From assembly GCA_038323465.1 (NCBI GenBank), contig JBBQGX010000001.1:10980-74979 (forward strand): 64,000 nucleotides of DNA, read 5' to 3'. The notes under the pieces were generated by a model. That model did no database searches. It worked only from the letters and a program-made list of their open reading frames with translations, and was not told where the DNA came from. Numbering within the stretch: position 1 is the first letter of the stretch; the number at the start of each line of letters is the position of its first letter. Of the stretch, positions 1 through 64,000 are shown in pieces. The stretch comes from Minisyncoccia bacterium. Lineage in GTDB: Bacteria; Patescibacteriota; Minisyncoccia; Phycocordibacterales; UBA9973. The position numbers and the translations under genes were made by a program.

Positions 1-194
1 TTATTGGTAATAGCCCCCATTGAGTTGGTAGAAAAAAAAGATGCTAATAATAAAATAAAAATGAGCCAAAAAAAACCTTTAATAGAATTAGGTAATACAC
101 ATCCAAATCCAAATATCCATTCTCCAAACGTAGTTTTTCTAAACCATTTTTTTTTATTATCATTATCTAGCCACTGTTTAAGTTTATTACCCAT
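1..194 (-). CDS. Hypothetical membrane protein, N-terminal part only (gene runs off the window start)
   Basis: Reverse-strand ATG at 192-194 opens a frame that stays open to position 1 (MGNKLKQWLDNDNKKKWFRKTTFGEWIFGFGCVLPNSIKGFFWLIFILLLASFF...). It is hydrophobic and TM-like. It is absent from the ORF track because no stop codon falls inside the window. Confidence 0.35.
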   Translation of the reverse strand, partial: MGNKLKQWLDNDNKKKWFRKTTFGEWIFGFGCVLPNSIKGFFWLIFILLLASFFSTNSMGAITN

Positions 195-200
195 AAATGT

Positions 201-1232
201 TTATATAATTGTATTCCCTGTTTTAATAACGTGGTCGACGAGTGTATACGTATACCCCATTTCATTATCATACCAACCCATAACTTTTACTAGATTACCT
301 CCGACAACACGAGTAAGCTCGAGATCTGCAATACAAGGATGACTTTCTCCGAGGATATCACTTGAAACTAGAGGTTCTGTTGTGATAGTAAATATCTTGT
401 GCCAACGAGGATCATTTGAAGCCTTTGTTAGAATCTCATTTACTTCTTCTTTTGTAGTGTCACGTTTTGCAATGAATGTGATATCGACTATTGATCCTGC
501 AGGGACTGGAACACGGATAGATATACCATCAAATAGACCTTTCAACACTGGAAATGCCTCGGTTACGGCTATAGCTGCACCTGTAGAGCTTGGAATGATA
601 TTCTGAGCTGCTGCACGGCCTTCACGCAAGTCTTTCTTGCTTGGGCCATCAACTAGTGCCTGAGTCGCAGTATAGCCGTGAACAGTATTGAGAATAGCTT
701 TCTCTACACCGATTGCTTCGTGGAGAATTGCAATGAGTGGTGAAGCTGCATTTGTAGTACAAGAAGCATTGGAAGTGATATCACAAGTGCCAAATTTCTC
801 TTCATTCACACCGAGGAGGATCGTCTCGCCGTGTACTGTACTTTCTGCACCCTTTGATGGGGCTGAGATCACGACTTTCTTTGCTCCACAATCAAGATGG
901 AATTTTGCTTTATCAAACGAAGTAAATAGACCTGTAGATTCTACTACTACATCAATTTCTAAATCTTTCCAAGGAAGCTTTGTTGTGTCTTTCTCGGAAA
1001 TAAATTTAACTTCTTTACCATCTATAACAAGATTTGTACCTTTTATCTCTATCTTATGATCCCAATTACGATAAACTGTATCGTGACGGAGTAGATATGC
1101 AAAACTCTCAATAGAACCGAGGTCATTGATAGCTACGACTTCAACCTCTGGATTATCCCAAGTAATTTTTAAAAACGCACGACCTATTCTTCCAAAACCA
1201 TTTATTGCAACACATATTTTTTTATTTTCCAT
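201..1232 (-). CDS. gap: Glyceraldehyde-3-phosphate dehydrogenase
   Basis: N-terminal NAD-binding motif INGFGRIGR. Active-site region ASCTTNA. Full-length 343 aa, typical of GAPDH. Confidence 0.92.
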   Translation of the reverse strand: MENKKICVAINGFGRIGRAFLKITWDNPEVEVVAINDLGSIESFAYLLRHDTVYRNWDHKIEIKGTNLVIDGKEVKFISEKDTTKLPWKDLEIDVVVESTGLFTSFDKAKFHLDCGAKKVVISAPSKGAESTVHGETILLGVNEEKFGTCDITSNASCTTNAASPLIAILHEAIGVEKAILNTVHGYTATQALVDGPSKKDLREGRAAAQNIIPSSTGAAIAVTEAFPVLKGLFDGISIRVPVPAGSIVDITFIAKRDTTKEEVNEILTKASNDPRWHKIFTITTEPLVSSDILGESHPCIADLELTRVVGGNLVKVMGWYDNEMGYTYTLVDHVIKTGNTII

Positions 1233-1250
1233 AAAAATATTATAACACCT

Positions 1251-2666
1251 TTAAGCTAATAATTCTTTTAATAATTTTTGAACAAGAGCGGGGTTGGCGG
1301 AGCCTTTTGTTTCTTTCATGATTTGACCAACTAGTGACATTATAGCATTTTCTTTACCACCTTTATATGTCGCAACAACAGCAGGATTGGTATCAATAAC
1401 TTTTTGAACTATTTCTTTTAGAGCTCCTTCGTCATGATTTTGAATGAGTCCTCTTTCTTGCGCAATTTTTTCTGGAGATTCGTCGTTGAGAACAATCATA
1501 GCTAATATATCTTTAGTTGCACGAGATGATATCATATTATCTGCAACCATATTGATAAGTTCTGCAAAATTCAAGATATTCGGAAGTCGGACTTCCGAAT
1601 TATTCTTTTTAAGCCCAAGATAATCAGAAGTAATATAGTTTGAAGCAGTTTTTATACTATTTTTTTCTTTTAAGATACTGGCAACTTTTTCAAACCAAGA
1701 ACCGAGCTCTATATCTATTATGTAGCTTTCTATATCTTCATCTTTAATACCATAATCATTCCTATAGCGATTCCTTTTGGCTTCTGGAAGTTCAGGAAGT
1801 TCACTTTTTAATTTTTCTATATCAAATATTTTAGATAAATATAATTTTGGTAAATCTGGGTCTGGAAAATATCGATAATCATTAGCATTCTCTTTTACAC
1901 GTTGACTAAATGTAGACTGTTTATTTTCATCCCAACCACGAGTTTCTTGAATTATTTCGCTTCCTCTTCCACTATCTAATAATTCTGTCATTCTTTTCAC
2001 TTCATATTCAGCAGCTCTTTCCATCGCACGAAAAGAGTTGATATTCTTAACCTCTACTTTTGTGCCAAGTACTTTTTCATCTTCTGATATAGAAATATTT
2101 AATTCAACTCTCATCTGACCTTTATCCATATTCGCTTCAGATACTCCTAAATATCGGAGTACTGCTTGTAATTCTCTACCAAATTCACCTGCTTGTTTAG
2201 AGGTATGGATAACAGGTTCTGTTACTAGTTCCATGAGAGGTACTCCAGCACGATTAAAATCTACAAGAGAATAATCCCCTCTATCATGTTTACTTGTAGC
2301 TGTATCTTCTTCTAGATGTACACGAGTGATATCTACTCCTTTTAATTTACCACCAGAAACAATTGGAAACTTATACTGAGATATCTGATAAGCTTTTGGT
2401 ATATCTGGGTAAAAATAATTTTTTCTATCAAATTCTGTAAAGTCAGCAATATTGGCACCGAGTGCTAGTCCAACCTTGATGACGCTCTCTACTGCTTTTT
2501 TATTTATAACTGGAAGAGTTCCGGGATGTGCCATACAGACTGGACAAATATTTATATTTGGTTTTTGCTCATCTGGATCATTTTTACATCCACAAAACAT
2601 CTTTGAATTTGTATTTAATTCAGCATGGATTTCAAGCCCTATTGTTGTATAATATACTTTAGACAT
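1251..2666 (-). CDS. gatB: Asp/Glu-tRNA(Asn/Gln) amidotransferase subunit B
   Basis: GatB/GatE catalytic core (LEIHAELNT, HLEEDT) and a C-terminal YqeY-like tail. Length 471 aa. Confidence 0.9.
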   Translation of the reverse strand: MSKVYYTTIGLEIHAELNTNSKMFCGCKNDPDEQKPNINICPVCMAHPGTLPVINKKAVESVIKVGLALGANIADFTEFDRKNYFYPDIPKAYQISQYKFPIVSGGKLKGVDITRVHLEEDTATSKHDRGDYSLVDFNRAGVPLMELVTEPVIHTSKQAGEFGRELQAVLRYLGVSEANMDKGQMRVELNISISEDEKVLGTKVEVKNINSFRAMERAAEYEVKRMTELLDSGRGSEIIQETRGWDENKQSTFSQRVKENANDYRYFPDPDLPKLYLSKIFDIEKLKSELPELPEAKRNRYRNDYGIKDEDIESYIIDIELGSWFEKVASILKEKNSIKTASNYITSDYLGLKKNNSEVRLPNILNFAELINMVADNMISSRATKDILAMIVLNDESPEKIAQERGLIQNHDEGALKEIVQKVIDTNPAVVATYKGGKENAIMSLVGQIMKETKGSANPALVQKLLKELLA

Positions 2667-2727
2667 AGAGATAGTATAGCAAAATTTGTAAAATTTAAAA
2701 ACCTAACTAAAGTCAGGATTTTAAATT

Positions 2728-2746
2728 TGTGCCCGAGGTGGGAATC
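2728..2746. repeat. 19-nt direct duplicate of the tRNA-Leu 3' end (tgtgcccgaggtgggaatc); the second copy is at 2874-2892
   Basis: Exact 19-nt match to the acceptor/T-arm 3' portion of the downstream tRNA-Leu, including the 2 nt beyond its 3' end. The downstream sequence diverges immediately, so this is not a second tRNA. Confidence 0.6.
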
Positions 2747-2840
2747 ATGAGTACATGTTCGGTCGGGCATATTTTTCTGCTGAAAAATTGCACGACCCTG
2801 CCTCCTGCCGACGCAGTCCGGCTTTCGATTTCCACATCTA

Positions 2841-2872
2841 AAAAATAAGCAATTCCCATTGCTTATTTTTTG
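2841..2872 (-). terminator. Rho-independent terminator downstream of tRNA-Leu (hairpin is bidirectional in form)
   Basis: Perfect 10-bp stem aataagcaat/attgcttatt with a tccc loop. It is flanked by an A-run on the plus strand, which gives a T-run on the minus strand. Confidence 0.5.
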
Positions 2873-2875
2873 CTG

Positions 2876-2957
2876 TGCCCGAGGTGGGAATCGAACCCAC
2901 ATCCCTTACGAGACACGATTTTAAGTCGTGCGCGTATACCAGTTCCGCCACTCGGGC
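2876..2957 (-). tRNA. tRNA-Leu, anticodon UAA
   Basis: The reverse complement folds as a cloverleaf. Acceptor stem is GCCCGAG/CTCGGGC and the discriminator is A. The anticodon stem is CACGA/TCGTG with loop CUUAAAA (anticodon UAA). It has a long variable arm and a T-arm GTGGG-TTCGATT-CCCAC. The CCA end is not encoded. Confidence 0.85.
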
Positions 2958-3006
2958 AATTAACTTACAGATAATATAATTACATATTTTAATCTTTTTT
3001 ACAACT

Positions 3007-4284
3007 TTATTTTTTAAACATAGTAGAAATTAATGAAGGTAGATATAAACTTGGATCTAAGTATGCTGTTAATGCAGATATGGGTTGAGTAAATATTTTT
3101 CCACCACAACTCTTACTTGGCACTGTAGCCACATTGACTCCATCTGAAGCATATACAGCTACATGTAAGTGTGGACCTGTAGAAGAGCCTGTATTTCCTG
3201 AGTATGCCACCACGTCACCTGCATTTACTTTATCCCCGATATTAGCTTTTATGGAAGAGAGGTGTCCATAAGTACTTGAGAGTCCATTGTTATATTTTAT
3301 AAATACCCATTTACCAAAAGAAGCTCCTTTGCATGCAATATCTGTATCACCTGTACCCAACACTGTACCAGAAGCCATAGCCATAACTTTTGTGCCGATA
3401 GAAGCTCTAAAATCTAATCCATAATGGAATCTACCCCATCTAGACCCATAAGGGGATGTTATTATCACACTGCTTAGTGGAAAAGATAAAACACCTGAGC
3501 CAGATTTTGGTATAAGTTTAGGGTTCAAAATAAATTTTAATTGAGATTCATAATCAGATAAACTTTTTTCAAAAGCATTTTTCCTTTTTTCTGTTTCAGC
3601 TAAAAGTTTTTGGTAATTTGATTCTTTATTTTTAGTTTCTATAAGTAGTGTATCTTTTTCTTTTTTATTAGCTTCAATTTCAGCCTGTTTTTGAGCTAAA
3701 CTGATTTTTAATTTATTTAAAGCTTCTTGCTCAGTTTCTTTTTTATTTTTTGTAACAGTTAGAACTTCTGTTTCAGTTGTAACTTTTTGAATTTGAAATT
3801 TAATATTATTATTTATACTAATAATATTATTATATTCCTGACTAGCTTCACTAATATTATTTTTTGACAATAATTTGAGTAAAAAAGTTTCATTATCTTG
3901 CTGATATAAACTTTTTAAAAATACTCCTAAATATCCTTTTACTTCTTTTATTGTATTATTATGTATAACAATTTCATCACTGAGTGAATTTATTATTATT
4001 CCTGTTGCATTAATTTTCTTTTGAGTTTGTGTTTTTTCAATCACCAATTTATCTCTTTTCAAGATTAATTCTTTAATAGCACTCGAGAGAGTCTTTTTTT
4101 GAGTACCTGTAATAGTTATTTGACCATTTAAGGCCTCAATTTGCTTATTTAACTGCTCAATTTGACTATTCGTTTCATTTATTTGCCCTCTAAGTTCATC
4201 AGCTGTTTGAGCAGATGAGTATTGTGAAAAAACTAAAATAGCCAACAGTACAATAAAAAATATGATGAATTTAATTTTCTTCAT
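3007..4284 (-). CDS. Secreted coiled-coil M23 family metallopeptidase (EnvC/NlpD-like peptidoglycan hydrolase)
   Basis: N-terminal signal peptide followed by a long Q/E/K-rich coiled coil. The C-terminal LytM/M23 domain carries HYGLDF ... GPHLHV zinc-ligand motifs. Confidence 0.8.
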   Translation of the reverse strand: MKKIKFIIFFIVLLAILVFSQYSSAQTADELRGQINETNSQIEQLNKQIEALNGQITITGTQKKTLSSAIKELILKRDKLVIEKTQTQKKINATGIIINSLSDEIVIHNNTIKEVKGYLGVFLKSLYQQDNETFLLKLLSKNNISEASQEYNNIISINNNIKFQIQKVTTETEVLTVTKNKKETEQEALNKLKISLAQKQAEIEANKKEKDTLLIETKNKESNYQKLLAETEKRKNAFEKSLSDYESQLKFILNPKLIPKSGSGVLSFPLSSVIITSPYGSRWGRFHYGLDFRASIGTKVMAMASGTVLGTGDTDIACKGASFGKWVFIKYNNGLSSTYGHLSSIKANIGDKVNAGDVVAYSGNTGSSTGPHLHVAVYASDGVNVATVPSKSCGGKIFTQPISALTAYLDPSLYLPSLISTMFKK

Positions 4285-4353
4285 TACTTTTACTATTATA
4301 GCATTTTATAGACTTAATGTTGAAATCTGATGAAGTTCGGCTTTATTAGATTG

Positions 4354-5793
4354 TTAGTTTAATAAAGAGATAGCTTTATTTATTCGTTTGACTGTTTCTT
4401 CTCTACCTAAAATTTCTGATAAAATAAAAGGGTCAGGTGATTTATCAAGCCCTGAAAGAGCAAAACGAACAGGATGAAGAACTTGTCCTCTATTTTCTTT
4501 ACTATTTGCAACCTTCATCAATAGATTTTTAATATCTTCAGAATTCCAATCACCCTCTTCTGCCCTCTCTATAACCTCTAAAACTTCTTTTAGATTATTT
4601 AATATAATTTCTTTTTTTGTATCTTTATAAATTAATTTATCTGCAAAATATTCGGGTTTCTTGTAAAAGAAATCGAGTTCTCCCTCATCTATCATATTCT
4701 TAATATCTCCAAATTTAGAGATGCGTTCAATAATAATAGGAATAATCTTTTTAATTTGCAATTCTTTTGGCAACCATTCAAATACATATTTTTCTAAATC
4801 TTCTTTTGAAAGTAGTTTAATGTGTTCTTTGTTTATCCAGTCTAGTTTTTCTTCACTAAAACCACCTCCGCTTATGTGTATGTGTTTAATATCAAAAAGT
4901 TCAACAAATTCTTCTTTTGTGAGTATTTCCTTTTTACCACCTGGATTCCATCCAATAAATGCAAGAAAATTTATCATAGCATCTGGTAAATAACCTTCTT
5001 TTTTGTATTCAAGAAAATCTTTTGCCCCATCTCTTTTCCCAAGTTTTTTTTTACCATCTGTTCCCATAATTGGAGGTAACATAACAAATTCAGGTCTTTT
5101 TATTTCTAGGGCATCATATATAGATAAAAATTTTGGAGTTGATGATATAAATTCATCTCCACGCATTATGTGGGTAACTCCCATTTCTAAATCATCTATA
5201 ATATGTGCAAAATTATAAGTAGGATAACCATCACTTTTAATTATTACAAAATCATCAAGTGCCTCAGGCCCTGCTTTTAAGTGCCCACGTACAAGATCTT
5301 CCCATTCATAACTTTTTATATCTGTTACTTTAAAACGAAGTGGCATAGTTTGATCCCAAGCTGGTGGATTTTCTGGTCTATGATCACGATATAAAAATGG
5401 TCTTTTCTCTATATCAGCTTTTACACGAAATGCTTCCACTTCTTCTTCTGTGTATGGATCAGCATAAGCCAATCCTTTTTCTATTAAAACTTTTGCATAT
5501 TTTTGGTAAGAATCTAATCTTTCTGATTGTTTATATGGTGCATTTGGTCCTCCTATATCTGGTCCTTCATCCCAATTAATTCCAATCCATTTAAGTGACT
5601 TAATAATATGTTCTATTGACCCTTCTACTTCGCGGGCTTTGTCGGTGTCTTCTATTCTTAGAATAAATGTACCGTTATTTTTCTTTGCGTAAGCCCAAGC
5701 ATATAGAGCTGTACGAACATTCCCAACATGTATAAACCCTGTTGGTGATGGAGCAAAACGAGTTATCACTTTTTTATTATTTGTATTTTCCAT
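4354..5793 (-). CDS. gltX: Glutamyl-tRNA synthetase
   Basis: Class I aaRS with the HIGH region (PSPTGFIHVGN), a KMSKS-like KLGKR motif and the GluRS anticodon-binding C-terminus. Confidence 0.9.
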   Translation of the reverse strand: MENTNNKKVITRFAPSPTGFIHVGNVRTALYAWAYAKKNNGTFILRIEDTDKAREVEGSIEHIIKSLKWIGINWDEGPDIGGPNAPYKQSERLDSYQKYAKVLIEKGLAYADPYTEEEVEAFRVKADIEKRPFLYRDHRPENPPAWDQTMPLRFKVTDIKSYEWEDLVRGHLKAGPEALDDFVIIKSDGYPTYNFAHIIDDLEMGVTHIMRGDEFISSTPKFLSIYDALEIKRPEFVMLPPIMGTDGKKKLGKRDGAKDFLEYKKEGYLPDAMINFLAFIGWNPGGKKEILTKEEFVELFDIKHIHISGGGFSEEKLDWINKEHIKLLSKEDLEKYVFEWLPKELQIKKIIPIIIERISKFGDIKNMIDEGELDFFYKKPEYFADKLIYKDTKKEIILNNLKEVLEVIERAEEGDWNSEDIKNLLMKVANSKENRGQVLHPVRFALSGLDKSPDPFILSEILGREETVKRINKAISLLN

Positions 5794-5798
5794 AATTT

Positions 5799-6932
5799 TT
5801 ATGATATTAATTCATGACTTTGGGCTATTTTGATAGCTTCTTCAGCAATTTTTAAAGCTGCGTCTGGAGAGGCAAATTTTAGAGCACTTTTTTTCATCAA
5901 AATGAGTTTTTCTTTGTTATTTATCATTTTATCAATTTCAGAAATAAGTAGATGAGGAGTGAGATTCCCTTCATCTATTACTTCAGCGGCTCCACTTCGG
6001 GCATAATTATAAGCATTTTTTCTCTGGTGATTTCCATTACTATTTGTGATAGGAATAATTATTGAAGGAATACCCCATGAAGCTATTTCAAATATCATTG
6101 AACCTGCTCGCGAGATAACAATTGTAGCGATCCCTGCTGCCATACGAGTAGCTAGATTATTCAAGTACGGCAAAGGAACATATCTAGTAATATTGTCATT
6201 ATTCTCCATAACAAGTTTTGAACGACCTTGTACATCTTCGATATTGTTGATACCAGCTTGATGAATAATTTGATATTTAGATAGAAGATCAGGTAATACT
6301 TCAATGATTATGTTATTAATGATTTCAGCACCGAGAGACCCTCCAACAACTAATATAACTGGTAAGTCAGAAGTAAGTTTAAAGAATTCATAAGCTCCTT
6401 CAGAGTCACCGTGCAAAATATTTTTCCTTATAGGTTGACCAGTGAGAGCTGTTTTTTCTTTTGGTAAATATTCAATCGCTTCAGGCCATGAGATCGCGAC
6501 TTTCTGAGCAAATTTGGCGGTCCAGACATTCAATCTCCCTGGGTATGAATCTGATTCATGAACAATCACTGGGATACGGAGCAATTTGGCGGCAAAGACA
6601 GCTGGAAAGGCAGCGTAACCACCTTTTGATATTATGACATCAGGATATATAAAAAACATACTAATCAAACCAAAAAACATACCTGTCGCAGTTTTAAATA
6701 AGTCAGAGATATTTCGGAAAGAAAAATATAAACGCATTTTACCTGAAGGAATTTGAACATAAGTAATACCATTTTCAAAAAGCATACGTTTGTCGTAAGG
6801 ATGGTCGGACATATAATAAAGTTTCAAATCAATGATTTTCTGTTTATCAGAAACTTCCACAAGTTTTTCAGCAATAGCGATAAGTGGGTAAAAATGCCCA
6901 CCTGTTCCACCCCCTGTAAGTAATATTTTCAT
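5799..6932 (-). CDS. murG: UDP-GlcNAc:lipid I N-acetylglucosaminyltransferase
   Basis: GT28 fold with the N-terminal G-loop GGGTGGHFYPL. It lies next to ftsW and mraY in the conserved dcw order. Confidence 0.9.
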   Translation of the reverse strand: MKILLTGGGTGGHFYPLIAIAEKLVEVSDKQKIIDLKLYYMSDHPYDKRMLFENGITYVQIPSGKMRLYFSFRNISDLFKTATGMFFGLISMFFIYPDVIISKGGYAAFPAVFAAKLLRIPVIVHESDSYPGRLNVWTAKFAQKVAISWPEAIEYLPKEKTALTGQPIRKNILHGDSEGAYEFFKLTSDLPVILVVGGSLGAEIINNIIIEVLPDLLSKYQIIHQAGINNIEDVQGRSKLVMENNDNITRYVPLPYLNNLATRMAAGIATIVISRAGSMIFEIASWGIPSIIIPITNSNGNHQRKNAYNYARSGAAEVIDEGNLTPHLLISEIDKMINNKEKLILMKKSALKFASPDAALKIAEEAIKIAQSHELIS

Positions 6933-6981
6933 ATGTATAATTATAATTCATTTCTGGATTTTTTTCTAGTATAAATTTTTA

Positions 6982-8085
6982 TTACTTAATTTTCTTTTGA
7001 AATTTAGAAATATTTAAAATAATACCCATTAAACCAATGTCAAGTAATAATGCTGTTCCACCATGAGATACAAAGACAAGTGGCACTCCTGTGAGTGGAA
7101 ATACTCCTATAATAGAAGCAATATTCATAAATGATTGTGCTATTATCATCGTAATAATACCTATAACAAAAAGCTTTGAAAATGAGTCTGGAGCATAGTG
7201 AGCTATACGATATCCTCGCATTGCAAATGCAACATAGAGACAGATGAGTATAGATCCACCTATAAATCCCATTTCTTCGCCTACCACAGCAAATATTGAG
7301 TCTCCTTGTGGTTCTGGTAAGTAATTAAATTTCTGAATACTTTGTCCCAATCCTCTTCCTGCTATTCCTCCTGAACCAATAGCAATTAAAGATTGTTGAA
7401 TTTGATAAGATGAAGTACTACCATTTTGGTTTGGATTTAAGAATGTAGTAATTCTACTTTTTAAATAAGGAGTTGTGAAAGCCAAAATTCCAAATAATAA
7501 AATAAAAATTGCAAGCATTCCTAGAATATATTTCCATGGAGTACCAGAAACAAAAAGCATTACAAGAGCTGTAGCTGTAATTAAGATTAAACTTTTTGTA
7601 TCTGGTTGATTTATTAGAACAGCTGTTATTATTCCTAAAAAGATTATTAGAGGAATTAAACTAAAACGGATATCTTTTACTTTATTCTTCACCCAAGAAA
7701 GCCAAGCTGCAAAATAAATTACAAATCCAATCTTTAGAAATTCAACTGGTTGAATTGAGACACCAAAAATATTAATCCATCTTCGTGAACCACCATGAGC
7801 AAATCCTAGGCCTGGTACAAATACGAGTACTGTAACTATTATAGAAGAAATAAATAAAGGGAGAGAATATTGTCTCCAAAATTTATAAGGAATTCGGAAT
7901 CCAAAATAAAGTGCTACAAGTCCACCACCGAGCCCAAATATTAATTGATTAAATATAACTCCATAAAATTTAGTTTCATTTTTATTTAAGATACCAAGGG
8001 ACGCTGAAATAAACATTATCACTCCAATAACTAAGAGTGAAATAACTATCCCAAAAAATATTTTGTCAATTTTGTTTTTATTCAT
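6982..8085 (-). CDS. ftsW: SEDS family peptidoglycan polymerase (FtsW/RodA)
   Basis: Ten-TM SEDS protein with the conserved loop QPVEFLKIGFVIYFAAWL. It sits between mraY and murG, which favours ftsW. Confidence 0.85.
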   Translation of the reverse strand: MNKNKIDKIFFGIVISLLVIGVIMFISASLGILNKNETKFYGVIFNQLIFGLGGGLVALYFGFRIPYKFWRQYSLPLFISSIIVTVLVFVPGLGFAHGGSRRWINIFGVSIQPVEFLKIGFVIYFAAWLSWVKNKVKDIRFSLIPLIIFLGIITAVLINQPDTKSLILITATALVMLFVSGTPWKYILGMLAIFILLFGILAFTTPYLKSRITTFLNPNQNGSTSSYQIQQSLIAIGSGGIAGRGLGQSIQKFNYLPEPQGDSIFAVVGEEMGFIGGSILICLYVAFAMRGYRIAHYAPDSFSKLFVIGIITMIIAQSFMNIASIIGVFPLTGVPLVFVSHGGTALLLDIGLMGIILNISKFQKKIK

Positions 8086-8094
8086 TTAAAACTT

Positions 8095-9177
8095 TTAACT
8101 TATAAGTGAAATAATAACACCTAGTGCTGAAGACATAATACCAACTATCCAGTAACGCATCGTCACTTTATATTTAGGCCAACCGAGAGCTTCAAAATGA
8201 TGATGAAGTGGGGCAAAAAGAAATACCTTTTTACCATGACAAAATCTTCTTGAGGTCATTTGAATGATACCAGAAAGAGATGTGATAAACAAAGGAAAAG
8301 CAATAATTGGTAAAAGTAAGACTGTGTTTGTTAAAAAAGCAATAACAGAAAGAGTAACAGTTAATCCTATCATTCCTGTTTCTCCCATGTAGAATCTTGC
8401 CGGAGGGATATTGAACCATAAAAATGCTAATATTCCTCCAGTAATAACAGCACAAAACCCCGCTAAATTAAATTGGCCATTTAAAAATGCAATCAGAGAG
8501 TATGCCATAAAAATAGAAGATAGAACTCCACCAGAGAGCCCGTCTATTCCATCAATAACAGAAGTTGACCACATTGAAAACATTATAAAAATAAAGAATG
8601 GAATAAATAATAATCCTAATTTAATAAATCCAAACCATGGAATGTATAATTCTGAATATCCGAGTTTGAAATAAAACCACAAACTAATAATTAATCCTAA
8701 TATCAAAATAATTCCTATTTTTATATATCTTAAAACTATTGGATCAGTTATCCATTTCCCTCGACCAAAAATTTGTAAAAAATCATCTCCTAATCCAATA
8801 AATGAGGCAATTATTAAAGTAAAAAAAGGTAATAAAGTTTCACTACGACTTATAAAATAAAAAGTATTTGTTGTATCACTATAGAATAAATAATCAATAA
8901 TTTCAGTAATGGCAAGTGTTAATATTACTGAGATCCAAATAATAATTCCACCTGTTCGAGGAGTTGAGAGTTCAGATTTTTCATCATGTATTTTTTGAAA
9001 ACCAGAAACTTCTTTATCGGGAATATTTTGAACTCGACCAACTCTGCGCCACATACGATATTTATAAAAATAATGCGTCGCAATTGGAGTTAATAAAACT
9101 CCAACAATAAATGAAATAATTGCTGGCAAAAAAACTTTAATTGCATTACTCATGATTTTCATCTTGATTAATAACAC
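8095..9177 (-). CDS. mraY: Phospho-N-acetylmuramoyl-pentapeptide transferase
   Basis: Polytopic membrane protein with MraY motifs GLGDD and PLHHHFE. Confidence 0.9.
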   Translation of the reverse strand: MLLIKMKIMSNAIKVFLPAIISFIVGVLLTPIATHYFYKYRMWRRVGRVQNIPDKEVSGFQKIHDEKSELSTPRTGGIIIWISVILTLAITEIIDYLFYSDTTNTFYFISRSETLLPFFTLIIASFIGLGDDFLQIFGRGKWITDPIVLRYIKIGIILILGLIISLWFYFKLGYSELYIPWFGFIKLGLLFIPFFIFIMFSMWSTSVIDGIDGLSGGVLSSIFMAYSLIAFLNGQFNLAGFCAVITGGILAFLWFNIPPARFYMGETGMIGLTVTLSVIAFLTNTVLLLPIIAFPLFITSLSGIIQMTSRRFCHGKKVFLFAPLHHHFEALGWPKYKVTMRYWIVGIMSSALGVIISLIS

Positions 9178-9691
9178 CTGAAAGTAAAGCGACGACTTGC
9201 TCGTAATTTGGTAAATCCTTAATTGAAGCTACTCCCATATATGTCAATGTTTCAAAAGTTGGACAATATAATACTCGACGATTATCTTTACTGTCCATAA
9301 CTTTCTCCACTAATCCACGAACTAGCAAATTGCGTAAAATGAAACTAGAATTAACTCCTCTAACATAATCTATTTCACTTCGAGAAATTCTATTTTTATA
9401 TAAAACAATTGACAAAGTTTCAAGCGATGCCTTTGAAAGTTCTTTAGTGATTTCATCTTTACGAATTGATTCTATAATAGATGATAATTCTCCAGTGATT
9501 CCAAGTACTACTTTGTCATCTTTCCTTACTAACACAAGACCACGTCCACTAAGTGACTGCTCTAAAATCTTTAATCCTTCTTCTATTTCATTTTCTGGAA
9601 CATTCAAAAGCAGAGAGAGTGACTTAATAGAAACATCTTCTCCTTTATAAAATAGCAATCCTTCAATTTTAGACTCTAATGATATGGACAT
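9146..9691 (-). CDS. scpB: Segregation and condensation protein B
   Basis: Tandem winged-helix ScpB fold (IEGLLFYKGEDVSIKSL...). It lies immediately downstream of scpA. Confidence 0.8.
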   Translation of the reverse strand: MSISLESKIEGLLFYKGEDVSIKSLSLLLNVPENEIEEGLKILEQSLSGRGLVLVRKDDKVVLGITGELSSIIESIRKDEITKELSKASLETLSIVLYKNRISRSEIDYVRGVNSSFILRNLLVRGLVEKVMDSKDNRRVLYCPTFETLTYMGVASIKDLPNYEQVVALLSGVINQDENHE

Positions 9692-9692
9692 A

Positions 9693-10460
9693 TTATTCTT
9701 GATTAATTGTTAATGTTTGTTTATTCATCTCTATATCACCAAAAGATGTATTTTGCATCACATCTATGATTCCTTCTCTTACCAATTCTAACATGGCTAG
9801 GAAAGAAACTATAATATGAACCTTGGCTTCTTCTTCATTTCCTGCACCGTGACTCTGTGAAAATTCTCGAAAAGATATATTTATAGCACTCTGGATACGT
9901 TCAGTTAATCCATTAATAAATTCATCAATATTTATAATCTTCTTTATTTCTATCTCAGGTAATTTATTTTCTTTTTTAGGTATTTGATTTAAAACGTCAT
10001 TAATATGAATTGCCATAGATGAAGTAGTAATCACAGGATCTGGTGAAAAAAGTGGGTCACTCCATACTCTATCACAAGGCATAAAAATTATTTTTGCACC
10101 AAAGTTATTTTGAATATCGATACTAGCCGTTTTAATTATTTGATAAAGCCGTAAACGAGATTCTAGGTCTACAATCTTTTCTGTTTCATCATCTGTTAGT
10201 GATAGATTTGGTAGAAGTGATTTTGATTTGATGAGTATTAAAGTGGCAGAGATAAGTATAAAATAAGATACATCGTTTATATTTATATCAGAATTAGAAA
10301 GAGATTTTACATAAGCAATATAATCATTTGTTACATCTGCAAGCGAAATCTCATTAACAAAAAGTTTTCTATTTTCAATAAGAGAAAGTAGCAAGTCTAA
10401 TGGTCCAGAAAAGGTACTAGTATTTACTTTATAAGTAGATTTTGAAATCCGTTCTTCCAT
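9693..10460 (-). CDS. scpA: Segregation and condensation protein A (kleisin)
   Basis: ScpA N-terminal motif FSGPLDLLLSLIE. It is paired with scpB. Confidence 0.8.
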   Translation of the reverse strand: MEERISKSTYKVNTSTFSGPLDLLLSLIENRKLFVNEISLADVTNDYIAYVKSLSNSDININDVSYFILISATLILIKSKSLLPNLSLTDDETEKIVDLESRLRLYQIIKTASIDIQNNFGAKIIFMPCDRVWSDPLFSPDPVITTSSMAIHINDVLNQIPKKENKLPEIEIKKIINIDEFINGLTERIQSAINISFREFSQSHGAGNEEEAKVHIIVSFLAMLELVREGIIDVMQNTSFGDIEMNKQTLTINQE

Positions 10461-10461
10461 A

Positions 10462-11853
10462 TTATTTTTTATTTATACTTATCCCTAATTCTTTGAGTTG
10501 TTTTTCTGAAGCTTTAGAGGGTGATCCCATCATCAAGTCTTTACCTTCTCCGGTCTTAGGAAAAGCAATAACTTCACGAATATTGGGTTCATTTTCCATT
10601 AACATTACAATACGATCTATCCCCTGAGCACATCCACCATGTGGAGGAGCTCCAAACTCAAAAGCAGTTAAGAGATGACCAAAACGTGCCTCAATTGTTT
10701 CTTTATTTAAACCAAGTAATTCAAATATTTTATTTTGTAATTCACGTTGATGAATACGAATAGAGCCACCACCAAGCTCATAGCCATTTAGTACTATATC
10801 ATAAGCATTAGCTCGAGCGAGCAATGGATCAGTTTCAAGTAAATAAGCATCTTCATTTTTTGGCGAAGTAAATGGATGATGAACAGCTTGAATTCCACCC
10901 TCACTATTTTTTTCAAACATTGGAAAATCAACAACCCAACAAAAAGCCAGTAGATTAGAATCATTTTTATCAATTCGTAAATCTGGTTTATCGTTGCCAT
11001 ATTTTTCCATTGATTCTTTGTAAGTCAAACGAGGGAAAGGAATTTCTTGAATTTTTTTTCCTGGGTATACACTTTGGACCATTTTGATAAACATATCCTC
11101 AGTATAATTAATTACTTCTTCTTGATCTACAAAAGACATCTCGTAGTCTAGCTGTGTAAACTCTGGCTGTCTATCACCTCTTGTGTCTTCATCACGCATA
11201 CATTTTGCTATTTGAAAATATTTTTCAAAACCAGCAACCATAGCCAACTGTTTAAATTGTTGTGGTGATTGTGGAAGAACATAAAAATTACCAGGTTCAA
11301 GTCTGGAAGGAACCAAATATTCTCGTGATCCTTCTGGTGTTCCCTTTGTCATTATAGGTGTTTCAATATCAAGGAAATCATTTTTATGCATATGATCACG
11401 AAAGAATGTTACAATCTTATCTCGCATTTTAATATTTTTTTGCATTCTTTCTGAACGAAGATCTAGGTATTTATATTTCATCCGAAGATCCTCGGTTACA
11501 CCAATTGTATTTTCGTTAATCGAGAAAGGCGGAGTTTCTGCTTTATTTAATATTTTTATTTCAACTATTTCTAATTCTAGATCACCATTTAAAATTCCCT
11601 CTTTTATATTTCTTTCTGGTCTTTTATTTACTTTTCCATTTACTTTGACAACAAATTCGCTACGTAAAGTTTTGCCAATTTCCAGTGTTTCTATATAATT
11701 TGGTAAAATTACACCTTGCACTTTTCCAGTCATATCACGAAAATCTAGGAAAATCATTTTACCTTGATCACGCCTGACATCTACCCAACCTGAAATACTA
11801 ACCATCGATCCAATATTTTCTTTTAAATCTTTAATGTATGTACGTTCAGTCAT
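10462..11853 (-). CDS. aspS: Aspartyl-tRNA synthetase, compact form without the GAD insertion; likely non-discriminating
   Basis: N-terminal OB anticodon-binding domain. Class II motifs include CMRDEDTRGDRQPEFTQLDYEMSF and C-terminal GGGSIRIH. At 463 aa it is shorter than the ~590-aa bacterial form. gatB is present in the window. Confidence 0.85.
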   Translation of the reverse strand: MTERTYIKDLKENIGSMVSISGWVDVRRDQGKMIFLDFRDMTGKVQGVILPNYIETLEIGKTLRSEFVVKVNGKVNKRPERNIKEGILNGDLELEIVEIKILNKAETPPFSINENTIGVTEDLRMKYKYLDLRSERMQKNIKMRDKIVTFFRDHMHKNDFLDIETPIMTKGTPEGSREYLVPSRLEPGNFYVLPQSPQQFKQLAMVAGFEKYFQIAKCMRDEDTRGDRQPEFTQLDYEMSFVDQEEVINYTEDMFIKMVQSVYPGKKIQEIPFPRLTYKESMEKYGNDKPDLRIDKNDSNLLAFCWVVDFPMFEKNSEGGIQAVHHPFTSPKNEDAYLLETDPLLARANAYDIVLNGYELGGGSIRIHQRELQNKIFELLGLNKETIEARFGHLLTAFEFGAPPHGGCAQGIDRIVMLMENEPNIREVIAFPKTGEGKDLMMGSPSKASEKQLKELGISINKK

Positions 11854-11880
11854 ATGTTTAATAAATATATTTAATAATAA

Positions 11881-12096
11881 TTAATGAAGATCTGTAGCGA
11901 TTATGAACTCATAAGGTACTGATATAATAAACGTTATAGCAACAAGGACATAATATATTGGAGTAAATAGATACCAAACTATAATATCTTTTTTTTTCAT
12001 TCCAAAATACCACTTTTGAACTTTGGTATGAATAATATTGATAGGCCAATATATAACACCAAACACTATTGTGAGTAATATACGAATGTATTTCAT
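11881..12096 (-). CDS. Small hypothetical membrane protein (71 aa)
   Basis: Two predicted TM helices. It fills the gap between aspS and trpS on the same strand. An overlapping 63-aa alternative frame also exists. Confidence 0.25.
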   Translation of the reverse strand: MKYIRILLTIVFGVIYWPINIIHTKVQKWYFGMKKKDIIVWYLFTPIYYVLVAITFIISVPYEFIIATDLH

Positions 12097-12101
12097 ACAA
12101 A

Positions 12102-13073
12102 TTATTGAGTTAGTCCTATATTATTTCGGACTATATCCATTTTATTTTTAATATGAACCTTTGCTTTACCAGCACCTTCTTTTAAAATTTTTAAAACTTC
12201 ATCTTTATGATTTTCATAATAAACTCTCTTTTCTCTCATAGGGGAAATATATTTAATTATATCTTCATAAAGTAAATCTTTCAATTCTTTGTAACCAGTA
12301 ATATTATTTATATATTTTTCTTTCAAAACTTTAACTTCATTTTCATTAATTAAAAGTTTATGTATAGCAAAAATATTACAAGTATTAGGATCTTTCGGTT
12401 CGTTTGGAGATTTTGAATCTGTTACAATACTCATGACAGCTTTCTTTATCTCAAGATCTGTTCCAAAAAGTGGAATGGTATTACCGTAATTTTTTGACAT
12501 CTTTCTTCCGTCCAATCCTGGTACAATAGCCACCTCTTCTTGTATTAAAGGCTCGGGTATTTTAAAAGTATCGCCAAAAATTTTATTAAATTTTTGTGCA
12601 GTATCACGAGCATACTCTACGTGTTGTTTTTGGTCTTGACCTACAGGAACAACGTCGGCATCTTGAATTAAAATATCTGCTGCCATTAAAATAGGATAAT
12701 CAAAAAGTCCAACAGTCGCTTCTTTTCCATTTTGTTTAGCATCTTTATAAGCAGTTGCTCTTTCTAAAAAAGGCATAGTCGTAATACAATTAAAGTACCA
12801 TGTAAGCTCTGTTACTTCAGGAACATCAGATTGTTTAAATAAACAAACTTTTTTAGGATCGAGACCACAAGCCAAATAATCCATTGCAACGTTAAGTATA
12901 TTTTGAGATAAAATTTCTTTATTTTGAATTGTAGTTATTGCATGTAAATCAGCAATAAAAATAGTAGACTCATATTTGTCTTGTAAATCGACAAATTGTT
13001 TTATAGCCCCAAAATAGTTTCCTAAATGAATTATTCCTGTAGGTTTAATCCCTGATAATGATCTTTTCTTCAT
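12102..13073 (-). CDS. trpS: Tryptophanyl-tRNA synthetase
   Basis: Class I aaRS. HIGH-like GIIHLGNYFGA and KMSKN. Length 323 aa, typical of TrpRS. Confidence 0.9.
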   Translation of the reverse strand: MKKRSLSGIKPTGIIHLGNYFGAIKQFVDLQDKYESTIFIADLHAITTIQNKEILSQNILNVAMDYLACGLDPKKVCLFKQSDVPEVTELTWYFNCITTMPFLERATAYKDAKQNGKEATVGLFDYPILMAADILIQDADVVPVGQDQKQHVEYARDTAQKFNKIFGDTFKIPEPLIQEEVAIVPGLDGRKMSKNYGNTIPLFGTDLEIKKAVMSIVTDSKSPNEPKDPNTCNIFAIHKLLINENEVKVLKEKYINNITGYKELKDLLYEDIIKYISPMREKRVYYENHKDEVLKILKEGAGKAKVHIKNKMDIVRNNIGLTQ

Positions 13074-13178
13074 ATATATCTTATAATACCAAAATACAGA
13101 AAGTTTTGCACATATTACACACAGACTTATCCTAAAATCAATATTTGTAATAATTTTTCCTGTGATACAATAAGCTCT

Positions 13179-14570
13179 ATGGCTACAGATAAAAAAACAA
13201 ATTTAAGAGTTCCTCCTCAAAGTATTGACTCTGAGAAAGCTGTACTTGGGTCTATAATGCTCCGACCTAGTGCGATTCATGAAATAAACGATGTGGTAAA
13301 TGTTGATTCTTTCTATGCAAATAAACATTCTCAGATTTATAAAATAATGCTAGAACTCTCAAGTCGTGGAGAACCTATCGATCTAGTAACGATGTCTCAC
13401 AAGTTAACAGAAAAAGGATTACTAGATTCTATCGGTGGTAATAATTATCTTACTGAACTGACCAACTCCGTCCCCGCTTCTACAAACATCAAATACTACG
13501 CAGATGTTGTAAATAAAAAACATTTATTAAGAAAGATTATTGATGCCGGCTCAGATATATCTGAGCTTGGATTCAAAGATGAAGTTGATGATGTTTTCGA
13601 AATTCTCGATCAGGCTGAAAAAAGAATGATGGGGATCAATAGTAATACTTCAGGACATGCTTTTACTTCTATGAAAGAAAGTCTTCCTGAAGCTTGGGAG
13701 CGACTCGAGCGTCTACATGAGAGTAAAGGTGAACTTCGTGGAGTACCGACTGGATTCCACGATCTCGACCAGTATCTCTCTGGACTTCAAAAGTCTGACC
13801 TCATAATCATCGCAGCACGTCCTTCAATGGGTAAAACAACTCTGGCTCTCGATATCGCTCGTCAGGCAGCACTCAATCACGGTACTCCGACAGTCATATT
13901 CTCTCTTGAAATGAGTACTCAGCAACTAGTAGATAGAATGCTAGCGGCCCAATCGAAAGTCAATGCCTGGAATCTACGTACTGGAAACCTATCTACTGAA
14001 GGTGAATTTTCAAAAATTCGTGATTCTCTTGATAGTTTATCAAAAGCTCCTATCTTTATCGATGACCTCGCTGGTAACTCCATAGTTCGTATGCGTTCGG
14101 TTTGTCGTCGTATTCGTGCTGAACATGGTATAGGACTAATCATCGTCGATTATTTACAACTAATGTCAGCTTCAAAAAATTATGACAATATGGTCAACCA
14201 GATCACTGAAGTCTCAAGATCACTAAAAGCTCTAGCCAAAGAATTCGATGTACCAGTTATAGCTCTATCACAACTTTCTCGTGCCGTGGAGAGTCGTGGG
14301 GGCCGTCCAAGATTGTCAGATCTTCGTGATTCTGGATCTATTGAGCAAGATGCCGATATCGTAATGTTTATTCACAGGGAAGATAAGGGTAAAGATGAGA
14401 GTGAGAAAACTAATATTTGTGAAATCTTAATTGAAAAACATAGAAATGGTCCAGTGGGAAAAGTTGATTTATATTTCGATGAGAAAGTTACTTCATTCCT
14501 TTCTATAGATAAATCAGGAATTAATCAATTCACGCCACCAGATAGAGGTGCTGGGATGGAACAATTTTAA
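13179..14570 (+). CDS. dnaB: Replicative DNA helicase
   Basis: DnaB N-terminal domain. Walker A ARPSMGKTT. RecA-like C-terminal domain with LIIVDYLQLM. No intein. Confidence 0.9.
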   Translation: MATDKKTNLRVPPQSIDSEKAVLGSIMLRPSAIHEINDVVNVDSFYANKHSQIYKIMLELSSRGEPIDLVTMSHKLTEKGLLDSIGGNNYLTELTNSVPASTNIKYYADVVNKKHLLRKIIDAGSDISELGFKDEVDDVFEILDQAEKRMMGINSNTSGHAFTSMKESLPEAWERLERLHESKGELRGVPTGFHDLDQYLSGLQKSDLIIIAARPSMGKTTLALDIARQAALNHGTPTVIFSLEMSTQQLVDRMLAAQSKVNAWNLRTGNLSTEGEFSKIRDSLDSLSKAPIFIDDLAGNSIVRMRSVCRRIRAEHGIGLIIVDYLQLMSASKNYDNMVNQITEVSRSLKALAKEFDVPVIALSQLSRAVESRGGRPRLSDLRDSGSIEQDADIVMFIHREDKGKDESEKTNICEILIEKHRNGPVGKVDLYFDEKVTSFLSIDKSGINQFTPPDRGAGMEQF

Positions 14571-14572
14571 TT

Positions 14573-15187
14573 ATGAACCCAATAGAAAAACTTACAGAAC
14601 ATTTTAAAGAATTTCCTGGTATTGGAGAGAGACAGGCCAAGCGTTTTGTGTATTTTCTTTTACATAAAAACCCAAGCTATGTAAAAGAACTTGGTGATAA
14701 AATATTGGATATAAAAAATACTATTCACCAATGCCCTTCATGTTTCCTCTTTTTCCAATCAAAACAAGATCAACTTTGTGATATTTGCAGTAATTCAAAA
14801 ACGGACAAGACTTCCCTACTTATTGTTGAAAAAGATGCAGATTATGAAAATATAAGGAGAAGCAAAAACTATAATGGTCTTTATTTCATCTTAGGTGGAC
14901 TTGTACCTATAGTTACAAAGGAAACACCAAACTATATTCGCATTAAGGAATTGACTCGTAAAATAGAAATAGAAGCTAAAAAAAATAATTTGAAAGAAGT
15001 TGTAATAGCTCTCTCATTAAATCCTCAAGGTGAACATACTGACATGTATCTTCGTGAAATACTATCATCACCTGAGAAGAAATATAATTTTAAAATAGTC
15101 TCTCTTGGACGCGGACTTTCTACTGGTACTGAACTCGAATATTCAGACTCTGAAACAATAAAAAATGCACTGAGAAATAGAAGTTAA
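14573..15187 (+). CDS. recR: Recombination protein RecR
   Basis: N-terminal HhH (FPGIGERQAKRFVYFLL). C4 zinc finger CPSC...CDIC. Toprim domain. Confidence 0.85.
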   Translation: MNPIEKLTEHFKEFPGIGERQAKRFVYFLLHKNPSYVKELGDKILDIKNTIHQCPSCFLFFQSKQDQLCDICSNSKTDKTSLLIVEKDADYENIRRSKNYNGLYFILGGLVPIVTKETPNYIRIKELTRKIEIEAKKNNLKEVVIALSLNPQGEHTDMYLREILSSPEKKYNFKIVSLGRGLSTGTELEYSDSETIKNALRNRS

Positions 15188-15193
15188 TAAATA

Positions 15194-15221
15194 AAAAATA
15201 GCCCCTCGTGAGCTATTTTTT
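15194..15221. terminator. Bidirectional intrinsic terminator between convergent recR and rplU
   Basis: 9-bp stem aaaaatagc/gctattttt with a 9-nt loop. A/T runs lie on both sides. Confidence 0.55.
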
Positions 15222-15223
15222 AT

Positions 15224-15586
15224 TTATTTAATTGCGGAAATTTTTACTTCTATAAAAGGTTGTCTATGCCCGTTCTTTTTCAAGTATCGGCTTTTTTGTA
15301 GATACTTTACTACTTTGACAGTTTTATGCTTGCCTGCTTTTTGGAAAAGTGATTCTACTGTAGCATTTGCGATATATGGTGTTCCGATTGTTGTATCTAC
15401 CCCATTATCAACAAGTAAAACCTTGTCAAAAATGATTTTATCACCGAGTGTAAATTCTCCATCAAGCTTTTCAACCTTTAGAACATCTCCAACTGCGACC
15501 TTATACTGCTTACCACCTGTAAGTATTACAGCAAATTCTTTGCTCTCTATTTTTACCTTTTTAATTGTTTTTTTAACTGTTGCCAT
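15224..15586 (-). CDS. rplU: 50S ribosomal protein L21 (start trimmed to the internal Met at 15586)
   Basis: The L21 signature FAVILTGGKQYKVAVGDVLKVEKL begins right after the internal Met (MATVKK...). The 24-codon upstream extension in the ORF track is not L21-like. Confidence 0.8.
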   Translation of the reverse strand: MATVKKTIKKVKIESKEFAVILTGGKQYKVAVGDVLKVEKLDGEFTLGDKIIFDKVLLVDNGVDTTIGTPYIANATVESLFQKAGKHKTVKVVKYLQKSRYLKKNGHRQPFIEVKISAIK

Positions 15587-15648
15587 AACAGCCCATATAA
15601 TACACAAAAGTTGGCAAAAATGCAAGCCTGGCTGTATACTAGAAGAAT

Positions 15649-16143
15649 ATGATTTCAAAATACATATACAAAGAACTAAATTGGATAGATTTAGAGTCTC
15701 CCCAAGAAGAAGAGTTAATCCATATTTTGGAACAATATAGGATTCCGTCTAATATTAAAGATAAAATACTGGCAAAGAATTTAAACGAAACAATAGATAT
15801 AAATGATGATTCTATAGTTGTTTTTATTAAAAATAGTATAATATTTATTGTAAACAATAATCTTGTTTTAACAATTCATCACAAACCTATTGAGGCCTTT
15901 GATCAATTCTCAAAAGAAATGGAGCTAGATATTAATGGTAACAAAAAAATAAGTAGTCATAAATTATTGTTCGCTTATCTACTAAAAAATTTATATACAA
16001 GTTCGCAAGATCAATTAATAAATAATGAAAATCAAATTATAAAATTAAAAAAAAAGATCAAGTTAAATCATAGGAAAAATATACAAATGTTGATTGTTAT
16101 TTTAATATTATTTATATCTTTAATACTATCTATATGGCTCTAA
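15649..16143 (+). CDS. Hypothetical protein with one C-terminal TM helix
   Basis: 164-aa ORF divergent from rplU and overlapping the cysS start by 10 nt. The N-terminal WIDLESP..EEL resembles the CorA N-terminus only weakly. No confident family assignment. Confidence 0.4.
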
Positions 16144-17516
16144 AAATATACAATACCCTAACAAGAGAAAAAGAAGAATTCAAACCAATTAATCCCGACA
16201 TGGTTGGAATGTACACTTGTGGTCCAACAGTTTACAACTATGCTCATATAGGCAATCTGCGTACTTATATCTTTGAAGATGTCTTAAAACGCGTCCTAGC
16301 TTACAATCATTACTATATTAAGCATGTAATGAATATAACTGATGTCGGACATCTGACTGGCGACCGAGATATGGGTGAAGACAAAATTGAAAAAGAATCA
16401 ATTAAAGAAAATAAAAGTGCTTATGAAATAGCCGAATTTTATACAAACAAATTCAAAGAGGATTTAAATAGTCTCAATATTATGTATCCTGATATCTTTT
16501 GTAAAGCTACTGACAATATTGATGAACAAATCGATATGATAAAAGTACTTGAACAAAAAGGCTTCACATACAAAACAAGCGATGGTATTTATTTCAATAC
16601 AGCAAAAATAGCAAATTATGCAAAACTTTCTCATCAAAAGTTAGATGCACTTTATGAAGGTGCTCGGATAGAGATAAATCAAGAGAAAATAAATGCGACG
16701 GACTTTGCTCTCTGGAAATTCTCCCCCACCGAAACCAAACGCCAAATGGAATGGGATAGTCCATGGGGTGTTGGATTCCCTGGTTGGCATGTAGAGTGCT
16801 CTGCAATGAGTATTAAATATCTCGGTGAGCATTTTGATATACACTGTGGTGGTGTTGATTTTATAAATCTTCACCACAGCAATGAACTAGCTCAATCAGA
16901 AGCTTATACAGGAAAAGAACCTTGGGTGAACTACTGGGTTCATGGAGAATTCTTAAACATGAAAGACGGAGAGAAGATGGCAAAGAGTACTGGCAACTTT
17001 TTAACTATTAAAAGTGAATTTTTAGATAAAAATATCAATCCCTTGGTATACCGATTTGCCACTTACTCTGTGCATTACAGAAAACAGATGGAATGGAATG
17101 AGGAAATACTGAATGCCGCAAATAATGGTTATATAAGTCTCATAAATAAAATTAAAATTCTCGGAGGTGAGATAGGAGAAGTAAATGGTGAATTAAAAGA
17201 AAGATTTCAAGATAATATAAACGATGACTTAAATATGCCCAAAGCACTAGCAACAGTTAGTGAGGTCTTCAAATATGGTATTTCAAATGCTGATAAACTA
17301 GCTACTTTACTTGATTTTGATAAAGTTTTAGGTCTTGGGTTAGATAATCTTAAAAAGGATTCTATCCCGGAAGAAGTAGAAAAATTAGCAAAAGACAGAC
17401 TCATTGCTCGCTCAAATAAAGATTGGCTAAAAAGTGACGAACTCCGAGAACAGATAAAAAGTTTGGGATATGAAGTAAAGGACGTAGAGCAAGGATATGA
17501 GATAATTAAATTATAA
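16134..17516 (+). CDS. cysS: Cysteinyl-tRNA synthetase
   Basis: Class I aaRS: HIGH (YNYAHIGN), zinc-binding Cys residues, KMSKS (KMAKSTGN) and a DALR-type C-terminus. Confidence 0.9.
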
Positions 17517-17540
17517 TTATTAATTAGTCATTAATAATTA

Positions 17541-19157
17541 CTAAATAGCATTTAATTCCATATAGAATTGTGAGCCTTTGCTTAGGCCTTCTGATTCTAC
17601 CCAGACACGGCCACCGTGGGCTTCGGCTATTTCTTTTGTCAGATACAATCCGAGTCCGGAGCCTGATGTATTCATACGAGCGCCATCACCACGAGCAAAT
17701 TTCTGGAAGAGTGTCGCTTTTATTTCAGGGGTCATACCCATACCAGTATCTAAAACAGAAAAGATAACTTTATCAGCTAATTTTTTAACAGTAACATTTA
17801 TCTCCCCTTCTTTTGTGTATTTAATAGAGTTATCAATAAAGTTTAGAACAACTTGACGAATCTTTTCCTTGTCTCCATTTACCATACAAGTATTCCCTTC
17901 GCATTCATTTTTGAAATTTAATTTAAGTCCTTTATTATTAGCTGTGATAGATAAATCCTTTGTCATACTACCTGCTACCTCTGATAGCTCAAATGGTGCC
18001 ATCTCGTACTTCATTCCACCCTGTTCTATTTTTGTTACATTAAGCAAATCCTCGACTATCTTCATCAAATTCTGGCTTGATTCAAAAATACGATTTAAAG
18101 CGCCTTTAGCTTCAAGATTTATTTCCCCATAATCACCATCTATCAACATTGAAGTATACCCTTTCATGGCAGTCAGTGGACTACGGAGTTGATGTGAAGC
18201 AAGAGAAACGAATTCAGATTTAAGTTTATCAAGTCCTTTTAGTTTTTCATTAGCATCAGACAATTCACCTGTTAACACTTCTAATTTTTCACGCTGTTCA
18301 ACTTCTTTACGAACACTTTTAATTAATAAAATTCCAACAACTATAACTATTATAAATAATGCAGTATTTATCAATTTATCTGACAAAGAATTTGCAAGTA
18401 AGGTTCTAATTAAAATAAATATCCATAGTGTAAATGTAATTAATTCTGTTGTAATTACTTTTATGTTAAATAATTGAAATTTCAAAATAGCATAACTAGT
18501 ATAAAATAAAAAAGGTAGAACAAAAAAAGAACTGAGTGTTATAAAGCTCGTATTACTTAGAAATACTGGTAAAATAAAATTAAATATGATTATCAATAAG
18601 AACATAATCAGAACACCTCTAGTAATATATACTATTTGTTGTTTAGTATTACCAGTAGATCTTTTCCTCTTTAAAAAAATTTCTCTCAGTCCAAAAAATA
18701 CTAATGATATAGCTGTAAATCCAAAAACTGGTAAGAGTACACCATGAACAGGACTAGATATCCCTGATTCATAATTAATAGCATCTTTAAATACATACGT
18801 GGTCAATGTTAAAAATGCAACTAAAATAACTGACGGAATAATCACTATTTTAAAATATTTTGGTAAGACTTTGATATTATCAGGGAAAACGTACATAAGT
18901 AAGTAAAATAAAAGAGCTTGGAGCGTTGCAAAAAACATTACAAATCGAATAAAAAAAAGATGACTAAAATATGGTATATTTTGATAGCTTAAAAAATTAA
19001 CAATACTCCATCCAATAGTTGAAATTATAAAATAAATAAAAAACCGTGAAGTAATACTTTTTGTTTTATGAGAAAATACAATAAAACCAATTATTAAACT
19101 AATTACAATACTTAAAGCAGTTGTAACAATATTGAAAGTAAAAAAATTATATTCCAT
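17541..19157 (-). CDS. Sensor histidine kinase with a large polytopic N-terminal membrane domain
   Basis: About 8 predicted TM helices and a coiled-coil linker. HisKA H-box SLASHQLRSPLT. HATPase_c G-boxes DTGMGM and GSGLGL. No response regulator gene is adjacent. Confidence 0.85.
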   Translation of the reverse strand: MEYNFFTFNIVTTALSIVISLIIGFIVFSHKTKSITSRFFIYFIISTIGWSIVNFLSYQNIPYFSHLFFIRFVMFFATLQALLFYLLMYVFPDNIKVLPKYFKIVIIPSVILVAFLTLTTYVFKDAINYESGISSPVHGVLLPVFGFTAISLVFFGLREIFLKRKRSTGNTKQQIVYITRGVLIMFLLIIIFNFILPVFLSNTSFITLSSFFVLPFLFYTSYAILKFQLFNIKVITTELITFTLWIFILIRTLLANSLSDKLINTALFIIVIVVGILLIKSVRKEVEQREKLEVLTGELSDANEKLKGLDKLKSEFVSLASHQLRSPLTAMKGYTSMLIDGDYGEINLEAKGALNRIFESSQNLMKIVEDLLNVTKIEQGGMKYEMAPFELSEVAGSMTKDLSITANNKGLKLNFKNECEGNTCMVNGDKEKIRQVVLNFIDNSIKYTKEGEINVTVKKLADKVIFSVLDTGMGMTPEIKATLFQKFARGDGARMNTSGSGLGLYLTKEIAEAHGGRVWVESEGLSKGSQFYMELNAI

Positions 19158-19177
19158 AATAATTATATATTAACATA

Positions 19178-20203
19178 TTATTCACTAATTACATCTTGAC
19201 TTAACAATCTTGGACTATGTTTAGTATTTTTTACAGGAACTCCCATCCTGAAAAAAAACTGAGGGTGATTTTTTGTCTTTAATATGCTCACTAATTTAAA
19301 TGAGTTTGATCCAATCTGTATAGGTGCGGCATATGGATGAGTAACCATACCCAAAGAAGTAGCACGTAGAGTATACAAACCATACTGATAACCGACTTTT
19401 ACCCAATCAAAAACTGTATCTCTTTCTGTTTCTAATATACAAAAAACTGGGGTGTGTTTTTTTAAAATATTTAAATCATCCTTTTCTGTTATTTTGTTCA
19501 TATTTATTCTTTTTATTAAAAAAGGAGCAAATAATGAAGCTATAAGTGGTATGCCCATTCCATAAGCTGGCATCCCAACAAAAGACTTAGTAATATTTGT
19601 TTTTATATATCCGGAAAGCTCTTCTCTAAAAAGAGAATCATTCATAGCTTCTATCCCTGCAGAAATAACAATATCTGCTATTTTATTTTTTATCTCATCC
19701 TTCCATATAAATTCTGATATTACACCAGACACTTTATATTTTGAAAAATATTTAATTTTATTTAGATCAATAGAATTTAAATATTTATTCCTATTAGTAA
19801 CTCTATTTATAATATTAACAAATAACCGAGAATAATTTTTTATATTATCTATGTTTTTTTTACAAACAATATTAATATCTCCATCGTCATTTATAAAATA
19901 ACTAGCACTATAACCAAAATTATTTGCAGTAACAATAAAAAAGGCAGTCGAAACTCCTAAACTTATGTATAACTGCCGATTATTTTTATCGCTTGATTCT
20001 AATCTTCTAGAAAAATCTGGTGAGATAATAACTCCACTATCATTTACAGTAAAATGCCAAGGTTGAGTATTGTGTGAAGATGGAGCTAATAACGCATATT
20101 TTAGAAAAAATTTATAATACTCTTTATCGCTAAAATTAGTGTCTAATAATTTTAAACTTTCATCCCATTCACTATAATTAATATTTTTTATTTTTTTACC
20201 CAT
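19178..20203 (-). CDS. Nitroreductase-superfamily protein with two tandem NTR-like halves (Acg/SagB-like)
   Basis: Hallmark APSSHNTQPWHF motif in the first half. A second NTR-like half follows. Total 341 aa. Confidence 0.7.
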   Translation of the reverse strand: MGKKIKNINYSEWDESLKLLDTNFSDKEYYKFFLKYALLAPSSHNTQPWHFTVNDSGVIISPDFSRRLESSDKNNRQLYISLGVSTAFFIVTANNFGYSASYFINDDGDINIVCKKNIDNIKNYSRLFVNIINRVTNRNKYLNSIDLNKIKYFSKYKVSGVISEFIWKDEIKNKIADIVISAGIEAMNDSLFREELSGYIKTNITKSFVGMPAYGMGIPLIASLFAPFLIKRINMNKITEKDDLNILKKHTPVFCILETERDTVFDWVKVGYQYGLYTLRATSLGMVTHPYAAPIQIGSNSFKLVSILKTKNHPQFFFRMGVPVKNTKHSPRLLSQDVISE

Positions 20204-21705
20204 TTATGTTTACCTTTACTTATAAAGTATTTTTTATTTTCATAAGGCCAAAATAATATATGTGGATCTGCTTTATTACCAAGATTTTTATGATTATTCC
20301 TATATTCTGAATTTTCTAGAAGAAGATTATTTTTAATAGATTCGGCTATATCAATTTTTACTTTTGTTTTTAAATCTTGTCCAAGTTTATTTTCTATATG
20401 AATAAATAACCTCTGGTCCTGATTTTTAGTCATTCTAATTTCAAGTGTACACTTCCCTGTAAAAAATTCGTTAAATTCTTTCTTTAAAAGAACTTTTCTT
20501 ATTGTTTCAGGATAAATATTTGCTCCATAGAAACTAACTGAGAAATCTTCTCTTTCATATATATAAACAAACGGGATTTTCCAAACAGTATCATATATTT
20601 TTACTTTTTTAGCTTCTTTTAGTAGATCTATTCCTGAATTTTTTGCAATATTTATCATTTCCTCATAACTATAAATCCCACCTAAGTCTTTTAGGTCGTA
20701 GCGGAATAATGGCAAACCACTTGAAGATGAACATATAATATTATTATTTACATTTTCAAAATAAAACTGCTCTGGGATGTACTGAGTCAATGTTGGTAAT
20801 TTGTAATTGTTTCCAAATAATTCTGTATAAAACTTATGATTTTTTAAAGCCAAAGTTCTTATTAATACTGATATGGGCGTCTCGTATGATTTAGTCCCAA
20901 TATCAACCGTTCCATAATGATTCAAGGTGTCTTTATAATAGTTCTTTAAATGAGTTTTTTTCGCTATGTAATCTCTGAAATCTTCAGAAAATCCTTCTGC
21001 AGAAAAAATAAATTTAACATTATAGTCTTCCCATTTTAATTTATTTGTAATACTAAAATCAACAAAATCTTTTATGAATGGTGGGTAACCACCGATTATT
21101 ATTTGGTCAAAATATGGAGCAAACTTTTTGAGGGCATTATATATTTCAGTCTTATTAATACCTGGATTTATTATGCTTATTTTATACTTACCTTTTTCAG
21201 AGATATGTTTAATCGCTTGGTAGGTAAATAAACCCCCGATCCAAACCCCCATAGCAAATCCATTTATATACAGAGTTGATTTTTTATCAATATCAAAATT
21301 AGTTAATAGGTACAATTCTGCAGTCAATGCATATTGTAAATCTTGCATATTTGTTCTTGGGAAATAAAAAGGTTCACCAGTTGATCCTGAAGTAGAGGAA
21401 ATAACCCATGAAGTATTATTAAAATCTCCATTCCAACATAAATCTTTTAAATCAGACTTTTTTAAATAAGAATCTTTTGAGATAATAGGTAGGTTTTTTA
21501 TATCAGCAATTTTTTTTATTTCTCTACTATCTACATTTTTTTCTTTCAGTAATTTCTTATATGCAGGAACACAGACTGCCATTTCTTTGAAAAGTCTTAG
21601 TACCGACTCTTCTCCTCTTTTAATCCAGTATTTTTCAGATTTATTCTTGAGATATTTTAAGAATAAATGACTATTTTTGAAATATTTTTCTATTGGATAT
21701 ACCAT
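20188..21705 (-). CDS. PaaK/CapK/F390-synthetase-like adenylate-forming enzyme
   Basis: P-loop SSTSGSTGEPFYFPRT typical of phenylacetate-CoA-ligase-family ANL enzymes. At 505 aa it has an N-terminal extension relative to PaaK. Confidence 0.65.
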   Translation of the reverse strand: MVYPIEKYFKNSHLFLKYLKNKSEKYWIKRGEESVLRLFKEMAVCVPAYKKLLKEKNVDSREIKKIADIKNLPIISKDSYLKKSDLKDLCWNGDFNNTSWVISSTSGSTGEPFYFPRTNMQDLQYALTAELYLLTNFDIDKKSTLYINGFAMGVWIGGLFTYQAIKHISEKGKYKISIINPGINKTEIYNALKKFAPYFDQIIIGGYPPFIKDFVDFSITNKLKWEDYNVKFIFSAEGFSEDFRDYIAKKTHLKNYYKDTLNHYGTVDIGTKSYETPISVLIRTLALKNHKFYTELFGNNYKLPTLTQYIPEQFYFENVNNNIICSSSSGLPLFRYDLKDLGGIYSYEEMINIAKNSGIDLLKEAKKVKIYDTVWKIPFVYIYEREDFSVSFYGANIYPETIRKVLLKKEFNEFFTGKCTLEIRMTKNQDQRLFIHIENKLGQDLKTKVKIDIAESIKNNLLLENSEYRNNHKNLGNKADPHILFWPYENKKYFISKGKHKWVKK

Positions 21706-21717
21706 AAAATTACATGT

Positions 21718-22791
21718 TTATCTATATTTATTTATGATAGATAAACCAATATTTTCAGAAACCATAAACGGAGGTAATTTCTTTTTTTTACTTTCTAAAA
21801 AAATTTTATTTAAAACCATAGCGATCTTATTAATCTTTTTCATCAACCTTTTGTCATTTTGTTTTCCATATACATACTCATCGATTACTGAAATCAAACC
21901 TCCAGAATTTACAATATAGTCTGGGCAATACAATATACCCTTTTTATGCAATTCTTTACCAATCTCTATATCTGTTAATTGATTATTGGCTGAACCAACA
22001 ATAATCTTACACTTTAAATCTTTTATAGATTTATCATTTAAAGCACCAGAGAGTGCACAAGGACAGAATACATCTACTTTTTGTTTGTGAATTTCTCCAA
22101 CTGGAGCTACTTTCACAAATGGATATAATTTCTTTATTTCTTTTAATCTATTTTTATCAATATCAGCAATATAAATATTTTTAGCTCCTCCATTAATCAA
22201 AATCTTAAGAATTTCCATCCCAACTTTTCCTACCCCTTGGATAGCGTAAGAATATTTTTCATATTTTTTATCTTTAAATACATTAAGAAGGGCCACGTCT
22301 AGTGATTTTATGACACCTAATCCTGTAGCTTTTTCTGGATTTGCAACATAACCAACTAAGTATTTAGTATATTTCTTCATGTATTCCAAGTCTCCAACAT
22401 TTAGACCAACATCTGTTCCTGTTACAAATACACCTCCAAGCTCATTTAAACCTTCTGCATAAGCTCTCAATAACTTTTCTCTTGAAAACTTTCCTTTTGG
22501 TTTTACGATTACTGCTTTGGCACCTCCATAAGGTAATCCTGCGAGTGCGCTTTTATAAGACATCAATCTCCCCAAACGTAGAGCATCTCTAAGCCCATCT
22601 TTTTTAGAAGGATAGTCCCATAATCTTGTTGCTCCAAAAGAAGGAAGATTTTTATTTCTTTTATGAACAGCTATATAAGCATCTAATTTTGCTTTTTTAT
22701 CTTCCAAATGAACAACCATAAAATGATTGTTATACTCTGAAAGTGGCAATAAGAATTCTGGTTGAATTATCTTTGTATTATTTTTTTTCAT
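21718..22791 (-). CDS. Glu/Leu/Phe/Val dehydrogenase family (leucine/phenylalanine dehydrogenase-like)
   Basis: Catalytic-lysine region GLPYGGAKAVI. Rossmann NAD domain GVGKVG. The 357-aa length matches Leu/Phe dehydrogenase. Confidence 0.75.
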   Translation of the reverse strand: MKKNNTKIIQPEFLLPLSEYNNHFMVVHLEDKKAKLDAYIAVHKRNKNLPSFGATRLWDYPSKKDGLRDALRLGRLMSYKSALAGLPYGGAKAVIVKPKGKFSREKLLRAYAEGLNELGGVFVTGTDVGLNVGDLEYMKKYTKYLVGYVANPEKATGLGVIKSLDVALLNVFKDKKYEKYSYAIQGVGKVGMEILKILINGGAKNIYIADIDKNRLKEIKKLYPFVKVAPVGEIHKQKVDVFCPCALSGALNDKSIKDLKCKIIVGSANNQLTDIEIGKELHKKGILYCPDYIVNSGGLISVIDEYVYGKQNDKRLMKKINKIAMVLNKIFLESKKKKLPPFMVSENIGLSIINKYR

Positions 22792-23852
22792 ATAGAAAGA
22801 TTATAATGACGAACAATTGATAATTCTTTATTGTTTTCTATTATCTCTTTTATCGCGAAAGTCACTACAACTCCCCCATAAATAGCAGCACTACCAAGTT
22901 GTGACCATGAGACAAGCTCTTTATCCATAACTTTCTTTACTGAAGCAATCATTTTAGGATCAACTTTATCAAATCCTCCTACAATATCATTAATTATGAT
23001 GCCACCAGCATCTTCTTTTGTAATCTTTTTATTCTTTAAATAATTCCAATGTTTAATATCTTTATCAAAAATTTTCTTATAACCTAAATCATAACGTTCA
23101 ATATGAAGTACTACTCCGTCACCATTATCGGTAATCATAATAACAGGAATTTTATATTTATAAGCTAATATACGAACCTCAATTTTCATCAAGATATCAT
23201 CAATCTCTTCTATTATGCAGTCTAACTTTTTATTTTTTAATAAAATTTCAAGATTTATTGTATTAACACCCTTTTTCATAAGTGTTACTTTTGCATATGG
23301 ATTATCCTCATATATACGACGAGAAGCAACGGTTGTTTTATTTAAACCAATCTGATGAACACCAGCTAATATTCTATTTAAATTCGTAGTATCTAAGTTA
23401 TCAAAATCTGCAATTGTTATTGAGTTAGAAATTCCGGCCTGAGTGAGAACAAAAGCGATATTACTACCAACACTCATACCAAAAACACCAACCTTGTAAT
23501 TAGAAAGCTTTTTCTGTTCTTCTTTTGTTATTAGATCTTGATTTCGATTAGTCTTAAGAGTTAAATAATCATTTTTAGTGATAATTTTTACCATAGTGTG
23601 ATTCCATGGGTAGTATACATGCGTATAATTCTTTTCATTAACTTTAACAAAGTTAGCAAAATCATTACTTTTGTAAACCTTTTTCTTATCTTCTCCTATA
23701 AAATGATGATTTTTTATAAAGAAAAGTTCTTTTAATTGAAAAGAAAAAGCATCTACATATGTAGTGTGTGGATTCTTTTTTAGAAAAATATTTACTATTT
23801 TATCATCTTTAAAAAAAATAGGACTATCACTCAAATTATTACTTGTATTCAT
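22788..23852 (-). CDS. ThiF/MoeB/E1-like adenylyltransferase with a ~100-aa N-terminal extra domain
   Basis: Rossmann GxGxxG (VGVFGMSVGS) followed by the E1 motif ADFDNLDTTNLNR. No CxxC zinc pair or rhodanese domain was noticed. Confidence 0.7.
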   Translation of the reverse strand: MNTSNNLSDSPIFFKDDKIVNIFLKKNPHTTYVDAFSFQLKELFFIKNHHFIGEDKKKVYKSNDFANFVKVNEKNYTHVYYPWNHTMVKIITKNDYLTLKTNRNQDLITKEEQKKLSNYKVGVFGMSVGSNIAFVLTQAGISNSITIADFDNLDTTNLNRILAGVHQIGLNKTTVASRRIYEDNPYAKVTLMKKGVNTINLEILLKNKKLDCIIEEIDDILMKIEVRILAYKYKIPVIMITDNGDGVVLHIERYDLGYKKIFDKDIKHWNYLKNKKITKEDAGGIIINDIVGGFDKVDPKMIASVKKVMDKELVSWSQLGSAAIYGGVVVTFAIKEIIENNKELSIVRHYNLSI

Positions 23853-23894
23853 ATATAATTAGATTATACCATAAGGTATAATTATTGTAAAAAT

Positions 23895-24947
23895 TTAAAC
23901 CTCGGATTGTTGCATGGTAATACAGTGAAGGCCACCACCACCATAAATTAATTTTGTACAATCTATTTTTATTATTTTACGATTTGGAAATAATGATTGA
24001 ATTATTTCTATTGCCTTCTCATCATTTGGATCATTAAAAATAGGCATCAAGATAATAGTATTCCCGATGTAAAAATTTGTATATGATACTGGAGCCTTTT
24101 CTCCACTATTATAATTCATATGAGGCATTGGTAATTTAATGACTTTAAATTTATTACCATCTTTATCTGTAGCATTTTCTAATACCTTATAGTTATCATC
24201 CAATATAGAATAATTAGGGTCATTTATATCATCTTCATAAGCACAAACTATAGTATTTTGGCTCACAAAACGAGCTATCTCATCTATGTGTCCATCGGTA
24301 TGATCATTTGTTAGTCCTTCTTTGAGCCAAATAATATTAACTACTCCAAAATAATCTTTTAAATATTTTTCTATTTGAGGTTTTTCAACATTACCATTTC
24401 TATTTGTATTTAGGAGGCATTGCTCTGTTGTTAGAAGTGTACCTTCTCCATTCACTTCTATTGCTCCACCTTCGAGTACTATACCTGTCCTAAATATTTT
24501 ATTTTTTGAGTCATTTAAAATACTATCAAATACTTTATCATCTTTCATTAAGTCAGAAAAATAAGGATCATCTTTTTTGCCATAAGCATTGTAATCCCAA
24601 TTCACATAAGCGAGATCAACTCTCTCTGTACTCCGTAAGGTTATAGGTGTATAATCTCGAGTCCAAACATCAGCATAATCTTTTATAAAAAAGATTACTT
24701 GGGATAAATTTACATTATTATTATTTAAAATATCTTGTATTCGAATTTTTTCTATTTCATTTAAAACTAAAATATTTATAATCTCATTTTCCTCTAGTGC
24801 TTTTACAATATCACAATAAGTTTTTTCAATCTCAGGTATTAATCCTGGAAAAGTCGTATCATCATATGGCCAAGCAAGCCAAGTGGCTGAATGATTTTCC
24901 CATTCTGCTGGCATATAGTAGCCTTGTTCTTTTGGAGTTAATTCCAT
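23895..24947 (-). CDS. aguA: Agmatine deiminase
   Basis: Porphyranase-type agmatine deiminase fold with the C-terminal catalytic signature GGGGLHCITMQQ. Confidence 0.85.
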   Translation of the reverse strand: MELTPKEQGYYMPAEWENHSATWLAWPYDDTTFPGLIPEIEKTYCDIVKALEENEIINILVLNEIEKIRIQDILNNNNVNLSQVIFFIKDYADVWTRDYTPITLRSTERVDLAYVNWDYNAYGKKDDPYFSDLMKDDKVFDSILNDSKNKIFRTGIVLEGGAIEVNGEGTLLTTEQCLLNTNRNGNVEKPQIEKYLKDYFGVVNIIWLKEGLTNDHTDGHIDEIARFVSQNTIVCAYEDDINDPNYSILDDNYKVLENATDKDGNKFKVIKLPMPHMNYNSGEKAPVSYTNFYIGNTIILMPIFNDPNDEKAIEIIQSLFPNRKIIKIDCTKLIYGGGGLHCITMQQSEV

Positions 24948-24948
24948 A

Positions 24949-25818
24949 TTACTTTTTAGAAATTTTATTTGTTATTAATTTATAAGTATCAGGTCTACGA
25001 TTACGCATAAAGCCCCAACTCTCTGATATATAATTATTCATTTCTAAATCTAAAGTTTCAACAACAATCTCTTCTTTATTCTTACTTGCTTTTTTTAATA
25101 TTTTTCCAAAAGCATCAGAAACGAATGATTGACCCCAGAAGTCAGACTTACCCTCTATTCCAGTCCTATTTACGGCTATTACAGGTAGACTATTGGCAAT
25201 AGCATGTCCTCTCATCACAGTCTCCCAGGCATCATGCCAGTCACCTTCTATAGGAATTTCTCCTACTATATTACCTATAGCTGTAGGGTAAAATATCATT
25301 TCAGCACCTCCGAGCTTGGCCATACGAGCAGCTTCTGGAAACCATTGATCAAAACATATCAAAACTGCATAAGTGATATTTTTATGTTTAAATAATCTAT
25401 AACCATTATCCCCTTCAGTAAAATAATCTTTTTCGTAAAATCCTGGATCATGTGGTATATGAATTTTTCTATAAAAGGGTTGTATTTCTCCTTTTTCATT
25501 TAAAACAACAACAGTATTAAAGAATTTACCATTTTTAGCTTTTTCATAAATTGGCAAGATAATAGAGCATCCATATTTTATTGATATAGATTTAAATACT
25601 TCTGTAGATTCGCCTGGAATAGTTTCGGTAAAAGTTGAGATATCTACACCTTTTTTATTTGGGAAATATGGTGTTTTGTATAATTCTTGTAGACAAATAA
25701 TCTCGGCTCCATTTTGAGCGGCAACTTCCACCATATCTAAAGTTTTATCAAGATTTAATTTTAAATCATCGGAAACTTTACTTTGGACTAATCCAATTGT
25801 AATAATTTTTTTCTTCAT
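24949..25818 (-). CDS. aguB: N-carbamoylputrescine amidase (carbon-nitrogen hydrolase family)
   Basis: Nitrilase-superfamily E-K-C triad context (CLQELY ... ICFDQWFPE). It lies adjacent to aguA. Confidence 0.8.
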   Translation of the reverse strand: MKKKIITIGLVQSKVSDDLKLNLDKTLDMVEVAAQNGAEIICLQELYKTPYFPNKKGVDISTFTETIPGESTEVFKSISIKYGCSIILPIYEKAKNGKFFNTVVVLNEKGEIQPFYRKIHIPHDPGFYEKDYFTEGDNGYRLFKHKNITYAVLICFDQWFPEAARMAKLGGAEMIFYPTAIGNIVGEIPIEGDWHDAWETVMRGHAIANSLPVIAVNRTGIEGKSDFWGQSFVSDAFGKILKKASKNKEEIVVETLDLEMNNYISESWGFMRNRRPDTYKLITNKISKK

Positions 25819-25839
25819 GGTGTTTAAAAGCTTTGTAAA

Positions 25840-26862
25840 TTATATATACTTTTTAATTATCTCGTTGGCTTCTGTAGGATTCTTTTTACATTCAAGTAGT
25901 GCTGTCAACATTAGAGGCACCACGATTGTAGCGTCTGATTCTATTACGAACATTGGGGTATCTTTTGTAAGTTTATCCCAAGTAATCTTCTCGTTTGGAG
26001 TAGCACCTGAGTAAGAACCATATGAAGTTGTTGAATCTGAAATTTGGCAGAAATAAGCCCATGGTTTAACATTTTCTACCTCCATATCATACTTGAGAGA
26101 TGGGACTACGCATATAGGGAAATCTCCTGAGATACCACCGCCGATTTGGAAGAATCCGATACCCTCACCTTTTGAAAGTTCTTGGTATTGATCATAAAAG
26201 GCTCCCATGTATTCGATACCCGACTTGGCAATACTGGCACTACATTCACCTATTTTGACATGAGAAGCGAAAATATTTCCAAAAGTTGAATCCTCATAAC
26301 CTGGAACAACAATAGGGATATTATTCTCTGCTGCTGCAAGAAGCCAACATTCTTCTGCTTTACCTTCATGTTCGCTTTTATCTATCTGCTTGATCAAGTC
26401 ATAAAAATATTCATGCCAAAATTTACGAGTACCGTCCTCTGTTGCTTTTTTCCATGTAGGAACAATATGCTTTTCAACTGCACGAAATGCTTCGTCTTCT
26501 GGAATACTTGTATCTGTCACACGACGCATACGATCCTCGAGGATTTTAGTATCGTCTTCTTTTGTAAAATATCTATAGTCAGGAAAATCTTTATAACTAT
26601 CATGAGCTACAAGACGAAAAAGTGATTCTTCTATATTTGCACCTGTAACAGACATACCAGAGATAAGACCTTCACGGATAGCTGGAGCAAGAGTTATTCC
26701 AAGCTGAGCAGATGACATAGCACCACCCATAGCCCAAAACATTTTGCCTCCTTTTTCTATATGTTGCCAATAAGAGATAAGTGCATCTTTTGTTGCACGA
26801 GAATTAAAATTCTTGTAATTTTTTAGAATAAATTCTAATGTAGGTAGATTTGATTTTTCCAT
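25840..26862 (-). CDS. Deoxyhypusine synthase-like protein (DHS / homospermidine synthase family)
   Basis: DHS-family motifs MSVTGANIEESL and a glycine-rich NAD site. Length 340 aa. It is embedded in the polyamine operon. Confidence 0.75.
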   Translation of the reverse strand: MEKSNLPTLEFILKNYKNFNSRATKDALISYWQHIEKGGKMFWAMGGAMSSAQLGITLAPAIREGLISGMSVTGANIEESLFRLVAHDSYKDFPDYRYFTKEDDTKILEDRMRRVTDTSIPEDEAFRAVEKHIVPTWKKATEDGTRKFWHEYFYDLIKQIDKSEHEGKAEECWLLAAAENNIPIVVPGYEDSTFGNIFASHVKIGECSASIAKSGIEYMGAFYDQYQELSKGEGIGFFQIGGGISGDFPICVVPSLKYDMEVENVKPWAYFCQISDSTTSYGSYSGATPNEKITWDKLTKDTPMFVIESDATIVVPLMLTALLECKKNPTEANEIIKKYI

Positions 26863-26907
26863 AATATTTTTAATTATTAATTAGTAATTTTTAATTCTTT
26901 TATTATA

Positions 26908-28293
26908 CTACCAGCCGAAATTTTTACCAATATCTTCAGGAGATTCATGTTTTTTTGCAACTACAACATGTCCATTCTCTACTAAGATTTTCATAGGGGA
27001 CGAAAGCATGCAGTGCTGAGCAGCAAGTGAAGTTTGATATGCACCTGTGTCATAAACAACTATATACATGGGTCCCTCACTAATATCATTAGAGTCAAAT
27101 TCAGGTAGTGTAACAACTCCATCAACTCCCGTATAGATATCATCGGAATCACAAGATGAACCTGCAAGCCATACATCGGTCAAATCCCCATCCCTCTTAT
27201 TATTTACAGGTGAAATAGCCCATTTTTGCCCTATAGCCCAAGTATCAAGGAGATCATTCATAAAGCTACCATCTATCACATACCATTTTTTAGCAGGACT
27301 TTTCTTATTATTAATAGGTTTTGTATTTATAACTTTAAAGACTGAAATTTGAGCAGGAGCAACTATATAGCGACCCCATTCACAAACAAGATTTGGATGT
27401 GGAAGTTCTCTTTTTTCAGATTCTTTTTTAATAAGTTCAAAAATTTTCTCCATCAATTTATCTACAGGGTAGCCTTTGGTCCTCATATATGGTATTGGCA
27501 TACCTCCACCGATATCAAGAGTATCGAGAGATGGATTCTTTTCTTTTAATTTGAAAAAAACATCTAGTGCGTATTTAATTGGTCCAATCACATCAGAAAG
27601 TTTTTCAATTTGAGATCCAATATGATAGTGGAGTATTTTCAAATTTTTAAAAGTACTCATATCAAGAATTTCTTTGGCAGAAAACCCAAAACGATCAATA
27701 GGTTTATTCCAATAAGAACTAGCCTTGATAGGCATGTCTAGGCGGATACCGACATCGTATTTTGAATATTGTAAAAATTTAAGTTCATTGGGTCCTTCAA
27801 TGAGTGGGAAAATTTTAACACCTTTGTGTTGCAGGTCGTCAATCAGATTGATGTAATTATCGGTTTTTGGACCAGAGCAAAGAATACGGATATTCGGATT
27901 GAAAGTCTCTTGATCAAGCATTTTCTTGACCATCCAAAGTTCATTGTACGAAGAAGTCTCCAAATGAGCTCCTTCACCAACAATAGACATAACTATTTCT
28001 TTACTTTGGTTTACCTTCATCGGATAATGATAAAAGAATTTACCCTTATATCCAACTTTCTTTGAAAGTGCAGCAGCTAAATCAAGAAAGTCTTCTAAGC
28101 GTTCTTCTATCACAAAAGGCATCAGTATCTCTAGTGATGTCCCAAACTTTTCGGCTAAATATTTAACATTATAAATATTGTGACCTTCTTTAATTATGAG
28201 ATCTCCCTCCTTATTAAAATCAAAATACTGAGTATTGAAATCATTGACACCAAGCTTCCAAAGTTTCTTGGAAGCGATTGAACGTTTAGTCAT
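26908..28293 (-). CDS. PLP-dependent fold-III decarboxylase, probably arginine decarboxylase feeding the agmatine route
   Basis: PLP-lysine motif YHYPMKVNQ. TIM-barrel plus beta-sandwich architecture of Orn/DAP/Arg decarboxylases. It sits first in the operon with aguA/aguB. Confidence 0.7.
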   Translation of the reverse strand: MTKRSIASKKLWKLGVNDFNTQYFDFNKEGDLIIKEGHNIYNVKYLAEKFGTSLEILMPFVIEERLEDFLDLAAALSKKVGYKGKFFYHYPMKVNQSKEIVMSIVGEGAHLETSSYNELWMVKKMLDQETFNPNIRILCSGPKTDNYINLIDDLQHKGVKIFPLIEGPNELKFLQYSKYDVGIRLDMPIKASSYWNKPIDRFGFSAKEILDMSTFKNLKILHYHIGSQIEKLSDVIGPIKYALDVFFKLKEKNPSLDTLDIGGGMPIPYMRTKGYPVDKLMEKIFELIKKESEKRELPHPNLVCEWGRYIVAPAQISVFKVINTKPINNKKSPAKKWYVIDGSFMNDLLDTWAIGQKWAISPVNNKRDGDLTDVWLAGSSCDSDDIYTGVDGVVTLPEFDSNDISEGPMYIVVYDTGAYQTSLAAQHCMLSSPMKILVENGHVVVAKKHESPEDIGKNFGW

Positions 28294-28394
28294 TTTCTTA
28301 TATCAGGCATTTGTATACCCGTAATAACAAATAATAATAACATGACATATCATAACAAAATGAACGGATTTGTAAAGGAAATTATATAAATATA

Positions 28395-30557
28395 TTAACC
28401 AACTAATTCTTTTTTTGTTCTCAGGTATTGATTGTTGAGATCAATGATTGATTGAGGTATTTTTCTTTCTTGTATAATTCTTAGTTCATCATACAAACCA
28501 CTCAAAATATCTTTCATATTACCCACATTGTTTTGTTTTGTAAATTTTTCTATACCATAACTATTAGATATAGATGGTATCGGAACTTTTAAAACACTAG
28601 TTCCTGAAGATTTTTTAAGTTCCGCTTCTTTATTAGTTATATTTGTTGTCATTTCTGTTAATTTAGTATCAAAATCAAATAAAACATCTTCCCATTCTTT
28701 TTTACCCTTCCCTGTAAAGAAAAACTTTGGTTTCTTTAATTCATAATCACTTTTTTTTACAGAATAAATACGGATATCTTTTTTGCCTTGATCTATTTCA
28801 GACTGAAGACTCTCTATTTTTTTATCAATCGAGGGTATTCTAATAAGACCACGACTAAAATTTATATCATTATCTGCTGGTACAGAAGATTCAAACTTAG
28901 TAAGTTCCTCTATGGCTTCCAGTGCTTGTTTTCCACGAGATTCAAATTCTTTTATAACTGAAGTTATCTGGTTTAAATTAACAGCTCTTAATTCTATTTC
29001 TTCTCCTTTCTGTATTCCATCTCTAAATTCTACTTCAGCTAAATAAAAATCAATAACAGATTTCATTTTATTAATAACCTTCTCTTTATCCTCTTCTATT
29101 TTCTTAATAAAATCTTCAACATATAGTTTTTCCTCATCAAAAGAAGTATCTTTATTGGGTGATTTTTTATGATAGCTCCCACCAAGAGAATAAGGTTCAT
29201 TACCATAATGCATTGAACTATTTATAGAAACAGTTTCCTCGCAAATGTTTTTTCCAAACAAATAAAAATCATTTTCATTTTTTATATTTTTTAATTTATC
29301 TATATTAGCTTTTAAATCCTGAGTTCTAATTTCTAAAACGCCTTGCAGTTTAACATAATTAAATTCTGGTATAAATTTATCACGACTCTCTAAATTTTCT
29401 TTAAATTTAAGACCTTTATTTTTATCAAAAGAATCCTCTGGTTTAAAAGATAATATATAATCAATACTGGCTGAACCATCTCTATATCCGTATTCGAATT
29501 TTTTAATATCAACTGAAACCCCAAAATTTTTATACAGCTCTGTGTGTTTTTTCTCTAATTCATGAATAAATTCTCTTTTTACTTGTTCGAATTTATCCAT
29601 AAGAGATCTTGCTTTACCTTTCTCTTCTTCAGAAAAAGATGATATTCCTTCTTTTGCCTTTTTTAAATCTAAAACAACTGAATTTTTTTCAAAAGATTCA
29701 TTAATTTTATCACTATAAAATTTTTTTAATGTTTCTTGTAGTACATCTTTTCCATAAACAGATTCAGTCTTCATAACTTCTTTATCATTTGATAAAAGTT
29801 CTGGAGCAAAGACAAAATTATCAATATTTACATGGTCATTTTCAACTTTAATCTCTAATCCTTTTACATAAAGAATAATTTTTTGACCTTCATTTTCAAT
29901 ATTAAAAGTTACCGGAGTAATATCCTTTTCTAGTTCTTTTGAAAGATTTTCTATGATCATTTCTCTCTCTTCTGGAATTTTTACTTTTTCTTTAATTAAT
30001 TCATTTTCAATCTTCCCAAGTCTTTCATTTATGGAATTACTTAAAAAAGTATAAAAATAATCATGACTTGACTCTTCTTTTGGAATTACAACACCTAATT
30101 CTTGTAACTTTAAAATAAGAGCTTCATTTGTCTCTTTTAATCCATCTTTATTTAATAATGATTTTTTGTAATCTAATACTTCATCTGCATCAGGATTTTT
30201 ATCAACCAAATCCTCCGTATTTTTAATACCAGCTTCTTCTAAAACACTCTTTAATTCAGGGTCTTTATCGGCACTTTCTATAATAGAGTCTAAGGTAACC
30301 TTACTAGAAGAAACTTCATTCATGACTTGATTTCTATATTCTTTCATCCCTGTACCACTTTCTTTTTTATTACTTGAATCTGATTTAAAATTCAAAGAAT
30401 TCTGAATTATTTCAAGTAATTGTTTTTGATTTTCAAGTTTTTGAATATTAGAATTTGCTACTTCAACTTCTCCTTTCTTTATTTCTTGCCCTTCTTTTTC
30501 TTTTTGAGATCTTAAATCATTTGCTTTATCTAGAAATGACGCCTTGATTGTTACCAT
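28395..30557 (-). CDS. Large K/E-rich hypothetical protein (720 aa) immediately downstream of dnaJ
   Basis: Long ORF whose composition is consistent with extended helical/coiled-coil segments. No TM helix or signal peptide. No recognisable catalytic motif. A 46-bp gap from dnaJ suggests co-transcription. Confidence 0.6.
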   Translation of the reverse strand: MVTIKASFLDKANDLRSQKEKEGQEIKKGEVEVANSNIQKLENQKQLLEIIQNSLNFKSDSSNKKESGTGMKEYRNQVMNEVSSSKVTLDSIIESADKDPELKSVLEEAGIKNTEDLVDKNPDADEVLDYKKSLLNKDGLKETNEALILKLQELGVVIPKEESSHDYFYTFLSNSINERLGKIENELIKEKVKIPEEREMIIENLSKELEKDITPVTFNIENEGQKIILYVKGLEIKVENDHVNIDNFVFAPELLSNDKEVMKTESVYGKDVLQETLKKFYSDKINESFEKNSVVLDLKKAKEGISSFSEEEKGKARSLMDKFEQVKREFIHELEKKHTELYKNFGVSVDIKKFEYGYRDGSASIDYILSFKPEDSFDKNKGLKFKENLESRDKFIPEFNYVKLQGVLEIRTQDLKANIDKLKNIKNENDFYLFGKNICEETVSINSSMHYGNEPYSLGGSYHKKSPNKDTSFDEEKLYVEDFIKKIEEDKEKVINKMKSVIDFYLAEVEFRDGIQKGEEIELRAVNLNQITSVIKEFESRGKQALEAIEELTKFESSVPADNDINFSRGLIRIPSIDKKIESLQSEIDQGKKDIRIYSVKKSDYELKKPKFFFTGKGKKEWEDVLFDFDTKLTEMTTNITNKEAELKKSSGTSVLKVPIPSISNSYGIEKFTKQNNVGNMKDILSGLYDELRIIQERKIPQSIIDLNNQYLRTKKELVG

Positions 30558-30603
30558 AAATATAATTTAAATTAATAAATATTGAGATTAAATAATAGTG
30601 TTA

Positions 30604-31698
30604 TTATAAACCATCTTCACGTAGTTTGTCAATGAGTTCCCTATTTTTACGAGAAAGTTTTGTGGGCATATCTATATTAATTTTGATTATAATATCACCT
30701 CGTCCGCGAGTGGAAGGTACACCTTTGCCACGAACACGAAGCATCTCGCCATTATTGATACCTTCGGGAATCTTTACCTCCATATTGTGATTATCTAGTG
30801 TTTTTAAATTATAAGTCATCCCGAGAAGCGCATCTGTTAATTTGATTTTCAAATCCATCGTTAGATTTAGTCCATCACGAGAATATATTGAGTGAGATTT
30901 TACATTTAATTTCAAATACAAATCGCCAGATTCACCACCCTGAATCGCTTCACCCTTACCATTGACTCGTAATGTCTCACCATTGCTGACCCCAGCTGGA
31001 ATTTTTACTTTTATTTCTTCATCTTTCTTTTTGACTCCAGAGCCATGACAATCATTACATTTATCAGATGGAATCTGACCAGATCCAAAACAATTCTCAC
31101 AAGTCTTTACACTTGCAAAATTCCCAAGTATTGAACGTCTTATTTCTTTAACTTGACCTTGTCCATTACAAACAGAACATGTATTCATCTTGGTTCCTGG
31201 TTTACTACCGGTGCCATCACAACTATCACATTTTGATTGTTTATTTATTCGGACGATATGTTCTATCCCAAAAATAGCATCTGAGAATGTGAGATTTATC
31301 TCCATAGATAAATCTCTGCCTCTTTTTACTTTTTGTCTGCTACGTCCACCACCACCAAAAAAATCTCCAAAGATATCACCTAGATCACCCATATCAAATT
31401 CAACCCCACCGTTTTGACCACTGAAATCAAAACCCCCAAATCCACCTTGCCCTCCAAATCCACCACCTCCACCAGGAAATCCTTGTGGTCCATCTGCATT
31501 ACCAAACTGATCAAACGATGCACGTTTTTTATCATCAGAAAGAACCTGATAAGCTTCATTGGCTTCTTTGAATTTAGTATCATCACCCTTGTTTTTATCT
31601 GGATGATATTTATGAGCCATTTTATGAAATGCTTTCTTTATTTCATCCTTTGAGGCATTTTTTTCTATTCCTAATATTTTATAATAATCTTTAGACAT
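30604..31698 (-). CDS. dnaJ: Chaperone DnaJ
   Basis: J-domain with HPD (KYHPDKN). G/F-rich region. Four CxxCxGxG zinc-finger repeats. C-terminal substrate-binding domains. Confidence 0.92.
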   Translation of the reverse strand: MSKDYYKILGIEKNASKDEIKKAFHKMAHKYHPDKNKGDDTKFKEANEAYQVLSDDKKRASFDQFGNADGPQGFPGGGGGFGGQGGFGGFDFSGQNGGVEFDMGDLGDIFGDFFGGGGRSRQKVKRGRDLSMEINLTFSDAIFGIEHIVRINKQSKCDSCDGTGSKPGTKMNTCSVCNGQGQVKEIRRSILGNFASVKTCENCFGSGQIPSDKCNDCHGSGVKKKDEEIKVKIPAGVSNGETLRVNGKGEAIQGGESGDLYLKLNVKSHSIYSRDGLNLTMDLKIKLTDALLGMTYNLKTLDNHNMEVKIPEGINNGEMLRVRGKGVPSTRGRGDIIIKINIDMPTKLSRKNRELIDKLREDGL

Positions 31699-31830
31699 AA
31701 TTTAATAAAGAAAATTAAATAATCTTTCCAGAGGAGCTTGGGAGGCTGTCGAGCCGAGCACGAGGAATTTTCTAGTAAGAAAATATCCGTGTCCTCTGGG
31801 GAGATTATTTTATTTTCTTTTTTACTTACT

Positions 31831-33729
31831 TTATTTACTTTCTGGATTCTCATTTACTTCTGCTTCTTTGATTTCTGGTTCTTGCTCCTCTGGAATTTTA
31901 TTTTCTGACGAAGAAGTAGATTCAGGATTGGCTTTTGCCATAGCTTCTCCTATCTTTGACATTTCATTTGAAAGTTCCATGACTGCTTTTTTGATTACTT
32001 CAATATCATTACTATCCTTAGCTGTTTTAACTGCTGTAATTTTATTTTCTATTTCTGTTTTTATTTCAGGAGTAACTTTATCACCATATTCTTTTATAGA
32101 TTTCTCTGCTGTGAAAATCATCATTTCAGCAGTATTCTTCTCATCAGCTAATTCTTTTTTCTTTACATCTTCTTCTGCGTGAAGTTCAGCATCATCTTTC
32201 ATCTTTTTTATATCAGCGTCTGTAAGTCCTGAACTTGCTTCTATGCGAATCGATTGAACTTTACCTGAAGCTTTATCCATAGCTTTTACATTCAATATCC
32301 CATTGGCATCAACATCAAAAGTCACTTCGACTTGAGGAATACCTCGTGGTGATGGTGGAATACCATCTAAGATAAATCTACCGAGTGATTTATTGTCAGA
32401 TGCCATAGGACGTTCACCCTGAGTTATATGAATCTCCACAGAAGTCTGATTGTCAGCAGCAGTTGAGAATATTTGTGATTTAGAACTAGGGATTGTAGTA
32501 TTACGCTCTACGAGTTTTGTAGCAACACCACCAAGTGTTTCAATACCAAGTGAAAGTGGTATAACATCAAGCAAAAGAACATCACGAACATCACCCTGAA
32601 GAACTCCAGCTTGAACAGCAGCACCTAGCGCAACAACTTCATCAGGATTAATTGAACGATTTGGTTCTTTGCCGAACAATTTCTTCACTTCTTCCACAAT
32701 TTTTGGCATTCTTGTTTGTCCTCCAACAAGAATGATTTCATTTATTTCACTCATCTTGAATGGAGATGCCTCAATGGCACGCTTTGTGATTTCTATAGAA
32801 CGAGTTACATATTCTTCTGCTAGTGACTCAAGAGTTGCACGAGACATCTTTAAGAGTAAGTGTTTTGGACCTGATGCATCGGAAGTAATAAATGGAATAT
32901 TGATCTCTGATTCCATGGTTGTTGAGAGTTCGTGTTTTGTTTTCTCTGCTGCTTCCTTTAGACGCTGTAGAGCAAGAACATCTTTAGTTACATCAATACC
33001 TGATTCCTTCTTGTATTCATCTGCAATCCATCTGACAACTTTTTGATCGATATCTTCACCACCCATGTGTGAGTCGCCGTCTGTTGATTTAACTTCTATG
33101 ACATCATCTCCAACTTCAAGAACAGAAATATCAAAAGTACCTCCACCAAAGTCATATACGACTATCTTCTCATTTTTCTTTGTATTGAATCCATATGCGA
33201 GAGCTGCAGCAGTAGGCTCGTTGATGATACGCTTTACATCAAGTCCAGCTATTACTCCAGCATCTTTTGTAGCTTTACGTTGAGCATCGTTAAAATACGC
33301 AGGCACAGTAATAACTGCTTCTGTTATTTTCTCGCCGAGTTTTGCTTCAACATCAGCTTTTATTTTACTCAATATCATCGCAGAAATTTCTTCTGGGCGA
33401 AGCCATTTATCTCCCATCTTTGACTCTACTCCACCAGTATTTCCTTTTTGAATCTTGTAAGAAATAGTTTTTTCATCTTTTTGGATTTCTGGGTCATCAT
33501 ACATGTGACCAATAAATCTCTTGATACCAGAAATAGTATTTTCTGGATTTGTAACTGCTTGACGCTTTGCGAGAAGTCCAACCATACGATCACCATTCTT
33601 TGTTATTGTAACAACAGATGGAGTGGTACGTGTACCCTCAATATTTTCTATAATTTTTGGTTGACCACCCTCGATGATAGCTACCGCACTATTTGTTGTA
33701 CCCAAATCTATACCTATTATTTTTGCCAT
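31831..33729 (-). CDS. dnaK: Chaperone DnaK (Hsp70)
   Basis: Hsp70 signatures [16 protein letters not shown] and [11 protein letters not shown]. Length 632 aa. Confidence 0.95.
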
Positions 33730-33876
33730 ATATTTTTTGTAAATTAACTAATAATTAATAATAATAATTTTATAAATTCATAGCAAAGTTATAGTTTGAT
33801 TTTCGCTGTCGCATAGGGCCCCTCTGGGGTAAAGCGCAAGAAAATTAGATTATAACTTTGTGAAGAATTAAATTAA

Positions 33877-33904
33877 TTATATACTAAATAAATTCTTTTG
33901 ACAA
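33877..33904 (-). promoter_or_regulatory. Predicted sigma-70 promoter of dnaK: -35 TTGTCA (complement of 33899-33904), -10 TATAAT (complement of 33877-33882)
   Basis: Near-consensus hexamers with a 16-nt spacer, about 150 nt upstream of the dnaK ATG. The -35 overlaps the left arm of the 30-bp palindrome. Confidence 0.5.
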
Positions 33905-33930
33905 CTATTTAGTGATCACTAAATAGTTGT
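33901..33930. promoter_or_regulatory. 30-bp perfect palindrome ACAACTATTTAGTGA|TCACTAAATAGTTGT, a candidate operator shared by the divergent promoters
   Basis: An exact inverted repeat is seen in the sequence. Its two ends overlap the -35 hexamers of the dnaK promoter and the regulator-gene promoter. It is not a CIRCE, HAIR or CtsR-box sequence. Confidence 0.6.
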
Positions 33931-33958
33931 TGAATATTATATACACTTGTGATACAAT
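33930..33958 (+). promoter_or_regulatory. Predicted sigma-70 promoter of the PaaX-like regulator gene: -35 TTGAAT (33930-33935), 17-nt spacer, -10 TACAAT (33953-33958)
   Basis: Hexamers lie 10 nt upstream of the ATG at 33968. The -35 abuts the right arm of the palindrome. Confidence 0.45.
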
Positions 33959-33967
33959 GTCAATATT

Positions 33968-34495
33968 ATGAAAAAGCGTGATTTTTCAAGGAAAATTATA
34001 AAGATACTATCAGAAAGACCTGCCGTATCAGTCGGAGAACTAGAAGAACGAATTGTTCTTGATAAAGATGGCCTATATGCCTTAAATCGCTCTATAAAGA
34101 GCCTCCGAGATGGTGGACTGATCGAGAACATAGATTCTGGTCAAAACCAATATGCTAAGCTCACAACAGAAGGCAAGAAGAAGGCAAACAGTCTAAAACT
34201 TGAATGCGAAAATGCTATCATAAGTAATACTTGGGATGGATATTGGAGAATCATACTTCTTGATATTCCAGAAGAAAGAAAGAATGAAAGAGAAGCACTT
34301 CGTTACCTTTTGAAAAAAGCAGGATTTGCTTGTCTGAAAAATTCAGTATGGATATCTATTTACCCCTTTGAGCACTTATTCACAAATATTAAAAATGACT
34401 TAAATTTATCTACCGAGCTAATCATAATAGTCACAGATAAAATAGACAAAGAAACAGAAAAGGAATTTTTCTCGCTCTGTGGATTAAATAAATAA
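33968..34495 (+). CDS. PaaX-family-like transcriptional regulator (N-terminal winged helix plus PaaX_C-like domain)
   Basis: The N-terminal wHTH reads KIIKILSERPAVSVGELEERIVLDKDGLYALNRSIKSLRDGGLI. The C-terminal WDGYWRIILLDIPEERKNEREALRYLLKKAGFACLKNSVWIS matches the PaaX C-domain pattern (W.G.W.lv..iPe..R..lr..L...GF..L..svW). At 175 aa it is shorter than E. coli PaaX. Confidence 0.55.
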   Translation: MKKRDFSRKIIKILSERPAVSVGELEERIVLDKDGLYALNRSIKSLRDGGLIENIDSGQNQYAKLTTEGKKKANSLKLECENAIISNTWDGYWRIILLDIPEERKNEREALRYLLKKAGFACLKNSVWISIYPFEHLFTNIKNDLNLSTELIIIVTDKIDKETEKEFFSLCGLNK

Positions 34496-34555
34496 AATCA
34501 TAAAACATCCACAGAAATAATCTTTTTAAAAAGATTATTTCTGCTCTTGTTTTAT

Positions 34556-35197
34556 TTATTTTTTATATTCAAAAATATTTACTCTAGCTGGACGGATTAT
34601 ACGGTCACCAAGCCTATAACCGACTTGAATTATTTTCTCTATAGAATGATCTTTTTCTTCTTTATCTGTAACAATTGATTCTATAGATTCATGAAGAATA
34701 GGATCAAACTTCACTCCCACTTCATCAATTTTTTCTATGCCAGACTCCGCAAATCCATTTATAAATTGAGAATAGATGTATTCAACGCCCATACGCCAAT
34801 TCTTGTCTACTTTTTCCCAAGCTTCTTTGTTTGCGAAAGCCATATCAAAACTATCAAGAGCAGGAAGTAGATTCCTTGCAAATTTTTCTTTAGTTACAAC
34901 AGAACTCTTTGTTTGATGATCACCGTGCTCTTTTTGTAGATTGATATAGTCAGCCTTTGCTCTCTGCCAACCAGTCAAATATTCCTCCTTTTCTGCTCTG
35001 CAAAGTTTCAAATCCTCACGAAGTTTTTTAGTTACATCTTTAGATGATAATGCTTCTCCATCTTCTGTGCTATCTACATATGTGACATCTGAAACATCTG
35101 AGACATCATGAGTACTCTCAAGTTCCTTTGCCAATAGTTCACTTACTTCTTTATTTTTATCTTCATCATTCATCTTTGTACTATAACAAAAAATCAA
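34556..35197 (-). CDS. grpE: Nucleotide exchange factor GrpE
   Basis: Acidic N-terminal tail, a long paired helix and a C-terminal beta domain (IIRPARVNIF). Length 213 aa. Confidence 0.9.
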   Translation of the reverse strand: MIFCYSTKMNDEDKNKEVSELLAKELESTHDVSDVSDVTYVDSTEDGEALSSKDVTKKLREDLKLCRAEKEEYLTGWQRAKADYINLQKEHGDHQTKSSVVTKEKFARNLLPALDSFDMAFANKEAWEKVDKNWRMGVEYIYSQFINGFAESGIEKIDEVGVKFDPILHESIESIVTDKEEKDHSIEKIIQVGYRLGDRIIRPARVNIFEYKK

Positions 35198-35237
35198 ACT
35201 TTTTTCAAAGTTCGATTTTTTTATAAATTATATAAAA

Positions 35238-35660
35238 TTAGGCAATTGGCCCATTTGTTACCTCTGGTGCCACAACTGGAATATCAGAAGTTATTCCTAG
35301 CTGAACCATTTTTGGATCTGAACCATATTTATTGTCTCCAATAGTACCGCTTGTCACAAAAAGAATAAGTAACCAAATACCACCAATGATAGGAATAAGG
35401 GAAATAAACATCATCCATCCACTTTTATCCACATCATGAAGTCTTCTTACTGCAACAGAAAGAGTTGGAATAAAAAGAATAAGTCCAAATATTATTGTTA
35501 AAATTCCATATTCACCAACTTTTATACCAATAAATAAATCTAAAACAGTAATGATTATTGCAGAAATTATTGAAAATAAATAAAACATCCAATATTCTCG
35601 TCTTCTTGCTCTCCCTTTAAAAACTGCATACTTTTTAAAACATGTAATGAATTCATTCAT
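35238..35660 (-). CDS. DUF805 family inner-membrane protein
   Basis: Characteristic FKGRARRREYWMF ... RRLHD..SGW motifs and three TM helices. Confidence 0.75.
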   Translation of the reverse strand: MNEFITCFKKYAVFKGRARRREYWMFYLFSIISAIIITVLDLFIGIKVGEYGILTIIFGLILFIPTLSVAVRRLHDVDKSGWMMFISLIPIIGGIWLLILFVTSGTIGDNKYGSDPKMVQLGITSDIPVVAPEVTNGPIA

Positions 35661-35753
35661 TTGATTAATTTAAAAAATTATAATGATTACGACAAAGTTT
35701 ATAATATTGTAATTATATTATTATAATATATAAATAGCAATATATATATAAAT

Positions 35754-35778
35754 AAAACTCTCCAAAATGGAGAGTTTT
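35754..35778 (-). terminator. Intrinsic terminator downstream of rpsI
   Basis: Stem aaaactctcc/ggagagtttt with an aaaat loop, followed by a T-run on the minus strand. Confidence 0.55.
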
Positions 35779-35785
35779 ATTTATA

Positions 35786-36235
35786 TTATCTTTTTGACCA
35801 CTGTGGCGATTTACGAGCTTTTTTAAGTCCAAACTTTTTACGTTCAACTGTACGAGGGTCACGCTTAAGCATTTTAGCTTTCTTAAGCCCTCCACGTAAT
35901 TCCGCATCATACAGAACCAAAGCACGTGATATACCATGACGAACAGCTTCAGCTTGAGCATGAGATCCACCTCCTTTTGTGGTGACTACTACTTCAAATT
36001 TCTCAGTAGGGGTTGCGGTTTCAAAAGCTCCTGTTACTATCTTTTTTAATTCTGGAGTTGGAAAATATTCTGTAAAATCCTTGCCATTTATTGTGTAAGT
36101 TGTCTTGGTTGCTTTATAGAGACGTACTACTGCAGTAGCAGTTTTACGACGGCCAATAGCTCTAAAATATTCCCCGCCTGCACGAGCTGTGCTCGAAGCA
36201 CTGCGGGCAGGTTTTGTTGTTTTAATGTTAGTCAT
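35786..36235 (-). CDS. rpsI: 30S ribosomal protein S9
   Basis: S9 C-terminal signature GGGSHAQAEAVRHGISRAL ... KKARKSPQWSKR. It follows rplM as in the conserved operon. Confidence 0.9.
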   Translation of the reverse strand: MTNIKTTKPARSASSTARAGGEYFRAIGRRKTATAVVRLYKATKTTYTINGKDFTEYFPTPELKKIVTGAFETATPTEKFEVVVTTKGGGSHAQAEAVRHGISRALVLYDAELRGGLKKAKMLKRDPRTVERKKFGLKKARKSPQWSKR

Positions 36236-36243
36236 AATAATTA

Positions 36244-36594
36244 TTATTCAGTTATTGTTAAACGTTTCATCATAAGTGGGCGTAATTTATTTGAAGGCAA
36301 CATTCCGTAAACCGCAAGTTCATACAATCCAATCCAACCTTTTTTCTCAATAATTTTTTCGTTAGTCTTCTGTTTAAAACCTCCGGGTTGACCTGAATAA
36401 GTCTCATGGAGAGTTTCCTTCATTCTTTTTTCAGTAAATTTAGTCTTACTAGCATTCTCAATATATACGCGAACATCAGTGATATTATTTGCTGTGTATT
36501 CTACTGAAGTTTTACCCATAAGAGCCTTCGCAGCTGCACTTGCAACACGTCCCAACACCTTATCCGTAGCATCAATTTTATGTACTTTTGTCAT
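36244..36594 (-). CDS. rplM: 50S ribosomal protein L13
   Basis: L13 pattern: IDATDKVLGRVASAAAKALMGK ... YSGQPGG. It lies upstream of rpsI. Confidence 0.85.
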   Translation of the reverse strand: MTKVHKIDATDKVLGRVASAAAKALMGKTSVEYTANNITDVRVYIENASKTKFTEKRMKETLHETYSGQPGGFKQKTNEKIIEKKGWIGLYELAVYGMLPSNKLRPLMMKRLTITE

Positions 36595-36597
36595 ATA

Positions 36598-36951
36598 TTA
36601 TATAAATTCTATTATTGCCATTTTGCTTGCATCACCTCCGCGAGAACCAATTTTAGTAATACGAGTGTAACCTCCAGTTTGACCTTTATATTTTGGAGCA
36701 ATGATATCAATTAATTTTGTGGCTTCAGCTGTCAAGTTATACAAACGAGATATAACTAATCTACGTGAAGCAAGTGTTCCAACATTAGCCTTTGTAACCA
36801 TCTTTTCAACCATCGGACGAAGTTCTTTTGCTTTTGCCTCTGTTGTTTCTATTTTACTGTGTGCAATAAGTGCCAACATGAGTCCCTTCATTAAGGCATG
36901 TCTCTGGTTCTTATTTCTTCCAAATTTTCTTACATTATTACCGTGTCTCAT
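36598..36951 (-). CDS. rplQ: 50S ribosomal protein L17
   Basis: N-terminal MRHGNNVRKFGRNKNQRHALM is typical of L17. It is the last gene of the alpha operon. Confidence 0.9.
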   Translation of the reverse strand: MRHGNNVRKFGRNKNQRHALMKGLMLALIAHSKIETTEAKAKELRPMVEKMVTKANVGTLASRRLVISRLYNLTAEATKLIDIIAPKYKGQTGGYTRITKIGSRGGDASKMAIIEFI

Positions 36952-36977
36952 ATATTTTTACTTATTACTATTACTAA

Positions 36978-37955
36978 TTATTTAAGTGTTATACCGTAAC
37001 CCCCGAGTATTTTCTTGATCTCTTGGATTCCCTTATCACCAATACCATCGATTTCTAATAAATCTTCCTTTTTCTTGCGAGCGATACCTCCTATTGTGCG
37101 AATATTTGCACCAGTTAGAGCATTGAGTGTACGAGTAGAAAGATCTAGTGTATCAATACGAGTTTTTAAAATATCAGTAAATTCATTACCTTCTTCTTCT
37201 TTTTCCTCACCTTTTTCTTCAACAATTTTTTCTTCAATTTGACCAACGGTTGAAGTCTTCTTTATAACAGTAAAACCAACAATTGCTTGCAATTGCTCTA
37301 CCATTATAACAATGGCCTTTTCAAGAGCTTCACGAGGAGAAAGAGTTCCATCTGTTTCAATAGTCATACGCAAACGATTATGGTTTGTTTTATCACCAAC
37401 ACGCATATTTTCTACTTCATAAGCAACACGACGAATAGGAGTAAAGATAGCATCAACTGAAATAACACCAACTTCATTCTTTTCTTTTTGGTGAACATCT
37501 TTAGAAACAAAACCTAGACCTTTCTGAATAGTCATTTCAATATTTAAAGAGTTTTTTGTTGTAACCTCAGCAATATATAAATCTTTATTCAAAACTTCAA
37601 CTTGACCACTAAGTTCAATATCAGAAGCTGTAACAATTTTTGGCCCTTTAACAGAAAGCTTAATAGTCTGAGGCTCATCTGTTAATAAACGGAAACGAAC
37701 CTGCTTCAAATGAAGCAGAATAGTTATAACATCTTCTTTAACTCCATCTAAAACTGTAAACTCATGATCTGCTCCTTCAATTTTAAGTGAAGTGATAGCT
37801 GAACCTGATAGCGAAGATAGAATTATACGTCTCAAAGAATTCCCTAGAGTGTGTCCATACCCGGGATAAAGACCATCGATTTCATAAACTCCCTTTGAGT
37901 CCACTTCTGAAACGATAGATAATTTAGATGGTAATATGATATTTAAATCAGACAT
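36978..37955 (-). CDS. rpoA: DNA-directed RNA polymerase subunit alpha
   Basis: The alpha-NTD dimerisation signature GYGHTLGNSLRRILLSSL and the alpha-CTD HhH are both present. Length 325 aa. Confidence 0.95.
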   Translation of the reverse strand: MSDLNIILPSKLSIVSEVDSKGVYEIDGLYPGYGHTLGNSLRRIILSSLSGSAITSLKIEGADHEFTVLDGVKEDVITILLHLKQVRFRLLTDEPQTIKLSVKGPKIVTASDIELSGQVEVLNKDLYIAEVTTKNSLNIEMTIQKGLGFVSKDVHQKEKNEVGVISVDAIFTPIRRVAYEVENMRVGDKTNHNRLRMTIETDGTLSPREALEKAIVIMVEQLQAIVGFTVIKKTSTVGQIEEKIVEEKGEEKEEEGNEFTDILKTRIDTLDLSTRTLNALTGANIRTIGGIARKKKEDLLEIDGIGDKGIQEIKKILGGYGITLK

Positions 37956-38022
37956 ATTATGTGCACGAGCAAGCTCGTAATAAATTATTTTATAAAAAAT
38001 TCACCATATGGCTCGTAATAAA

Positions 38023-38631
38023 TTAACGACTATAAAATTCAAGCACAGTGTTTAAATCTAAGAATCCTTCAATATTTTTAGGTTTTCCAGCAACTTTTCC
38101 CGTGAGAGTTTCAGCATTAAATGTTAACCAGTTTGGACAAGTATATTCTTTCATCTTCTTTACCATATCTGCAAACATGACACTCTTTTGACTACCAAGA
38201 CGAACTATGATCACATCACCAATCTGTACACGTTGCGAAGCAACAGTAGTCTTTTTACCATTAACAGTGATATGCCCATGAGATACCATTTGACGGGATA
38301 ATCTACGAGTATGAGCTAGTCCTAATCTATAAGTTACATTATCAAGTCTTGTTTCAAGTAGTTCAAACAAATATTCAGTAGCAGGGACTCCCTTGTGAGC
38401 AACGGCTTCTTTGACATAATTTGAAAATTGCTTTTCACTGATATTATACATGAAGCGAACTTTTTGCTTCTCTACAAACTGAAGAGCATAACCTGAAAGA
38501 GGTTTTGGACGTTTATTTTTTGAATTCTTTGCGTGACGAGCTTCAGATGCAGCAAATTTAGGTGTTTGACATTTTTCAAACACACCAGCTCCTAACCTTC
38601 TTCCAATTTTATACTTTTTAACTTTTTTCAT
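38023..38631 (-). CDS. rpsD: 30S ribosomal protein S4
   Basis: S4 N-terminal region plus the S4 RNA-binding domain (LDNVTYRLGLAHTRRLSRQMVSHGHITVNGK). Located in the alpha operon. Confidence 0.9.
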   Translation of the reverse strand: MKKVKKYKIGRRLGAGVFEKCQTPKFAASEARHAKNSKNKRPKPLSGYALQFVEKQKVRFMYNISEKQFSNYVKEAVAHKGVPATEYLFELLETRLDNVTYRLGLAHTRRLSRQMVSHGHITVNGKKTTVASQRVQIGDVIIVRLGSQKSVMFADMVKKMKEYTCPNWLTFNAETLTGKVAGKPKNIEGFLDLNTVLEFYSR

Positions 38632-38678
38632 TTGATTTTTTTTGGTTTTCTAATTAGTAATCATTAATTAATAATTAA

Positions 38679-39128
38679 TTATACTCTTCGTGGCTTCTTT
38701 GGCTTTGGACCATTGTGAGGAACAGGAGTCATATCACGAACAGTGGAAATATCTATATCATAAGCCATAAATGCACGGATTGTTGGTTCACGCCCTGAGC
38801 CAACACCCTTAACTTTAACATCAACTTCTTTGATGCCGAGAGCTTTGGCTTTTTCACCAATAACGGCGCCAGCTTTCGAAGCAGCAAAAGGTGTTCCCTT
38901 TTTAGCTCCTTTAAAACCAAGAGACCCAGCTGAAGTCCAAAATAAAGTATTTCCTTCTTTATCAGAAAGAACAACTTTTGTATTATTAAAAGTAGCCTCT
39001 ATATGAAGTGTCCCTGCCACAACTTTCTTTTTTGGAACTTTTATTGAGACTTTTGGTGTTTCAACTACTGAAACATCAATTTCAGCTTTTTTCTCTTCTT
39101 CTTTATTTATAACTTTAATCTTTCCCAT
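38679..39128 (-). CDS. rpsK: 30S ribosomal protein S11
   Basis: S11 core HIEATFNNTKVVLSD ... VKGVGSGRE and the C-terminal PVPHNGPKPKKPRRV. It has a K-rich N-terminal extension. Confidence 0.9.
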   Translation of the reverse strand: MGKIKVINKEEEKKAEIDVSVVETPKVSIKVPKKKVVAGTLHIEATFNNTKVVLSDKEGNTLFWTSAGSLGFKGAKKGTPFAASKAGAVIGEKAKALGIKEVDVKVKGVGSGREPTIRAFMAYDIDISTVRDMTPVPHNGPKPKKPRRV

Positions 39129-39206
39129 ATTTTTTTAATTTAGTTTTTGATTTTTGGTGTTAGTTAATACTTTTTTAGATACTCCTTAAAAGAAGACAAT
39201 CATTTA

Positions 39207-39587
39207 CTAAGTTTTACTTTCTTTTCGGCGACCTGATGCCATCGTCTTACGTACATTACCTCGAACTGTTCTAGAATTTGTTTTTGTGCGTTGACCATTA
39301 ACTGGTAATCTACGCATATGTCTGACTCCTCTATATGCCTTAATATCTTTTAGTCTTTTTACATTGGAAGCAATTTCGCGTTTTAATGCTCCTTCAATTG
39401 ACATTGTTTCAATTACTTTACGGATTGCATTCTCTTCATCTACGGTTAAAGTATCAGCCTTACGAATGACACTAATACCAACTTCTTTTAAAATTTTACG
39501 AGAACGAGAAAGACCAATTCCAAAAAGGGCAGTAAGTCCAACGTCTAAATGTTTATTATTAGGGATTGTTATACCAAGAATTCTCAT
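39207..39587 (-). CDS. rpsM: 30S ribosomal protein S13
   Basis: The sequence MRILGITIPNNKHLDVGLTALFGIGLSRSRKIL is typical of S13, and it has a basic C-terminus. Confidence 0.9.
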   Translation of the reverse strand: MRILGITIPNNKHLDVGLTALFGIGLSRSRKILKEVGISVIRKADTLTVDEENAIRKVIETMSIEGALKREIASNVKRLKDIKAYRGVRHMRRLPVNGQRTKTNSRTVRGNVRKTMASGRRKESKT

Positions 39588-39592
39588 ATAAA

Positions 39593-39703
39593 TTATTGTT
39601 TTTGTTTATGCTTAGGATTAGTACAAATAACACGGAGATGACCTTCTCGTTTTACCATCTTACACTTTGCGCATATTTTTTTAACTGCTGATTTGATTTT
39701 CAT
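39593..39703 (-). CDS. rpmJ: 50S ribosomal protein L36 (36 aa; missing from the ORF track because it is short)
   Basis: The reverse-strand translation is [36 protein letters not shown]. It carries the C-x2-C-x12-C-x4-H zinc ribbon of L36 and lies between infA and rpsM as expected. Confidence 0.8.
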
Positions 39704-39812
39704 AATATATCATTATAAACCGAAATAAAAATAGAGGGCCAACAACCCAGTATTTAAATTCAAGCGGTATCGAGTTATACTACACTATTTAAATAAAAAT
39801 GCAAGTAGACTA

Positions 39813-40028
39813 TTAACTTCTTTTAATAATTCTACCTTTACCACCATATGGATCAATCAAAACTTCAACTCTATCTCCCAACAAAACCTTTATACGATGC
39901 ATCCTCATTTTTCCAGACAAATAACTTAGGATAATTTTGCCATCTCCTATATCAACTCTGAAAAGTGTATTGGGAAGAGCTTCAGTAACTATTCCATTTT
40001 TTGTATTTTTGTCGTCTTTTTGATTCAT
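39813..40028 (-). CDS. infA: Translation initiation factor IF-1
   Basis: S1-like OB fold with TEALPNTLFRVDIGDGKIILSYLSGKMRMHRIKVLLGDRVEVLIDPYGGKGRI. Confidence 0.9.
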   Translation of the reverse strand: MNQKDDKNTKNGIVTEALPNTLFRVDIGDGKIILSYLSGKMRMHRIKVLLGDRVEVLIDPYGGKGRIIKRS

Positions 40029-40054
40029 TTATGTATTAACATCATAACAAAAAT

Positions 40055-41479
40055 TTAATTTTTCGTCAAATCTTTTAAAATAATATTTATATTTTTAGGT
40101 ACAGATGGCAATAACGATGACCAAAATGGAATAATAGAGACCTTAGCAGATGATATTCCAGGGTCATTTTTAAATATTAGAGCAACACTATTCTTGTTTT
40201 TACCTGCGAGTGAATCTTTTAATTCTAAAATATTTGGTACCCAATGCATAGAAATACTGCCAGTGAGATTAAAATCAAAAGTTTCTATTTCTTTACTAAT
40301 AGACTGATCTTTATTTATAAAATTAAAAGTGAGCCCGGAAAGATTTGGTTTTTCTATCTCAGATCTTTCTTTGTCTCCTATATCTGGTAATAATTTACTA
40401 ATAATTGAATCTGATAGTGAACTTTCTTTTAATAAATAGGCATAGAGTGTTGTATTAATTTCTACTCTAGTATTAGGATTCTTGGATGTTATATTTTGAC
40501 CAAAATCATATAAATATCTGACAGCGTTTGGATATAATATATATCCTCCTGGAACTTGAGCATTTAGTTTCCGTAAAAGTTTATCTGAAAGAGAAGATAA
40601 ATTTGTTGATTGTAAATCAGCCTTTCCTTTTTCATCCATCAGATATACCAATCCAACCATACCACCCGAGAGAGGAGTTTTCAATTTACCATATATTTTA
40701 TCATACTTAGTTGTATTTTTAAAAGCTGTAATATAAAAACTTGAAGGTGATCCATTATATGCCTCACCTGGCAAAAATGCAGTTATACCAACATTTGCTT
40801 GACCCGGAATAGTTTTTGTTTTGTCAATTTTGTCTTGCAAAAAGGCAGGAATCATAACTATTTCATTAGTTTTATAAGTTTTTCCTTTTTCATCTGAGAC
40901 AAAGGAACCAGCCGCTATTTTTTGCACTGTTTTACTAAATTCATTATATAGAGTTATCTCTCCTTTTGCTTTTTCTTTCACATCCTGAGATGATGTTAAG
41001 ACTATATCTTTATATTCCTTATCCGAAACAATCATTAATTCAAAAGGAATATTATTTTTATTTTTTGAAGCTGAAAAGACTTGGTTTTTAAGTTCAAAAA
41101 CCTTATTTTTAGGTATAATTGTAATCTTTGCACTCAAAAGAAAAGTAGAAAATAAATATACCATACCAATAATCAAAGAAAGAAATAATATATAAAAAAA
41201 TTTATAATTAAAATAGTTCCTACTATTGGGAAGTTGCGGAGTTTGAGAAATCCTAGCTGAAGAATGCGTTATTTTTTTCTTATTTAAAAAATCATACTTC
41301 GATGACTCAAATGAAGACCTGGGTTCTATTTGACGAGAATTTAAACCTTCGTCAGAATTATTGTAAAGGTTTTCAATAATAACATCTTCAATGTGTTTTT
41401 TGTTTACTTTGTTATTTGTATTAAATTTTACATCTTCAATTATTCTTCTATTCATATAGTTCCATTTTTCTTGTAACAC
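40055..41479 (-). CDS. Hypothetical bitopic membrane protein (about 90-aa cytoplasmic N-terminus, one TM helix, large extracytoplasmic domain)
   Basis: Single strong TM helix (FFYILFLSLIIGMVYLFSTFLLSA). No recognisable motifs. It overlaps the 3' end of the upstream actin-like ATPase gene by 32 nt. Confidence 0.55.
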   Translation of the reverse strand: MLQEKWNYMNRRIIEDVKFNTNNKVNKKHIEDVIIENLYNNSDEGLNSRQIEPRSSFESSKYDFLNKKKITHSSARISQTPQLPNSRNYFNYKFFYILFLSLIIGMVYLFSTFLLSAKITIIPKNKVFELKNQVFSASKNKNNIPFELMIVSDKEYKDIVLTSSQDVKEKAKGEITLYNEFSKTVQKIAAGSFVSDEKGKTYKTNEIVMIPAFLQDKIDKTKTIPGQANVGITAFLPGEAYNGSPSSFYITAFKNTTKYDKIYGKLKTPLSGGMVGLVYLMDEKGKADLQSTNLSSLSDKLLRKLNAQVPGGYILYPNAVRYLYDFGQNITSKNPNTRVEINTTLYAYLLKESSLSDSIISKLLPDIGDKERSEIEKPNLSGLTFNFINKDQSISKEIETFDFNLTGSISMHWVPNILELKDSLAGKNKNSVALIFKNDPGISSAKVSIIPFWSSLLPSVPKNINIILKDLTKN

Positions 41480-42629
41480 TTATAGATTCTATCATTAGGA
41501 ATGGATCACAAGGACTATTTTTAATATTACACAGACTAAGTAATTCTGATCCTTCAATGGCAACTAATGTAAATTTTTTATTGGGTACCATTGATTGTAT
41601 ATATTCTTCGTTATTTATCAATTCAATAAACCAATCTTTTACGTCTTCATCTATTGTTAAAAATATTACATTAGGAAGAGTCAGTATACGAGGAAGAGTA
41701 TTAATACATTCTCTAAATGATTTCCCCCAAGATTTTTTTATGACTTCTAGGATAGGAAGGAGCTTACTCTCTTCTTTTTGTGATAAAGTCTTATTTCGGT
41801 AAAGATTAAATAATTCATAAGCATCCCTTAGCTCTATGTTCATCTTTTTACAAATTTCTCTAAAAAAAGTCTTTCTACCATAAGGAAACGAAAGCGAGTC
41901 TTTTAGCACACCTTTTGTTATAATTCCAATATCAGTTACCTCACCACCGATATCCAGGATTAGATACGAATCATGATCCATATATCTATCCCGAACCGCA
42001 ACAAAAGAAGAAACCATAAATGAAGAAAATGAAATCGGAGTATGATGAAAATTTTTAGAAATTGTTTCTTTTATTTTATCTAAAAATAACTTTGGAGATA
42101 AAGATATGACCATATTCATTTCAATTGATCGAGTACGTTTACCAAGCGGATCATCAACACGATAACCATTCAGGGATACCCCAACTATAGGATGTTCTAT
42201 GCCCTCTGGAGTACTTTCAACATCTTCGTATTTATTTTTATAAATTTCATTAAGCGAAGAAATTTCCTTCTCCAATAGTTCATCAACTATTCTTTTTGTA
42301 AAAACAAAAGAACGCTCTTTGGACATCTTTATAAGTCTAGTTTCAGAAATATACCAAGGTGAAGCAAGTACACAGACTATCTCATCCGGTGCACCAAGTT
42401 TACTTTGATATATAGATGACGAAGTAAAACCAAGAGCAAGAATCATATCTTTCATAAAAATATTGAAATCGAGTTCTGATCTATCTACAATATCTGTCCG
42501 AGTTGATTTTATAATCATAGGTAAATTTTTATCATCAGATGAAATTTTTACAAGTGCTCCCCCAACACTTCCAGAGCCTATATCAAATATAGCTACAAGT
42601 TTTTCTTTTTTTGATGAAAATAATCCCAT
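41448..42629 (-). CDS. Actin-fold (ASKHA) ATPase of the FtsA/PilM family
   Basis: Phosphate-1 motif AIFDIGSGSVGGALV. A second nucleotide-binding motif LILDIGGEVTDIGII. Length 393 aa. No ftsZ gene follows it. Confidence 0.6.
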   Translation of the reverse strand: MGLFSSKKEKLVAIFDIGSGSVGGALVKISSDDKNLPMIIKSTRTDIVDRSELDFNIFMKDMILALGFTSSSIYQSKLGAPDEIVCVLASPWYISETRLIKMSKERSFVFTKRIVDELLEKEISSLNEIYKNKYEDVESTPEGIEHPIVGVSLNGYRVDDPLGKRTRSIEMNMVISLSPKLFLDKIKETISKNFHHTPISFSSFMVSSFVAVRDRYMDHDSYLILDIGGEVTDIGIITKGVLKDSLSFPYGRKTFFREICKKMNIELRDAYELFNLYRNKTLSQKEESKLLPILEVIKKSWGKSFRECINTLPRILTLPNVIFLTIDEDVKDWFIELINNEEYIQSMVPNKKFTLVAIEGSELLSLCNIKNSPCDPFLMIESISVTRKMELYE

Positions 42630-42681
42630 ATAGATATATTATACTATAAAAAAAGAAAAAAGCATCGGTTTTAAACAAAAA

Positions 42682-42715
42682 AAGAAGCGTTATCATTTTC
42701 ATGACAACGCTTCTT
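42682..42715 (-). terminator. Intrinsic terminator downstream of the lipoprotein gene
   Basis: 10-bp stem aagaagcgtt/aacgcttctt followed by seven Ts on the minus strand. Confidence 0.5.
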
Positions 42716-42746
42716 ACATATTTTAGCTCATGATTTATTTCATTTG

Positions 42747-43718
42747 CTATTTTTTTATACGAAACAAGGAAATATCTCCTTCGATTCCATATATCTCACT
42801 TTCGTACCATTTGCATCCATCATCCCCACAAATCACAACATACGCAATATCAAACGGAGCATCATAATTTACTTCTGAAGAAGTATTATTCATTGATACA
42901 CGATAACTTATGCATAATTCAAGTCCAGTTTCTGGGTCAATTCCAACAAGATTAACAGTTTGAGCACCTTGTAGTAAAATTGTTGGAATTTTTACTTTAG
43001 CAACTGTATTCTCTGGTTTTATTTCATACTTTAAATATAAAACGGTAGACCCAAAAAAATCAATTGGACCAGTAGTGTATTCTTTACGGAAATCAGCACC
43101 ATCGTCTTGTGTGACCAATAGTTCCCAATGTCCACCAGATAATGGAGCGAGTTTAACTATTCCGTTAAAACCGTTCCCAAGGTATGAAATTGGTGAAATA
43201 GTTTTATCATCAAACATAAATAAATAATTAACATTTATTATGTAATTACTATTTCTAAAACTAAAATACCTAGCATAAGGACAGGCAAATTCAATTTCAA
43301 TAGAATATACATCTGGATTAATTTTTCCATCTACAATTGGGTACTTCTGATCAGCAGTCAAGTATTCCTTGCGTGCTCCATTTAGTAACTCATAATAGAC
43401 AACAGGGCGAACAAATATTCTTTCGTTTAGATTATTCGTATAAACGAAACAAGAACTAGTATCAGCTGAGATAATTCTCACTGATAAGCTCTTATCTTCA
43501 AGAGCTCCTGACTTAAGGCCTAAACGAGCAGTTAAAATTTCAGACCTAGTCGGAACTTTGAACGCCAGTGCTTGAATTTTATAAGCAATGGTGTCGATGA
43601 ATGTCTTATCCACAACATTAGTGGTTTCAGGTACTAGAAATACTTCATTTTTTTCGCATGAGCTAATAGCTACAAATGCAAATACAACAAATGCTAAAAC
43701 AAAAAAATTTCTTAACAT
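42747..43718 (-). CDS. Hypothetical lipoprotein
   Basis: Signal peptide with a lipobox (AISSC). No conserved domain is recognisable. Confidence 0.6.
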   Translation of the reverse strand: MLRNFFVLAFVVFAFVAISSCEKNEVFLVPETTNVVDKTFIDTIAYKIQALAFKVPTRSEILTARLGLKSGALEDKSLSVRIISADTSSCFVYTNNLNERIFVRPVVYYELLNGARKEYLTADQKYPIVDGKINPDVYSIEIEFACPYARYFSFRNSNYIINVNYLFMFDDKTISPISYLGNGFNGIVKLAPLSGGHWELLVTQDDGADFRKEYTTGPIDFFGSTVLYLKYEIKPENTVAKVKIPTILLQGAQTVNLVGIDPETGLELCISYRVSMNNTSSEVNYDAPFDIAYVVICGDDGCKWYESEIYGIEGDISLFRIKK

Positions 43719-43968
43719 AACTTAGTATTTTTTGCAATTCTTATGATTCTCTAATAATAAATAAGATCAGATGGTTTCTCGCTTCATGTTTTATCATGTT
43801 TTTAGCTTTACCTACTATGAGATTTAATATTTAATTATTTAAATTTTCAGTGAGAATTACAGGTGAATGAATATATTAATTTTCAAATTTATTTCTTTAA
43901 GTATAGCATATTATAAAGCTAAAGTCAATAGCTATATTGACTTATATTCTAAACGTTTTATTACTAAA

Positions 43969-44008
43969 AATCTCCCCTAGTCTCCCCTAGTACGGTCATA
44001 GGGGAGAC
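43969..44008 (-). terminator. Terminator region downstream of alaS, carrying a tandem TCTCCCCTAG repeat
   Basis: Hairpin gtctccccta-(9)-taggggagac. An extra upstream direct copy of tctcccctag allows an alternative hairpin that is followed directly by a T-run on the minus strand. Confidence 0.5.
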
Positions 44009-44030
44009 TTTTGTAAATAAATATATAGTT

Positions 44031-45803
44031 TTATTCCAATACCGCCTTTATACGGCGAATTCCAGCAGAGCTAGCTTCTTCTTTTTGAATCTTGAAATGC
44101 TTGGGAGACCCATTGGGATTAGCCGAGAGTTCACTTGTATTAGAAACATGGGGTCCTCCACAGAATTCCTTTGATATAGCATTCCCTTCTTCATCTTCTA
44201 CAAAATATATAGATACTATCTCTGGATATTTTGCTCCGAATTCCATTTGTGCACCAATTTTCTCTGCTTCAGCTAAAGGCATCTCTTTTCGAACAACATT
44301 CAATCCCCTATTTATTTTACCATTAACCCAATCTTCTACATTTTTCTTTTCTTCTTCTGTAAGCTTATGATCACAGATAAAGTCCATGCGTAAACGCTCT
44401 TCTGTAATATTACTTCCCTTTTGTTTTATATCTCCTGATACTATTGCTTGTAGTCCTGCAAGTAGCAAGTGGTGCGCTGTATGAAGCTTAATAGTCTCAC
44501 CGCTGTGATTTGCAAGTCCACCCTTGAACATTCCAACCGATGCAGTTTGAGAAAGCAAAACATGCTCTTTCATTTTTTCATTAAAATCTTTTATATTTAT
44601 TTCTATTCCTTTTTCTTTTGCAAGTTCCTCTGTAAGCTCTATAGGAAATCCATAAGAAGTAAAAAGAATAAATGGATCAGTCCCTTTTTCAAATTCTTTT
44701 AGTCCATTTGTAAGAGTCTGACGGAATTTATCTTCTTCTTTTTTAATTTCTTCTTTTATTAGATTTTTATTTTTCTCTAATTCGGGGTAAGCCTTTTTAT
44801 AATTACTAATTACAATATCAGCAAGTATATTTAAAAAACCAGTATGAAGACCAAGTTTATCAGAAAATCTAACAACTCTACGTATAATTCTTCTCAATAC
44901 ATATTCTCTACTAGTATTCCCCGGTATCACTCCATCTCCAATCATAAATACTGCTGATCTTAAGTGGTCAGCTATAATTCTCTCGATTCTTTCATCTGAA
45001 ATATTGGAATTCTCTTTTATTTTATTTAAAATTGGTAGAAATAGATCCGTATCAAACACAGTATTTACACCTTGCTTAACCATTGTGATTCTTTCAAGAC
45101 CCATACCTGTATCAACGTTGTGCTGTGTAAGTTTACCAATTACTTTCCCTTCTTTCTTTTCATATTGCATGAAAACATTGTTCCAGATTTCAATAACTCT
45201 GCCATCATCATCAGCTTTAACAAATTCATCGTGGGTTAAATCGCCAAGGGCAATATCATTGGTATCATAAAATATTTCCGTGTCAGGACCACATGGACCA
45301 TTGTCCCCCGCTTGCCACCAATTATTTTTGGCTGGCAAAAAGTAAATACGATTCTCTGGTAGATATTTCTTCCACAAATCTGCTGCTTCTGTATCACGTG
45401 GTGCATTATCGTCTCCTTCAAAAACTGTCACATAAATTCTTTCTTTATCTAGTCCGAGTCCTGTTTCTTTATTTGTAAGAAATTCAAAACTCCAATCAAT
45501 AGCTTCAGGTTTAAAATAATCCTCGAGTGACCAGTTCCCAAGCATTTCAAAAAAAGTAAGGTGTCTATTGTCACCAACCTCATCTATATCTCCTGTTCTG
45601 ACACACTTTTGAGCATCTACCAAGCGTGTTCCCATAGGATGCTTTTGTCCAAGTAAATACGGCACAAGTTGTTGCATGCCGGCAGTATTAAAAAGAACCG
45701 AAGGATCATTCTCTGGTATAAGTGAAGCAGAAGGGATTATCTTGTGTCCCCTTTGCTCAAAAAATTTAAGGAATTTGGTACGTATTTCATTTGATGTCAT
45801 CAT
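44031..45803 (-). CDS. alaS: Alanyl-tRNA synthetase, short form (catalytic plus editing domains, no C-Ala domain)
   Basis: AlaRS class II N-terminus (FNTAGMQQ, WGPPQNS-like). Editing-domain zinc motifs HTAHHLL and CGGPHV. At 590 aa it is shorter than the ~870-aa canonical form. Confidence 0.85.
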   Translation of the reverse strand: MMTSNEIRTKFLKFFEQRGHKIIPSASLIPENDPSVLFNTAGMQQLVPYLLGQKHPMGTRLVDAQKCVRTGDIDEVGDNRHLTFFEMLGNWSLEDYFKPEAIDWSFEFLTNKETGLGLDKERIYVTVFEGDDNAPRDTEAADLWKKYLPENRIYFLPAKNNWWQAGDNGPCGPDTEIFYDTNDIALGDLTHDEFVKADDDGRVIEIWNNVFMQYEKKEGKVIGKLTQHNVDTGMGLERITMVKQGVNTVFDTDLFLPILNKIKENSNISDERIERIIADHLRSAVFMIGDGVIPGNTSREYVLRRIIRRVVRFSDKLGLHTGFLNILADIVISNYKKAYPELEKNKNLIKEEIKKEEDKFRQTLTNGLKEFEKGTDPFILFTSYGFPIELTEELAKEKGIEINIKDFNEKMKEHVLLSQTASVGMFKGGLANHSGETIKLHTAHHLLLAGLQAIVSGDIKQKGSNITEERLRMDFICDHKLTEEEKKNVEDWVNGKINRGLNVVRKEMPLAEAEKIGAQMEFGAKYPEIVSIYFVEDEEGNAISKEFCGGPHVSNTSELSANPNGSPKHFKIQKEEASSAGIRRIKAVLE

Positions 45804-45889
45804 ATACCCTTATATTATACTAAAAACGATAAACAGAAAAGCCCTCCGAAATATACTGGATGGCTTTTCTTAAAAAGAATTTTATGTAA

Positions 45890-46399
45890 TTAATTTATTA
45901 TTTCAATAATATCTTCTTTATAAAATCGACTTCTCTTAATCCTTTGTTCAACAAACCATAAAAATATAAAAATAAAAAGTGTTAAGACCGTTGCAATAAT
46001 CGCAATATTAAATAATCCTAACCCTGAAGACATTCCAATTCCAGCAGCAACCCAAAGACCAGTAGCTGAAGTCAATCCAACCGATTTAGAATCTTTTGTA
46101 AATATCAAACCAGCTCCAATAAACCCAACACCAACGACAATCTGCGCTACAATCATCAAAGGATTCATCCCTGAGAAATTAGAATACATTTTAACCATCT
46201 CATTTGAAACAATAACAAATAAAGCAGAACCCATAGATACAAGTGCATAAGTACGCATGCCTGCTGTCTTGTGTGCCCAAACACGCTCAGTCCCAATAAC
46301 CATTCCTAATAATAATGCTACAAAAAGACGTAATACAATTTCTAATGTAGCAGGATCTATAATATTTTGCATATTTATATTATAGTACAATTCCACCAC
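45890..46399 (-). CDS. mgtC: MgtC/SapB family membrane protein
   Basis: MgtC signature GMVIGTERVWAHKTAGMRTYALVSMGSALF with 4-5 TM helices. Confidence 0.8.
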   Translation of the reverse strand: MVELYYNINMQNIIDPATLEIVLRLFVALLLGMVIGTERVWAHKTAGMRTYALVSMGSALFVIVSNEMVKMYSNFSGMNPLMIVAQIVVGVGFIGAGLIFTKDSKSVGLTSATGLWVAAGIGMSSGLGLFNIAIIATVLTLFIFIFLWFVEQRIKRSRFYKEDIIEIIN

Positions 46400-47564
46400 C
46401 TAAACAAACATCTTTGTCATAAATGACAATAGATTGACCCTTGTCTACTAATACATTTTTCTCAAAAATAATTTTGGTATTTGTGCCTTTTATATCATCA
46501 AGTTTACAATCTAAAAATTCTCCATGATATCGAATTTGCGCCTTATAATTCTTATTTTTTTCTGGTATTTCTAAAATCCAATTGGTATTATTAATGTAAA
46601 TAACATTTCCTGCTAGGTCTTGCCTAGCAGTATTTTCCCCTAGGACTGTCCTAGGGGAACTATTAGAAGAGACTGTTATGGTGTTGTGATCTATATCTTT
46701 AGCCACTACATAATACGGCAAACTATCTTCAGAATTTTTTGTAATATTAAATCCATGCCTCTCTCCTAGAGTAAGAAACATTGCCCCGTCATGAGTTCCT
46801 ATTACTTCTCCATTTGTATCCAAAACATTTCCACTTTTAGACTCTATGTAATGTTTCAAGAAATCTTTCATATCAAGTGGCCCGAGGAAGCACACACCTT
46901 GGCTATCTTTCTTTGTGGCCGTTGGAAGTTTGTATTTCTCTGCAAGTTTTCTAACTTCTGTCTTTTTTAAATGCCCTATTGGAAAAAGTATATGACTCAA
47001 ATCATCCTGTGTAAGGGTCCAAAGAAAATAAACTTGGTCTTTTAATGCATCAGTAGATTTACGAAGCAAAGATAGTCCATGAGAAGCGACGGGTGGGGGC
47101 GTGCCGTTTTTAGGTACTCCTAAAAATGGGGTTAAGGAGCTTTGAAGGGAGCTATCTTTGTGGAGTAAATCTTTAACCGCATAATGCCCCGTAGCTATAT
47201 AATCAGCTCCTTTTTCTTTTGCAAATTGCCAAAACACTCCAAACTTTACTTCACGATTACACACCACATCAGGATTTGGAGTATTACCCTTTTTGTATTC
47301 TTCTATCATATAGTCAGCCACACCATTCTTATAAGCTTCTTCTGCGTCACATTCAAGAAATGGAATATCGAGGTGCGCACAAACTCGCATAGCGTCACGT
47401 CGCTCATCACGCCAAGTACAATCGATAAAATCCGGTGTCCAAGTACGAATAAAAACCCCAACGACGTTATATCCTTGGTCTTTCAAAAGTGCAGCAGTAA
47501 CAGAAGAATCCACACCACCTGATACACCAACAAATATAGTTTTTTTATTTTTTATCATAATCAT
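46380..47564 (-). CDS. mnmA: tRNA-specific 2-thiouridylase MnmA (start trimmed to the internal Met)
   Basis: PP-loop VGVSGGVDSSV and the catalytic Cys region. The 25-codon extension in the ORF track would overlap the upstream methyltransferase gene and is not MnmA-like. Confidence 0.85.
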   Translation of the reverse strand: MIMIKNKKTIFVGVSGGVDSSVTAALLKDQGYNVVGVFIRTWTPDFIDCTWRDERRDAMRVCAHLDIPFLECDAEEAYKNGVADYMIEEYKKGNTPNPDVVCNREVKFGVFWQFAKEKGADYIATGHYAVKDLLHKDSSLQSSLTPFLGVPKNGTPPPVASHGLSLLRKSTDALKDQVYFLWTLTQDDLSHILFPIGHLKKTEVRKLAEKYKLPTATKKDSQGVCFLGPLDMKDFLKHYIESKSGNVLDTNGEVIGTHDGAMFLTLGERHGFNITKNSEDSLPYYVVAKDIDHNTITVSSNSSPRTVLGENTARQDLAGNVIYINNTNWILEIPEKNKNYKAQIRYHGEFLDCKLDDIKGTNTKIIFEKNVLVDKGQSIVIYDKDVCLGGGIVL

Positions 47565-47583
47565 GCGGAACGAATTGAAAAAA

Positions 47584-48495
47584 TTATAAACTACTCCACC
47601 TCGCAAAGATACCACAAGGCAATAATCTTTTGCTAGCACTTTCTTCTATAACCAATTCTCCAGTTTCAATATCACCTTTATAATCTTTCATCATATCTAT
47701 AAGTATATTCTGGTATGCAATAGCAGAATATCCTGCGGTATATCCATTTATAAGGATAAATAATGGATCATCTGAAAGCACTTGTTTACATAAATCTATT
47801 AAATTTAAAAAATCCTCTTCAATTTTCCATAACTCATCTTTTGGACCATGACCAAAAGACGGTGGATCCATAATAATAGCATCATACTTTCTTTCTCTTT
47901 TTATCTCTCTTTTTAAAAATAAAATAACATCTTCTATAAGCCAACGAATTGGTGCCTCTCTTAGTCCTGAGAGTTCAGCATTTCCTCTGGCCCAAAATAC
48001 AGCATTTTTAGAAGCATCAACATGACAGACTTCAGCCCCAGCTTTGGCACAGGCAAGTGTTGCACCACCTGTATAAGCAAATAAATTCAAAATTTTAATG
48101 GATTCGCTCTTCAAGGCCTTACATTGGGCTCCTTTAAGGCAAGACCTTTCCCCACTCACATTCTTAATTATCTTCTCCATCCATTCCCAGTTTGGGAGTT
48201 GTTCAGGAAAAAGTCCCATGTGTTTAAATGAAGTTGGTTTAATAGAAAAAGTTAAATCACCATATAAAATATTCCAATTATTTGGAACACCATTTTTGAT
48301 AATCCATTTAGTTTTTGTTCCTTCACGAATAAATTCTAAATCTGCTTTTTCCCATTCTTTATCATCTAAAGTTTTTTTCCAAATAGCCTCAGGGTCAGGG
48401 CGAGACAAAAGATACTTGCCATATCTTTCAAGTTTCTTACCATCACCTGTATCTACAAGTTCATATTCTTTTTGTTTTGTTGTTTTTAGTATCAT
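47584..48495 (-). CDS. Class I SAM-dependent RNA methyltransferase (RlmI/RlmK-like)
   Basis: N-terminal PUA/EEHEE-like region. Rossmann SAM site LNLFAYTGGATLACA. The catalytic DPPSFG motif is typical of RlmI-type m5C/m2G methyltransferases. Confidence 0.7.
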   Translation of the reverse strand: MILKTTKQKEYELVDTGDGKKLERYGKYLLSRPDPEAIWKKTLDDKEWEKADLEFIREGTKTKWIIKNGVPNNWNILYGDLTFSIKPTSFKHMGLFPEQLPNWEWMEKIIKNVSGERSCLKGAQCKALKSESIKILNLFAYTGGATLACAKAGAEVCHVDASKNAVFWARGNAELSGLREAPIRWLIEDVILFLKREIKRERKYDAIIMDPPSFGHGPKDELWKIEEDFLNLIDLCKQVLSDDPLFILINGYTAGYSAIAYQNILIDMMKDYKGDIETGELVIEESASKRLLPCGIFARWSSL

Positions 48496-49406
48496 TTTAA
48501 ATATTTTGCAATATTACTCCTGTGTTGACTAAAATCCACACCATAGTGTACCTGACCATTGCTATCATGTAAATAGAACAAATAAGGAGAATCAACTGGT
48601 TTTATAGCTGATAATATTGAAGTAAATCCTGGATTACTAATTGGACTTTTTGGTAAACCATAATTTTTGTATGTACTTGGATCTGCATCAACCTGTAAAA
48701 GCATCCCTAATTTAAGTCTTTTCCATAAAATTCCAGAAATGATAGGAGCATCATCCTCCCCACCAACTTCTTTTTCTAATATTGAGGCCATGATTATTGT
48801 ATCTGATAAACTTTTATTTGAGCTTTTCAATTCTTTATCAAGAGATGCAATTCTTTTTTTAAAATTTGAAGTCATTTCTACTAAAATCTCATCCGTAGTA
48901 GCAAGTGGGAAGAAAAAATAAGTATCTGGAAATAAATATCCTTGCTTACTCCTTGGATCAGTCAAAAATAGATCTCTTTGAAAATTTAGAATTTTATCTG
49001 CTAATAAATCAGACATCTGTAAATTCGTTAATCCTTCTTTAAATGTTATTCGAATTCTCTCTATACGATGGATTCCTCGGCCAATTTGCCAAGCAACATT
49101 CCACAAATATTCTCCTTTAACAAATTTATAATCACCACTTTGAATTTTTTTATCTGAAGAAATGATCAAAACAAATATTTTTAATAAGATAGGATTACGA
49201 ACAACTTTTTCTGATTCTAGAACATTAGAAATTTTAGACAAAGAATCATTTGAAGAAATATGGATTATCACATCTTTTTCATGTATTGGCGCTCTTAATA
49301 AATAAGATCCAATAATAACTAAAAAGCTTATTGTAAGAATAGTGTTTAAAACTAATTTAGATTTGGAATTATTACCAACTTTTTTTTCTCCTTTTAAAAT
49401 ATCCAT
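48492..49406 (-). CDS. mltG: Endolytic murein transglycosylase MltG (YceG family)
   Basis: N-terminal TM anchor. YceG signature QGYLFPDTYFF and the C-terminal catalytic region. Confidence 0.85.
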   Translation of the reverse strand: MDILKGEKKVGNNSKSKLVLNTILTISFLVIIGSYLLRAPIHEKDVIIHISSNDSLSKISNVLESEKVVRNPILLKIFVLIISSDKKIQSGDYKFVKGEYLWNVAWQIGRGIHRIERIRITFKEGLTNLQMSDLLADKILNFQRDLFLTDPRSKQGYLFPDTYFFFPLATTDEILVEMTSNFKKRIASLDKELKSSNKSLSDTIIMASILEKEVGGEDDAPIISGILWKRLKLGMLLQVDADPSTYKNYGLPKSPISNPGFTSILSAIKPVDSPYLFYLHDSNGQVHYGVDFSQHRSNIAKYLK

Positions 49407-49412
49407 ATTAAA

Positions 49413-50756
49413 TTATATAGGCAAATTGGAAGGCGGTTTGGCAATTTTTGACTCAATACGCTTAAAGCTTGGAGTTTCTGAAACTATACCTGGGAAATGA
49501 AAAATAGTAGCTAACTCTTCAGTTGAGAGAACCATGAGTTCTGGTCTACCAGCTGGTAGAAAAGCTTTCAAAACTGCTGGTAATTTGAAAGTATATTGAA
49601 GCGGTGGATGGAAAAATATACGAAGTCTATACCAATCAAGCATTCTTTTCTTTTTGGCAGTCAGAGCAAGGCCAGTCGGATCAGACCATGGTGCATCAAA
49701 TTGAGTAGCATTAATACGGTCAAATTCATTAATGGAAGGTTGAGCATATTGACGGAAAAGCAGACGTACGTCGCGACGCAAATTCTGAAATTGATCTTCA
49801 GTGCAAAGTCTCTTATCAGAAAGAGTTACAACTCGAATACCAGTATCAAAATGCAACTGTTGAATATTGGCTGTCATTTGCTTCACCATTGGATCAAGAA
49901 AAGATGGAGCACGTACTTCCATAACAGAACCTCCTGGTCCTAACCCCCCCGTTGCACTGAATTTAGTATAAGGTTTAAGTAACTCACGCATAAATTCTTC
50001 GGCTGCGACATAAAAGTCGACATGTTTTTTTTGAATGTGACTATGATACATCTTGGTACATTGTCTTATTAATATTTGAATCCAAACTTGTTGACCATTA
50101 GGGATAGAACCAAGATACTCTATAACTGGTGTAATCGGATCAATTTTAAATTCTTCTTTAATACCCGTTTTCATATCATCACCCATAGCCTTGTATGTTT
50201 TAATTGGTAGAAAATCTTCTTTCATTTTTCTAAATTCACAGCCCCAAGTATTCCAATCTCCGTCTTTTTTATATTGAGGCACATGAAAAGCATAATCATC
50301 AACTTCAACAACTTTAGCTTGGGGATACTGGCCGTAAATTTGAGTCTCAACGAGGTTACGCATCCTGGTTGGTGTACGAATGTAAAAATGAACCCGTCCA
50401 TCAATGGAAGCAATCTCGAGTGAAAACCAAAACCATGGAGCTCCTTGTATGTATTGCTCCCAGAAACCTTTATTACTTCGATGGTAGAAGGCATTGGCTA
50501 TAACTAATTCCATGGCTGCTGGTGATTTAATAACATCACGAGGAACTTGAACTTCAAGTAGAACCCATTTGATTCCCATGATAAATCGTTCTTGTCTATA
50601 ATGATGCCATAAAATAAGTGCCAGATATGTTAAAGGAATCGGCATTAAATAGCCTATTCCAACTATCAAGACTTGGAGGAGATTCAAATTGTGAGAATTA
50701 AGAAAGTCTTGGATCATAGATATAATAAATTGAGAATTATAAAACTCATAAAACAA
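49413..50756 (-). CDS. Hypothetical membrane-anchored protein (447 aa) with W/F/Y/Q/R/P-rich composition unlike its neighbours
   Basis: One N-terminal TM helix. The amino-acid composition departs from the K/N/I-rich proteome in this window. The C-terminus ends ...LSTEELATIFHFPG. No motif I can place confidently. Confidence 0.6.
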   Translation of the reverse strand: MFYEFYNSQFIISMIQDFLNSHNLNLLQVLIVGIGYLMPIPLTYLALILWHHYRQERFIMGIKWVLLEVQVPRDVIKSPAAMELVIANAFYHRSNKGFWEQYIQGAPWFWFSLEIASIDGRVHFYIRTPTRMRNLVETQIYGQYPQAKVVEVDDYAFHVPQYKKDGDWNTWGCEFRKMKEDFLPIKTYKAMGDDMKTGIKEEFKIDPITPVIEYLGSIPNGQQVWIQILIRQCTKMYHSHIQKKHVDFYVAAEEFMRELLKPYTKFSATGGLGPGGSVMEVRAPSFLDPMVKQMTANIQQLHFDTGIRVVTLSDKRLCTEDQFQNLRRDVRLLFRQYAQPSINEFDRINATQFDAPWSDPTGLALTAKKKRMLDWYRLRIFFHPPLQYTFKLPAVLKAFLPAGRPELMVLSTEELATIFHFPGIVSETPSFKRIESKIAKPPSNLPI

Positions 50757-50928
50757 AAATTAAATACAAATTTAAAAATCGATAAACTAGTAAGCTCGAA
50801 GATTAGATGAAGTAAAAAAACCAAGCAATACTGCTATTATAATAATACCAAAAATTATTAATATGATGTTAATGATTCCACGATTGTACATAGATTTATT
50901 ATAGCACTCAAGGATATATTTTAAAAGA

Positions 50929-50959
50929 AAAATCCCAAAACTTCTTGTTTTAGGATTTT
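50929..50959 (-). terminator. Intrinsic terminator downstream of the sigma-r4/HARE-HTH gene
   Basis: Near-perfect stem aaaatcccaaaac/gttttaggatttt followed by a T-rich tract on the minus strand. Confidence 0.45.
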
Positions 50960-50968
50960 TCTTTTAAT

Positions 50969-52000
50969 TTAACAAATTGTATATAAACCTGTTTTATTTT
51001 TTTTGAAGTATTTAGCATTTTGTAAATTAACTAAAATAGTGTTCTTTTTTAGATATCTTTCTTTCATTACTTGATCAATAATATCATCTTTAGTCATAGG
51101 ACCATTCTTTTTCAAAAGTTCCTTGATAACATCACGAACAACACCTGATTTATATCCCCATTCCGAAAGTGCGTAGATTCCTCTTCCAACTAAAACAAAA
51201 CGAGGATCTTTTATAAGTTCATTGTGACAAGTTGCAGTGTGACATTTTTTATCAAAAGTATTAGCAACAGCTTTAGCAACTTCACGGAAATGCATAGGAG
51301 AACCATGTTTACGCATCATCAAAAAAGCATAATCTTTAACTCCACGAGTTTTAATAGAAGATGAAGTAGACTTTCCCCATTCACCGAGTGGGTTCTTACT
51401 AAGGGTTTTTGATATAGAAAGCCATCTCTTTGCAATTTCTTCACTCTTGTATTGTTCAGCTAAATCTTTTACTTCATCTAGAAATCTTGCTACCAGTTCC
51501 GCTTCGGGGATAAGTTGATCATCTGTTAAATTTTCAAATAAATTTTTTAATGATTTATGAACTTGTAGGGATATGTCAGCGTCAACACTCCACCTAGTTT
51601 TAAAATTAACATCTTCTTTATGTTTCGTAAATTCATCTCCGAGAGTTAAATAGAAATGAATATTGTTTTGAATAAGTTTATCTTTTGAAAGATGATTCAA
51701 AAAATCTTGCTCAGAAACAATAGCACCGAGTGTGTGCATTAATTTTTTTAATTCTTCAAAAACAGCTTTTTCATTTTTGAAACTTTCTGATTTACGAATG
51801 AAATTAAGGGCTGAATTTTCAATTTGTCGAACACGTTCACGAGTAATACCATACTTTTGACCGATTGCTTCTAATGTTTTTCTCTCTCCTTCATCTGTAA
51901 GTCCGAAACGATTCACAATTACCTCATGAACACGAGGTTGTAAATTTGTAAGAATACGTTTTGTAACTTGTTTTGGTTTAAATGTAATAGTATTAGCCAT
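50969..52000 (-). CDS. Putative transcription factor: N-terminal sigma-70 region-4-like HTH plus C-terminal HARE-HTH winged helix
   Basis: Residues ~20-65 match sigma region 4.2 (LQPRVHEVIVNRFGL..KTLEAIGQKYGITRERVRQIENSAL). The C-terminal stretch HGSPMHFREVAKAV...DPRFVLVGRGIYALSEWGY matches the HARE-HTH consensus (PMHF...RF..VGRG.YAL.EW). No sigma region 2 or 3. Confidence 0.6.
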   Translation of the reverse strand: MANTITFKPKQVTKRILTNLQPRVHEVIVNRFGLTDEGERKTLEAIGQKYGITRERVRQIENSALNFIRKSESFKNEKAVFEELKKLMHTLGAIVSEQDFLNHLSKDKLIQNNIHFYLTLGDEFTKHKEDVNFKTRWSVDADISLQVHKSLKNLFENLTDDQLIPEAELVARFLDEVKDLAEQYKSEEIAKRWLSISKTLSKNPLGEWGKSTSSSIKTRGVKDYAFLMMRKHGSPMHFREVAKAVANTFDKKCHTATCHNELIKDPRFVLVGRGIYALSEWGYKSGVVRDVIKELLKKNGPMTKDDIIDQVMKERYLKKNTILVNLQNAKYFKKNKTGLYTIC

Positions 52001-52111
52001 TTGTATTATAAATTAATTTAATAAATATCTTTACACTTTTATAATATCATTACTATTGTATAAAGTCAAATACAATAAGGTGTCAAAACATTCACACAAT
52101 ATGTGTATGTT

Positions 52112-53932
52112 CTATTTTTTACTAGCAACTGTTTTTGCTTTAGATCTGTCTTGCTCTGTCAAAAATTTCTTACGTAATCGAACATTTTTAGGTGTAATTT
52201 CAAGAAATTCATCATCAGCCATAACTTCGAGTGCTCTCTCAATAGAAAGTCGATATGGGGGCTTTACGTTAACAGCTTCATCTGTTCCAGATGAGCGCAT
52301 GTTAGAAAGTTGTTTCCCTTTAGTTGGATTAACGCTCATTTCATCCCCTTTAGTCACGTTTCCAATAACCATCCCTTCGTAAACTTCATCTCCATGTTCA
52401 ACGTAGAGTATTCCTCTTTCTTGTAATGTCCAAAGTGAGAAAGCGGCAACCTTCCCAGTAACCATAGATGTCATCGATCCAACGTCACGTTTTTTTATTT
52501 CTCCAGCATATTCTTTAAAACCAATAAATCGTGAAGCAAGTATTCCTTCTCCTTTTGTATCTACAACAAACTGTCCACGATAACCTAGAAGTCCTCTTGT
52601 TGGAATTTCAATTAACATTCTAGTGATACCTTCTTTTTCGTGCATGTTTGTAATCATTCCACGTCGAGATGTCAACTTTTCTATTACTGCCCCGGAAAAT
52701 TCATTACGAACATCAATAGTCGCTTCTTCGTAAGGTTCAACTTTCATTCCATTCTCTTCTTTGATAATGACGTGAGGTTGAGATACTTGTAATTCATAAC
52801 CTTCTCGGCGCATATTTTCAAGCAAAACAGCAATATGTAATTCGCCTCTTCCATAAACTAAATATCCTTCTTGAACTTCTTCTTCGTCGGGAGTATCAAA
52901 ACTAATTCGAAGTCCAACATTGATTTCAAGTTCTTTCTCAAGTCTCTCTCTTATCTGGCGACTTGTAACATATTTACCCTCACGTCCAGCAAAAGGAGAA
53001 TCGTTCACTAAAAAGTTAAGAGAAATGGTTGGTTCATCAATAGCAATAGAAGGCAATGATGCTGTATCAAGATTATCACAAAGAGTCTCACCTATAAAAA
53101 CATCAGGAATTCCAGCAATCATAGCGATATCACCAGTTGTTACAACATCAACTTCTTTACGTGCTATACCTTCAAATGTAAAAATTTTACTAATACGAGC
53201 ATTTCTATTTACACCATTTGGATTTTTTACAATAACAGTAGAACCAGTTTTAACAGAGCCTCCATATACACGAGCAATAGCCATACGTCCAAGAAAATTG
53301 TCATACCCAAGATTAAATACTTGTGCTTGGAATGCGCCATCTTTATTTATAGAAGCTTCAGGCACTTCTCTTAGTATTAAATCAAGAAGTGGAGTCAGGT
53401 CATTAGAATCATCCCCAAGTTTAAGAAACGCTTTCCCCTGTCTTCCAATAGCATAAATAGTTTTAAAATCAATTTGTTCTTCATTTGCACCTAACTCTAA
53501 AAATAATTCAAGGACTTCTTCGTGAACTCTATCTGGATTGGCTGCTGGTTTATCTATTTTATTAATAACAACAATAGGTTTAAGTCCTAGTTCTAGAGAT
53601 TTTTTCAAAACGAATCTTGTTTGAGGCATAGGACCTTCTTGAGCATCAACAAGAAGAAGAACAGAATCAATAGCGCGTAAAACACGTTCAACTTCAGATC
53701 CAAAATCCGCGTGACCTGGAGTATCCACAATGTTTATCTTTGTGCCCTTGTAATTAACTGACGTATTTTTTGAATATATAGTAATACCACGTTCAAGTTC
53801 AATGGCATTGGAATCCATAGTGACACCTTCTTCAACCATCCCGCATTGCTTCATTAATTGGTCAGTTAATGTTGTTTTGCCGTGATCAACGTGAGCTATG
53901 ATAGCTATATTTCTGATTTCTGTTTGTTTCAT
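52112..53932 (-). CDS. typA: Translational GTPase BipA/TypA
   Basis: G1 AHVDHGKTT and G3 DTPGHADF. EF-G-like domains with the BipA-specific C-terminal domain. Length 606 aa. Confidence 0.9.
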   Translation of the reverse strand: MKQTEIRNIAIIAHVDHGKTTLTDQLMKQCGMVEEGVTMDSNAIELERGITIYSKNTSVNYKGTKINIVDTPGHADFGSEVERVLRAIDSVLLLVDAQEGPMPQTRFVLKKSLELGLKPIVVINKIDKPAANPDRVHEEVLELFLELGANEEQIDFKTIYAIGRQGKAFLKLGDDSNDLTPLLDLILREVPEASINKDGAFQAQVFNLGYDNFLGRMAIARVYGGSVKTGSTVIVKNPNGVNRNARISKIFTFEGIARKEVDVVTTGDIAMIAGIPDVFIGETLCDNLDTASLPSIAIDEPTISLNFLVNDSPFAGREGKYVTSRQIRERLEKELEINVGLRISFDTPDEEEVQEGYLVYGRGELHIAVLLENMRREGYELQVSQPHVIIKEENGMKVEPYEEATIDVRNEFSGAVIEKLTSRRGMITNMHEKEGITRMLIEIPTRGLLGYRGQFVVDTKGEGILASRFIGFKEYAGEIKKRDVGSMTSMVTGKVAAFSLWTLQERGILYVEHGDEVYEGMVIGNVTKGDEMSVNPTKGKQLSNMRSSGTDEAVNVKPPYRLSIERALEVMADDEFLEITPKNVRLRKKFLTEQDRSKAKTVASKK

Positions 53933-54170
53933 ATGTTGATAAAACGAAACAAATTATTTTATAAAAAAATGTCTGGCTCCTTGTCCTCCATCATCCGAAG
54001 ACTTTTTTTAGAATATAATTTGTGAAGTTTCTAATAAGAGGTGAAAAATAAAATCGCCAATAGGCGAAACTACTTTTAATATATCATGTTTTTTAAAATT
54101 TGTAAAGAAAAATACAAAGATACATCATAAAGATACATCAATACTAATTTGATGATTAAATTTACATATA

Positions 54171-54211
54171 AAATAGCCATCATCCACAAAGTGAATGATG
54201 GCTATTTTTTT
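54171..54211. terminator. Hairpin plus T-run, terminator-like in both orientations
   Basis: 13-bp stem aaatagccatcat/atgatggctattt with an 11-nt loop and a 7-T run. It lies just downstream of the 121-aa gene on the minus strand. Confidence 0.5.
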
Positions 54212-54226
54212 AATTGAATATTGAAC

Positions 54227-54592
54227 TTAAAGTTGCAATATCCATAATTTTTCAATTTCCCTTTTTACCAAAGTTGAATTTTTTGTTCTGATTACAAATT
54301 CAGGGTTCCAATAAACCCCATGTTTGAATTTTTTATAAACAACTGGATGATACCATCCACAATTACAATGTACTGCATAAGGGTCTTTGTTTTCATCTCT
54401 TAAGATACCATTTGCAGAACAAAATAATGGTCCTTTTTCTTTTTTTGGTTTTCTTAAAAGATTTTTATCTCTTTTAATTGGAGCCATTGGTCTTGATTTA
54501 GGATCATTAAACATCCTAAATAAATATCTATCTGATTTGAAATTCTCAAGATACTTAAGATACTTTGCAGTGAATACATCATTGTTTAACAT
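54227..54592 (-). CDS. Hypothetical protein (121 aa), basic, Cys/His-containing
   Basis: ORF with the HCNCGWYHP segment. Flanked by terminators. No family recognised. Confidence 0.45.
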   Translation of the reverse strand: MLNNDVFTAKYLKYLENFKSDRYLFRMFNDPKSRPMAPIKRDKNLLRKPKKEKGPLFCSANGILRDENKDPYAVHCNCGWYHPVVYKKFKHGVYWNPEFVIRTKNSTLVKREIEKLWILQL

Positions 54593-54661
54593 AATTATTC
54601 CTCCTTTAAATTAGAAATTATTTATTTTTATTTATTTTTTAATGAACAAATTAAAAGAACT

Positions 54662-54692
54662 AAAAACCAGCTTTTTTTAAAAGCTGGTTTTT
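54662..54692. terminator. Bidirectional intrinsic terminator after the dcw operon (murF end)
   Basis: Stem aaaaaccagctttt/aaaagctggttttt with a ttt loop. A/T runs lie on both sides. Confidence 0.5.
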
Positions 54693-54902
54693 AGTAATAA
54701 TTTGTTTTAGATAAATATTATTAACAAAAATCAACCTTCAAATTGAAAGTATAAAAATAGAAACTTCCCCAGAAGCTCTTATTTAAATTTTGATTTTTAC
54801 TAATATTAACCATATTTATATATTTACATTTTTGAAAATTAAAGTCAATCTTTTTGATTTAAGAGCTGAAATATAGAAATTTTTATATTTCAGCTCTCAA
54901 AA

Positions 54903-56222
54903 CTATCTATTCTGCCACTCTTTCTCTTGTCGACATAGAAGCTTACTTGCATGCTCAGGATGTGCCATTATAGCTTTAACTGCCCTTTCTAGCCTCACAC
55001 CTTGTGACCCTTTGATTAAGATTAGGTCTCCTTTCTCAATGATTCCAACAAGAAATTTGGCTGTTGTTATAGATGAATCAAAGATGTAAAGATCCTTCTT
55101 CTTGAACCTACTTTCTATCGCCCCTTCAGCAATAAATTTAGCACGAGGTCCAACGACAATCAACATATCAACAACCTCAGCAACCTTTTCACCTAAATTG
55201 TGATGTTCTTCCTCCGTAAATTTACCAAGCTCGAGCATATCCCCTAAGACTGCGATTTTTCTCTTACCTTTCATTTCCTTTAGAACTTCTACAGCAGCAA
55301 ATGCCGCTACTGGAGAAGAATTATAAGTATCATCAATAATTATAGAATTATTTACCCCTTCAATCAAAGAAAGTCGTCCGGGTGGAGTATTATAGTCACT
55401 AATATAATTTATAGACTGGAGTAAATCACATCCTACTTCTGATGCTACAGCGATAGCCGCGAGTGCTGAGCCAACAAAATTCATTCCTACAATATTTGGC
55501 AGAATCACAGGGAATGTATGTCCATCATGCTCAAGCTTGAAACTAATACCACGAGTAACTTCTACTCCTTCTATGTTGGTTTGTAGATAAGAGAGATAGG
55601 TTGAATGATAAGTTGCATTTTCGTCTATTCCATAAGAAACTGTTCTACGATTAGCTTTATTGTGAATCTCATAAACTTTATCATCATCATGATTTAAAAT
55701 GAGTACTCCATCTGGTTTAAGAGCAAAGGCGAGAGCACTCTTCTCCTCAATAATATCTTCAACACTTTCAAAGAATTCAACATGGACAGGCTTGTCTGGG
55801 AAACGAGTTATAACGACAATATCAGGAGCAAGCCATGGAGCTACATTCTTTTTTATATCACCAGGCTTTCCTACTCCAACTTCCAATATTAGAAATTCAG
55901 GATAATTATGTTTCCATAAAATAATAAAAAATCCCGAAAGAATATTTTCAAACCAAACAAAAGGATTACTCCATCCATTTGGGCAACCCAAAATAGTAAG
56001 GGGTAACCCTATTTCACTATTAAAACTTTTCTCACTTTTACGAATGGTTTTAAATTTTGATAAAACTGTAAATATTGCATCCTTCGTGGAAGTTTTGCCA
56101 ACTGATCCAGTAATAGCAATAATTTTTGGTTTATATTTTTTTAAAACAATTTTAGCTTCCCATGTAAGGATAGAGACTATTATTTTTTTAAATATATTTT
56201 TCATATTTTTCATATAACTCAC
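54903..56222 (-). CDS. murF: Mur ligase, most consistent with UDP-MurNAc-tripeptide:D-Ala-D-Ala ligase MurF (MurE not excluded)
   Basis: Mur ligase P-loop IIAITGSVGKTSTKD. Middle and C-terminal Mur domains. Length 439 aa, last gene of mraZ-rsmH-ftsL-ftsI-mur. Confidence 0.7.
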   Translation of the reverse strand: MSYMKNMKNIFKKIIVSILTWEAKIVLKKYKPKIIAITGSVGKTSTKDAIFTVLSKFKTIRKSEKSFNSEIGLPLTILGCPNGWSNPFVWFENILSGFFIILWKHNYPEFLILEVGVGKPGDIKKNVAPWLAPDIVVITRFPDKPVHVEFFESVEDIIEEKSALAFALKPDGVLILNHDDDKVYEIHNKANRRTVSYGIDENATYHSTYLSYLQTNIEGVEVTRGISFKLEHDGHTFPVILPNIVGMNFVGSALAAIAVASEVGCDLLQSINYISDYNTPPGRLSLIEGVNNSIIIDDTYNSSPVAAFAAVEVLKEMKGKRKIAVLGDMLELGKFTEEEHHNLGEKVAEVVDMLIVVGPRAKFIAEGAIESRFKKKDLYIFDSSITTAKFLVGIIEKGDLILIKGSQGVRLERAVKAIMAHPEHASKLLCRQEKEWQNR

Positions 56223-56241
56223 TACATTCTACTTACTATTT

Positions 56242-57951
56242 TTATCTATCAGGTGGAACGTTGTAATAATTTAGTAGAAATTTTGTGATTTCGACAAATG
56301 GTGGAATAAGTGTTTGAGATGCATATTTTACATTCTTAGGATTTTTCAAGAAGAGAAAAACAATAAACTGTGGATCATAAGCCGGAAAATATCCAAAAAA
56401 TGAGTGTGTATGGCGATCAGTATAATAACCTTTGCCGTTCTCCATAGCAACCTGAGCTGTCCCTGTCTTTGAAGCAATACTATAATGTTCCATTTTATGA
56501 TTTCCATTATCATAAGCTTCAAATACGTGGACAAGCATCCGAGAAATTGTTTCTGAGGTCTCTTTCTTTATTATACCAGAACTTGAGACAGGATACTCTA
56601 ATATTTTAAAAGAACCATCTTTATATCTAATTTGTTTGGTTAAATGAGGGATTACTAAATCTCCACCATTAGCAATTAAAGAAAAAGCTCTCACTGCCTC
56701 AATTGGAGTTAAAGCAATACCTTGACCAAAAGAAGCATTAGCATACTCAATATCGCGCGGACTCTGTAGGTTACTTATCAAACCAGATGTTTCATTTGGT
56801 AAATCTATCCCAGTTTTTTCTCCTATACCATATGACTTCATGTATGTACGAAATTTGTCATGACCTAATTTGCTCTCCACAAAAACCATCCCAGTATTTA
56901 AAGACTGATCAAGGACTGTTTGCATTGGGACTGTTCCTCTCCCCTTTTTATCGAAGTTATAAATATCTTTCTTATTAACAGTCACGAAACCTTTATCAAA
57001 ATAAGTAGTTAGAGGTGTGACAACTCCAGTATCTAGTGCCGCTGACATAACAAGAGGTTTTATCACAGAACCAAACTCTAAAACATCTTCAACTATTATA
57101 TTGCGATAAACATTAGTTTTTTTTACATCCCCAAATTTATTTAGATCAAAAGAAGGCATGCTAGCGATAGCATATATTTCTCCTGTCTGAGGATTCATAA
57201 TGATACCTCCTGCAGAATCTGCATTCCAATTATTAAATGTTGTTCCAAGTACATCTTCGAGAGTATGCTGAGTTGATGGTTCTATTGTTGTAACTATATC
57301 TCCTTGTTTTTCAGTATTAATAACTGATTCTTTTATGTTTGAAAATACTTCCGCAAAAAAATTTACATAGGCCTCATCTTTTGGTTTAGATAAAATATTA
57401 TTATAAAATCTCTCAAGTCCATATTGACCTATTTTGTCATCACCCTTATAAGCCAAAAAACCGAGAGTCTGCGAAGCCAATTCTCCTCCAGGATAGAATC
57501 TCCAATTATCTTTAAAAATAGAGACCCCAGAAATTTTTAAATTATCAATTTCACCAACTTGTTCTTTTGTTAAGTGATATGCGATTTCTTCATAGGGATC
57601 ACTTATTCTATTGGCCTTAGTGATAAAAGTATCATGATCCATTTCCATATAAGGAGATAAAGCTTTGTATGTAGCTTCTTTATCTTTAATATCCTTAGCT
57701 CTTATAGCTATCTTGAACCCAGAAGAAACAGTTGCAGCTGCTACAAGTGATCCATCTTTTTTTGAGAAAAATATTGAACCTCGATCGAAAATATTACTAG
57801 CAGGAGTAGCGTATTGCCTATCTGCTTTTTCAGAATATAGATTTTGGTGAATTATTTGTACAAAAAATAATTTCGATATTAAAATAATAGCAAAAATAAA
57901 AATAAAAGCAGAAACAATCATTATTCGTGAATGAAACGATGATAAATTCAT
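56242..57951 (-). CDS. ftsI: Class B penicillin-binding protein (FtsI-type transpeptidase)
   Basis: N-terminal TM anchor and a dimerisation domain. Transpeptidase motifs SVIKP (SxxK), SLN (SxN) and KTGTA. Confidence 0.85.
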   Translation of the reverse strand: MNLSSFHSRIMIVSAFIFIFAIILISKLFFVQIIHQNLYSEKADRQYATPASNIFDRGSIFFSKKDGSLVAAATVSSGFKIAIRAKDIKDKEATYKALSPYMEMDHDTFITKANRISDPYEEIAYHLTKEQVGEIDNLKISGVSIFKDNWRFYPGGELASQTLGFLAYKGDDKIGQYGLERFYNNILSKPKDEAYVNFFAEVFSNIKESVINTEKQGDIVTTIEPSTQHTLEDVLGTTFNNWNADSAGGIIMNPQTGEIYAIASMPSFDLNKFGDVKKTNVYRNIIVEDVLEFGSVIKPLVMSAALDTGVVTPLTTYFDKGFVTVNKKDIYNFDKKGRGTVPMQTVLDQSLNTGMVFVESKLGHDKFRTYMKSYGIGEKTGIDLPNETSGLISNLQSPRDIEYANASFGQGIALTPIEAVRAFSLIANGGDLVIPHLTKQIRYKDGSFKILEYPVSSSGIIKKETSETISRMLVHVFEAYDNGNHKMEHYSIASKTGTAQVAMENGKGYYTDRHTHSFFGYFPAYDPQFIVFLFLKNPKNVKYASQTLIPPFVEITKFLLNYYNVPPDR

Positions 57952-58274
57952 TATCTAATAGCTACATGAGTAATAGAACGAGTAGCAAAAATATTTGAAT
58001 GAGTCTCTATGTACCCAAGCGACAAAGCTCGTGATTTATTTATTTCATTCATATTGTTTAAGTAATTTAACTCTAATTGGCTGATATTACTACCTAAGAT
58101 AACTGCTGTATTTTCAAGAGATTTACGAGCAACCACATTAAAAGTGATAGAACCAATCATATATACATAAAAAATTGAAAGAAATACCAAAGAACCAATA
58201 AGTACGCGGAATATTACTTTTTGCGTGTAAGTATTCCCTACTATTTCTTTTGTTATTATTTTTGTTTTACTCAT
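57951..58274 (-). CDS. Small bitopic cell-division protein, FtsL-like
   Basis: 107 aa with a single TM helix and a periplasmic helical segment. Its position between rsmH and ftsI is where ftsL sits. Confidence 0.5.
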   Translation of the reverse strand: MSKTKIITKEIVGNTYTQKVIFRVLIGSLVFLSIFYVYMIGSITFNVVARKSLENTAVILGSNISQLELNYLNNMNEINKSRALSLGYIETHSNIFATRSITHVAIR

Positions 58275-58284
58275 ATTTTTATAT

Positions 58285-59178
58285 TTATATTTTTTTAATT
58301 AATCTTAATTTTGAACTACGTGCCCGAGGATTTATTTTCAGCTCTTCATATTTTGGAATTATCGGTTTTTTTGTTAATATTTCTCCTTTTCCTTTTTGCT
58401 TCAAATCAACATAAGCTCTCTTTACTATTCTATCTTCTAAACTATGAAATGATATTATTGACATCCTTCCATCTGTCTTTAGACAATTAAAACCTTTTTC
58501 TATCACCTGTTCTAAGTTCGAAAGCTCACTATTTGTCGCAATGCGTAAAGCTTGAAAGGTTCTTGTTGCTGGATGAATTTTCATACCTCTATAATTCCTT
58601 CCAACAGCTTCGTCTATGATTTTTACTAAATCAAAAGTTGTCTCTATTTCTTTCTCTTTTCGTGCTTCAACAATCTTTTTTGCAATTCTTCTTGAGTATT
58701 TCTCTTCTCCAAAACCATAAATGATATCTGCAATACTTTCTTCCCCCCAAATGTTTACAATATCCTTTGCTGTCAAATCTTCATCTGTAGGTTCTTTCTT
58801 CATAGTCATAAGCAAGGGTTCGTCTTTCAAGAAAGAGAAACCTCTACCTGCAACTTCTAATTGAAATGAACTAATACCCAAATCAAGCAATATACCATCA
58901 ACTTCCTTAATCCCAAGATCTTTTAGAACTTTATCAATATCTTGAAATCCAGAATTCACAAAAACAAAATCATTCGGAGTGTCTTTTATTAGATCTTCTG
59001 TTCTAGACTTTGCATCAAAATCTAAATCAAGTCCGATAATCTTTATACTTGAACCAAAACGCTTTATCATCTCATAAGTGTGCCCACCACCACCTAAAGT
59101 ACCATCCACTATGATGTCTCCTTTCTTTATAGCAAGACCATCTATAGATTCATTTTTTAAAACAGGAATATGTGTCAT
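58285..59178 (-). CDS. rsmH: 16S rRNA (cytosine1402-N4)-methyltransferase RsmH (MraW)
   Basis: HIPVL start. SAM motif DGTLGGGGH. Length 297 aa, directly downstream of mraZ. Confidence 0.9.
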   Translation of the reverse strand: MTHIPVLKNESIDGLAIKKGDIIVDGTLGGGGHTYEMIKRFGSSIKIIGLDLDFDAKSRTEDLIKDTPNDFVFVNSGFQDIDKVLKDLGIKEVDGILLDLGISSFQLEVAGRGFSFLKDEPLLMTMKKEPTDEDLTAKDIVNIWGEESIADIIYGFGEEKYSRRIAKKIVEARKEKEIETTFDLVKIIDEAVGRNYRGMKIHPATRTFQALRIATNSELSNLEQVIEKGFNCLKTDGRMSIISFHSLEDRIVKRAYVDLKQKGKGEILTKKPIIPKYEELKINPRARSSKLRLIKKI

Positions 59179-59179
59179 A

Positions 59180-59614
59180 TTAAAGAACTCCTATCTGCCC
59201 TAATTTATCTGCGAGAGCATCAGCCTGTGTTTCTACTAACTTCTTGTAATCATTCCAAGCCTTTTCATTCCATATTTCTGCACGATTCTGTACTCCGATA
59301 ACTACTACTTTGTTCGTAAGACTTGATCTATTTTTTAAATTTTCCGGAATTAGTATTCGTCCATTGGCATCCACATCAACTATGGCTGCTTGACCAAACA
59401 TAAATCTCGAGAAACTTCTATTGTCTGACGCCAACATTGAGGAATCTGATAATTTCTCTGATACTTTTTGCCACTCTTTAGTGGTGAAAATTGAAAGACA
59501 ATTATCGAGCCCTGGAGCAACAACAATACTCTTCCCCATCTCCTTTCGGAATTTAACGGGTAATGACATTCTATTCTTTTCATCTAGTGTATGTGTGTAT
59601 TCTCCAATAAGCAT
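59180..59614 (-). CDS. mraZ: Transcriptional regulator MraZ
   Basis: The first duplicated MraZ/SpoVT-AbrB motif is DEKNRMSLPVKFRKEM. Length 144 aa, first gene of the dcw cluster. Confidence 0.9.
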   Translation of the reverse strand: MLIGEYTHTLDEKNRMSLPVKFRKEMGKSIVVAPGLDNCLSIFTTKEWQKVSEKLSDSSMLASDNRSFSRFMFGQAAIVDVDANGRILIPENLKNRSSLTNKVVVIGVQNRAEIWNEKAWNDYKKLVETQADALADKLGQIGVL

Positions 59615-59647
59615 AATAATATTATGAAATATAGTTATTATTCTGAA

Positions 59648-59715
59648 ATCCCACTATATCCCACTTAAATATATTATACACCACTTCATCCCACAATACA
59701 AACAAGCTATCCCAC
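59648..59715 (-). promoter_or_regulatory. Four direct GTGGGAT(A) repeats (plus-strand ATCCCAC) upstream of mraZ, candidate MraZ boxes
   Basis: Copies start at 59648, 59658, 59688 and 59709, spaced 10, 30 and 21 bp apart. MraZ proteins are known to bind phased GTGGG-type direct repeats in their own promoter. A TATAAT-like -10 lies between the repeats. Confidence 0.5.
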
Positions 59716-59981
59716 TCAAAACTGTGCATAACTTATAAAAATATGATTAATAAAATATCCTTATTTAGTAAGGTTAAATTAATTTCTATAATAATTATTT
59801 AGACTAGAGTAATAAAAGTTTTTGTTCTTTATCATATATTGATAATAAAAAAGCAATAATTGTTGCATAGGAATAAATAATACTAATTGGGAATAAGTAA
59901 ACTTTCCTGATACGGATCTAGTGTTATGAGCCTCGAACAATAGGTGTAATTTTATAAGGGTTTCCTTTGCAAAAAAGAACA

Positions 59982-60021
59982 AAAGCCGTACTCATCAATT
60001 CAATTGATCGAGTACGGCTTT
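59982..60021 (-). terminator. Intrinsic terminator downstream of lysS
   Basis: 12-bp stem aaagccgtactc/gagtacggcttt enclosing a palindromic loop, followed by ttgttctttttt on the minus strand. Confidence 0.5.
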
Positions 60022-60046
60022 AATTTTTATATAATCTAAAAATATA

Positions 60047-61552
60047 TTATTCCTTAGGTCTCATTGTAGGAAAGAATACAACATCACGAAGATTTTTCTG
60101 CTCTGTGAATATCGCTACTATCCTATCTATCCCCATACCAAAGCCTGTCATAGGTGGCATTCCGTGCTCCATAGCTGTCAAAAATCCCTCATTTACATCC
60201 ATGGCTTCATCGTCTCCTTTCTCTTTTGCATTTGCCTGAGCTTCAAGTAGACTTCTCTGTATCAAAGGATTCACAAGCTCGGCATACTGATTTGTTATCT
60301 CTGCTCCAGCGATAATAAGCTGACAGACCTTCGCTGTACCATTCTCATTCTGTTGAGCTAAAGGTTTTAAATCTCCAGGAAAGTCTGTAACAAATGTCGG
60401 ATTGATTATTTTACCTCTTGAAGATTTCTTATATATTTTATCTAGTAAATTACCGCGTCCAAGTTTCATCACTTCTTCTTCTTTAACTCCCCATTTCAAA
60501 GCTTCTTTCTGTGCTTCTTCGGTAGTTATAGTTTCGATATCTATATCTGCATCTTTCTTTAATAATTCTCCAAATGCAACACGAGGCCACTCTAGACTTA
60601 TATCTACATCTACTTCATTACCTTCATTGTCGTAAACTTTGTAAATATTTTTACCTACAACATTAATAGCGATAGACTTTATAAGCTCCTCTGTCCATTT
60701 CATATTCGTTTCTAGACTTTGATACGCTGCATACCACTCTATCATTGTGAATTCTTGTAAATGTGTAGGGTCCGAACCTTCATTTCTAAAGTTTTTACCT
60801 ATTTCGTAAACTCTCTCATACCCACCAACCATAAGCATTTTATGCTCAAGTTCTAAGGATATACGAAGAACCATATCCATATCATAATCATTATGATGAG
60901 TGTTGAATGTTTTAGCCATAGCTCCACCTGCTTGATTCTGTAAAATTGGAGTCTCTATCTCTAGGAAATCCTTTTTATCAAAAAATTCTCTAACAAATTT
61001 AATGATCTTAGATCTAACGATGAAGCGGTCATATACTTCCTTATCCATAAGTATATCTAAATATCTTTTACGATAAGTCTCTTCCAAATCTTGAAGTCCA
61101 TGCCATTTATCAGGAAGAGGTAAAAGTGCCTTAGTAGCCATGTACCAATCTTTTATCAAAATACTTTGCTCCCCACGTTGAGTTATAAATAGTGAACCTG
61201 TAACAGAAATGAAATCTCCATTGTCAACAGTATCAACAAATAGATTAAATAATTCTTCTTTTAATTCATCTTTTTTTAATACAGCTTGAAAACGGTCAGC
61301 TCCATCTAAAAGTACGATGAAAAGTATTGCCCCTTGTCCACGTACAACCATTACTCTCCCTGCGATAGAAACATTCTCTGTTTCAGATCCGACAGCAAGA
61401 GTTTCAAAGGAGTCTTTGATTTTTTTAATGGAATAATCGCGAGGGATAGAAACAGGATACGGATTCATACCTGCTTCTTTTAGTTTATTAATTTTGTTTA
61501 ATCGCGCTGTACGCAATTCTTCTATTGATGCCATTTCCTTATTGTATATCAA
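60047..61552 (-). CDS. lysS: Lysyl-tRNA synthetase, class II
   Basis: N-terminal OB domain. Class II motifs and the LysRS-specific region (RKRYLDIL..., FRNEGSDPTHLQEFTMIEWY, GGAGI-like C-terminal GFGMGIDR). Confidence 0.9.
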   Translation of the reverse strand: MIYNKEMASIEELRTARLNKINKLKEAGMNPYPVSIPRDYSIKKIKDSFETLAVGSETENVSIAGRVMVVRGQGAILFIVLLDGADRFQAVLKKDELKEELFNLFVDTVDNGDFISVTGSLFITQRGEQSILIKDWYMATKALLPLPDKWHGLQDLEETYRKRYLDILMDKEVYDRFIVRSKIIKFVREFFDKKDFLEIETPILQNQAGGAMAKTFNTHHNDYDMDMVLRISLELEHKMLMVGGYERVYEIGKNFRNEGSDPTHLQEFTMIEWYAAYQSLETNMKWTEELIKSIAINVVGKNIYKVYDNEGNEVDVDISLEWPRVAFGELLKKDADIDIETITTEEAQKEALKWGVKEEEVMKLGRGNLLDKIYKKSSRGKIINPTFVTDFPGDLKPLAQQNENGTAKVCQLIIAGAEITNQYAELVNPLIQRSLLEAQANAKEKGDDEAMDVNEGFLTAMEHGMPPMTGFGMGIDRIVAIFTEQKNLRDVVFFPTMRPKE

Positions 61553-62003
61553 TAAGGGTGTACTTGACTAGCCCCTTGGGAGTTTTAATAGAAACAATAT
61601 CATCTTTTTTCTTACCAAAAAGAGCTCCACCTAAGGGAGATTTATTTGAAATTTTATTGTGAATCATGTCAGCTTCTTCAGCTCCAACAATATTGTAAAT
61701 TATCGTTTCTTTTACTCCATCTTTTTTAACAACAACAGTTGTTCCAATTTCAACTTTTGAACTTTTATGTTTCTTAACAACAATAGCAGATTGAAGCATG
61801 TGCTCAATTTGATTTATGCGATCTTCTGTTTTTCCTTGATCTTCGCGAGCTTGATGATATTCAGCATTCTCTGATAAGTCACCGAGTGCTTTCGCAGACT
61901 CAAGAGATTCTAATATCTCTTTTCTTTTAATGGTTTTTAATGTTTTAAGCTCACCCATTAATACCTGTTTTTTCTCTTCTGTTATATAATTTATTTCTTC
62001 CAT
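61539..62003 (-). CDS. greA: Transcription elongation factor GreA
   Basis: N-terminal coiled coil with acidic tip residues (GDLSENAEY). C-terminal FKBP-like domain. Length 154 aa. Confidence 0.9.
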   Translation of the reverse strand: MEEINYITEEKKQVLMGELKTLKTIKRKEILESLESAKALGDLSENAEYHQAREDQGKTEDRINQIEHMLQSAIVVKKHKSSKVEIGTTVVVKKDGVKETIIYNIVGAEEADMIHNKISNKSPLGGALFGKKKDDIVSIKTPKGLVKYTLIDIQ

Positions 62004-62054
62004 AGTTGGAGAATTGTAGCAGTTATTGATAAATAAGTCAAAGAAATAGAGAAA

Positions 62055-63752
62055 TTATTTAAAGTATTCTGGGGTATAAACACTCATATAATCAATGACT
62101 TCACTCATAACTCGAGTGGCATTACCTGAGGCCGCTTTTGGACCACGTTCCATTAAAACAGCAAAAGAATATTTAGGATTATCATATGGGAAGAAACCAA
62201 CAATCCAAGAGTTTGTATTTGTATTCCCTAAGCCGACCTGAGCCGTTCCTGACTTTGCTGCTACTTTGACAGTAGGTAGGTTTAGTGCTGTAGCAGTACC
62301 TTCTGTTACAGCCATTCGCATACCTTCTTTTATAACTTTCATTTTGTCTTTATCAATTGGAATAACTACTTTTTTGTCCTCATATATTTTATCTGATAAC
62401 CTCAAGTGAGGTGTCGGAATTATGCCATCAGTAGCAATACCAGCGACTGCTCTAGCTACCGATAATGGAGTAACCTGAAAACCGTATTGACCAATAGATG
62501 TATTATAAGTATCTCCAACTCTCCATGCATCACCTTTAAATTTTTTTAATTTCCATTCTGGGGTAGGAATAATTCCAGATTTCTCTGCTCCAACATCAAT
62601 TCCAGATTTTTGAGCAATACCAAACATTTGAGAATATTTATCAATATTTAATATTCCTAAACCTTTTTGATTTTCATACCCTCCTCCGATTTCATAAAAA
62701 TAAACGTCTGAAGAGATTGCGATAGCTTTTCTCATGTCAATATTTCCAAATGATCCATGGTCTTTAAATATGGATTTATTTTCGGGGAAATATGGATTTG
62801 GGATAGAGATAGAACCATTTGAAAGTATTAGTTTTGAAGGACTAATAACATTCTCAGCAAGCGCAGCATAAGCAAAAAAAGGTTTAACAATAGAACCCGG
62901 AGTATACAATCCTGATATAGGGCGACTAAGAAATACTTTTCTTTTGTCTGAAAAATAACTATTTATAGTTTTTTTGTCATCACCTTGAGATAAAATGTTT
63001 GAATCATACTCAGGATAACTAACCATAGCAAGTATTTCTCCTGTCTTAATTTCCATTAAAACCCCAGCTCCTCCTGAAAAAGAAGCATTGTTTGCCATCG
63101 AAAGGATGGAGTCATACATTCTTTTTTGTATTTTACTATCTATAGAAAGTTTAATATTTGTTCCAGAAACTGGTGGTGTCACAATATTTTCAGATTGAAT
63201 TGTACCCTTCACATCAGTCTCAGTTATTCGAACCCCATTTTTACCATTCAAAATAGAATCATATGATTTTTCTATTCCGTCTTTTCCTATAAATGAATCT
63301 TGCCAATAGTTCCCAGAGGAATCTTTAGAAGGTGATGAAACATAACCAAGTAAGAGGCTAAAACCATTGTCTTTTATATATAACCTTATTGGTGAGGAAA
63401 ATTTATTTAAATCTTCTTTGTTCCAAGAATTCCAAACTAAAAGGACTTCATTTCTATCATAAACGAGACCACGGTCAGCAAATATAGGTTTTTTCATTAA
63501 TGTATTATTTTCACTCTTTTTAAAATAAGCCTCACCTTTTATTATCTGGAGACTCCCTAATTTATAAATAAAAATTAAAGAGCAGAATATAAAGAACATA
63601 CCAAGGGTAAAAATTGATCTCTTTGGAATTGTCCTCTCTAGTCGCCCCTCAAATTGCTGAGTGTTAAACTCAGGCAAATTTTTTGAATCTAGGAATATCT
63701 CATCTGGGGCAATATCTCTTTTTATTTGATTATTATTTATGTGGAAAGACAT
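62055..63752 (-). CDS. mrdA: Class B penicillin-binding protein 2 (elongasome transpeptidase)
   Basis: TM anchor and a pedestal domain. Transpeptidase motifs SIVKP and KSGTA. Located downstream of an mreD-like gene. Confidence 0.8.
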   Translation of the reverse strand: MSFHINNNQIKRDIAPDEIFLDSKNLPEFNTQQFEGRLERTIPKRSIFTLGMFFIFCSLIFIYKLGSLQIIKGEAYFKKSENNTLMKKPIFADRGLVYDRNEVLLVWNSWNKEDLNKFSSPIRLYIKDNGFSLLLGYVSSPSKDSSGNYWQDSFIGKDGIEKSYDSILNGKNGVRITETDVKGTIQSENIVTPPVSGTNIKLSIDSKIQKRMYDSILSMANNASFSGGAGVLMEIKTGEILAMVSYPEYDSNILSQGDDKKTINSYFSDKRKVFLSRPISGLYTPGSIVKPFFAYAALAENVISPSKLILSNGSISIPNPYFPENKSIFKDHGSFGNIDMRKAIAISSDVYFYEIGGGYENQKGLGILNIDKYSQMFGIAQKSGIDVGAEKSGIIPTPEWKLKKFKGDAWRVGDTYNTSIGQYGFQVTPLSVARAVAGIATDGIIPTPHLRLSDKIYEDKKVVIPIDKDKMKVIKEGMRMAVTEGTATALNLPTVKVAAKSGTAQVGLGNTNTNSWIVGFFPYDNPKYSFAVLMERGPKAASGNATRVMSEVIDYMSVYTPEYFK

Positions 63753-63984
63753 TGTTGTTTTTATATAATATTATTCGATCTTTTAAAGATTGAATTAATA
63801 AATAAAATACTCCTATTGATAAATAAAACAAGGTTGAGGAACTAATTATTGATAAATTTGGAACTGTTGATAAAATAAATATTATAATACCTGTAGCCAG
63901 AAACTCATAAAAATTCATAAAAACAAATAGCCCAACCATAGCCAAGATCGCAGTGTACCACCAAGGCAAAAGGAATATCGACAA
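63733..63984 (-). CDS. Small polytopic membrane protein, possibly MreD (gene may extend beyond the window edge)
   Basis: Hydrophobic 83-aa ORF directly upstream of the PBP2 gene. MreD normally occupies this position but sequence similarity is weak. Confidence 0.3.
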   Translation of the reverse strand: MSIFLLPWWYTAILAMVGLFVFMNFYEFLATGIIIFILSTVPNLSIISSSTLFYLSIGVFYLLIQSLKDRIILYKNNNVFPHK

Positions 63985-64000
63985 AAACAGTAATATATCA

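What the first reader, a model, noticed from the sequence alone, without database searches (positions are those of the whole stretch)
19178..23852. Co-directional four-enzyme module of unknown function between the polyamine genes and a sensor kinase
Four genes are packed without gaps and include overlapping stop/start codons:
- a ThiF/E1-like adenylyltransferase with an extra ~100-aa N-terminal domain;
- a Leu/Phe/Val-dehydrogenase-family enzyme;
- a PaaK/CapK-like adenylate-forming ligase (SSTSGSTGEP P-loop);
- a 341-aa protein with two tandem nitroreductase-like halves (APSSHNTQPWHF).
An E1-like protein plus a nitroreductase-like dehydrogenase recalls azoline-forming RiPP machinery, but no YcaO and no precursor-peptide ORF is present. 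An amino-acid dehydrogenase plus an aryl/acyl-acid ligase suggests that a keto-acid or arylacetate is activated and transferred. The acceptor could be the polyamine made by the upstream genes, or a protein, by analogy with hypusine-type modification given the adjacent DHS-like gene. I do not recognise this combination as a known pathway.
Basis: inference. Interest (0 to 1): 0.72.

Follow-up and report, generated by a model that had tools for sequence, protein, structure and literature searches.

The report
Oxazolone-type enzyme cassette with sensor kinase
The four packed genes are real and, together with the neighbouring membrane sensor kinase, form a cassette conserved across the ultra-small Patescibacteria (CPR); two of its enzymes match the recently discovered oxazolone synthetase, so it most likely makes a small oxazolone-type molecule tied to signalling, not a polyamine or peptide modification.

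Summary
Four co-directional minus-strand genes lie at 19178-23852. They encode a ThiF-like enzyme, a Leu/Phe-type amino-acid dehydrogenase, a PaaK-fold ligase and an Acg-like flavoenzyme (FDO).

It matches the two halves of oxazolone synthetases (OxzB, TyzB/TyzC, TrzS=Rv1355c).
- ThiF versus an Rv1355c-family protein: 30% identity, E 7e-48, N-terminal extension included.
- FDO family versus the Rv1355c FDO half: hhalign probability 99.7%.
- The two are fused in six relatives.

The known systems use an acyl-CoA N-acyltransferase. It is absent here, and the ligase plus dehydrogenase stand in its place.

In 49 Patescibacteria loci with full flanks:
- ThiF accompanies the ligase in 49;
- a HisKA_7TM histidine kinase in 46;
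- the dehydrogenase (33) or an aminotransferase (11), never both, in 44;
- the FDO in 38;
- a receiver-only response regulator in 30.

DH-ligase, ligase-ThiF and DH-ligase-ThiF fusions also exist. So the "flanking" kinase (17541-19157) belongs to the cassette. The polyamine genes are linked in 0 of 80 relatives and are separated by a promoter-like site. No YcaO and no conserved small ORF were found.

Best reading: an ATP-driven route to an oxazolone-type molecule coupled to a dedicated two-component sensor. The chemistry and the signalling role are inferred. I rate it a new variant of a known kind.

The parts
23863..23891 (-). Promoter-like site (TTTACA, 17 nt, TG-TATAAT) in the 42-nt gap between the aguA stop and the ThiF start
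   Evidence: 11 of 12 hexamer matches plus an extended -10 TG; second-best site in 15 kb. The total number of sites in the region is not above the shuffle expectation. Sequence read.
22788..23852 (-). ThiF-like ATP-dependent cyclase (homologue of TyzB and the N-half of TrzS) with the family's N-terminal extension
   Evidence: NCBIfam PRK07877 'Rv1355c family': E 3.7e-66, residues 24-342 against profile 30-325 of 722. BLASTP against a Mycobacterium dioxanotrophicus Rv1355c-family protein: 30% identity over residues 15-337, E 7e-48. All 15 tblastn hits in plasmids are Actinomycetota; those I fetched lie in genes annotated 'Rv1355c family protein' or 'ThiF family adenylyltransferase'. The Gly-rich loop, NLNR and D-x4-K-x3-R motifs are at least 95% conserved in 72 CPR homologues.
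21718..22791 (-). NAD(P)-dependent amino-acid dehydrogenase of the Leu/Phe/Trp branch
   Evidence: Pfam ELFV_dehydrog_N and ELFV_dehydrog. PDB sequence hits: LeuDH 6acf 2e-63, TrpDH 5b37 2e-58. The equivalents of catalytic K68, K80 and D115 are invariant. The pocket positions are Gly (47/47) and Leu (38/49), as in phenylalanine dehydrogenase.
20188..21705 (-). PaaK-fold adenylate-forming ligase of a distinct, mostly Patescibacteria family
   Evidence: No Pfam hit. The AF2 model matches PaaK1, BT_0428 and ClxA. More than 3400 homologues were found, and the top 120 are 50-66% identical. There are 495 representatives at E<=1e-30.
19178..20203 (-). Acg-like monomeric flavin-dependent oxidase/desaturase (FDO), subtype D1
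   Evidence: NCBIfam Acg family 2.9e-46; residues 26-140 also hit the C-half of PRK07877. hhalign of the D family against the Rv1355c-family FDO half: probability 99.7%, E 7.7e-26, 305 columns. D is fused to ThiF in six loci.
17541..19157 (-). HisKA_7TM membrane histidine kinase, a conserved member of the cassette
   Evidence: Pfam HisKA_7TM, HisKA and HATPase_c. It is adjacent in 46 of 49 complete loci and in L001-L003, L094 and L095.

Best explanation
The four genes and the adjacent 7TM histidine kinase form one cassette that is widespread in Patescibacteria (CPR). I propose that it makes an oxazolone (azlactone)-type small molecule from amino-acid-derived building blocks, and that this molecule is functionally tied to the kinase.

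Proposed steps:
1. The dehydrogenase interconverts a bulky or aromatic amino acid and its 2-oxo acid. In some lineages an aminotransferase does this instead. The enzyme class is shown; the direction and the substrate are inferred.
2. The PaaK-fold ligase adenylates a carboxylic acid, possibly that 2-oxo or aryl acid. It joins the acid to the amino group of an amino acid without an acyl-CoA N-acyltransferase, giving an N-acyl amino acid. This step is inferred. ClxA and NatL2 are the precedent for PaaK-like amide/ester ligases.
3. The ThiF-like enzyme adenylates the carboxylate of the N-acyl amino acid, and the amide oxygen closes the 5(4H)-oxazolone ring. This follows from homology to TrzS, TyzB and OxzB, where the reaction was shown biochemically.
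4. The FDO desaturates C-alpha to C-beta, by homology to TyzC and the FDO domains of TrzS and OxzB.
5. The 7TM kinase has no extracytoplasmic domain and is usually paired with a receiver-only response regulator. It perceives the hydrophobic, labile product, or a derivative of it, in the membrane. This resembles synthase/sensor pairs such as CqsA/CqsS. This step is inferred from linkage only.
For: ThiF and FDO match oxazolone synthetase:
- ThiF hits NCBIfam 'Rv1355c family' at 3.7e-66, against 1.2e-18 for the next ThiF model.
- BLASTP gives 30% identity, E 7e-48, N-terminal extension included.
- All 15 tblastn hits among 72,556 plasmids are Actinomycetota; those I fetched lie in genes annotated 'Rv1355c family protein' or 'ThiF family adenylyltransferase'.
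- The FDO family aligns with the whole FDO half of Rv1355c proteins (hhalign 99.7%). Both CPR FDO subtypes do so, and both occur fused to ThiF.
- The biochemistry of the homologues is published in PMC12856293, PMC10404671 and bioRxiv 10.1101/2020.06.11.147165.
- The best solved-structure match of ThiF is TcdA, another oxazolone-forming dehydratase (PMC12596934).

One pathway:
- Conserved clustering is shown.
- Fusions: DH-ligase (L049, P0137), ligase-ThiF (L017, P0122), ThiF-ligase (P0213, P0342), DH-ligase-ThiF (P0218, 1242 aa) and ThiF-FDO (six loci); FDO-hydrolase in L001.
- The dehydrogenase and the aminotransferase are mutually exclusive (33 versus 11 loci, never both).

Ligase as the acylating enzyme:
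- No acyltransferase family recurs in the 80 loci.
- The actinobacterial neighbour proteins have no homologue in the CPR loci or the window.
- The ligase has the PaaK fold, and ClxA, an amide/ester ligase, is among its structural matches (PMC12519233, PMC9400959, PMC7204872).

Kinase:
- It is present in 46 of 49 loci, and also in a ligase clade only 30% identical to the window's.
- The response regulators are 122-137 aa and receiver-only.
- The authors of the oxazolone papers themselves suspect a signalling role and report hydrolysis with a half-life of hours.
Against: - No product, substrate or ligand has been shown for any member of this cassette.
- The ligase could be a true CoA ligase, or could act on something else.
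- The defining N-acyltransferase of known oxazolone systems is absent.
- ThiF and FDO both score below the NCBIfam family cut-offs (223.8 versus 476; 158.4 versus 199).
- Direct BLASTP of the window FDO against an Rv1355c protein is weak (E 9e-4).
- The FDO is missing near the ligase in 11 of 49 loci, and the dehydrogenase/aminotransferase in 5 of 49. The invariant core is therefore ligase + ThiF + kinase.
- TrzS desaturation needs O2 (PMC12856293), whereas many Patescibacteria are anaerobes (my own knowledge).
- No response regulator is found in this 64-kb window.
- Linkage with a kinase does not show that the kinase senses the product.
- Cyanobacterial homologues of the ligase occur without ThiF or FDO.
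Confidence: 0.4

Rival explanations
1. The chemistry is the same (an oxazolone or N-acyl-dehydroamino-acid product), but the product is not a signal. It would be a membrane lipid-like compound, an antimicrobial or host-directed effector, or a reactive acyl donor that the accessory alpha/beta hydrolase transfers onward. The kinase would only control or report on the pathway.
For: - Mycobacterial oxazolones are discussed as lipids, and N-acyl tyrosine derivatives have antimicrobial activity.
- An alpha/beta hydrolase recurs in 13 of 80 loci and is fused to the FDO in L001.
- Saturated oxazolones are activated acyl species (general chemistry). Some cassettes lack the FDO.
Against: - The kinase is retained more constantly than the FDO or the dehydrogenase (46 versus 38 and 44 of 49).
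- The linked regulators have no DNA-binding output. Simple transcriptional control of the operon is therefore not the obvious role.
Confidence: 0.25
2. The ligase and the ThiF-like enzyme do something other than oxazolone formation. They could make a different heterocycle, for example a diketopiperazine or pyrazinone later desaturated by the nitroreductase-fold enzyme. Or they could modify a macromolecule (a protein C-terminus, the kinase itself, or tRNA as TcdA does).
For: - Most characterised ThiF-like enzymes act on proteins, peptides or tRNA (PMC12596934).
- TcdA is the best solved-structure match.
- Cyanobacterial homologues of the ligase lie next to Ser/Thr kinases without ThiF or FDO. 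That could mean the ligase family acts on or with kinases.
- Nitroreductase-fold cyclic-dipeptide oxidases exist (AlbA; my own knowledge).
Against: - The ThiF protein is far closer to the small-molecule Rv1355c/TrzS family than to TcdA or MccB (E 7e-48 versus about 5e-7).
- It shares that family's N-terminal extension and its FDO partner or fusion.
- A dehydrogenase or aminotransferase points to a small amino or keto acid substrate.
- No conserved small ORF or carrier protein is present.
Confidence: 0.12
3. One reading: the activated acid is transferred onto the polyamine made by the upstream genes, or onto a protein through the DHS-like enzyme.
For: The only evidence is adjacency in this window: speA, DHS-like, aguB and aguA at 23895-28293 lie on the same strand.
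Against: - None of the four polyamine genes lies within 8 kb of the ligase in 80 relatives.
- A separate promoter-like site precedes the ThiF gene.
Confidence: 0.03
4. An azoline/azole RiPP (TOMM-like) pathway with an unrecognised precursor peptide.
Against: - No YcaO-like family recurs among the neighbours.
- No small-ORF family is shared by more than 5 of 80 loci, and those found look like antisense shadows of flanking genes.
- The median spacing between core genes is about -5 nt.
Confidence: 0.02
5. Four unrelated housekeeping enzymes (Leu dehydrogenase, MoeB/ThiF, PaaK, nitroreductase) that happen to be adjacent.
For: Each protein belongs to a large housekeeping superfamily.
Against: - Linkage is conserved across Patescibacteria classes, and there are multi-domain fusions.
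- All scores are far below the equivalog cut-offs for ThiF, MoeB, PaaK and ScyB.
Confidence: 0.02

Closest known systems
TrzA/TrzS (Rv1356c/Rv1355c) and TyzA/TyzB/TyzC of Mycobacterium tuberculosis; OxzA/OxzB of Pseudoalteromonas rubra (N-acyl oxazolone biosynthesis)
   Same: - A ThiF-like ATP-dependent cyclase with the same N-terminal extension.
- An Acg-like monomeric flavin oxidase next to it or fused to it.
- A small-molecule pathway with no carrier protein or precursor peptide.
- The split (Tyz-like) and fused (Trz/Oxz-like) forms both occur among the CPR cassettes.
   Different: - There is no acyl-CoA N-acyltransferase (OxzA/TyzA/TrzA).
- A PaaK-fold ligase and an amino-acid dehydrogenase or aminotransferase are present instead.
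- A 7TM histidine kinase is linked almost obligately.
- Sequence identity is only about 30% for ThiF and lower for the FDO.
- The hosts are Patescibacteria, not Actinomycetota or Proteobacteria.
ClxA / NatL2 (PaaK-like ligases of benzoxazole biosynthesis)
   Same: They have the PaaK fold. They make an acyl-adenylate and then couple it directly to a nucleophile, without CoA. ClxA is among the structural matches.
   Different: About 14% identity. Their substrates are aminohydroxybenzoates. They are not linked to ThiF, an FDO or a kinase.
PaaK phenylacetate-CoA ligase / BT_0428
   Same: Best structural match (TM 0.79 normalised to the target). Same P-loop type.
   Different: 15% identity. The window protein is about 80 residues longer. 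There is no paa catabolic context. NCBIfam PaaK score is 24 bits against a cut-off of 646.
Autoinducer synthase / membrane sensor-kinase pairs (CqsA/CqsS, LqsA/LqsS, RpfF/RpfC)
   Same: Biosynthetic genes lie directly beside a polytopic membrane histidine kinase that has no large extracytoplasmic domain. The expected product is hydrophobic and labile.
   Different: The enzymes and the kinase sensor domain are unrelated. No ligand has been demonstrated here. This comparison rests on my own knowledge of those systems.
TcdA (tRNA ct6A dehydratase)
   Same: A ThiF-like enzyme that closes an oxazolone ring by adenylating a carboxylate. It is the best solved-structure match by sequence.
   Different: It acts on tRNA. 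It lacks the N-terminal extension and an FDO partner. Similarity is much weaker (E 5e-7).

Membership tests
Oxazolone synthetase systems (OxzAB / TyzACB / TrzAS) | ThiF-like cyclase homologous to the TrzS/TyzB/OxzB cyclase, N-terminal extension included | tested here: met
   NCBIfam PRK07877: E 3.7e-66, profile positions 30-325. BLASTP: 30% identity, E 7e-48, residues 15-337.
Oxazolone synthetase systems (OxzAB / TyzACB / TrzAS) | Conserved ThiF adenylation Asp (D217 in TrzS) | tested here: inconclusive
   IEEID-x4-K-x3-R aligns with IEECD-x4-K-x3-R of the M. dioxanotrophicus homologue. The Asp, Lys and Arg are at least 95% conserved in 72 CPR sequences. I had no M. tuberculosis sequence, so identity with D217 is not verified.
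Oxazolone synthetase systems (OxzAB / TyzACB / TrzAS) | Acg-like flavin-dependent oxidase adjacent to or fused with the ThiF protein | tested here: met
   hhalign 99.7%, E 7.7e-26 over 305 columns. Six ThiF-FDO fusions. Adjacent in 38 of 49 loci.
Oxazolone synthetase systems (OxzAB / TyzACB / TrzAS) | Adjacent acyl-CoA-dependent amino-acid N-acyltransferase (OxzA/TyzA/TrzA) | tested here: not met
   No acyltransferase is among the recurrent neighbour families. phmmer with the actinobacterial neighbour proteins and a GNAT gave 0 hits in the CPR loci and the window. Those queries are not confirmed TrzA orthologues.
Oxazolone synthetase systems (OxzAB / TyzACB / TrzAS) | Score above the NCBIfam 'Rv1355c family' cut-off (476 bits) | tested here: not met
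   223.8 bits for ThiF and 37.3 bits for the FDO. The model is a 722-position fusion, so a split protein cannot reach the cut-off alone.
Oxazolone synthetase systems (OxzAB / TyzACB / TrzAS) | Product is a 4-ylidene-oxazol-5(4H)-one | not testable with these tools
   Needs LC-MS/NMR of expressed enzymes.
PaaK phenylacetate-CoA ligase | PaaK-type two-domain adenylate-forming fold and P-loop | tested here: met
   Foldseek against 2y27: E 3.8e-23, TM 0.68 (query) / 0.79 (target). TSGSTGEP motif.
PaaK phenylacetate-CoA ligase | Sequence membership (TIGR02155 cut-off 646 bits) and paaABCDE catabolic context | tested here: not met
   24.2 bits. No Pfam hit. No paa genes among the recurrent neighbours.
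Leu/Phe/Trp dehydrogenases (ELFV family) | Both ELFV domains and the catalytic Lys/Lys/Asp | tested here: met
   Pfam 71 and 61 bits, above the cut-offs. The K68, K80 and D115 equivalents are invariant in 47 sequences.
Leu/Phe/Trp dehydrogenases (ELFV family) | Equivalog of a named enzyme (ScyB tryptophan dehydrogenase, cut-off 600) | tested here: not met
   264.6 bits. The Gly/Leu pocket pair resembles PheDH, but specificity was not tested.
Acg-family FMN oxidoreductases (FDO) | Full-length match to the family profile above its cut-off (199 bits) | tested here: not met
   158.4 bits, E 2.9e-46, covering profile positions 3-319 of 319: full-length homology, but below the curated cut-off.
TOMM / azoline RiPP machinery | YcaO cyclodehydratase and a precursor peptide gene | tested here: not met
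   Neither appears among the recurrent neighbour families or small ORFs of 80 loci. The window module leaves no room for them.
Signal synthase / sensor-kinase cassettes | Biosynthetic genes conserved next to a polytopic membrane histidine kinase, with a response regulator | tested here: met
   Kinase in 46 of 49 loci and regulator in 30 of 49. No regulator is found in this window.
Signal synthase / sensor-kinase cassettes | The kinase responds to the product of the neighbouring enzymes | not testable with these tools
   Needs biochemical or genetic assays.

The most novel reading that the evidence does not exclude
Patescibacteria, which have almost no biosynthetic capacity, keep a dedicated small-molecule signalling system across the phylum. 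In it, a CoA-independent route (dehydrogenase or aminotransferase, then PaaK-fold amide ligase, then ThiF cyclase, then flavin desaturase) builds a labile oxazolone-type autoinducer from scavenged amino acids. A 7TM histidine kinase senses the molecule in the membrane and signals through a CheY-like receiver, possibly to type IV pili or host-attachment functions. This would be the first assigned physiological role for biological oxazolones, and the first cell-cell or host-sensing chemistry described in CPR bacteria.
Probability: 0.27. Interest if true: 0.85.

Novelty: new variant of a known kind. Interest (0 to 1): 0.68.

Why it matters
- The physiological role of enzymatically made oxazolones is an open question in the papers that discovered them. 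Those papers raise signalling only as a speculation.
- This cassette welds the oxazolone-synthetase pair to a sensor kinase in dozens of species. That makes the signalling idea directly testable.
- It also shows a second way to supply the N-acyl amino acid, through an ATP-dependent ligase instead of an acyl-CoA transferase. This may suit organisms thought to lack fatty-acid and CoA metabolism (my own knowledge; not tested here).
- For Patescibacteria biology, it is one of very few conserved specialised-metabolite and two-component modules in tiny genomes. It is therefore a candidate handle on how these episymbionts sense each other or their hosts.
- The ligase family has no Pfam model and is annotated as 'phenylacetate-CoA ligase'. 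That annotation is probably wrong.

Tried and rejected
1. Polyamine linkage. I searched 80 related loci for aguA, aguB, the DHS-like gene and speA within 8 kb of the ligase and found none.
2. RiPP reading. I clustered 1176 small ORFs (20-90 aa) in and around the cassettes. No family was shared by more than 5 loci, and those found look like antisense shadows of flanking genes.
3. Acyltransferase search. Recurrent-family clustering of 1185 neighbour ORFs found only an alpha/beta hydrolase (13 loci) and housekeeping genes. phmmer with actinobacterial neighbour proteins gave 0 hits.
4. Tandem-half test of the FDO. hhalign of the N-half against the C-half was not significant.
5. Structure of the FDO. 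The single-sequence model was unusable (pLDDT 32.8), so no fold search was run on it.
6. My first iterated FDO profile was contaminated by ThiF-FDO fusion proteins. I rebuilt it from stand-alone sequences only.
7. Literature. 'Oxazolone' plus 'Patescibacteria' returned only oxazolone-induced colitis and allergy-model and gut-microbiota papers, none on biosynthesis. The Saccharibacteria genetics paper does not mention ThiF, nitroreductase or two-component systems. HisKA_7TM appears only in domain censuses. A search on Patescibacteria biosynthetic gene clusters and antiSMASH/RiPP listed only general surveys by title; I did not read them.
8. Non-CPR ligase homologues in cyanobacteria do not carry the cassette.
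9. I could not obtain the M. tuberculosis, P. rubra or TyzC sequences. Residue-level checks (D217, R540) and placement in the FDO-A versus FDO-B subgroups remain open.

Full report
**What is there**

The region 19178-23852 holds four minus-strand ORFs.
- A: 22788-23852, 354 aa.
- B: 21718-22791, 357 aa.
- C: 20188-21705, 505 aa.
- D: 19178-20203, 341 aa.

A and B overlap by ATGA. B and C are 12 nt apart. C and D overlap by 16 nt. D is 20 nt from the next gene, a histidine kinase at 17541-19157.

Upstream on the same strand lie speA-like, DHS-like, aguB and aguA genes (23895-28293). Downstream of the kinase the next gene is a convergent cysteinyl-tRNA synthetase. The window has about 27-36% G+C, and its nearest relatives are Patescibacteria (CPR) metagenome-assembled genomes.

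**The four proteins**

- A carries a Pfam ThiF domain at residues 104-239 only. The whole protein, N-terminal extension included, matches the N-terminal half of the NCBIfam 'Rv1355c family' model (E 3.7e-66). The next ThiF/MoeB model scores 1.2e-18.
- B has both ELFV dehydrogenase domains. It is about 40% identical to leucine and tryptophan dehydrogenases of known structure.
- C has no Pfam hit. Its AlphaFold model (pLDDT 87.5) superposes on PaaK1, BT_0428 and, more distantly, the amide/ester ligase ClxA.
- D matches the Acg-family FMN oxidoreductase model over its full length (E 2.9e-46). Its N-terminal part also matches the C-terminal half of the Rv1355c model.

**The key identification**

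A literature search for Rv1355c, ThiF and nitroreductase showed that this pair is a known enzyme system.
- OxzB of Pseudoalteromonas rubra is a ThiF-nitroreductase fusion that converts N-acyl tyrosine into an oxazolone (bioRxiv 10.1101/2020.06.11.147165).
- In M. tuberculosis the split pair TyzB/TyzC and the fusion TrzS (Rv1355c) do the same for N-acyl tyrosine and N-acyl tryptophan. ThiF carries out ATP-dependent cyclisation, and the flavin-dependent oxidase (FDO) carries out O2-dependent desaturation (PMC10404671, PMC12856293).

I tested the relationship directly.
- tblastn of A against 72,556 plasmids returned only 15 hits, all in Actinomycetota. The hits I fetched lie in genes annotated 'Rv1355c family protein' or 'ThiF family adenylyltransferase'.
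- BLASTP of A against the Mycobacterium dioxanotrophicus Rv1355c-family protein gives 30% identity over residues 15-337 (E 7e-48). The match includes the N-terminal extension (YYPWNH against YYPWRH) and the IEE-x-D-x4-K-x3-R motif.
- D alone aligns only weakly with that protein (E 9e-4). A profile of 61 CPR homologues, however, aligns with the whole FDO half of four Rv1355c-family proteins (hhalign probability 99.7%, E 7.7e-26, 305 columns).
- The best solved-structure relative of A is TcdA, which also closes an oxazolone ring (PMC12596934).

**Conservation and membership of the cassette**

The ligase has more than 3400 homologues. The best 120 are 50-66% identical and those that carry a name are almost all Patescibacteria. 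There are 495 representatives of 50%-identity clusters at E<=1e-30.

I fetched 80 loci from species-representative genomes and scored their ORFs with profiles built from the cassette proteins. Forty-nine loci have at least 5 kb on both sides of the ligase. Among those 49:

| Partner of the ligase | Loci |
|---|---|
| ThiF | 49 |
| HisKA_7TM histidine kinase | 46 |
| Dehydrogenase | 33 |
| Class I/II aminotransferase | 11 |
| Dehydrogenase or aminotransferase (never both) | 44 |
| FDO | 38 |
| Receiver-only response regulator | 30 |

Gene order varies (B-C-A-D-HK, A-B-C-D-HK, AT/A-C-D-HK), but the linkage persists.

None of the four polyamine genes lies within 8 kb of the ligase in any of the 80 loci. 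In the window, a TTTACA-17-TGnTATAAT site lies in the 42-nt gap before the ThiF start.

The cassette survives even around a ligase clade only 30% identical to the window's: 7TM-only protein, ligase, ThiF, 7TM kinase, regulator. The invariant core is therefore ligase + ThiF + kinase. The dehydrogenase or aminotransferase, the FDO and an alpha/beta hydrolase (13 of 80 loci) are frequent additions.

**Fusions**

Full-length domain fusions tie the enzymes into one pathway.
- ThiF-FDO in six loci.
- Ligase-ThiF (L017, P0122).
- ThiF-ligase (P0213, P0342).
- Dehydrogenase-ligase (L049, P0137).
- Dehydrogenase-ligase-ThiF (P0218, 1242 aa).
- FDO-hydrolase (L001).

Two FDO subtypes, only about 18% identical to each other, occupy the same slot. 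Both are homologous to the Rv1355c FDO half and both occur as ThiF fusions.

**What is missing**

- No acyltransferase family recurs in the neighbourhoods. The N-acyl amino acid synthase of all characterised oxazolone clusters is therefore absent.
- No YcaO and no conserved small ORF is present.
- No response regulator, aminotransferase or hydrolase is found in this 64-kb window.

**Mechanism proposed**

Shown by homology: a ThiF-type cyclase and an FDO of the oxazolone-synthetase kind, an amino-acid dehydrogenase with intact catalytic residues, and an adenylate-forming ligase.

Inferred:
1. The dehydrogenase, or its aminotransferase substitute, interconverts an amino acid and its 2-oxo acid. 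Its pocket carries Gly (47/47) and Leu (38/49) where leucine dehydrogenase has Ala113 and Val291. This is the pair that characterises phenylalanine dehydrogenase (the PheDH correspondence is from my own knowledge). It suggests a bulky or aromatic substrate, as in all known oxazolones.
2. The ligase replaces the acyl-CoA transferase and forms the N-acyl amino acid through an acyl-adenylate. PaaK-like ClxA and NatL2 are the precedent (PMC12519233, PMC9400959, PMC7204872).
3. ThiF cyclises this intermediate.
4. The FDO desaturates it.
5. The 7TM kinase perceives the product. In the window the 7TM region is joined directly to HisKA. Longer homologues carry a GAF domain in between.

The last step rests only on near-obligate linkage, on the receiver-only regulators, and on analogy with synthase/sensor pairs.

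**Rivals**

The main rival keeps the chemistry but makes the product a lipid, an effector or an acyl donor rather than a signal. A second rival doubts the chemistry and proposes another heterocycle or a macromolecular substrate. The cyanobacterial ligase homologues, which sit beside Ser/Thr kinases without ThiF or FDO, keep that possibility open. The RiPP, polyamine and housekeeping readings are essentially excluded.

**Novelty**

The ThiF+FDO pair is a known kind. I found no paper describing the rest of the combination: a PaaK-fold ligase and a dehydrogenase or aminotransferase in place of the acyltransferase, a distribution spanning many Patescibacteria lineages, and the dedicated 7TM kinase. 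The library does not cover all journals. I rate the finding a new variant of a known kind, with interest 0.68.

Noticed in passing
L092 4755-10512; L093 4920-10509: Cyanobacterial homologues of the ligase (34-36% identical to a divergent CPR member, P0250) stand alone. They lie divergently next to two Ser/Thr protein kinase genes, with no ThiF or FDO. The ligase family thus sits beside signalling kinases in two phyla.
   Followed up: partly
window 19178-20203; L005, L006, L008, L009 versus L023, L049: There are two FDO subtypes, about 18% identical to each other. The window has subtype D1, whereas its closest-synteny relatives (ligase 56-63% identical) have D2. The FDO seems to have been swapped within an otherwise conserved cassette.
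   Followed up: partly
L001 10656-12560; L064 13649-14593; L095 5750-6631: An alpha/beta hydrolase is an accessory member of the cassette in 13 of 80 loci, and is fused to the FDO in L001. It is absent from this window.
   Followed up: partly
L071 6752-9504 (also L075, L078): In Gottesmanbacteria the cassette, which lacks the FDO and the dehydrogenase there, sits directly beside type IV pilus genes pilB/pilC (T2SSE, T2SSF), with the receiver gene in between.
   Followed up: no
L094 7256-7942: A stand-alone 228-aa protein consists only of the HisKA_7TM membrane domain. It lies immediately upstream of the ligase, in addition to the full kinase.
   Followed up: no
window 23895-28293 (-): This is a compact polyamine operon: arginine decarboxylase-like, deoxyhypusine/homospermidine-synthase-like, N-carbamoylputrescine amidase and agmatine deiminase. 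It is not linked to the cassette in any relative.
   Followed up: partly
window 28395-30557 (-): A 720-aa Lys/Glu-rich, apparently coiled-coil protein of unknown function lies upstream of the polyamine genes. I did not search it against any library.
   Followed up: no
L086 4836-6610: On a Streptomyces plasmid, the closest ThiF homologue is followed by a GNAT acetyltransferase, and no FDO is annotated. This may be another variant of the pathway.
   Followed up: no
L010, L019, L021, L024, L036, L038, L041, L046, L057, L064, L068, L070, L075: Several TPA_asm records that carry the typical CPR cassette are titled 'uncultured Gammaproteobacteria' or 'Polyangiaceae'. These are probably mislabelled bins.
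   Followed up: no

What the first reader, a model, noticed from the sequence alone, without database searches (positions are those of the whole stretch)
33877..33967. 30-bp perfect palindrome overlapping both -35 boxes of the divergent dnaK and regulator promoters
ACAACTATTTAGTGA|TCACTAAATAGTTGT (33901-33930) is an exact 15+15 inverted repeat. Its left arm overlaps the -35 TTGTCA of a near-consensus minus-strand promoter for dnaK (-10 TATAAT, 16-nt spacer). Its right arm abuts the -35 TTGAAT of a plus-strand promoter (17-nt spacer, -10 TACAAT) that drives the regulator gene starting at 33968. This geometry is the classic arrangement of an autoregulated repressor controlling a divergent target. 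The sequence is not CIRCE (TTAGCACTC-N9-GAGTGCTAA), HAIR or a CtsR box, and no hrcA lies next to grpE-dnaK here. It may therefore be the operator of an uncharacterised heat-shock control circuit.
Basis: seen in the sequence. Interest (0 to 1): 0.72.

Follow-up and report, generated by a model that had tools for sequence, protein, structure and literature searches.

The report
Conserved dnaK operator of CPR bacteria
The palindrome is real and recurs upstream of the dnaK chaperone operon in at least 79 related uncultivated (CPR/Paceibacteria) genomes, where it is most likely the binding site through which the small PaaX-like protein encoded next door shuts off dnaK and its own gene, a chaperone-control circuit I found described nowhere.

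Summary
The exact 15+15 palindrome at 33901-33930 is confirmed and is not chance: the longest arm in 300 simulations was 13. It is the local copy of a 30-bp motif, ACAAGTATTTcGyG-ry-CrCgAAATACTTGT. That motif occurs exactly once in 79 of 80 related genome loci, always at the promoter of the dnaK operon. It nearly always lies 33-38 nt before the ATG of a divergent 175-aa gene. That protein is a winged-helix plus Cas2-like (PaaX_M) regulator that lacks PaaX's C-terminal effector domain. The mirrored operator columns show no covariation, so the symmetry reflects two protein half-sites rather than a hairpin. No further copies were found in the window, in 705 kb of related loci or in a metagenome scan, so the circuit looks dedicated to dnaK-dnaJ; grpE has its own promoter. 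The motif is not CIRCE, HAIR or a CtsR box. My best reading is an autoregulated repressor of the chaperone operon. Repression and the heat or misfolding signal are inferred, not shown. No paper describing it was found.

The parts
33901..33930 (.). 30-bp operator (window version ACAACTATTTAGTGATCACTAAATAGTTGT; family consensus ACAAGTATTTcGyGryCrCgAAATACTTGT)
   Evidence: Exact palindrome. It scores 36.4 bits against the PWM and is the only site of at least 8 bits in the window. It is conserved in 79 of 80 loci.
33936..33963 (-). P1: consensus sigma70-type promoter TTGACA(33963..33958)-16-TATAAT(33941..33936). The predicted start near 33929 places the operator at about +1..+29 of a dnaK transcript.
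   Evidence: 12/12 match. It is one of only two 12/12 promoters in 64 kb, against 0.09 expected. The equivalent promoter reaches at least 10/12 in 80% of 80 loci, against 1% with shuffled flanks. The start site is inferred.
33876..33904 (-). P2: dnaK promoter TTGTCA(33904..33899)-17-TATAAT(33881..33876). Its -35 overlaps the left operator arm by 4 nt; predicted start near 33869.
   Evidence: 11/12 match. A -10 at a fixed offset (-25/-24) is present in 55 of 80 loci. At least 10/12 in 61% of loci, against 5% with shuffled flanks.
33930..33958 (+). Preg: regulator promoter TTGAAT(33930-33935)-17-TGaTACAAT (TG 33950-33951, -10 33953-33958). Predicted start near 33965, giving a nearly leaderless mRNA.
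   Evidence: 9/12 plus TG. At least 9/12 in 46% of loci, against 14% with shuffled flanks. The operator-to-ATG distance is 33-38 nt in 45 of 70 loci. There is no Shine-Dalgarno sequence.
33968..34495 (+). [quoted passage not shown]
   Evidence: Pfam PF20803 at 1.9e-20. TIGR02277 scores 36.9 bits, far below its cut-off of 264.55, and covers model positions 41-162 of 279. AF2 model pLDDT 82.9. Best Foldseek hit is E. coli PaaX 8A39, E 4e-6 over 172 columns. 1443 homologues were found.
31831..33729 (-). dnaK, the controlled target
   Evidence: HSP70 at 3.5e-239. It is divergent from the regulator in 75 of 80 loci.
30604..31698 (-). dnaJ, downstream of dnaK and probably co-transcribed
   Evidence: ORF translation. 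tblastn synteny. No terminator-like site was found on the minus strand between dnaK and dnaJ.
33730..33869 (-). dnaK 5' leader from P2 (about 140 nt). It contains a variable, probably inserted, element: imperfect 41-nt inverted arms at 33764-33804 and 33840-33880 around a GC-rich core.
   Evidence: fold z = -3.0. One search shows it is absent in L001 and L003 and different in L002, L004, L005 and L006.
34512..34543 (.). Bidirectional terminator-like 16+16 palindrome between the convergent regulator and grpE genes
34556..35197 (-). grpE, a neighbour that is not under the operator. Its likely start is ATG 35173, with its own promoter TTGAAA-17-TATAGT at 35208..35180 (leaderless).
   Evidence: No operator-like site of at least 8 bits lies there.

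Best explanation
The 30-bp palindrome is the operator of a dedicated transcription factor for the dnaK-dnaJ chaperone operon in Paceibacteria-type CPR bacteria. The factor is the 175-aa protein encoded next to it, which has a winged-helix DNA-binding domain fused to a Cas2-like (PaaX_M) dimerisation domain. It most likely binds as a dimer. Each half-site, ACAAGTATTTCGYG, would be read by one subunit, with information peaks about one helical turn apart (C2, G12/G14, C17/C19, G29). Bound protein would cover three promoters at once. P1 is a consensus promoter whose transcript starts at the right edge of the operator and runs through it to dnaK. P2 is a second dnaK promoter whose -35 lies in the left arm. 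Preg is the regulator's own nearly leaderless promoter, whose -35 abuts or overlaps the right arm. The protein would therefore repress dnaK-dnaJ and itself. Release under proteotoxic or heat stress would fire a very strong promoter. The protein lacks PaaX's C-terminal effector domain, so control by phenylacetyl-CoA is unlikely. The signal is more probably the folding state of the repressor itself, either through chaperone titration by DnaK/DnaJ as for HspR, or through intrinsic thermolability as for RheA. Shown here: the motif, its conservation, its linkage to dnaK and to the regulator, the promoter-like elements and the protein fold. Inferred: binding by this protein, the sign of regulation, the transcription starts and the signal.
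For: The palindrome is exact and non-random. Of 80 species-level genome loci holding the regulator, 75 have dnaK divergent upstream and 64 have grpE downstream on the opposite strand, mostly directly convergent. A match of at least 17/24 to the consensus is present in 69 of 70 intergenic regions. Exactly one site of at least 12 bits occurs per locus in 79 of 80 loci across 705 kb, always in the dnaK/regulator upstream region; the 80th locus is cut at the regulator. In an operator-first metagenome scan, the 14 hits of at least 33 bits all lie next to the regulator and/or dnaK, and no other hit exceeds 22.3 bits. Where insertions separate the genes, the operator stays in front of the dnaK operon (L024, L064, L072, L079), or extra ORFs join that operon (L031, L035, L036, L044, L065). 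A more distant orthologue keeps a 27.6-bit operator next to dnaK (L206). Another (L204) has reg<->grpE-orf-orf-dnaK with a variant palindrome. Mirrored columns are complementary exactly as often as independent columns would predict, for example 42 observed against 37.4 expected at positions 13/18. The symmetry therefore comes from two conserved half-sites, which is the signature of a dimeric protein. Non-dnaK paralogues in Uhrbacteria carry TTTTGCGATCGCAAAA or GGTGCGATCGCAAA palindromes before their own genes, so the GYG-N2-CRC core travels with the protein family. The E. coli paaZ-paaA region holds TGATTC-type boxes (the PaaX-binding motif given in the review PMC9493321) that read TGATTCGTG and TGATTCGCG; these share TTCGYG with the half-site TTTCGYG. 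On promoters, P1 reaches at least 10/12 in 80% of loci (1% shuffled) and P2 in 61% (5%). Preg reaches at least 9/12 in 46% (14%), and the mirror-image control is at chance. P1 is one of only two 12/12 promoters in the window. Near-consensus promoters do not need an activator, which favours repression. The fold is wHTH plus a ferredoxin-like domain, and the best structural match is PaaX 8A39.
Against: There is no experimental binding, footprint or transcription-start data, and everything rests on comparative sequence analysis. The loci were collected through the regulator, so co-occurrence is partly built in; only the metagenome scan was operator-first. The centre of the operator lies about -46 to -50 from the predicted P2 and Preg starts, a position that does not by itself exclude activation. 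Preg is only weakly conserved as a consensus promoter. In L064, L072 and L079 the regulator has no nearby operator, so autoregulation is not universal. No heat-shock data exist, and I could not examine groESL, clpB or hrcA in any of these genomes (one search found none in the DNA held).
Confidence: 0.7

Rival explanations
1. The same protein and site are involved, but the protein is an activator or a dual-function regulator. Bound around -46 to -50 of P2 and Preg, it would recruit RNA polymerase to the divergent promoters under stress rather than blocking them.
For: The operator centre (33915.5) lies 46-50 nt upstream of the predicted P2 and Preg starts (geometry). Preg is a weak consensus match (9/12). 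An embedded TTGACA-18-AATAGT element at 33898-33927 puts the operator between a -35 and a -10, as at MerR-type promoters.
Against: P1 (12/12) and P2 (11/12) are near-consensus and should be active on their own. The operator physically covers the P1 start region and both -35 hexamers. The best characterised relative, PaaX, is a repressor that competes with RNA polymerase (PMC9493321). The embedded spacer is 18 bp, not the 19-20 bp typical of MerR-type promoters (own knowledge).
Confidence: 0.12
2. The palindrome acts mainly as a nucleic-acid hairpin rather than as a protein site. It would form a 5'-terminal stem-loop on the P1 transcript and control mRNA stability, translation or attenuation, as proposed for the RNA-level role of CIRCE.
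For: If P1 is used, the whole palindrome is transcribed at the 5' end of the dnaK leader. The scan flags the sequence as a 17-pair stem. In the window the stem would be perfect.
Against: There is no covariation: the complementarity of mirrored columns equals the expectation for independent columns, and typical sites have only 9-13 of 15 pairs. Specific bases, not pairing, are conserved: C2, G12, G14, C17, C19 and G29 are 95-99% conserved. No conserved U-run follows the stem. No Rfam family matches.
Confidence: 0.08
3. The motif is a real operator, but it is bound by a different, unlinked regulator. The adjacent PaaX-like gene would merely be syntenic with dnaK.
For: Binding has not been tested. 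In L064, L072 and L079 the regulator sits 0.7-3.7 kb from the operator.
Against: Paralogues of the protein at unrelated loci carry the same core palindrome before their own genes. Bona fide PaaX boxes share TTCGYG. The operator-to-ATG spacing of 33-38 nt is fixed in 45 of 70 loci. Two distant orthologues with an AT-rich operator centre (L204, L208) also differ in the recognition helix, RS to RT, though this is anecdotal.
Confidence: 0.07
4. The palindrome is fortuitous, or is a structural or mobile DNA element such as a dif-like recombination site or the end of a REP/MITE element.
For: The genome is AT-rich. Small hairpin insertions and an IS200/RAYT-like transposase do occur in these intergenic regions.
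Against: An arm of 15 exceeds all 300 simulations. The element is single-copy and fixed in position relative to dnaK in 79 genomes. GC skew is monotonic across the window, so this is not a replication terminus. The inserted hairpin elements have different sequences and variable positions.
Confidence: 0.01

Closest known systems
HrcA-CIRCE (Bacillus and many other bacteria)
   Same: A dedicated repressor of the dnaK operon acts through a long, highly conserved inverted repeat placed at or just downstream of a strong housekeeping-sigma promoter, so that the operator is transcribed into the leader. The regulator gene is part of the same locus. In the classical layout, hrcA-grpE-dnaK-dnaJ, the regulator sits next to grpE (own knowledge of the family).
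   Different: The protein family is unrelated: there is no HrcA Pfam hit, only PaaX_M. The operator sequence and architecture differ, 14-N2-14 against 9-N9-9, and the window has no CIRCE within 3 mismatches. The regulator is divergent rather than the first gene of the operon. grpE is outside the controlled unit. No groESL site was found.
HspR-HAIR (Streptomyces, Mycobacterium, Helicobacter)
   Same: The regulator is encoded at the dnaK locus and is essentially dedicated to the dnaK operon. DnaK-feedback control is the model I favour here by analogy (own knowledge).
   Different: HspR is a MerR-family protein encoded as the last gene of the operon. HAIR (CTTGAGT-N7-ACTCAAG) is absent near dnaK here. 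No MerR domain is present.
RheA-hsp18 (Streptomyces albus)
   Same: An autoregulated repressor is transcribed divergently from its single heat-shock target, with a shared palindromic operator in the intergenic region. RheA needs no small-molecule ligand and senses temperature itself (own knowledge).
   Different: The target is hsp18, not dnaK, and the operator sequence is different. I did not test any relationship between the two proteins.
PaaX, repressor of phenylacetate catabolism (E. coli, Pseudomonas)
   Same: It has the same two N-terminal domains, a winged helix and a Cas2-like dimerisation domain. It is a repressor that occludes RNA polymerase and autoregulates (PMC9493321). The half-site core TTCGYG is shared with the boxes in the E. 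coli paaZ-paaA region.
   Different: The CPR protein lacks the C-terminal helical domain, which the review describes as binding phenylacetyl-CoA. It fails the PaaX equivalog model (36.9 bits against a cut-off of 264.55). Its half-sites are 2 bp apart, not TGATTC-N27-GAATCA. Its genomic context is chaperone genes rather than paa genes.

Membership tests
HrcA-CIRCE | Operator TTAGCACTC-N9-GAGTGCTAA | tested here: not met
   No match within 3 mismatches anywhere in the window. The operator sequence is unrelated.
HrcA-CIRCE | Regulator belongs to the HrcA protein family | tested here: not met
   Pfam gives only PaaX_M plus weak wHTH hits. NCBIfam gives no HrcA hit.
HrcA-CIRCE | Operator lies between a vegetative promoter and the chaperone operon and is transcribed | tested here: inconclusive
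   The conserved P1 promoter predicts this, but no transcription start has been mapped.
HrcA-CIRCE | Repressor activity maintained by GroEL | not testable with these tools
   This needs biochemistry.
HspR-HAIR | HAIR inverted repeat CTTGAGT-N7-ACTCAAG upstream of dnaK | tested here: not met
   There are only 3 chance-level hits, each with 3 mismatches, and none lies in the dnaK upstream region.
HspR-HAIR | MerR-family regulator | tested here: not met
   No MerR domain. The fold is wHTH plus a Cas2-like domain.
HspR-HAIR | DnaK acts as co-repressor | not testable with these tools
   This needs EMSA with and without DnaK.
CtsR | Tandem heptad operator RGTCAAA-NAN-RGTCAAA | tested here: not met
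   The single hit, with 2 mismatches, is at 49437 and is at chance level.
PaaX family | [quoted passage not shown] | tested here: met
   The AF2 model shows H6-16, H22-29, H34-48, a wing at E52-56/E61-65, and H67-79. Foldseek hits include PaaX, MarR and ArsR proteins.
PaaX family | Central Cas2-like domain (PF20803 PaaX_M) | tested here: met
   E 1.9e-20, 73 bits against a cut-off of 24, residues 87-166.
PaaX family | C-terminal helical effector domain and a full-length match to the PaaX equivalog model | tested here: not met
   The protein ends at residue 175. TIGR02277 matches only model positions 41-162 of 279, at 36.9 bits against a cut-off of 264.55.
PaaX family | Association with paa or styrene catabolic genes and phenylacetyl-CoA as inducer | tested here: not met
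   The context is dnaK/grpE in 75 of 80 loci. Ligand binding cannot be tested here.
PaaX family | PaaX box (TGATTC-N27-GAATCA) | tested here: not met
   Only the TTCGYG core is shared, and the arrangement is 14-N2-14 (PMC9493321).
RheA-type divergent autoregulated heat-shock repressor | Regulator divergent from its single stress-gene target, with a shared palindromic operator | tested here: met
RheA-type divergent autoregulated heat-shock repressor | Protein homology to RheA and intrinsic thermosensing | not tested
   No RheA profile or sequence was compared. Thermosensing needs experiments.

The most novel reading that the evidence does not exclude
This is the founding example of a chaperone-operon repressor family specific to CPR/Patescibacteria. 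It would be a PaaX relative stripped of its ligand domain that occupies the regulatory niche held elsewhere by HrcA or HspR. It would sense proteotoxic stress through its own folding or through DnaK/DnaJ (negative feedback). It would also control one of the strongest promoters in the genome by sitting on three overlapping promoters at once. That would make it the first defined transcription factor-operator pair, and the first stress circuit, for this uncultivated radiation.
Probability: 0.35. Interest if true: 0.75.

Novelty: new variant of a known kind. Interest (0 to 1): 0.62.

Why it matters
Very little appears to be known about gene regulation in CPR/Patescibacteria: my literature searches found no description of this circuit. 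These bacteria have tiny genomes and almost no cultured members. Here one regulator, its exact DNA site and its target operon can be stated with base-pair precision from sequence alone, and they are conserved across at least 79 species-level genomes. The protein is small and the site is 30 bp, so the pair can be tested directly in vitro without culturing the organism. If confirmed, it adds a new protein family to the short list of bacterial heat-shock repressors (HrcA, HspR, CtsR, RheA). It would also show that the PaaX scaffold works without its ligand domain. Finally, it corrects misleading database names for this family, which include 'PaaX', 'Cas2 endonuclease' and 'hypothetical protein'.

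Tried and rejected
- **Rfam.** A search of 33000-35000 at permissive E-values gave only sub-threshold chance hits.
- **Known heat-shock operators.** Scans of the window for CIRCE, HAIR and the CtsR box found nothing relevant.
- **Further copies of the half-site or full operator.** A half-site search found only chance-level 3-mismatch hits and a full-operator PWM scan found nothing else of at least 8 bits. There was never a second site of at least 12 bits in 705 kb of related loci. Intermediate metagenome hits of 10-22 bits lie in unrelated, often GC-rich contigs; the one inspected (L178) lies inside a coding sequence.
- **Other chaperone genes.** I looked for groEL, groES, clpB, hsp20 and hrcA in all DNA held, to test for a wider regulon. 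tblastn found none within about 5 kb of any dnaK locus. The window's large ORFs are tRNA synthetases, PBPs, a histidine kinase and similar.
- **Hairpin hypothesis.** Rejected because mirrored columns show no covariation.
- **dif or replication-terminus site.** Rejected on monotonic GC skew and on the gene-linked position.
- **L087.** It looked like an operator without a regulator. It is an IS200/RAYT-like insertion followed by the contig end.
- **Solved structures.** A sequence search gave nothing significant, best E 0.06.
- **Literature.** Seven full-text searches on PaaX-like proteins, dnaK, HrcA, heat shock, Patescibacteria/CPR/Parcubacteria and regulons found no description of this circuit. 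PMC1483010 is not held.
- **From memory only.** The E. coli PaaX box consensus WWTRTGATTCGYGWT is recalled, not sourced. The E. coli sequence itself was checked.
Full report
**Observation**

The sequence ACAACTATTTAGTGA|TCACTAAATAGTTGT occupies 33901-33930 as an exact 15+15 inverted repeat with no spacer. In 300 first-order Markov simulations of the 64-kb window the longest perfect arm was 13. The window's only other long perfect palindrome is a 16+16 terminator-like element at 34512-34543.

The palindrome lies in the 238-bp gap between two genes:
- dnaK (31831-33729, minus strand; HSP70 at 3.5e-239);
- a 175-aa ORF (33968-34495, plus strand).

dnaJ follows dnaK. grpE (34556-35197, minus strand) is convergent with the 175-aa gene.

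- TTGTCA-17-TATAAT on the minus strand at 33904..33876, 11/12. The spacer is 17, not 16.
- TTGAAT-17-TACAAT with a TG extension on the plus strand at 33930-33958, 9/12.

**Organism and protein**

Homologues and related loci come from MAGs labelled Candidatus Paceibacterota, Nomurabacteria, Minisyncoccia or Patescibacteria. These are CPR bacteria, and the window is about 32% GC.

The protein matches Pfam PaaX_M, the Cas2-like central domain of PaaX, at 1.9e-20. It gives only weak winged-helix hits at the N-terminus. It matches the PaaX equivalog TIGR02277 only over model positions 41-162 of 279, at 36.9 bits against a cut-off of 264.55. An AlphaFold2 model (pLDDT 82.9) shows a winged helix-turn-helix followed by a ferredoxin-like beta-alpha-beta-beta-alpha-beta-alpha domain. 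The best Foldseek match in the PDB is E. coli PaaX (8A39, E 4e-6, 172 aligned columns), followed by 3L09, 3KFW and many MarR and ArsR proteins.

The protein is therefore a PaaX-like factor without PaaX's C-terminal domain, which a review describes as the phenylacetyl-CoA-binding part (PMC9493321).

The orthologous group is compact and strongly conserved. The best 120 of 1443 hits are at least 60% identical. The Cas2-like domain and the recognition helix, Y37-A-x-x-R41-S-x-K44, are nearly invariant. The group sits inside a large family of small wHTH-PaaX_M proteins: 3810 clusters at 50% identity reach E<=1e-3, but only 22 reach E<=1e-30.

**Comparative test**

A scan of one genome per species found at least 258 genomes encoding a relative, and I kept the best 80 loci.
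- In 75 of 80 loci dnaK lies divergently upstream of the regulator. The other five show no dnaK hit: three are contigs of 1.7-5.5 kb, and two have only about 340-700 nt upstream of the regulator.
- In 64 of 80 loci grpE lies downstream on the opposite strand, mostly directly convergent.
- 69 of 70 dnaK-regulator intergenic regions carry a match of at least 17/24 to ACAAGTATTTNGNGNNCNCNAAATACTTGT.
- In 45 of 70 the site ends 33-38 nt before the regulator's ATG.

A symmetrised PWM built from 58 distinct sites has its information peaks at C2, G12, G14, C17, C19 and G29. With it:
- the window's site scores 36.4 bits, and nothing else in the window reaches 8 bits;
- across 705 kb of related loci each locus has exactly one site of at least 12 bits, always upstream of dnaK/regulator; the one exception is a locus truncated at the regulator.

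An operator-first scan of metagenome contigs used the loose core TATTTNGYGNNCRCNAAATA and returned 120 stretches. The 14 that score at least 33 bits over the full 30-mer are all next to the regulator and/or dnaK. No other hit exceeds 22.3 bits, and those lie in unrelated contexts.

Where the two genes have been separated, one of two things holds:
- the operator remains in front of the dnaK operon (L024, L064, L072, L079);
- the inserted ORFs lie between the operator and dnaK in the same orientation, joining that operon (L031, L035, L036, L044, L065).

More distant orthologues behave as follows:
- L206 (P0143) keeps a 27.6-bit operator between the regulator and dnaK.
- L204 (P0141) has the regulator divergent from grpE-orf-orf-dnaK. 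A variant palindrome, ACAAGTTTTTCATATATATGAAA, sits next to the chaperone operon.
- P0150 is no longer linked to dnaK.

**Protein site or hairpin?**

Across 76 distinct operators, mirrored columns are complementary just as often as two independent columns would be. At positions 13/18 the count is 42 observed against 37.4 expected, and at 11/20 it is 36 against 31.8. Most sites have only 9-13 of 15 complementary pairs. The window's 15 of 15 is unique. The symmetry therefore arises from two separately conserved half-sites, as expected for a dimeric DNA-binding protein, and not from selection for base pairing.

The central dinucleotide is almost always the AC/GT step, 33 against 32 in the two orientations. 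The window's GATC centre is unusual.

**Is the neighbouring protein the binder?**

Three observations point to it.
- Paralogues in Candidatus Uhrbacteria are not linked to dnaK, yet they carry CCATTTATTTTGCGATCGCAAAATAAATGG (L126) or ...GGTGCGATCGCAAATAAATGAGT (L201) directly upstream of their own genes. The T-rich-GYG-N2-CRC-A-rich core therefore follows the protein family.
- The E. coli paaZ-paaA intergenic region contains TGATTC-type boxes, the PaaX-binding motif given in PMC9493321. They read TGATTCGTG and TGATTCGCG, sharing TTCGYG with the CPR half-site TTTCGYG.
- The two distant orthologues with AT-rich operator centres (L204, L208) also change the otherwise nearly invariant R-S of the recognition helix to R-T. 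This is anecdotal.

**Promoter architecture**

I anchored all 80 loci on the operator and scored promoter-like elements at fixed positions.

| Element | Position | Loci at threshold | Shuffled flanks |
|---|---|---|---|
| P1 | minus strand, regulator side, -10 ending 2-9 nt from the operator | 80% at >=10/12 (mean 10.5/12) | 1% |
| P2 | -35 overlapping the left arm | 61% at >=10/12 | 5% |
| Preg | -35 at the right edge of the operator | 46% at >=9/12 | 14% |
| Mirror control | plus strand, dnaK side, facing inward | 0% at >=10/12 (9% at >=9/12) | 2% (10%) |

In the window P1 is TTGACA-16-TATAAT at 33963..33936, a 12/12 match. It is one of only two 12/12 matches in 64 kb, against 0.09 expected by chance. 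Its predicted start, near 33929, places the operator at +1..+29.

P1 and Preg occupy the same DNA in opposite orientations, so RNA polymerase can occupy only one of them at a time. The regulator has no Shine-Dalgarno sequence, and its ATG lies 9 nt after the -10, so its mRNA should be almost leaderless. grpE has the same design: TG-extended TATAGT ending 7 nt before ATG 35173. grpE has no operator, so the controlled unit is dnaK-dnaJ only.

**Mechanism**

My best-supported reading is that the 175-aa protein binds the operator as a dimer and occludes P1, P2 and Preg. It would thereby repress dnaK-dnaJ and itself. De-repression would unleash a consensus-strength promoter. Repression is favoured for three reasons:
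- the promoters are near consensus and should not need an activator;
- the operator covers a start site and two -35 elements;
- PaaX itself is an RNA-polymerase-occluding, autoregulated repressor (PMC9493321).

The signal is unknown. Because the effector domain of PaaX is missing, I favour chaperone titration (HspR-like) or intrinsic thermolability (RheA-like). The near-invariance of the Cas2-like domain across species would fit a conserved protein partner, but that is speculation.

Rivals are an activator role, an RNA hairpin, another binder and chance. They are weighed in the structured fields, and none is favoured by the data.

**Comparison with known systems and novelty**

In logic the circuit resembles three known systems:
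- HrcA-CIRCE: a long conserved inverted repeat at or after a strong vegetative promoter of the dnaK operon;
- HspR-HAIR: a dedicated regulator encoded at the dnaK locus;
- RheA-hsp18: a divergent, autoregulated repressor with a single target.

It fails every sequence and protein-family criterion of the first two and of CtsR. It shares fold and half-site core with PaaX, but not PaaX's C-terminal domain, equivalog score, box architecture or genomic context.

Seven full-text searches found no description of this regulator, motif or circuit. Databases call the proteins 'hypothetical', 'PaaX' or, for paralogues, 'Cas2 endonuclease'.

I rate it a new variant of a known kind: a dedicated repressor-operator control of a chaperone operon, carried out by a previously unassigned protein family in CPR bacteria.

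**Limits**

- There are no binding, transcription-start or expression data.
- The genome loci were selected through the regulator.
- Whole genomes could not be scanned, so sites before groESL or clpB and the presence of hrcA remain open. One search found none of these genes in the DNA held.
- The 'heat-shock' label rests only on the identity of the target.

Noticed in passing
window 33936-33963 (minus strand): A 12/12 consensus promoter, TTGACA-16-TATAAT, overlaps the regulator's own promoter in the opposite orientation and reads through the operator towards dnaK.
   Followed up: yes
window 30603-30632 (minus strand) and ORF 28395-30557: The only other 12/12 consensus promoter in the window sits inside the 3' end of dnaJ. 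It lies just upstream of a 720-aa K/E-rich ORF that has no Pfam match, so this ORF has its own strong promoter directly after the chaperone operon.
   Followed up: partly
window 34512-34543: A perfect 16+16 palindrome, CAGAAATAATCTTTTTAAAAAGATTATTTCTG, has T-runs on both strands. It lies between the convergent regulator and grpE genes and looks like a bidirectional intrinsic terminator.
   Followed up: partly
window 35173-35208 (minus strand): grpE probably starts at ATG 35173 rather than TTG 35197. A TG-extended promoter, TTGAAA-17-TATAGT, ends 7 nt before that ATG, so the mRNA would be leaderless. No operator lies there, so grpE is outside the dnaK circuit. In the distant orthologous locus L204, grpE is inside the operon that faces the regulator.
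   Followed up: partly
window 33764-33880 (dnaK leader): Imperfect 41-nt inverted arms flank a GC-rich core (about 33805-33839). The leader folds better than shuffles (z = -3.0). The segment is absent from the closest relatives L001 and L003 and different in L002, L004, L005 and L006. It looks like an inserted MITE- or REP-like element rather than a conserved RNA thermometer.
   Followed up: partly
L026, L030, L061, L062, L075, L080 (after the regulator's ATGTCAA); L009, L047, L050; L087 10150-10782; L204 3416-4000: The operator-regulator gap is a hotspot for small GC-rich hairpin insertions. Some appear to be flanked by a duplicated TCAA, and others have CCCGTTAGAA terminal inverted repeats. 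L087 carries an IS200/RAYT-like HUH transposase ORF with two GTGAAGGACGGTCCTTCAC hairpins. L204 carries several GTCATTCTGAAT repeats.
   Followed up: partly
operator positions 15-16 (window 33915-33916): Across 76 operators the central step is AC or GT (33 against 32) and almost never self-complementary. The window's GATC centre is one of only two exceptions. The site therefore has an intrinsic polarity whose orientation relative to the genes appears random.
   Followed up: partly
L126 985-1014; L201 about 5950-5985; L202: Candidatus Uhrbacteria genomes encode at least two paralogues of the regulator that are not linked to dnaK and are annotated as 'Cas2 endonuclease'. L126 and L201 have a related palindrome (TTTTGCGATCGCAAAA type) before the regulator gene. 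This suggests a wider family of autoregulated small PaaX_M factors with unknown targets.
   Followed up: partly
window 33956-33970: A four-codon mini-ORF, ATG TCA ATA TTA TGA, has a stop that overlaps the regulator's ATG (ATGA). In many other loci ATGTCAA is itself the regulator's start (M-S-R/K...), so the window lineage appears to have shifted its start codon.
   Followed up: no
window 33730-33760 and aligned loci (alignment A2): The sequence ATTATTAGTTAATTA-(n)-AAAAAAnATATG immediately upstream of the dnaK start codon is conserved among close relatives and contains no Shine-Dalgarno motif. Its role, whether in translation initiation or as a further promoter, is unknown.
   Followed up: no

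What the first reader, a model, noticed from the sequence alone, without database searches (positions are those of the whole stretch)
33968..34495. PaaX-like winged-helix regulator sits between grpE and dnaK in place of hrcA
In most bacteria the order is hrcA-grpE-dnaK-dnaJ. Here grpE (34556-35197, minus) and dnaK (31831-33729, minus) are separated by an oppositely oriented 175-aa gene. Its N-terminus is a winged helix. Its C-terminus (WDGYWRIILLDIPEERKNEREALRYLLKKAGFACLKNSVWIS) matches the PaaX C-domain pattern. PaaX-family proteins are phenylacetyl-CoA-responsive repressors in Proteobacteria. A short PaaX-like protein used as the dnaK-locus regulator would be unusual. A PaaK-like ligase is encoded 12 kb away at 20188-21705, which may be relevant.
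Basis: partly seen in the sequence, partly recalled or inferred. Interest (0 to 1): 0.65.

Follow-up and report, generated by a model that had tools for sequence, protein, structure and literature searches.

The report
Short PaaX-like repressor guarding dnaK
A small DNA-binding protein, a cut-down relative of the PaaX repressor, is encoded back-to-back with the chaperone gene dnaK across a whole class of tiny uncultivated bacteria. It sits beside a highly conserved 30-base palindrome that overlaps both promoters, so it is very probably an undescribed kind of regulator of the Hsp70 stress operon.

Summary
ORF 33968-34495 (+) encodes a 175-aa protein between grpE and dnaK, divergent from dnaK. 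It has an N-terminal winged helix and a domain matching Pfam PaaX_M (the Cas2-like central domain, E 1.9e-20). It lacks PaaX_C, scores far below the PaaX equivalog cutoff, and has no paa genes or PaaX-type operator nearby. It is therefore a truncated PaaX-like protein, not a PaaX.

In 40 of 40 informative species-level genome loci, orthologues (at least 51% identity) lie head-to-head with dnaK. In four more distant ones they are divergent from grpE-dnaK-dnaJ.

A perfect 30-bp palindrome (33901-33930) lies between the genes. Its consensus is ACAAGTATTTnGYGRYCRCnAAATACTTGT. It occurs exactly once in 47 of 47 informative loci. All 84 metagenome matches are at this junction or on contigs too short to show it. 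Its dnaK-side arm supplies the dnaK -35 box; the regulator's own -35 abuts or overlaps the other arm.

The best reading is an autoregulated local repressor of dnaK-dnaJ in Paceibacteria. The signal is unknown; loss of binding on heat, or titration by DnaK, is inferred only. "In place of hrcA" could not be tested genome-wide. The PaaK link is unsupported. I found no paper describing this.

The parts
33968..34495 (+). Regulator gene ('REG'), 175 aa: winged-helix DNA-binding domain (about residues 5-66), linker helix (67-79) and a Cas2-like/PaaX_M ferredoxin-fold domain (about 87-171). There is no PaaX_C domain.
   Evidence: ORF. Pfam PF20803 at E 1.9e-20. AlphaFold2 model with pLDDT 83.6. Foldseek top full-length hits are 8A39, 3L09 and 3KFW. 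1443 homologues, the best 120 all 164-208 aa.
33901..33930 (.). Putative operator: a perfect 30-bp palindrome, ACAACTATTTAGTGATCACTAAATAGTTGT. The clade consensus is ACAAGTATTTnGYGRYCRCnAAATACTTGT.
   Evidence: unique in the window, 0 of 100 shuffles. Present exactly once in 47 of 47 orthologue loci that hold upstream DNA. Of 84 metagenome matches, 83 lie at or beside dnaK and/or the regulator gene, and the remaining short contig (L120) showed neither gene. Logo and symmetry statistics.
33876..33904 (-). Conserved dnaK promoter: -35 TTGTCA (33904..33899), whose first four bases are the end of the palindrome; 17-bp spacer; -10 TATAAT (33881..33876).
   Evidence: Promoter scan, 11 of 12 matches. 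The consensus of 109 distinct loci on the dnaK side of the operator reads CAAAA...gGTaTATAaT.
33936..33963 (-). Second, upstream dnaK-direction promoter-like site: a perfect TTGACA-16-TATAAT whose -10 ends 5 bp before the palindrome. Transcripts from it would start at the operator.
   Evidence: 12 of 12. The same arrangement was seen by eye in L001 and L004. Whether it is used is not known.
33930..33958 (+). Promoter of the regulator gene: -35 TTGAAT abutting the palindrome, 17-bp spacer, extended -10 TGaTACAAT ending 9 nt before the ATG. The mRNA would be leaderless or nearly so.
   Evidence: A conserved TGnTATAAT lies 6-9 nt before the start codon in relatives, with the -35 TTGT(AT/TG) formed by the operator end (listing).
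31831..33729 (-). dnaK (Hsp70), the presumed regulated gene.
   Evidence: ORF. 72-96% identical to the DnaK encoded beside the regulator in the related loci.
30604..31698 (-). dnaJ, downstream of dnaK on the same strand. Probably the same transcription unit.
   Evidence: dnaJ follows dnaK in most related loci.
34556..35197 (-). grpE, convergent with the regulator gene. The likely true start is the ATG at 35173, with its own extended -10 promoter (35208..35180) and no operator.
   Evidence: No operator or half-site beyond chance anywhere else in the window.
34511..34544 (.). Bidirectional terminator-like hairpin between the 3' ends of the regulator gene and grpE. It would uncouple grpE transcription from dnaK.
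   Evidence: Terminator scan found it on both strands, 14-15 bp stem followed by a T-run.
33784..33860 (-). Long hairpin in the dnaK leader, with an AT-rich stem and a GC-rich core (GCTTTACCCCAGAGGGGCCC). It is lineage-specific and not a general part of the system.
   Evidence: z -4.0 and -4.8. Present in only 11 of 117 leaders. No Rfam match.
31714..31813 (-). Structured three-way-junction element, about 100 nt, in the dnaK-dnaJ spacer. It belongs to a dispersed intergenic repeat family and is probably not part of the regulator-operator system.
   Evidence: Fold with z -7.7. Covariance model hit of 94 bits. Family covariation on 54 copies.

Best explanation
The 175-aa protein is a local, autoregulated transcription factor of the Hsp70 operon in Paceibacteria (Patescibacteria/CPR).

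Architecture. It corresponds to the first half of a PaaX-type repressor: a winged-helix DNA-binding domain followed by the Cas2-like domain that the PaaX literature calls the dimerisation motif. The C-terminal helical domain said to bind phenylacetyl-CoA is absent.

Proposed action (inferred, not shown). A dimer binds the 30-bp palindrome at 33901-33930. The outer arm ACTTGT on the dnaK side contributes the first four bases of the dnaK -35 box (TTGTCA-17-TATAAT). The regulator's own -35 box abuts the other arm here, and overlaps it by four bases in many relatives. One bound dimer would therefore block RNA polymerase at both back-to-back promoters. It would repress dnaK-dnaJ and its own leaderless mRNA.

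Targets. grpE has its own promoter here and is not a target. In the more distant Campbellbacteria-like relatives, the regulator faces the whole grpE-dnaK-dnaJ operon.

Induction (inferred by analogy). The repressor would lose DNA binding during proteotoxic or heat stress. This could happen because it is intrinsically heat-labile (as in RheA or CtsR). Alternatively, free DnaK may be needed to keep it active (as in HspR). That the only detected target is the dnaK locus itself fits such a homeostatic loop.
For: Domain make-up:
- PF20803 PaaX_M at E 1.9e-20.
- The TIGR02277 alignment is colinear with the first half of PaaX: residues 43-167 align with model positions 41-162 of 279.
- Foldseek full-length top hits are PaaX 8A39, 3L09 and 3KFW, followed by MarR/ArsR winged helices.
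- A review describes PaaX as winged helix, dimerisation motif, then a C-terminal domain that binds phenylacetyl-CoA (PMC9493321).

Synteny:
- dnaK lies divergent and adjacent in L001-L006.
- The same holds in 40 of 40 informative GTDB species loci with at least 51% identity. Four loci at 44-49% identity have the regulator divergent from grpE-dnaK-dnaJ. Thirteen paralogue loci at 30-41% identity have no chaperone genes.

Operator:
- Present once in 47 of 47 informative loci.
- All 84 exact-pattern matches in metagenome contigs lie at this junction or on contig ends; none lies beside any other gene class.
- Positions 11 and 20 covary towards complementarity (permutation p about 0.0006). Positions 13 and 18 vary independently (p 0.79). 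This fits two half-sites read separately by a protein rather than a hairpin.

Promoter overlap:
-. The gap from the operator to the regulator's ATG is only about 17-60 nt in most loci, so its promoter must overlap the operator or lie upstream of it.

Weak support for direct contact:
- The variable operator base correlates best with residues 54 (wing strand) and 47 (end of the recognition helix).
- Paralogues carry their own 30-36-bp palindromes upstream.
Against: - No experiment exists. Binding, the sign of regulation and the signal are all inferred.
- The operator is centred about 47 bp upstream of the start predicted for the conserved dnaK promoter. Activators can also occupy such positions.
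- The inter-domain geometry of the model is uncertain (pTM 0.50), and dimerisation was not modelled.
- The residue-to-base correlation is confounded by phylogeny.
- The regulon search used one strict pattern, so degenerate sites (for example at groESL) would have been missed.
- In one lineage (L073, L088) an inserted gene separates the regulator from the operator. Tight autoregulation is therefore not universal.
- Whether these genomes also carry hrcA/CIRCE is unknown.
Confidence: 0.62

Rival explanations
1. It is a genuine PaaX-type metabolic sensor. An acyl-CoA (phenylacetyl-CoA or similar, perhaps made by the PaaK-like ligase 12 kb away) releases it from DNA, coupling dnaK expression to aromatic-acid metabolism.
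For: The PaaX_M domain and the PaaX-like fold. The 505-aa ORF at 20188-21705 has weak similarity to PaaK/F390-synthetase-type ligases.
Against: - The C-terminal domain reported to bind phenylacetyl-CoA is absent.
- TIGR02277 scores 36.9 bits against a cutoff of 264.55.
- There are no paa catabolic genes in the window.
- There is no operator or half-site near the ligase cluster.
- The ligase hits are 15-20 times below their cutoffs, and Pfam finds nothing.
- The conserved partner across genomes is dnaK, not a ligase.
Confidence: 0.05
2. It is an activator, not a repressor. Bound just upstream of and overlapping the -35 box, it recruits RNA polymerase to the dnaK promoter under stress.
For: The operator is centred at about -47 relative to the start predicted for the conserved TTGTCA-17-TATAAT promoter. 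Some activators occupy similar positions.
Against: - The dnaK promoter is near-consensus (11 of 12) with a consensus -10, so it should not need activation.
- The same site abuts or overlaps the regulator's own -35 box. It also lies at +1 of a second perfect promoter, which are typical repressor geometries.
- The characterised relative PaaX is a repressor that competes with RNA polymerase (PMC9493321).
Confidence: 0.1
3. The palindrome is not a protein operator. It is a nucleic-acid hairpin (an RNA thermometer or stabiliser in the dnaK leader, or a DNA cruciform), and the neighbouring winged-helix gene is functionally unrelated or regulates something elsewhere.
For: The terminator scan flags it as a 17-bp stem. 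If the upstream promoter is used, the palindrome would be at the 5' end of the dnaK mRNA. Positions 11 and 20 covary.
Against: - Positions 13 and 18 vary independently. C-A combinations (13 operators) are about as frequent as T-G (15), so pairing is not maintained on either strand.
- The central GACC/GGTC is not self-complementary and flips orientation between lineages.
- The element co-occurs strictly with the regulator gene. It forms the dnaK -35 box and abuts or overlaps the regulator's.
- Where the conserved dnaK promoter is used, the palindrome lies upstream of the transcript.
Confidence: 0.05
4. The Cas2-like domain is catalytically or RNA-binding active. The protein acts after transcription on the structured elements in the dnaK leader or the dnaK-dnaJ spacer, for example by processing or stabilising them.
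For: There is a weak cas2 match: TIGR01573 at E 0.044, residues 95-131. An invariant Asp99 follows strand 1 and an invariant N125-S126 pair follows helix 1; from memory these resemble Cas2 motifs, which was not tested. Strongly structured elements flank dnaK.
Against: - The structured elements are present in only a minority of loci: 11 of 117 leaders carry the window-type hairpin, and 13 of the GTDB loci searched carry the three-way junction.
- They occur in both orientations and at other genomic places.
- The regulator and the DNA palindrome, in contrast, are universal in the clade.
- No nuclease activity is known for the PaaX middle domain.
Confidence: 0.04

Closest known systems
PaaX (phenylacetyl-CoA-responsive repressor of the paa catabolon; COG3327, TIGR02277; structures 8A39, 3L09, 3KFW)
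   Same: An N-terminal winged helix followed by the Cas2-like central domain (PF20803), colinear with the first ~160 residues of PaaX. It gives the best full-length structural matches. Like PaaX it is a probable dimeric repressor acting on divergent promoters through a long, widely spaced inverted repeat, and it is probably autoregulated.
   Different: It lacks the C-terminal helical (PaaX_C) domain credited with effector binding and scores 36.9 against a cutoff of 264.55 for the equivalog model. PF07848 is not detected. The operator is a contiguous 30-bp palindrome rather than TGATTC-N27-GAATCA. The target is the chaperone gene dnaK, not aromatic catabolism. It is found in Patescibacteria rather than Proteobacteria or Actinobacteria.
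HspR/HAIR (MerR-family repressor encoded in the dnaK operon of Actinobacteria, Helicobacter and others; DnaK acts as co-repressor)
   Same: By my reading, the same logic applies: a small autoregulated repressor encoded within the dnaK locus whose main target is the dnaK operon. This allows a homeostatic feedback loop.
   Different: The fold is unrelated (MerR-type HTH with a coiled coil, against a winged helix with a Cas2-like domain). No HAIR sequence is present. The gene is divergent from dnaK rather than the last gene of the operon. Co-repression by DnaK is untested here.
HrcA/CIRCE (the repressor usually encoded upstream of grpE-dnaK-dnaJ; controlled by GroEL)
   Same: It occupies the regulatory slot of the Hsp70 gene cluster. 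In Campbellbacteria-like relatives it sits immediately upstream of grpE-dnaK-dnaJ, where hrcA normally lies. Its presumed operator is also a long inverted repeat at the promoter.
   Different: No HrcA domains were found. No CIRCE is present in the window or in 1.3 Mb of related loci. The gene is divergently transcribed. No operator copy was found at any groESL gene, although groESL loci were not in the data.
RheA and CtsR (repressors of heat-shock genes that sense temperature themselves)
   Same: They are a possible model for how a 175-aa protein with no ligand-binding domain could sense stress. RheA is also divergently encoded from its target and autoregulated.
   Different: The families and operators are different (no CtsR box). 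Thermosensing by this protein is pure inference.

Membership tests
PaaX (TIGR02277 / COG3327) | Central Cas2-like domain (Pfam PF20803 PaaX_M) | tested here: met
   E 1.9e-20, 73.1 bits against a cutoff of 24, residues 87-166 aligned to profile positions 2-81 of 83. [quoted passage not shown]
PaaX (TIGR02277 / COG3327) | N-terminal winged-helix DNA-binding domain colinear with PaaX (Pfam PF07848) | tested here: inconclusive
   PF07848 is not reported even at E 10; only weak MarR_2 and HTH_20 hits appear. However, the AlphaFold2 model has a winged helix. Foldseek aligns 166-172 columns to 8A39, 3L09 and 3KFW. The TIGR02277 alignment starts at model position 41.
PaaX (TIGR02277 / COG3327) | C-terminal helical domain (Pfam PaaX_C), credited with phenylacetyl-CoA binding | tested here: not met
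   The protein ends at residue 175, directly after the middle domain, and there is no PaaX_C hit. Only 60 bp and a terminator follow before grpE. All 120 listed relatives are 164-208 aa.
PaaX (TIGR02277 / COG3327) | Full-length score above the equivalog cutoff | tested here: not met
   36.9 bits against a cutoff of 264.55.
PaaX (TIGR02277 / COG3327) | Encoded with, and regulating, paa (phenylacetate catabolic) genes | tested here: not met
   The neighbours are dnaK, dnaJ, grpE and ribosomal protein genes. Pfam scans of some 40 window ORFs show no paa genes. The 505-aa ORF is only a remote PaaK-superfamily relative.
PaaX (TIGR02277 / COG3327) | Operator of the type TGATTC-N27-GAATCA | tested here: not met
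   The conserved site is the contiguous palindrome ACAAGTATTTnGYGRYCRCnAAATACTTGT. The PaaX operator sequence is taken from PMC9493321.
PaaX (TIGR02277 / COG3327) | DNA binding released by phenylacetyl-CoA | not testable with these tools
   This needs purified protein and ligand.
HrcA/CIRCE | HrcA protein domains and a CIRCE inverted repeat (TTAGCACTC-N9-GAGTGCTAA) at the chaperone promoters | tested here: not met
   No HrcA family hit for the regulator. No CIRCE with up to 3 mismatches in the window or up to 4 mismatches at chaperone promoters in 1.3 Mb of related loci. Whether hrcA exists elsewhere in the genome was not testable.
HspR/HAIR | MerR-type HTH repressor and a HAIR inverted repeat (CTTGAGT-N7-ACTCAAG) | tested here: not met
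   No MerR hit. HAIR-like matches are at chance level, and none lies in the dnaK control region.
CtsR | CtsR protein and the tandem heptad box GGTCAAANANGGTCAAA | tested here: not met
   Matches are at chance level and none lies near dnaK. No CtsR hit.
Cas2 (CRISPR adaptation protein) | Stand-alone ~90-100-aa Cas2 encoded with cas1 and a CRISPR array | tested here: not met
   Only a weak local match: TIGR01573 at 14 bits against a cutoff of 24.5. The domain is fused to a winged helix, and no cas genes appear among the scanned ORFs.

The most novel reading that the evidence does not exclude
This protein is the master, HrcA-independent regulator of the Hsp70 system in Paceibacteria. It would be a previously unrecognised class of bacterial heat-shock repressor, built from a winged helix and a Cas2-derived dimerisation domain. 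It would sense proteotoxic stress directly, through its own thermal lability or through DnaK binding, with no small-molecule ligand. This would add a new family beside HrcA, CtsR, HspR, RheA and sigma-32 control. It would also show that the PaaX scaffold began as, or can be reduced to, a ligand-free stress switch.
Probability: 0.35. Interest if true: 0.75.

Novelty: new variant of a known kind. Interest (0 to 1): 0.6.

Why it matters
Control of heat-shock genes is a textbook problem with a short list of known regulators: sigma-32, HrcA, CtsR, HspR and RheA. Almost nothing is known about gene regulation in the Candidate Phyla Radiation, whose members mostly cannot be grown.

Here a complete, compact regulatory module can be read from sequence alone: the protein, a 30-bp operator with a sharp consensus, and two overlapping promoters. 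It is conserved across more than a hundred distinct loci.

That makes it directly testable without culturing the organism. Possible tests use synthetic protein and DNA for gel shifts, in-vitro transcription, temperature or DnaK dependence, and a co-crystal structure.

It also shows that the PaaX architecture exists in a ligand-domain-free form recruited to a completely different regulon. Databases currently label these proteins 'PaaX' or 'hypothetical', which is misleading for metabolic reconstructions of these genomes.

Tried and rejected
- Sequence searches of the PDB gave only weak MarR hits or nothing: single protein, profile of 42 orthologues, C-terminal domain alone. The PaaX relationship is visible only through the Pfam model and the predicted fold.
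- Extra operator copies or half-sites in the window: none beyond chance.
- CIRCE, HAIR and CtsR boxes: none.
- Rfam on the control region, the dnaK-dnaJ spacer and the whole window found only one tRNA.
- I tried to extend the window's contig through its end genes to look for hrcA or groEL. One protein was not on record and the other sat on a 4.5-kb contig.
This is weak evidence, because those loci are all the same neighbourhood.
- I first read the window's dnaK-leader hairpin as a possible thermometer belonging to the system. I dropped that reading because it occurs in only 11 of 117 leaders.
- I considered the three-way-junction element as a cis-regulatory leader. I dropped that reading because it occurs in both orientations, in several spacers and at other places.
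- The literature searches found nothing on this protein family and dnaK.
Full report
**What is in the sequence**

The window is AT-rich (about 30-40% G+C around the locus). It carries housekeeping genes typical of a reduced genome: aminoacyl-tRNA synthetases, cell-wall synthesis genes, ribosomal proteins and rpoA.

On the minus strand lie grpE (34556-35197), dnaK (31831-33729) and dnaJ (30604-31698). Between grpE and dnaK, on the plus strand, is a 175-aa ORF at 33968-34495. I call it REG.

The 238-bp gap between the dnaK and REG start codons contains a perfect 15+15-bp palindrome at 33901-33930. It is unique in the window, and none of 100 shuffles gave a match.

A bidirectional terminator-like hairpin (34511-34544) separates the 3' ends of REG and grpE. 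grpE has its own extended -10 promoter, placed so that transcription would start at or next to the ATG at 35173. dnaK-dnaJ is therefore a transcription unit separate from grpE.

**What the protein is**

- Pfam gives one significant match: PF20803 PaaX_M, 'PaaX protein central Cas2-like domain' (E 1.9e-20, residues 87-166). The N-terminus gets only weak MarR_2 and HTH_20 hits.
- NCBIfam aligns residues 43-167 to positions 41-162 of the 279-position PaaX equivalog model. The score is 36.9 bits against a cutoff of 264.55. There is also a weak cas2 match on residues 95-131.
- Foldseek against the PDB places E. coli W PaaX (8A39), the Jannaschia PaaX-like protein (3L09) and Rv0674 (3KFW) as the only near-full-length matches (166-172 aligned columns). 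MarR and ArsR family proteins match the winged helix alone.
- A review describes PaaX as winged helix, then dimerisation motif, then a C-terminal five-helix domain. It states that the C-terminus binds phenylacetyl-CoA and that the operator is TGATTC-N27-GAATCA (PMC9493321).

REG is thus the first half of a PaaX-type protein. The effector domain is missing, and this is not an artefact. The stop codon is followed within 60 bp by a terminator and the end of grpE. All 120 best relatives are 164-208 aa.

Public annotation calls these proteins 'hypothetical', 'PaaX-like central Cas2-like domain-containing protein' or 'PaaX'.

**Conservation of the gene's position**

- The family is large: 1443 hits at E <= 1e-3 in the word-indexed search, and 2605 cluster representatives in the exhaustive search, of which only 10 are at E <= 1e-30. 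The close orthologous group is narrow within a broad family of ~180-200-aa proteins.
- Contigs carrying three orthologues (63-85% identity) all show grpE, then REG on the opposite strand, then dnaK.
- A scan of one genome per GTDB species returned 59 loci, nearly all labelled Paceibacterota, Nomurabacteria, Parcubacteria or Patescibacteria.
- tblastn with the window's own DnaK, DnaJ, GrpE and S9 gave the following:
  - All 40 loci with at least 51% identity to REG and with upstream DNA available have dnaK divergent and next to REG. In a few, one small extra gene lies between the operator and dnaK, as in L004.
  - grpE follows within 6 kb in 32 of the 42 loci at this identity level.
  - Four loci at 44-49% identity (Campbellbacteria-like) have REG divergent from a grpE-dnaK-dnaJ operon, confirmed by reading L050.
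  - Thirteen loci at 30-41% identity have no chaperone genes nearby.
- Two of those paralogues lie among glycosyltransferase genes.

The dnaK-linked proteins are therefore one orthologous group within a wider family of short PaaX_M transcription factors.

**The palindrome is a conserved site placed on the promoters**

- A mismatch-tolerant search found exactly one copy in 47 of 47 orthologue loci that include upstream DNA. It is always just upstream of REG.
- An exact-pattern scan of the metagenome collection (AGTATTTNGYGRYCRCNAAATACT) gave 84 contigs. All but one of these matches lie beside REG and/or dnaK, or at a contig end where only one neighbour is visible. On the remaining 1.4-kb contig (L120) neither gene was found; the only long ORF there looked IS200/Y1-transposase-like to me by eye. 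No match lies beside another gene class.
- From 109 distinct flanks and 60 distinct operators the consensus is ACAAGTATTTnGYGRYCRCnAAATACTTGT.
- Positions 11 and 20 covary towards complementarity (permutation p about 0.0006).
- The Y and R at positions 13 and 18 vary independently (p 0.79). C-A combinations are as common as T-G.
- The centre, GACC or GGTC, flips orientation between lineages.

This pattern is what two separately read half-sites would give. It is not what a hairpin that must pair would give.

On the dnaK side, the last four bases of the palindrome plus CA form TTGTCA. This is followed 17 bp later by TATAAT (window 33904..33876, 11 of 12 matches). That arrangement appears in the consensus of all loci.

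On the REG side, the other end of the palindrome forms or abuts the -35 box (TTGTAT or TTGAAT). An extended -10 (TGnTATAAT) lies 6-9 nt before the REG ATG, which implies a leaderless or nearly leaderless mRNA.

The window also has a perfect TTGACA-16-TATAAT pointing towards dnaK just upstream of the palindrome (33963..33936). Transcripts from it would start at the operator.

Whichever promoters are used, a protein on the palindrome overlaps core promoter elements in both directions.

**Mechanism**

- Shown: the domain architecture, the conserved synteny, the conserved palindrome and its overlap with promoter consensus elements.
- Inferred: that REG binds the palindrome as a dimer, that this represses dnaK-dnaJ and REG itself, and that stress relieves the repression.

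Repression is favoured over activation for three reasons. The dnaK promoter is near-consensus. The same site abuts or overlaps REG's own -35 box. The characterised relative PaaX is a repressor that competes with RNA polymerase.

The variable operator base correlates best with residue 54 in the wing and residue 47 at the end of the recognition helix. That fits direct contact, but phylogeny confounds it.

With no effector domain, and with the dnaK locus as the only detected target, the most economical signals are intrinsic thermolability or feedback through DnaK. I cannot distinguish between them.

**Comparison with known systems**

REG fails four of the seven defining features listed for PaaX in the membership table:
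- the C-terminal domain;
- the equivalog score;
- the paa gene context;
- the operator type.

It meets the central-domain criterion. At fold level it meets the winged-helix criterion.

It is not HrcA, HspR or CtsR, and their operators are absent from the window. In logic it most resembles HspR: a repressor encoded in the dnaK locus and acting on it. In position it resembles HrcA in the Campbellbacteria-like arrangement.

I found no paper linking PaaX-like proteins to dnaK or describing heat-shock regulation in these bacteria. The library is incomplete, so this is not proof of absence.

- The 505-aa ORF at 20188-21705 has no Pfam hit. Its only similarity to PaaK, FlxY or F390-synthetase-type ligases is far below threshold.
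- It sits with a ScyB-like amino-acid dehydrogenase, an Rv1355c-family ThiF protein and an Acg-family FMN oxidoreductase. It has no operator copy nearby.
- Nothing ties it to REG.
- 'In place of hrcA' remains open. No hrcA was seen in the window or in any flanking DNA, but more than 90% of the genome is outside the data.

**Verdict**

This is a real, well-conserved and apparently undescribed regulatory module. A ligand-domain-free PaaX-like winged-helix protein has been recruited as the local regulator, most likely a repressor, of the Hsp70 operon across Paceibacteria. I rate it a new variant of a known kind, with interest 0.6.

Noticed in passing
window 31714-31813 (-), in the dnaK-dnaJ spacer; also L009, L011, L024, L025, L042, L043, L082, L107 and others: A structured element of about 100 nt with a long AT-rich outer stem and two inner hairpins forming a three-way junction. 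The window copy folds at -44 kcal/mol (z -7.7). A covariance model finds 54 copies in the held loci, up to four per locus. All 10 copies in dnaK-dnaJ spacers are dnaK-sense; copies in dnaK leaders occur in both orientations; others lie in REG-grpE spacers and elsewhere, and L107 has an inverted tandem pair. 94.7% of cells are paired and 28 of 29 pairs show double compensatory changes, yet G-U pairs are almost absent. There is no Rfam match. The Watson-Crick-only covariation, the dispersal, and a Y1_Tnp-like gene in L001 plus an ORF in L120 that looked IS200/Y1-like by eye suggest a REP/BIME-like single-stranded-DNA hairpin element. A functional RNA is not excluded.
   Followed up: partly
window 33784-33860 (-), in the dnaK leader: A different long hairpin with a GC-rich core (GCTTTACCCCAGAGGGGCCC), z -4.0. 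The outer stem differs completely in sequence from the L001 version but still pairs. It is present in only 11 of 117 dnaK leaders. It shares the 9-mer CCCCAGAGG with the spacer element; those are the only two copies in the window. Other lineages carry other GC-rich hairpins at the same place, some directly before the dnaK ATG.
   Followed up: partly
window 33950-33970 (REG) and 35173-35208 (grpE): Both genes have an extended -10 promoter (TGnTAnnnT) ending 6-9 nt before the ATG, with no Shine-Dalgarno sequence. This implies leaderless or near-leaderless mRNAs. The same geometry is conserved before REG in relatives.
   Followed up: partly
window 19178-23852 (-): A compact cluster of four genes: an Acg/Rv3131-family FMN oxidoreductase (19178-20203), a 505-aa remote PaaK/F390-synthetase-like ligase with no Pfam hit (20188-21705), a ScyB-like tryptophan/amino-acid dehydrogenase (21718-22791) and an Rv1355c-family ThiF-like adenylyltransferase (22788-23852). 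A 7TM histidine kinase lies next to it (17541-19157). This may be a small-molecule or modified-amino-acid pathway, which would be unusual for a reduced genome.
   Followed up: partly
window 23895-28293 (-): A polyamine gene set lies directly downstream of dnaJ and a 720-aa ORF: agmatine deiminase, a carbon-nitrogen hydrolase (N-carbamoylputrescine amidase-like), a deoxyhypusine/homospermidine synthase-like protein and an arginine/ornithine decarboxylase. The decarboxylase and the DS-like gene also follow dnaJ in L001.
   Followed up: no
window 28395-30557 (-), and 40055-43718 (-): Large ORFs with no Pfam family: a 720-aa lysine/glutamate-rich protein directly downstream of dnaJ, and three consecutive ORFs of 474, 393 and 323 aa.
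   Followed up: no
L058 5866-6408, L064 5857-6603, L061, L055 (paralogue loci): Distant short PaaX_M paralogues (30-41% identity) each carry their own 30-36-bp palindrome upstream, several with a CGATCG centre (for example TGACAAATTTTTAAGCGATCGCTTAAAAATTTGTCA in L064). In the two loci examined, the adjacent ORFs looked like glycosyltransferase and sugar-transferase genes on reading their translations; no family search was run on them. The family appears to be a general set of local regulators in Patescibacteria.
   Followed up: partly
L004 3178-3699; L073 572-1045; L120 124-1353: The dnaK/REG junction tolerates insertions. L004 has a 173-aa AAA_18 kinase-like gene between the operator and dnaK, so it is probably co-regulated. 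L073 has a 157-aa unknown ORF between the operator and REG. L120 has an ORF beside the operator that looked IS200/Y1-transposase-like by eye.
   Followed up: no
L050 6420-8348: In the Campbellbacteria-like arrangement, the 642-aa ORF convergent with REG reads like ftsH (AAA protease motifs seen by eye in the translation; no family search run), and the site upstream of REG is a different palindrome (GTTTTTCA-N6-TGAAAAAC within TTGACAAGT...AAATACTTG). The operator has therefore evolved along with the more divergent N-terminal domain.
   Followed up: no
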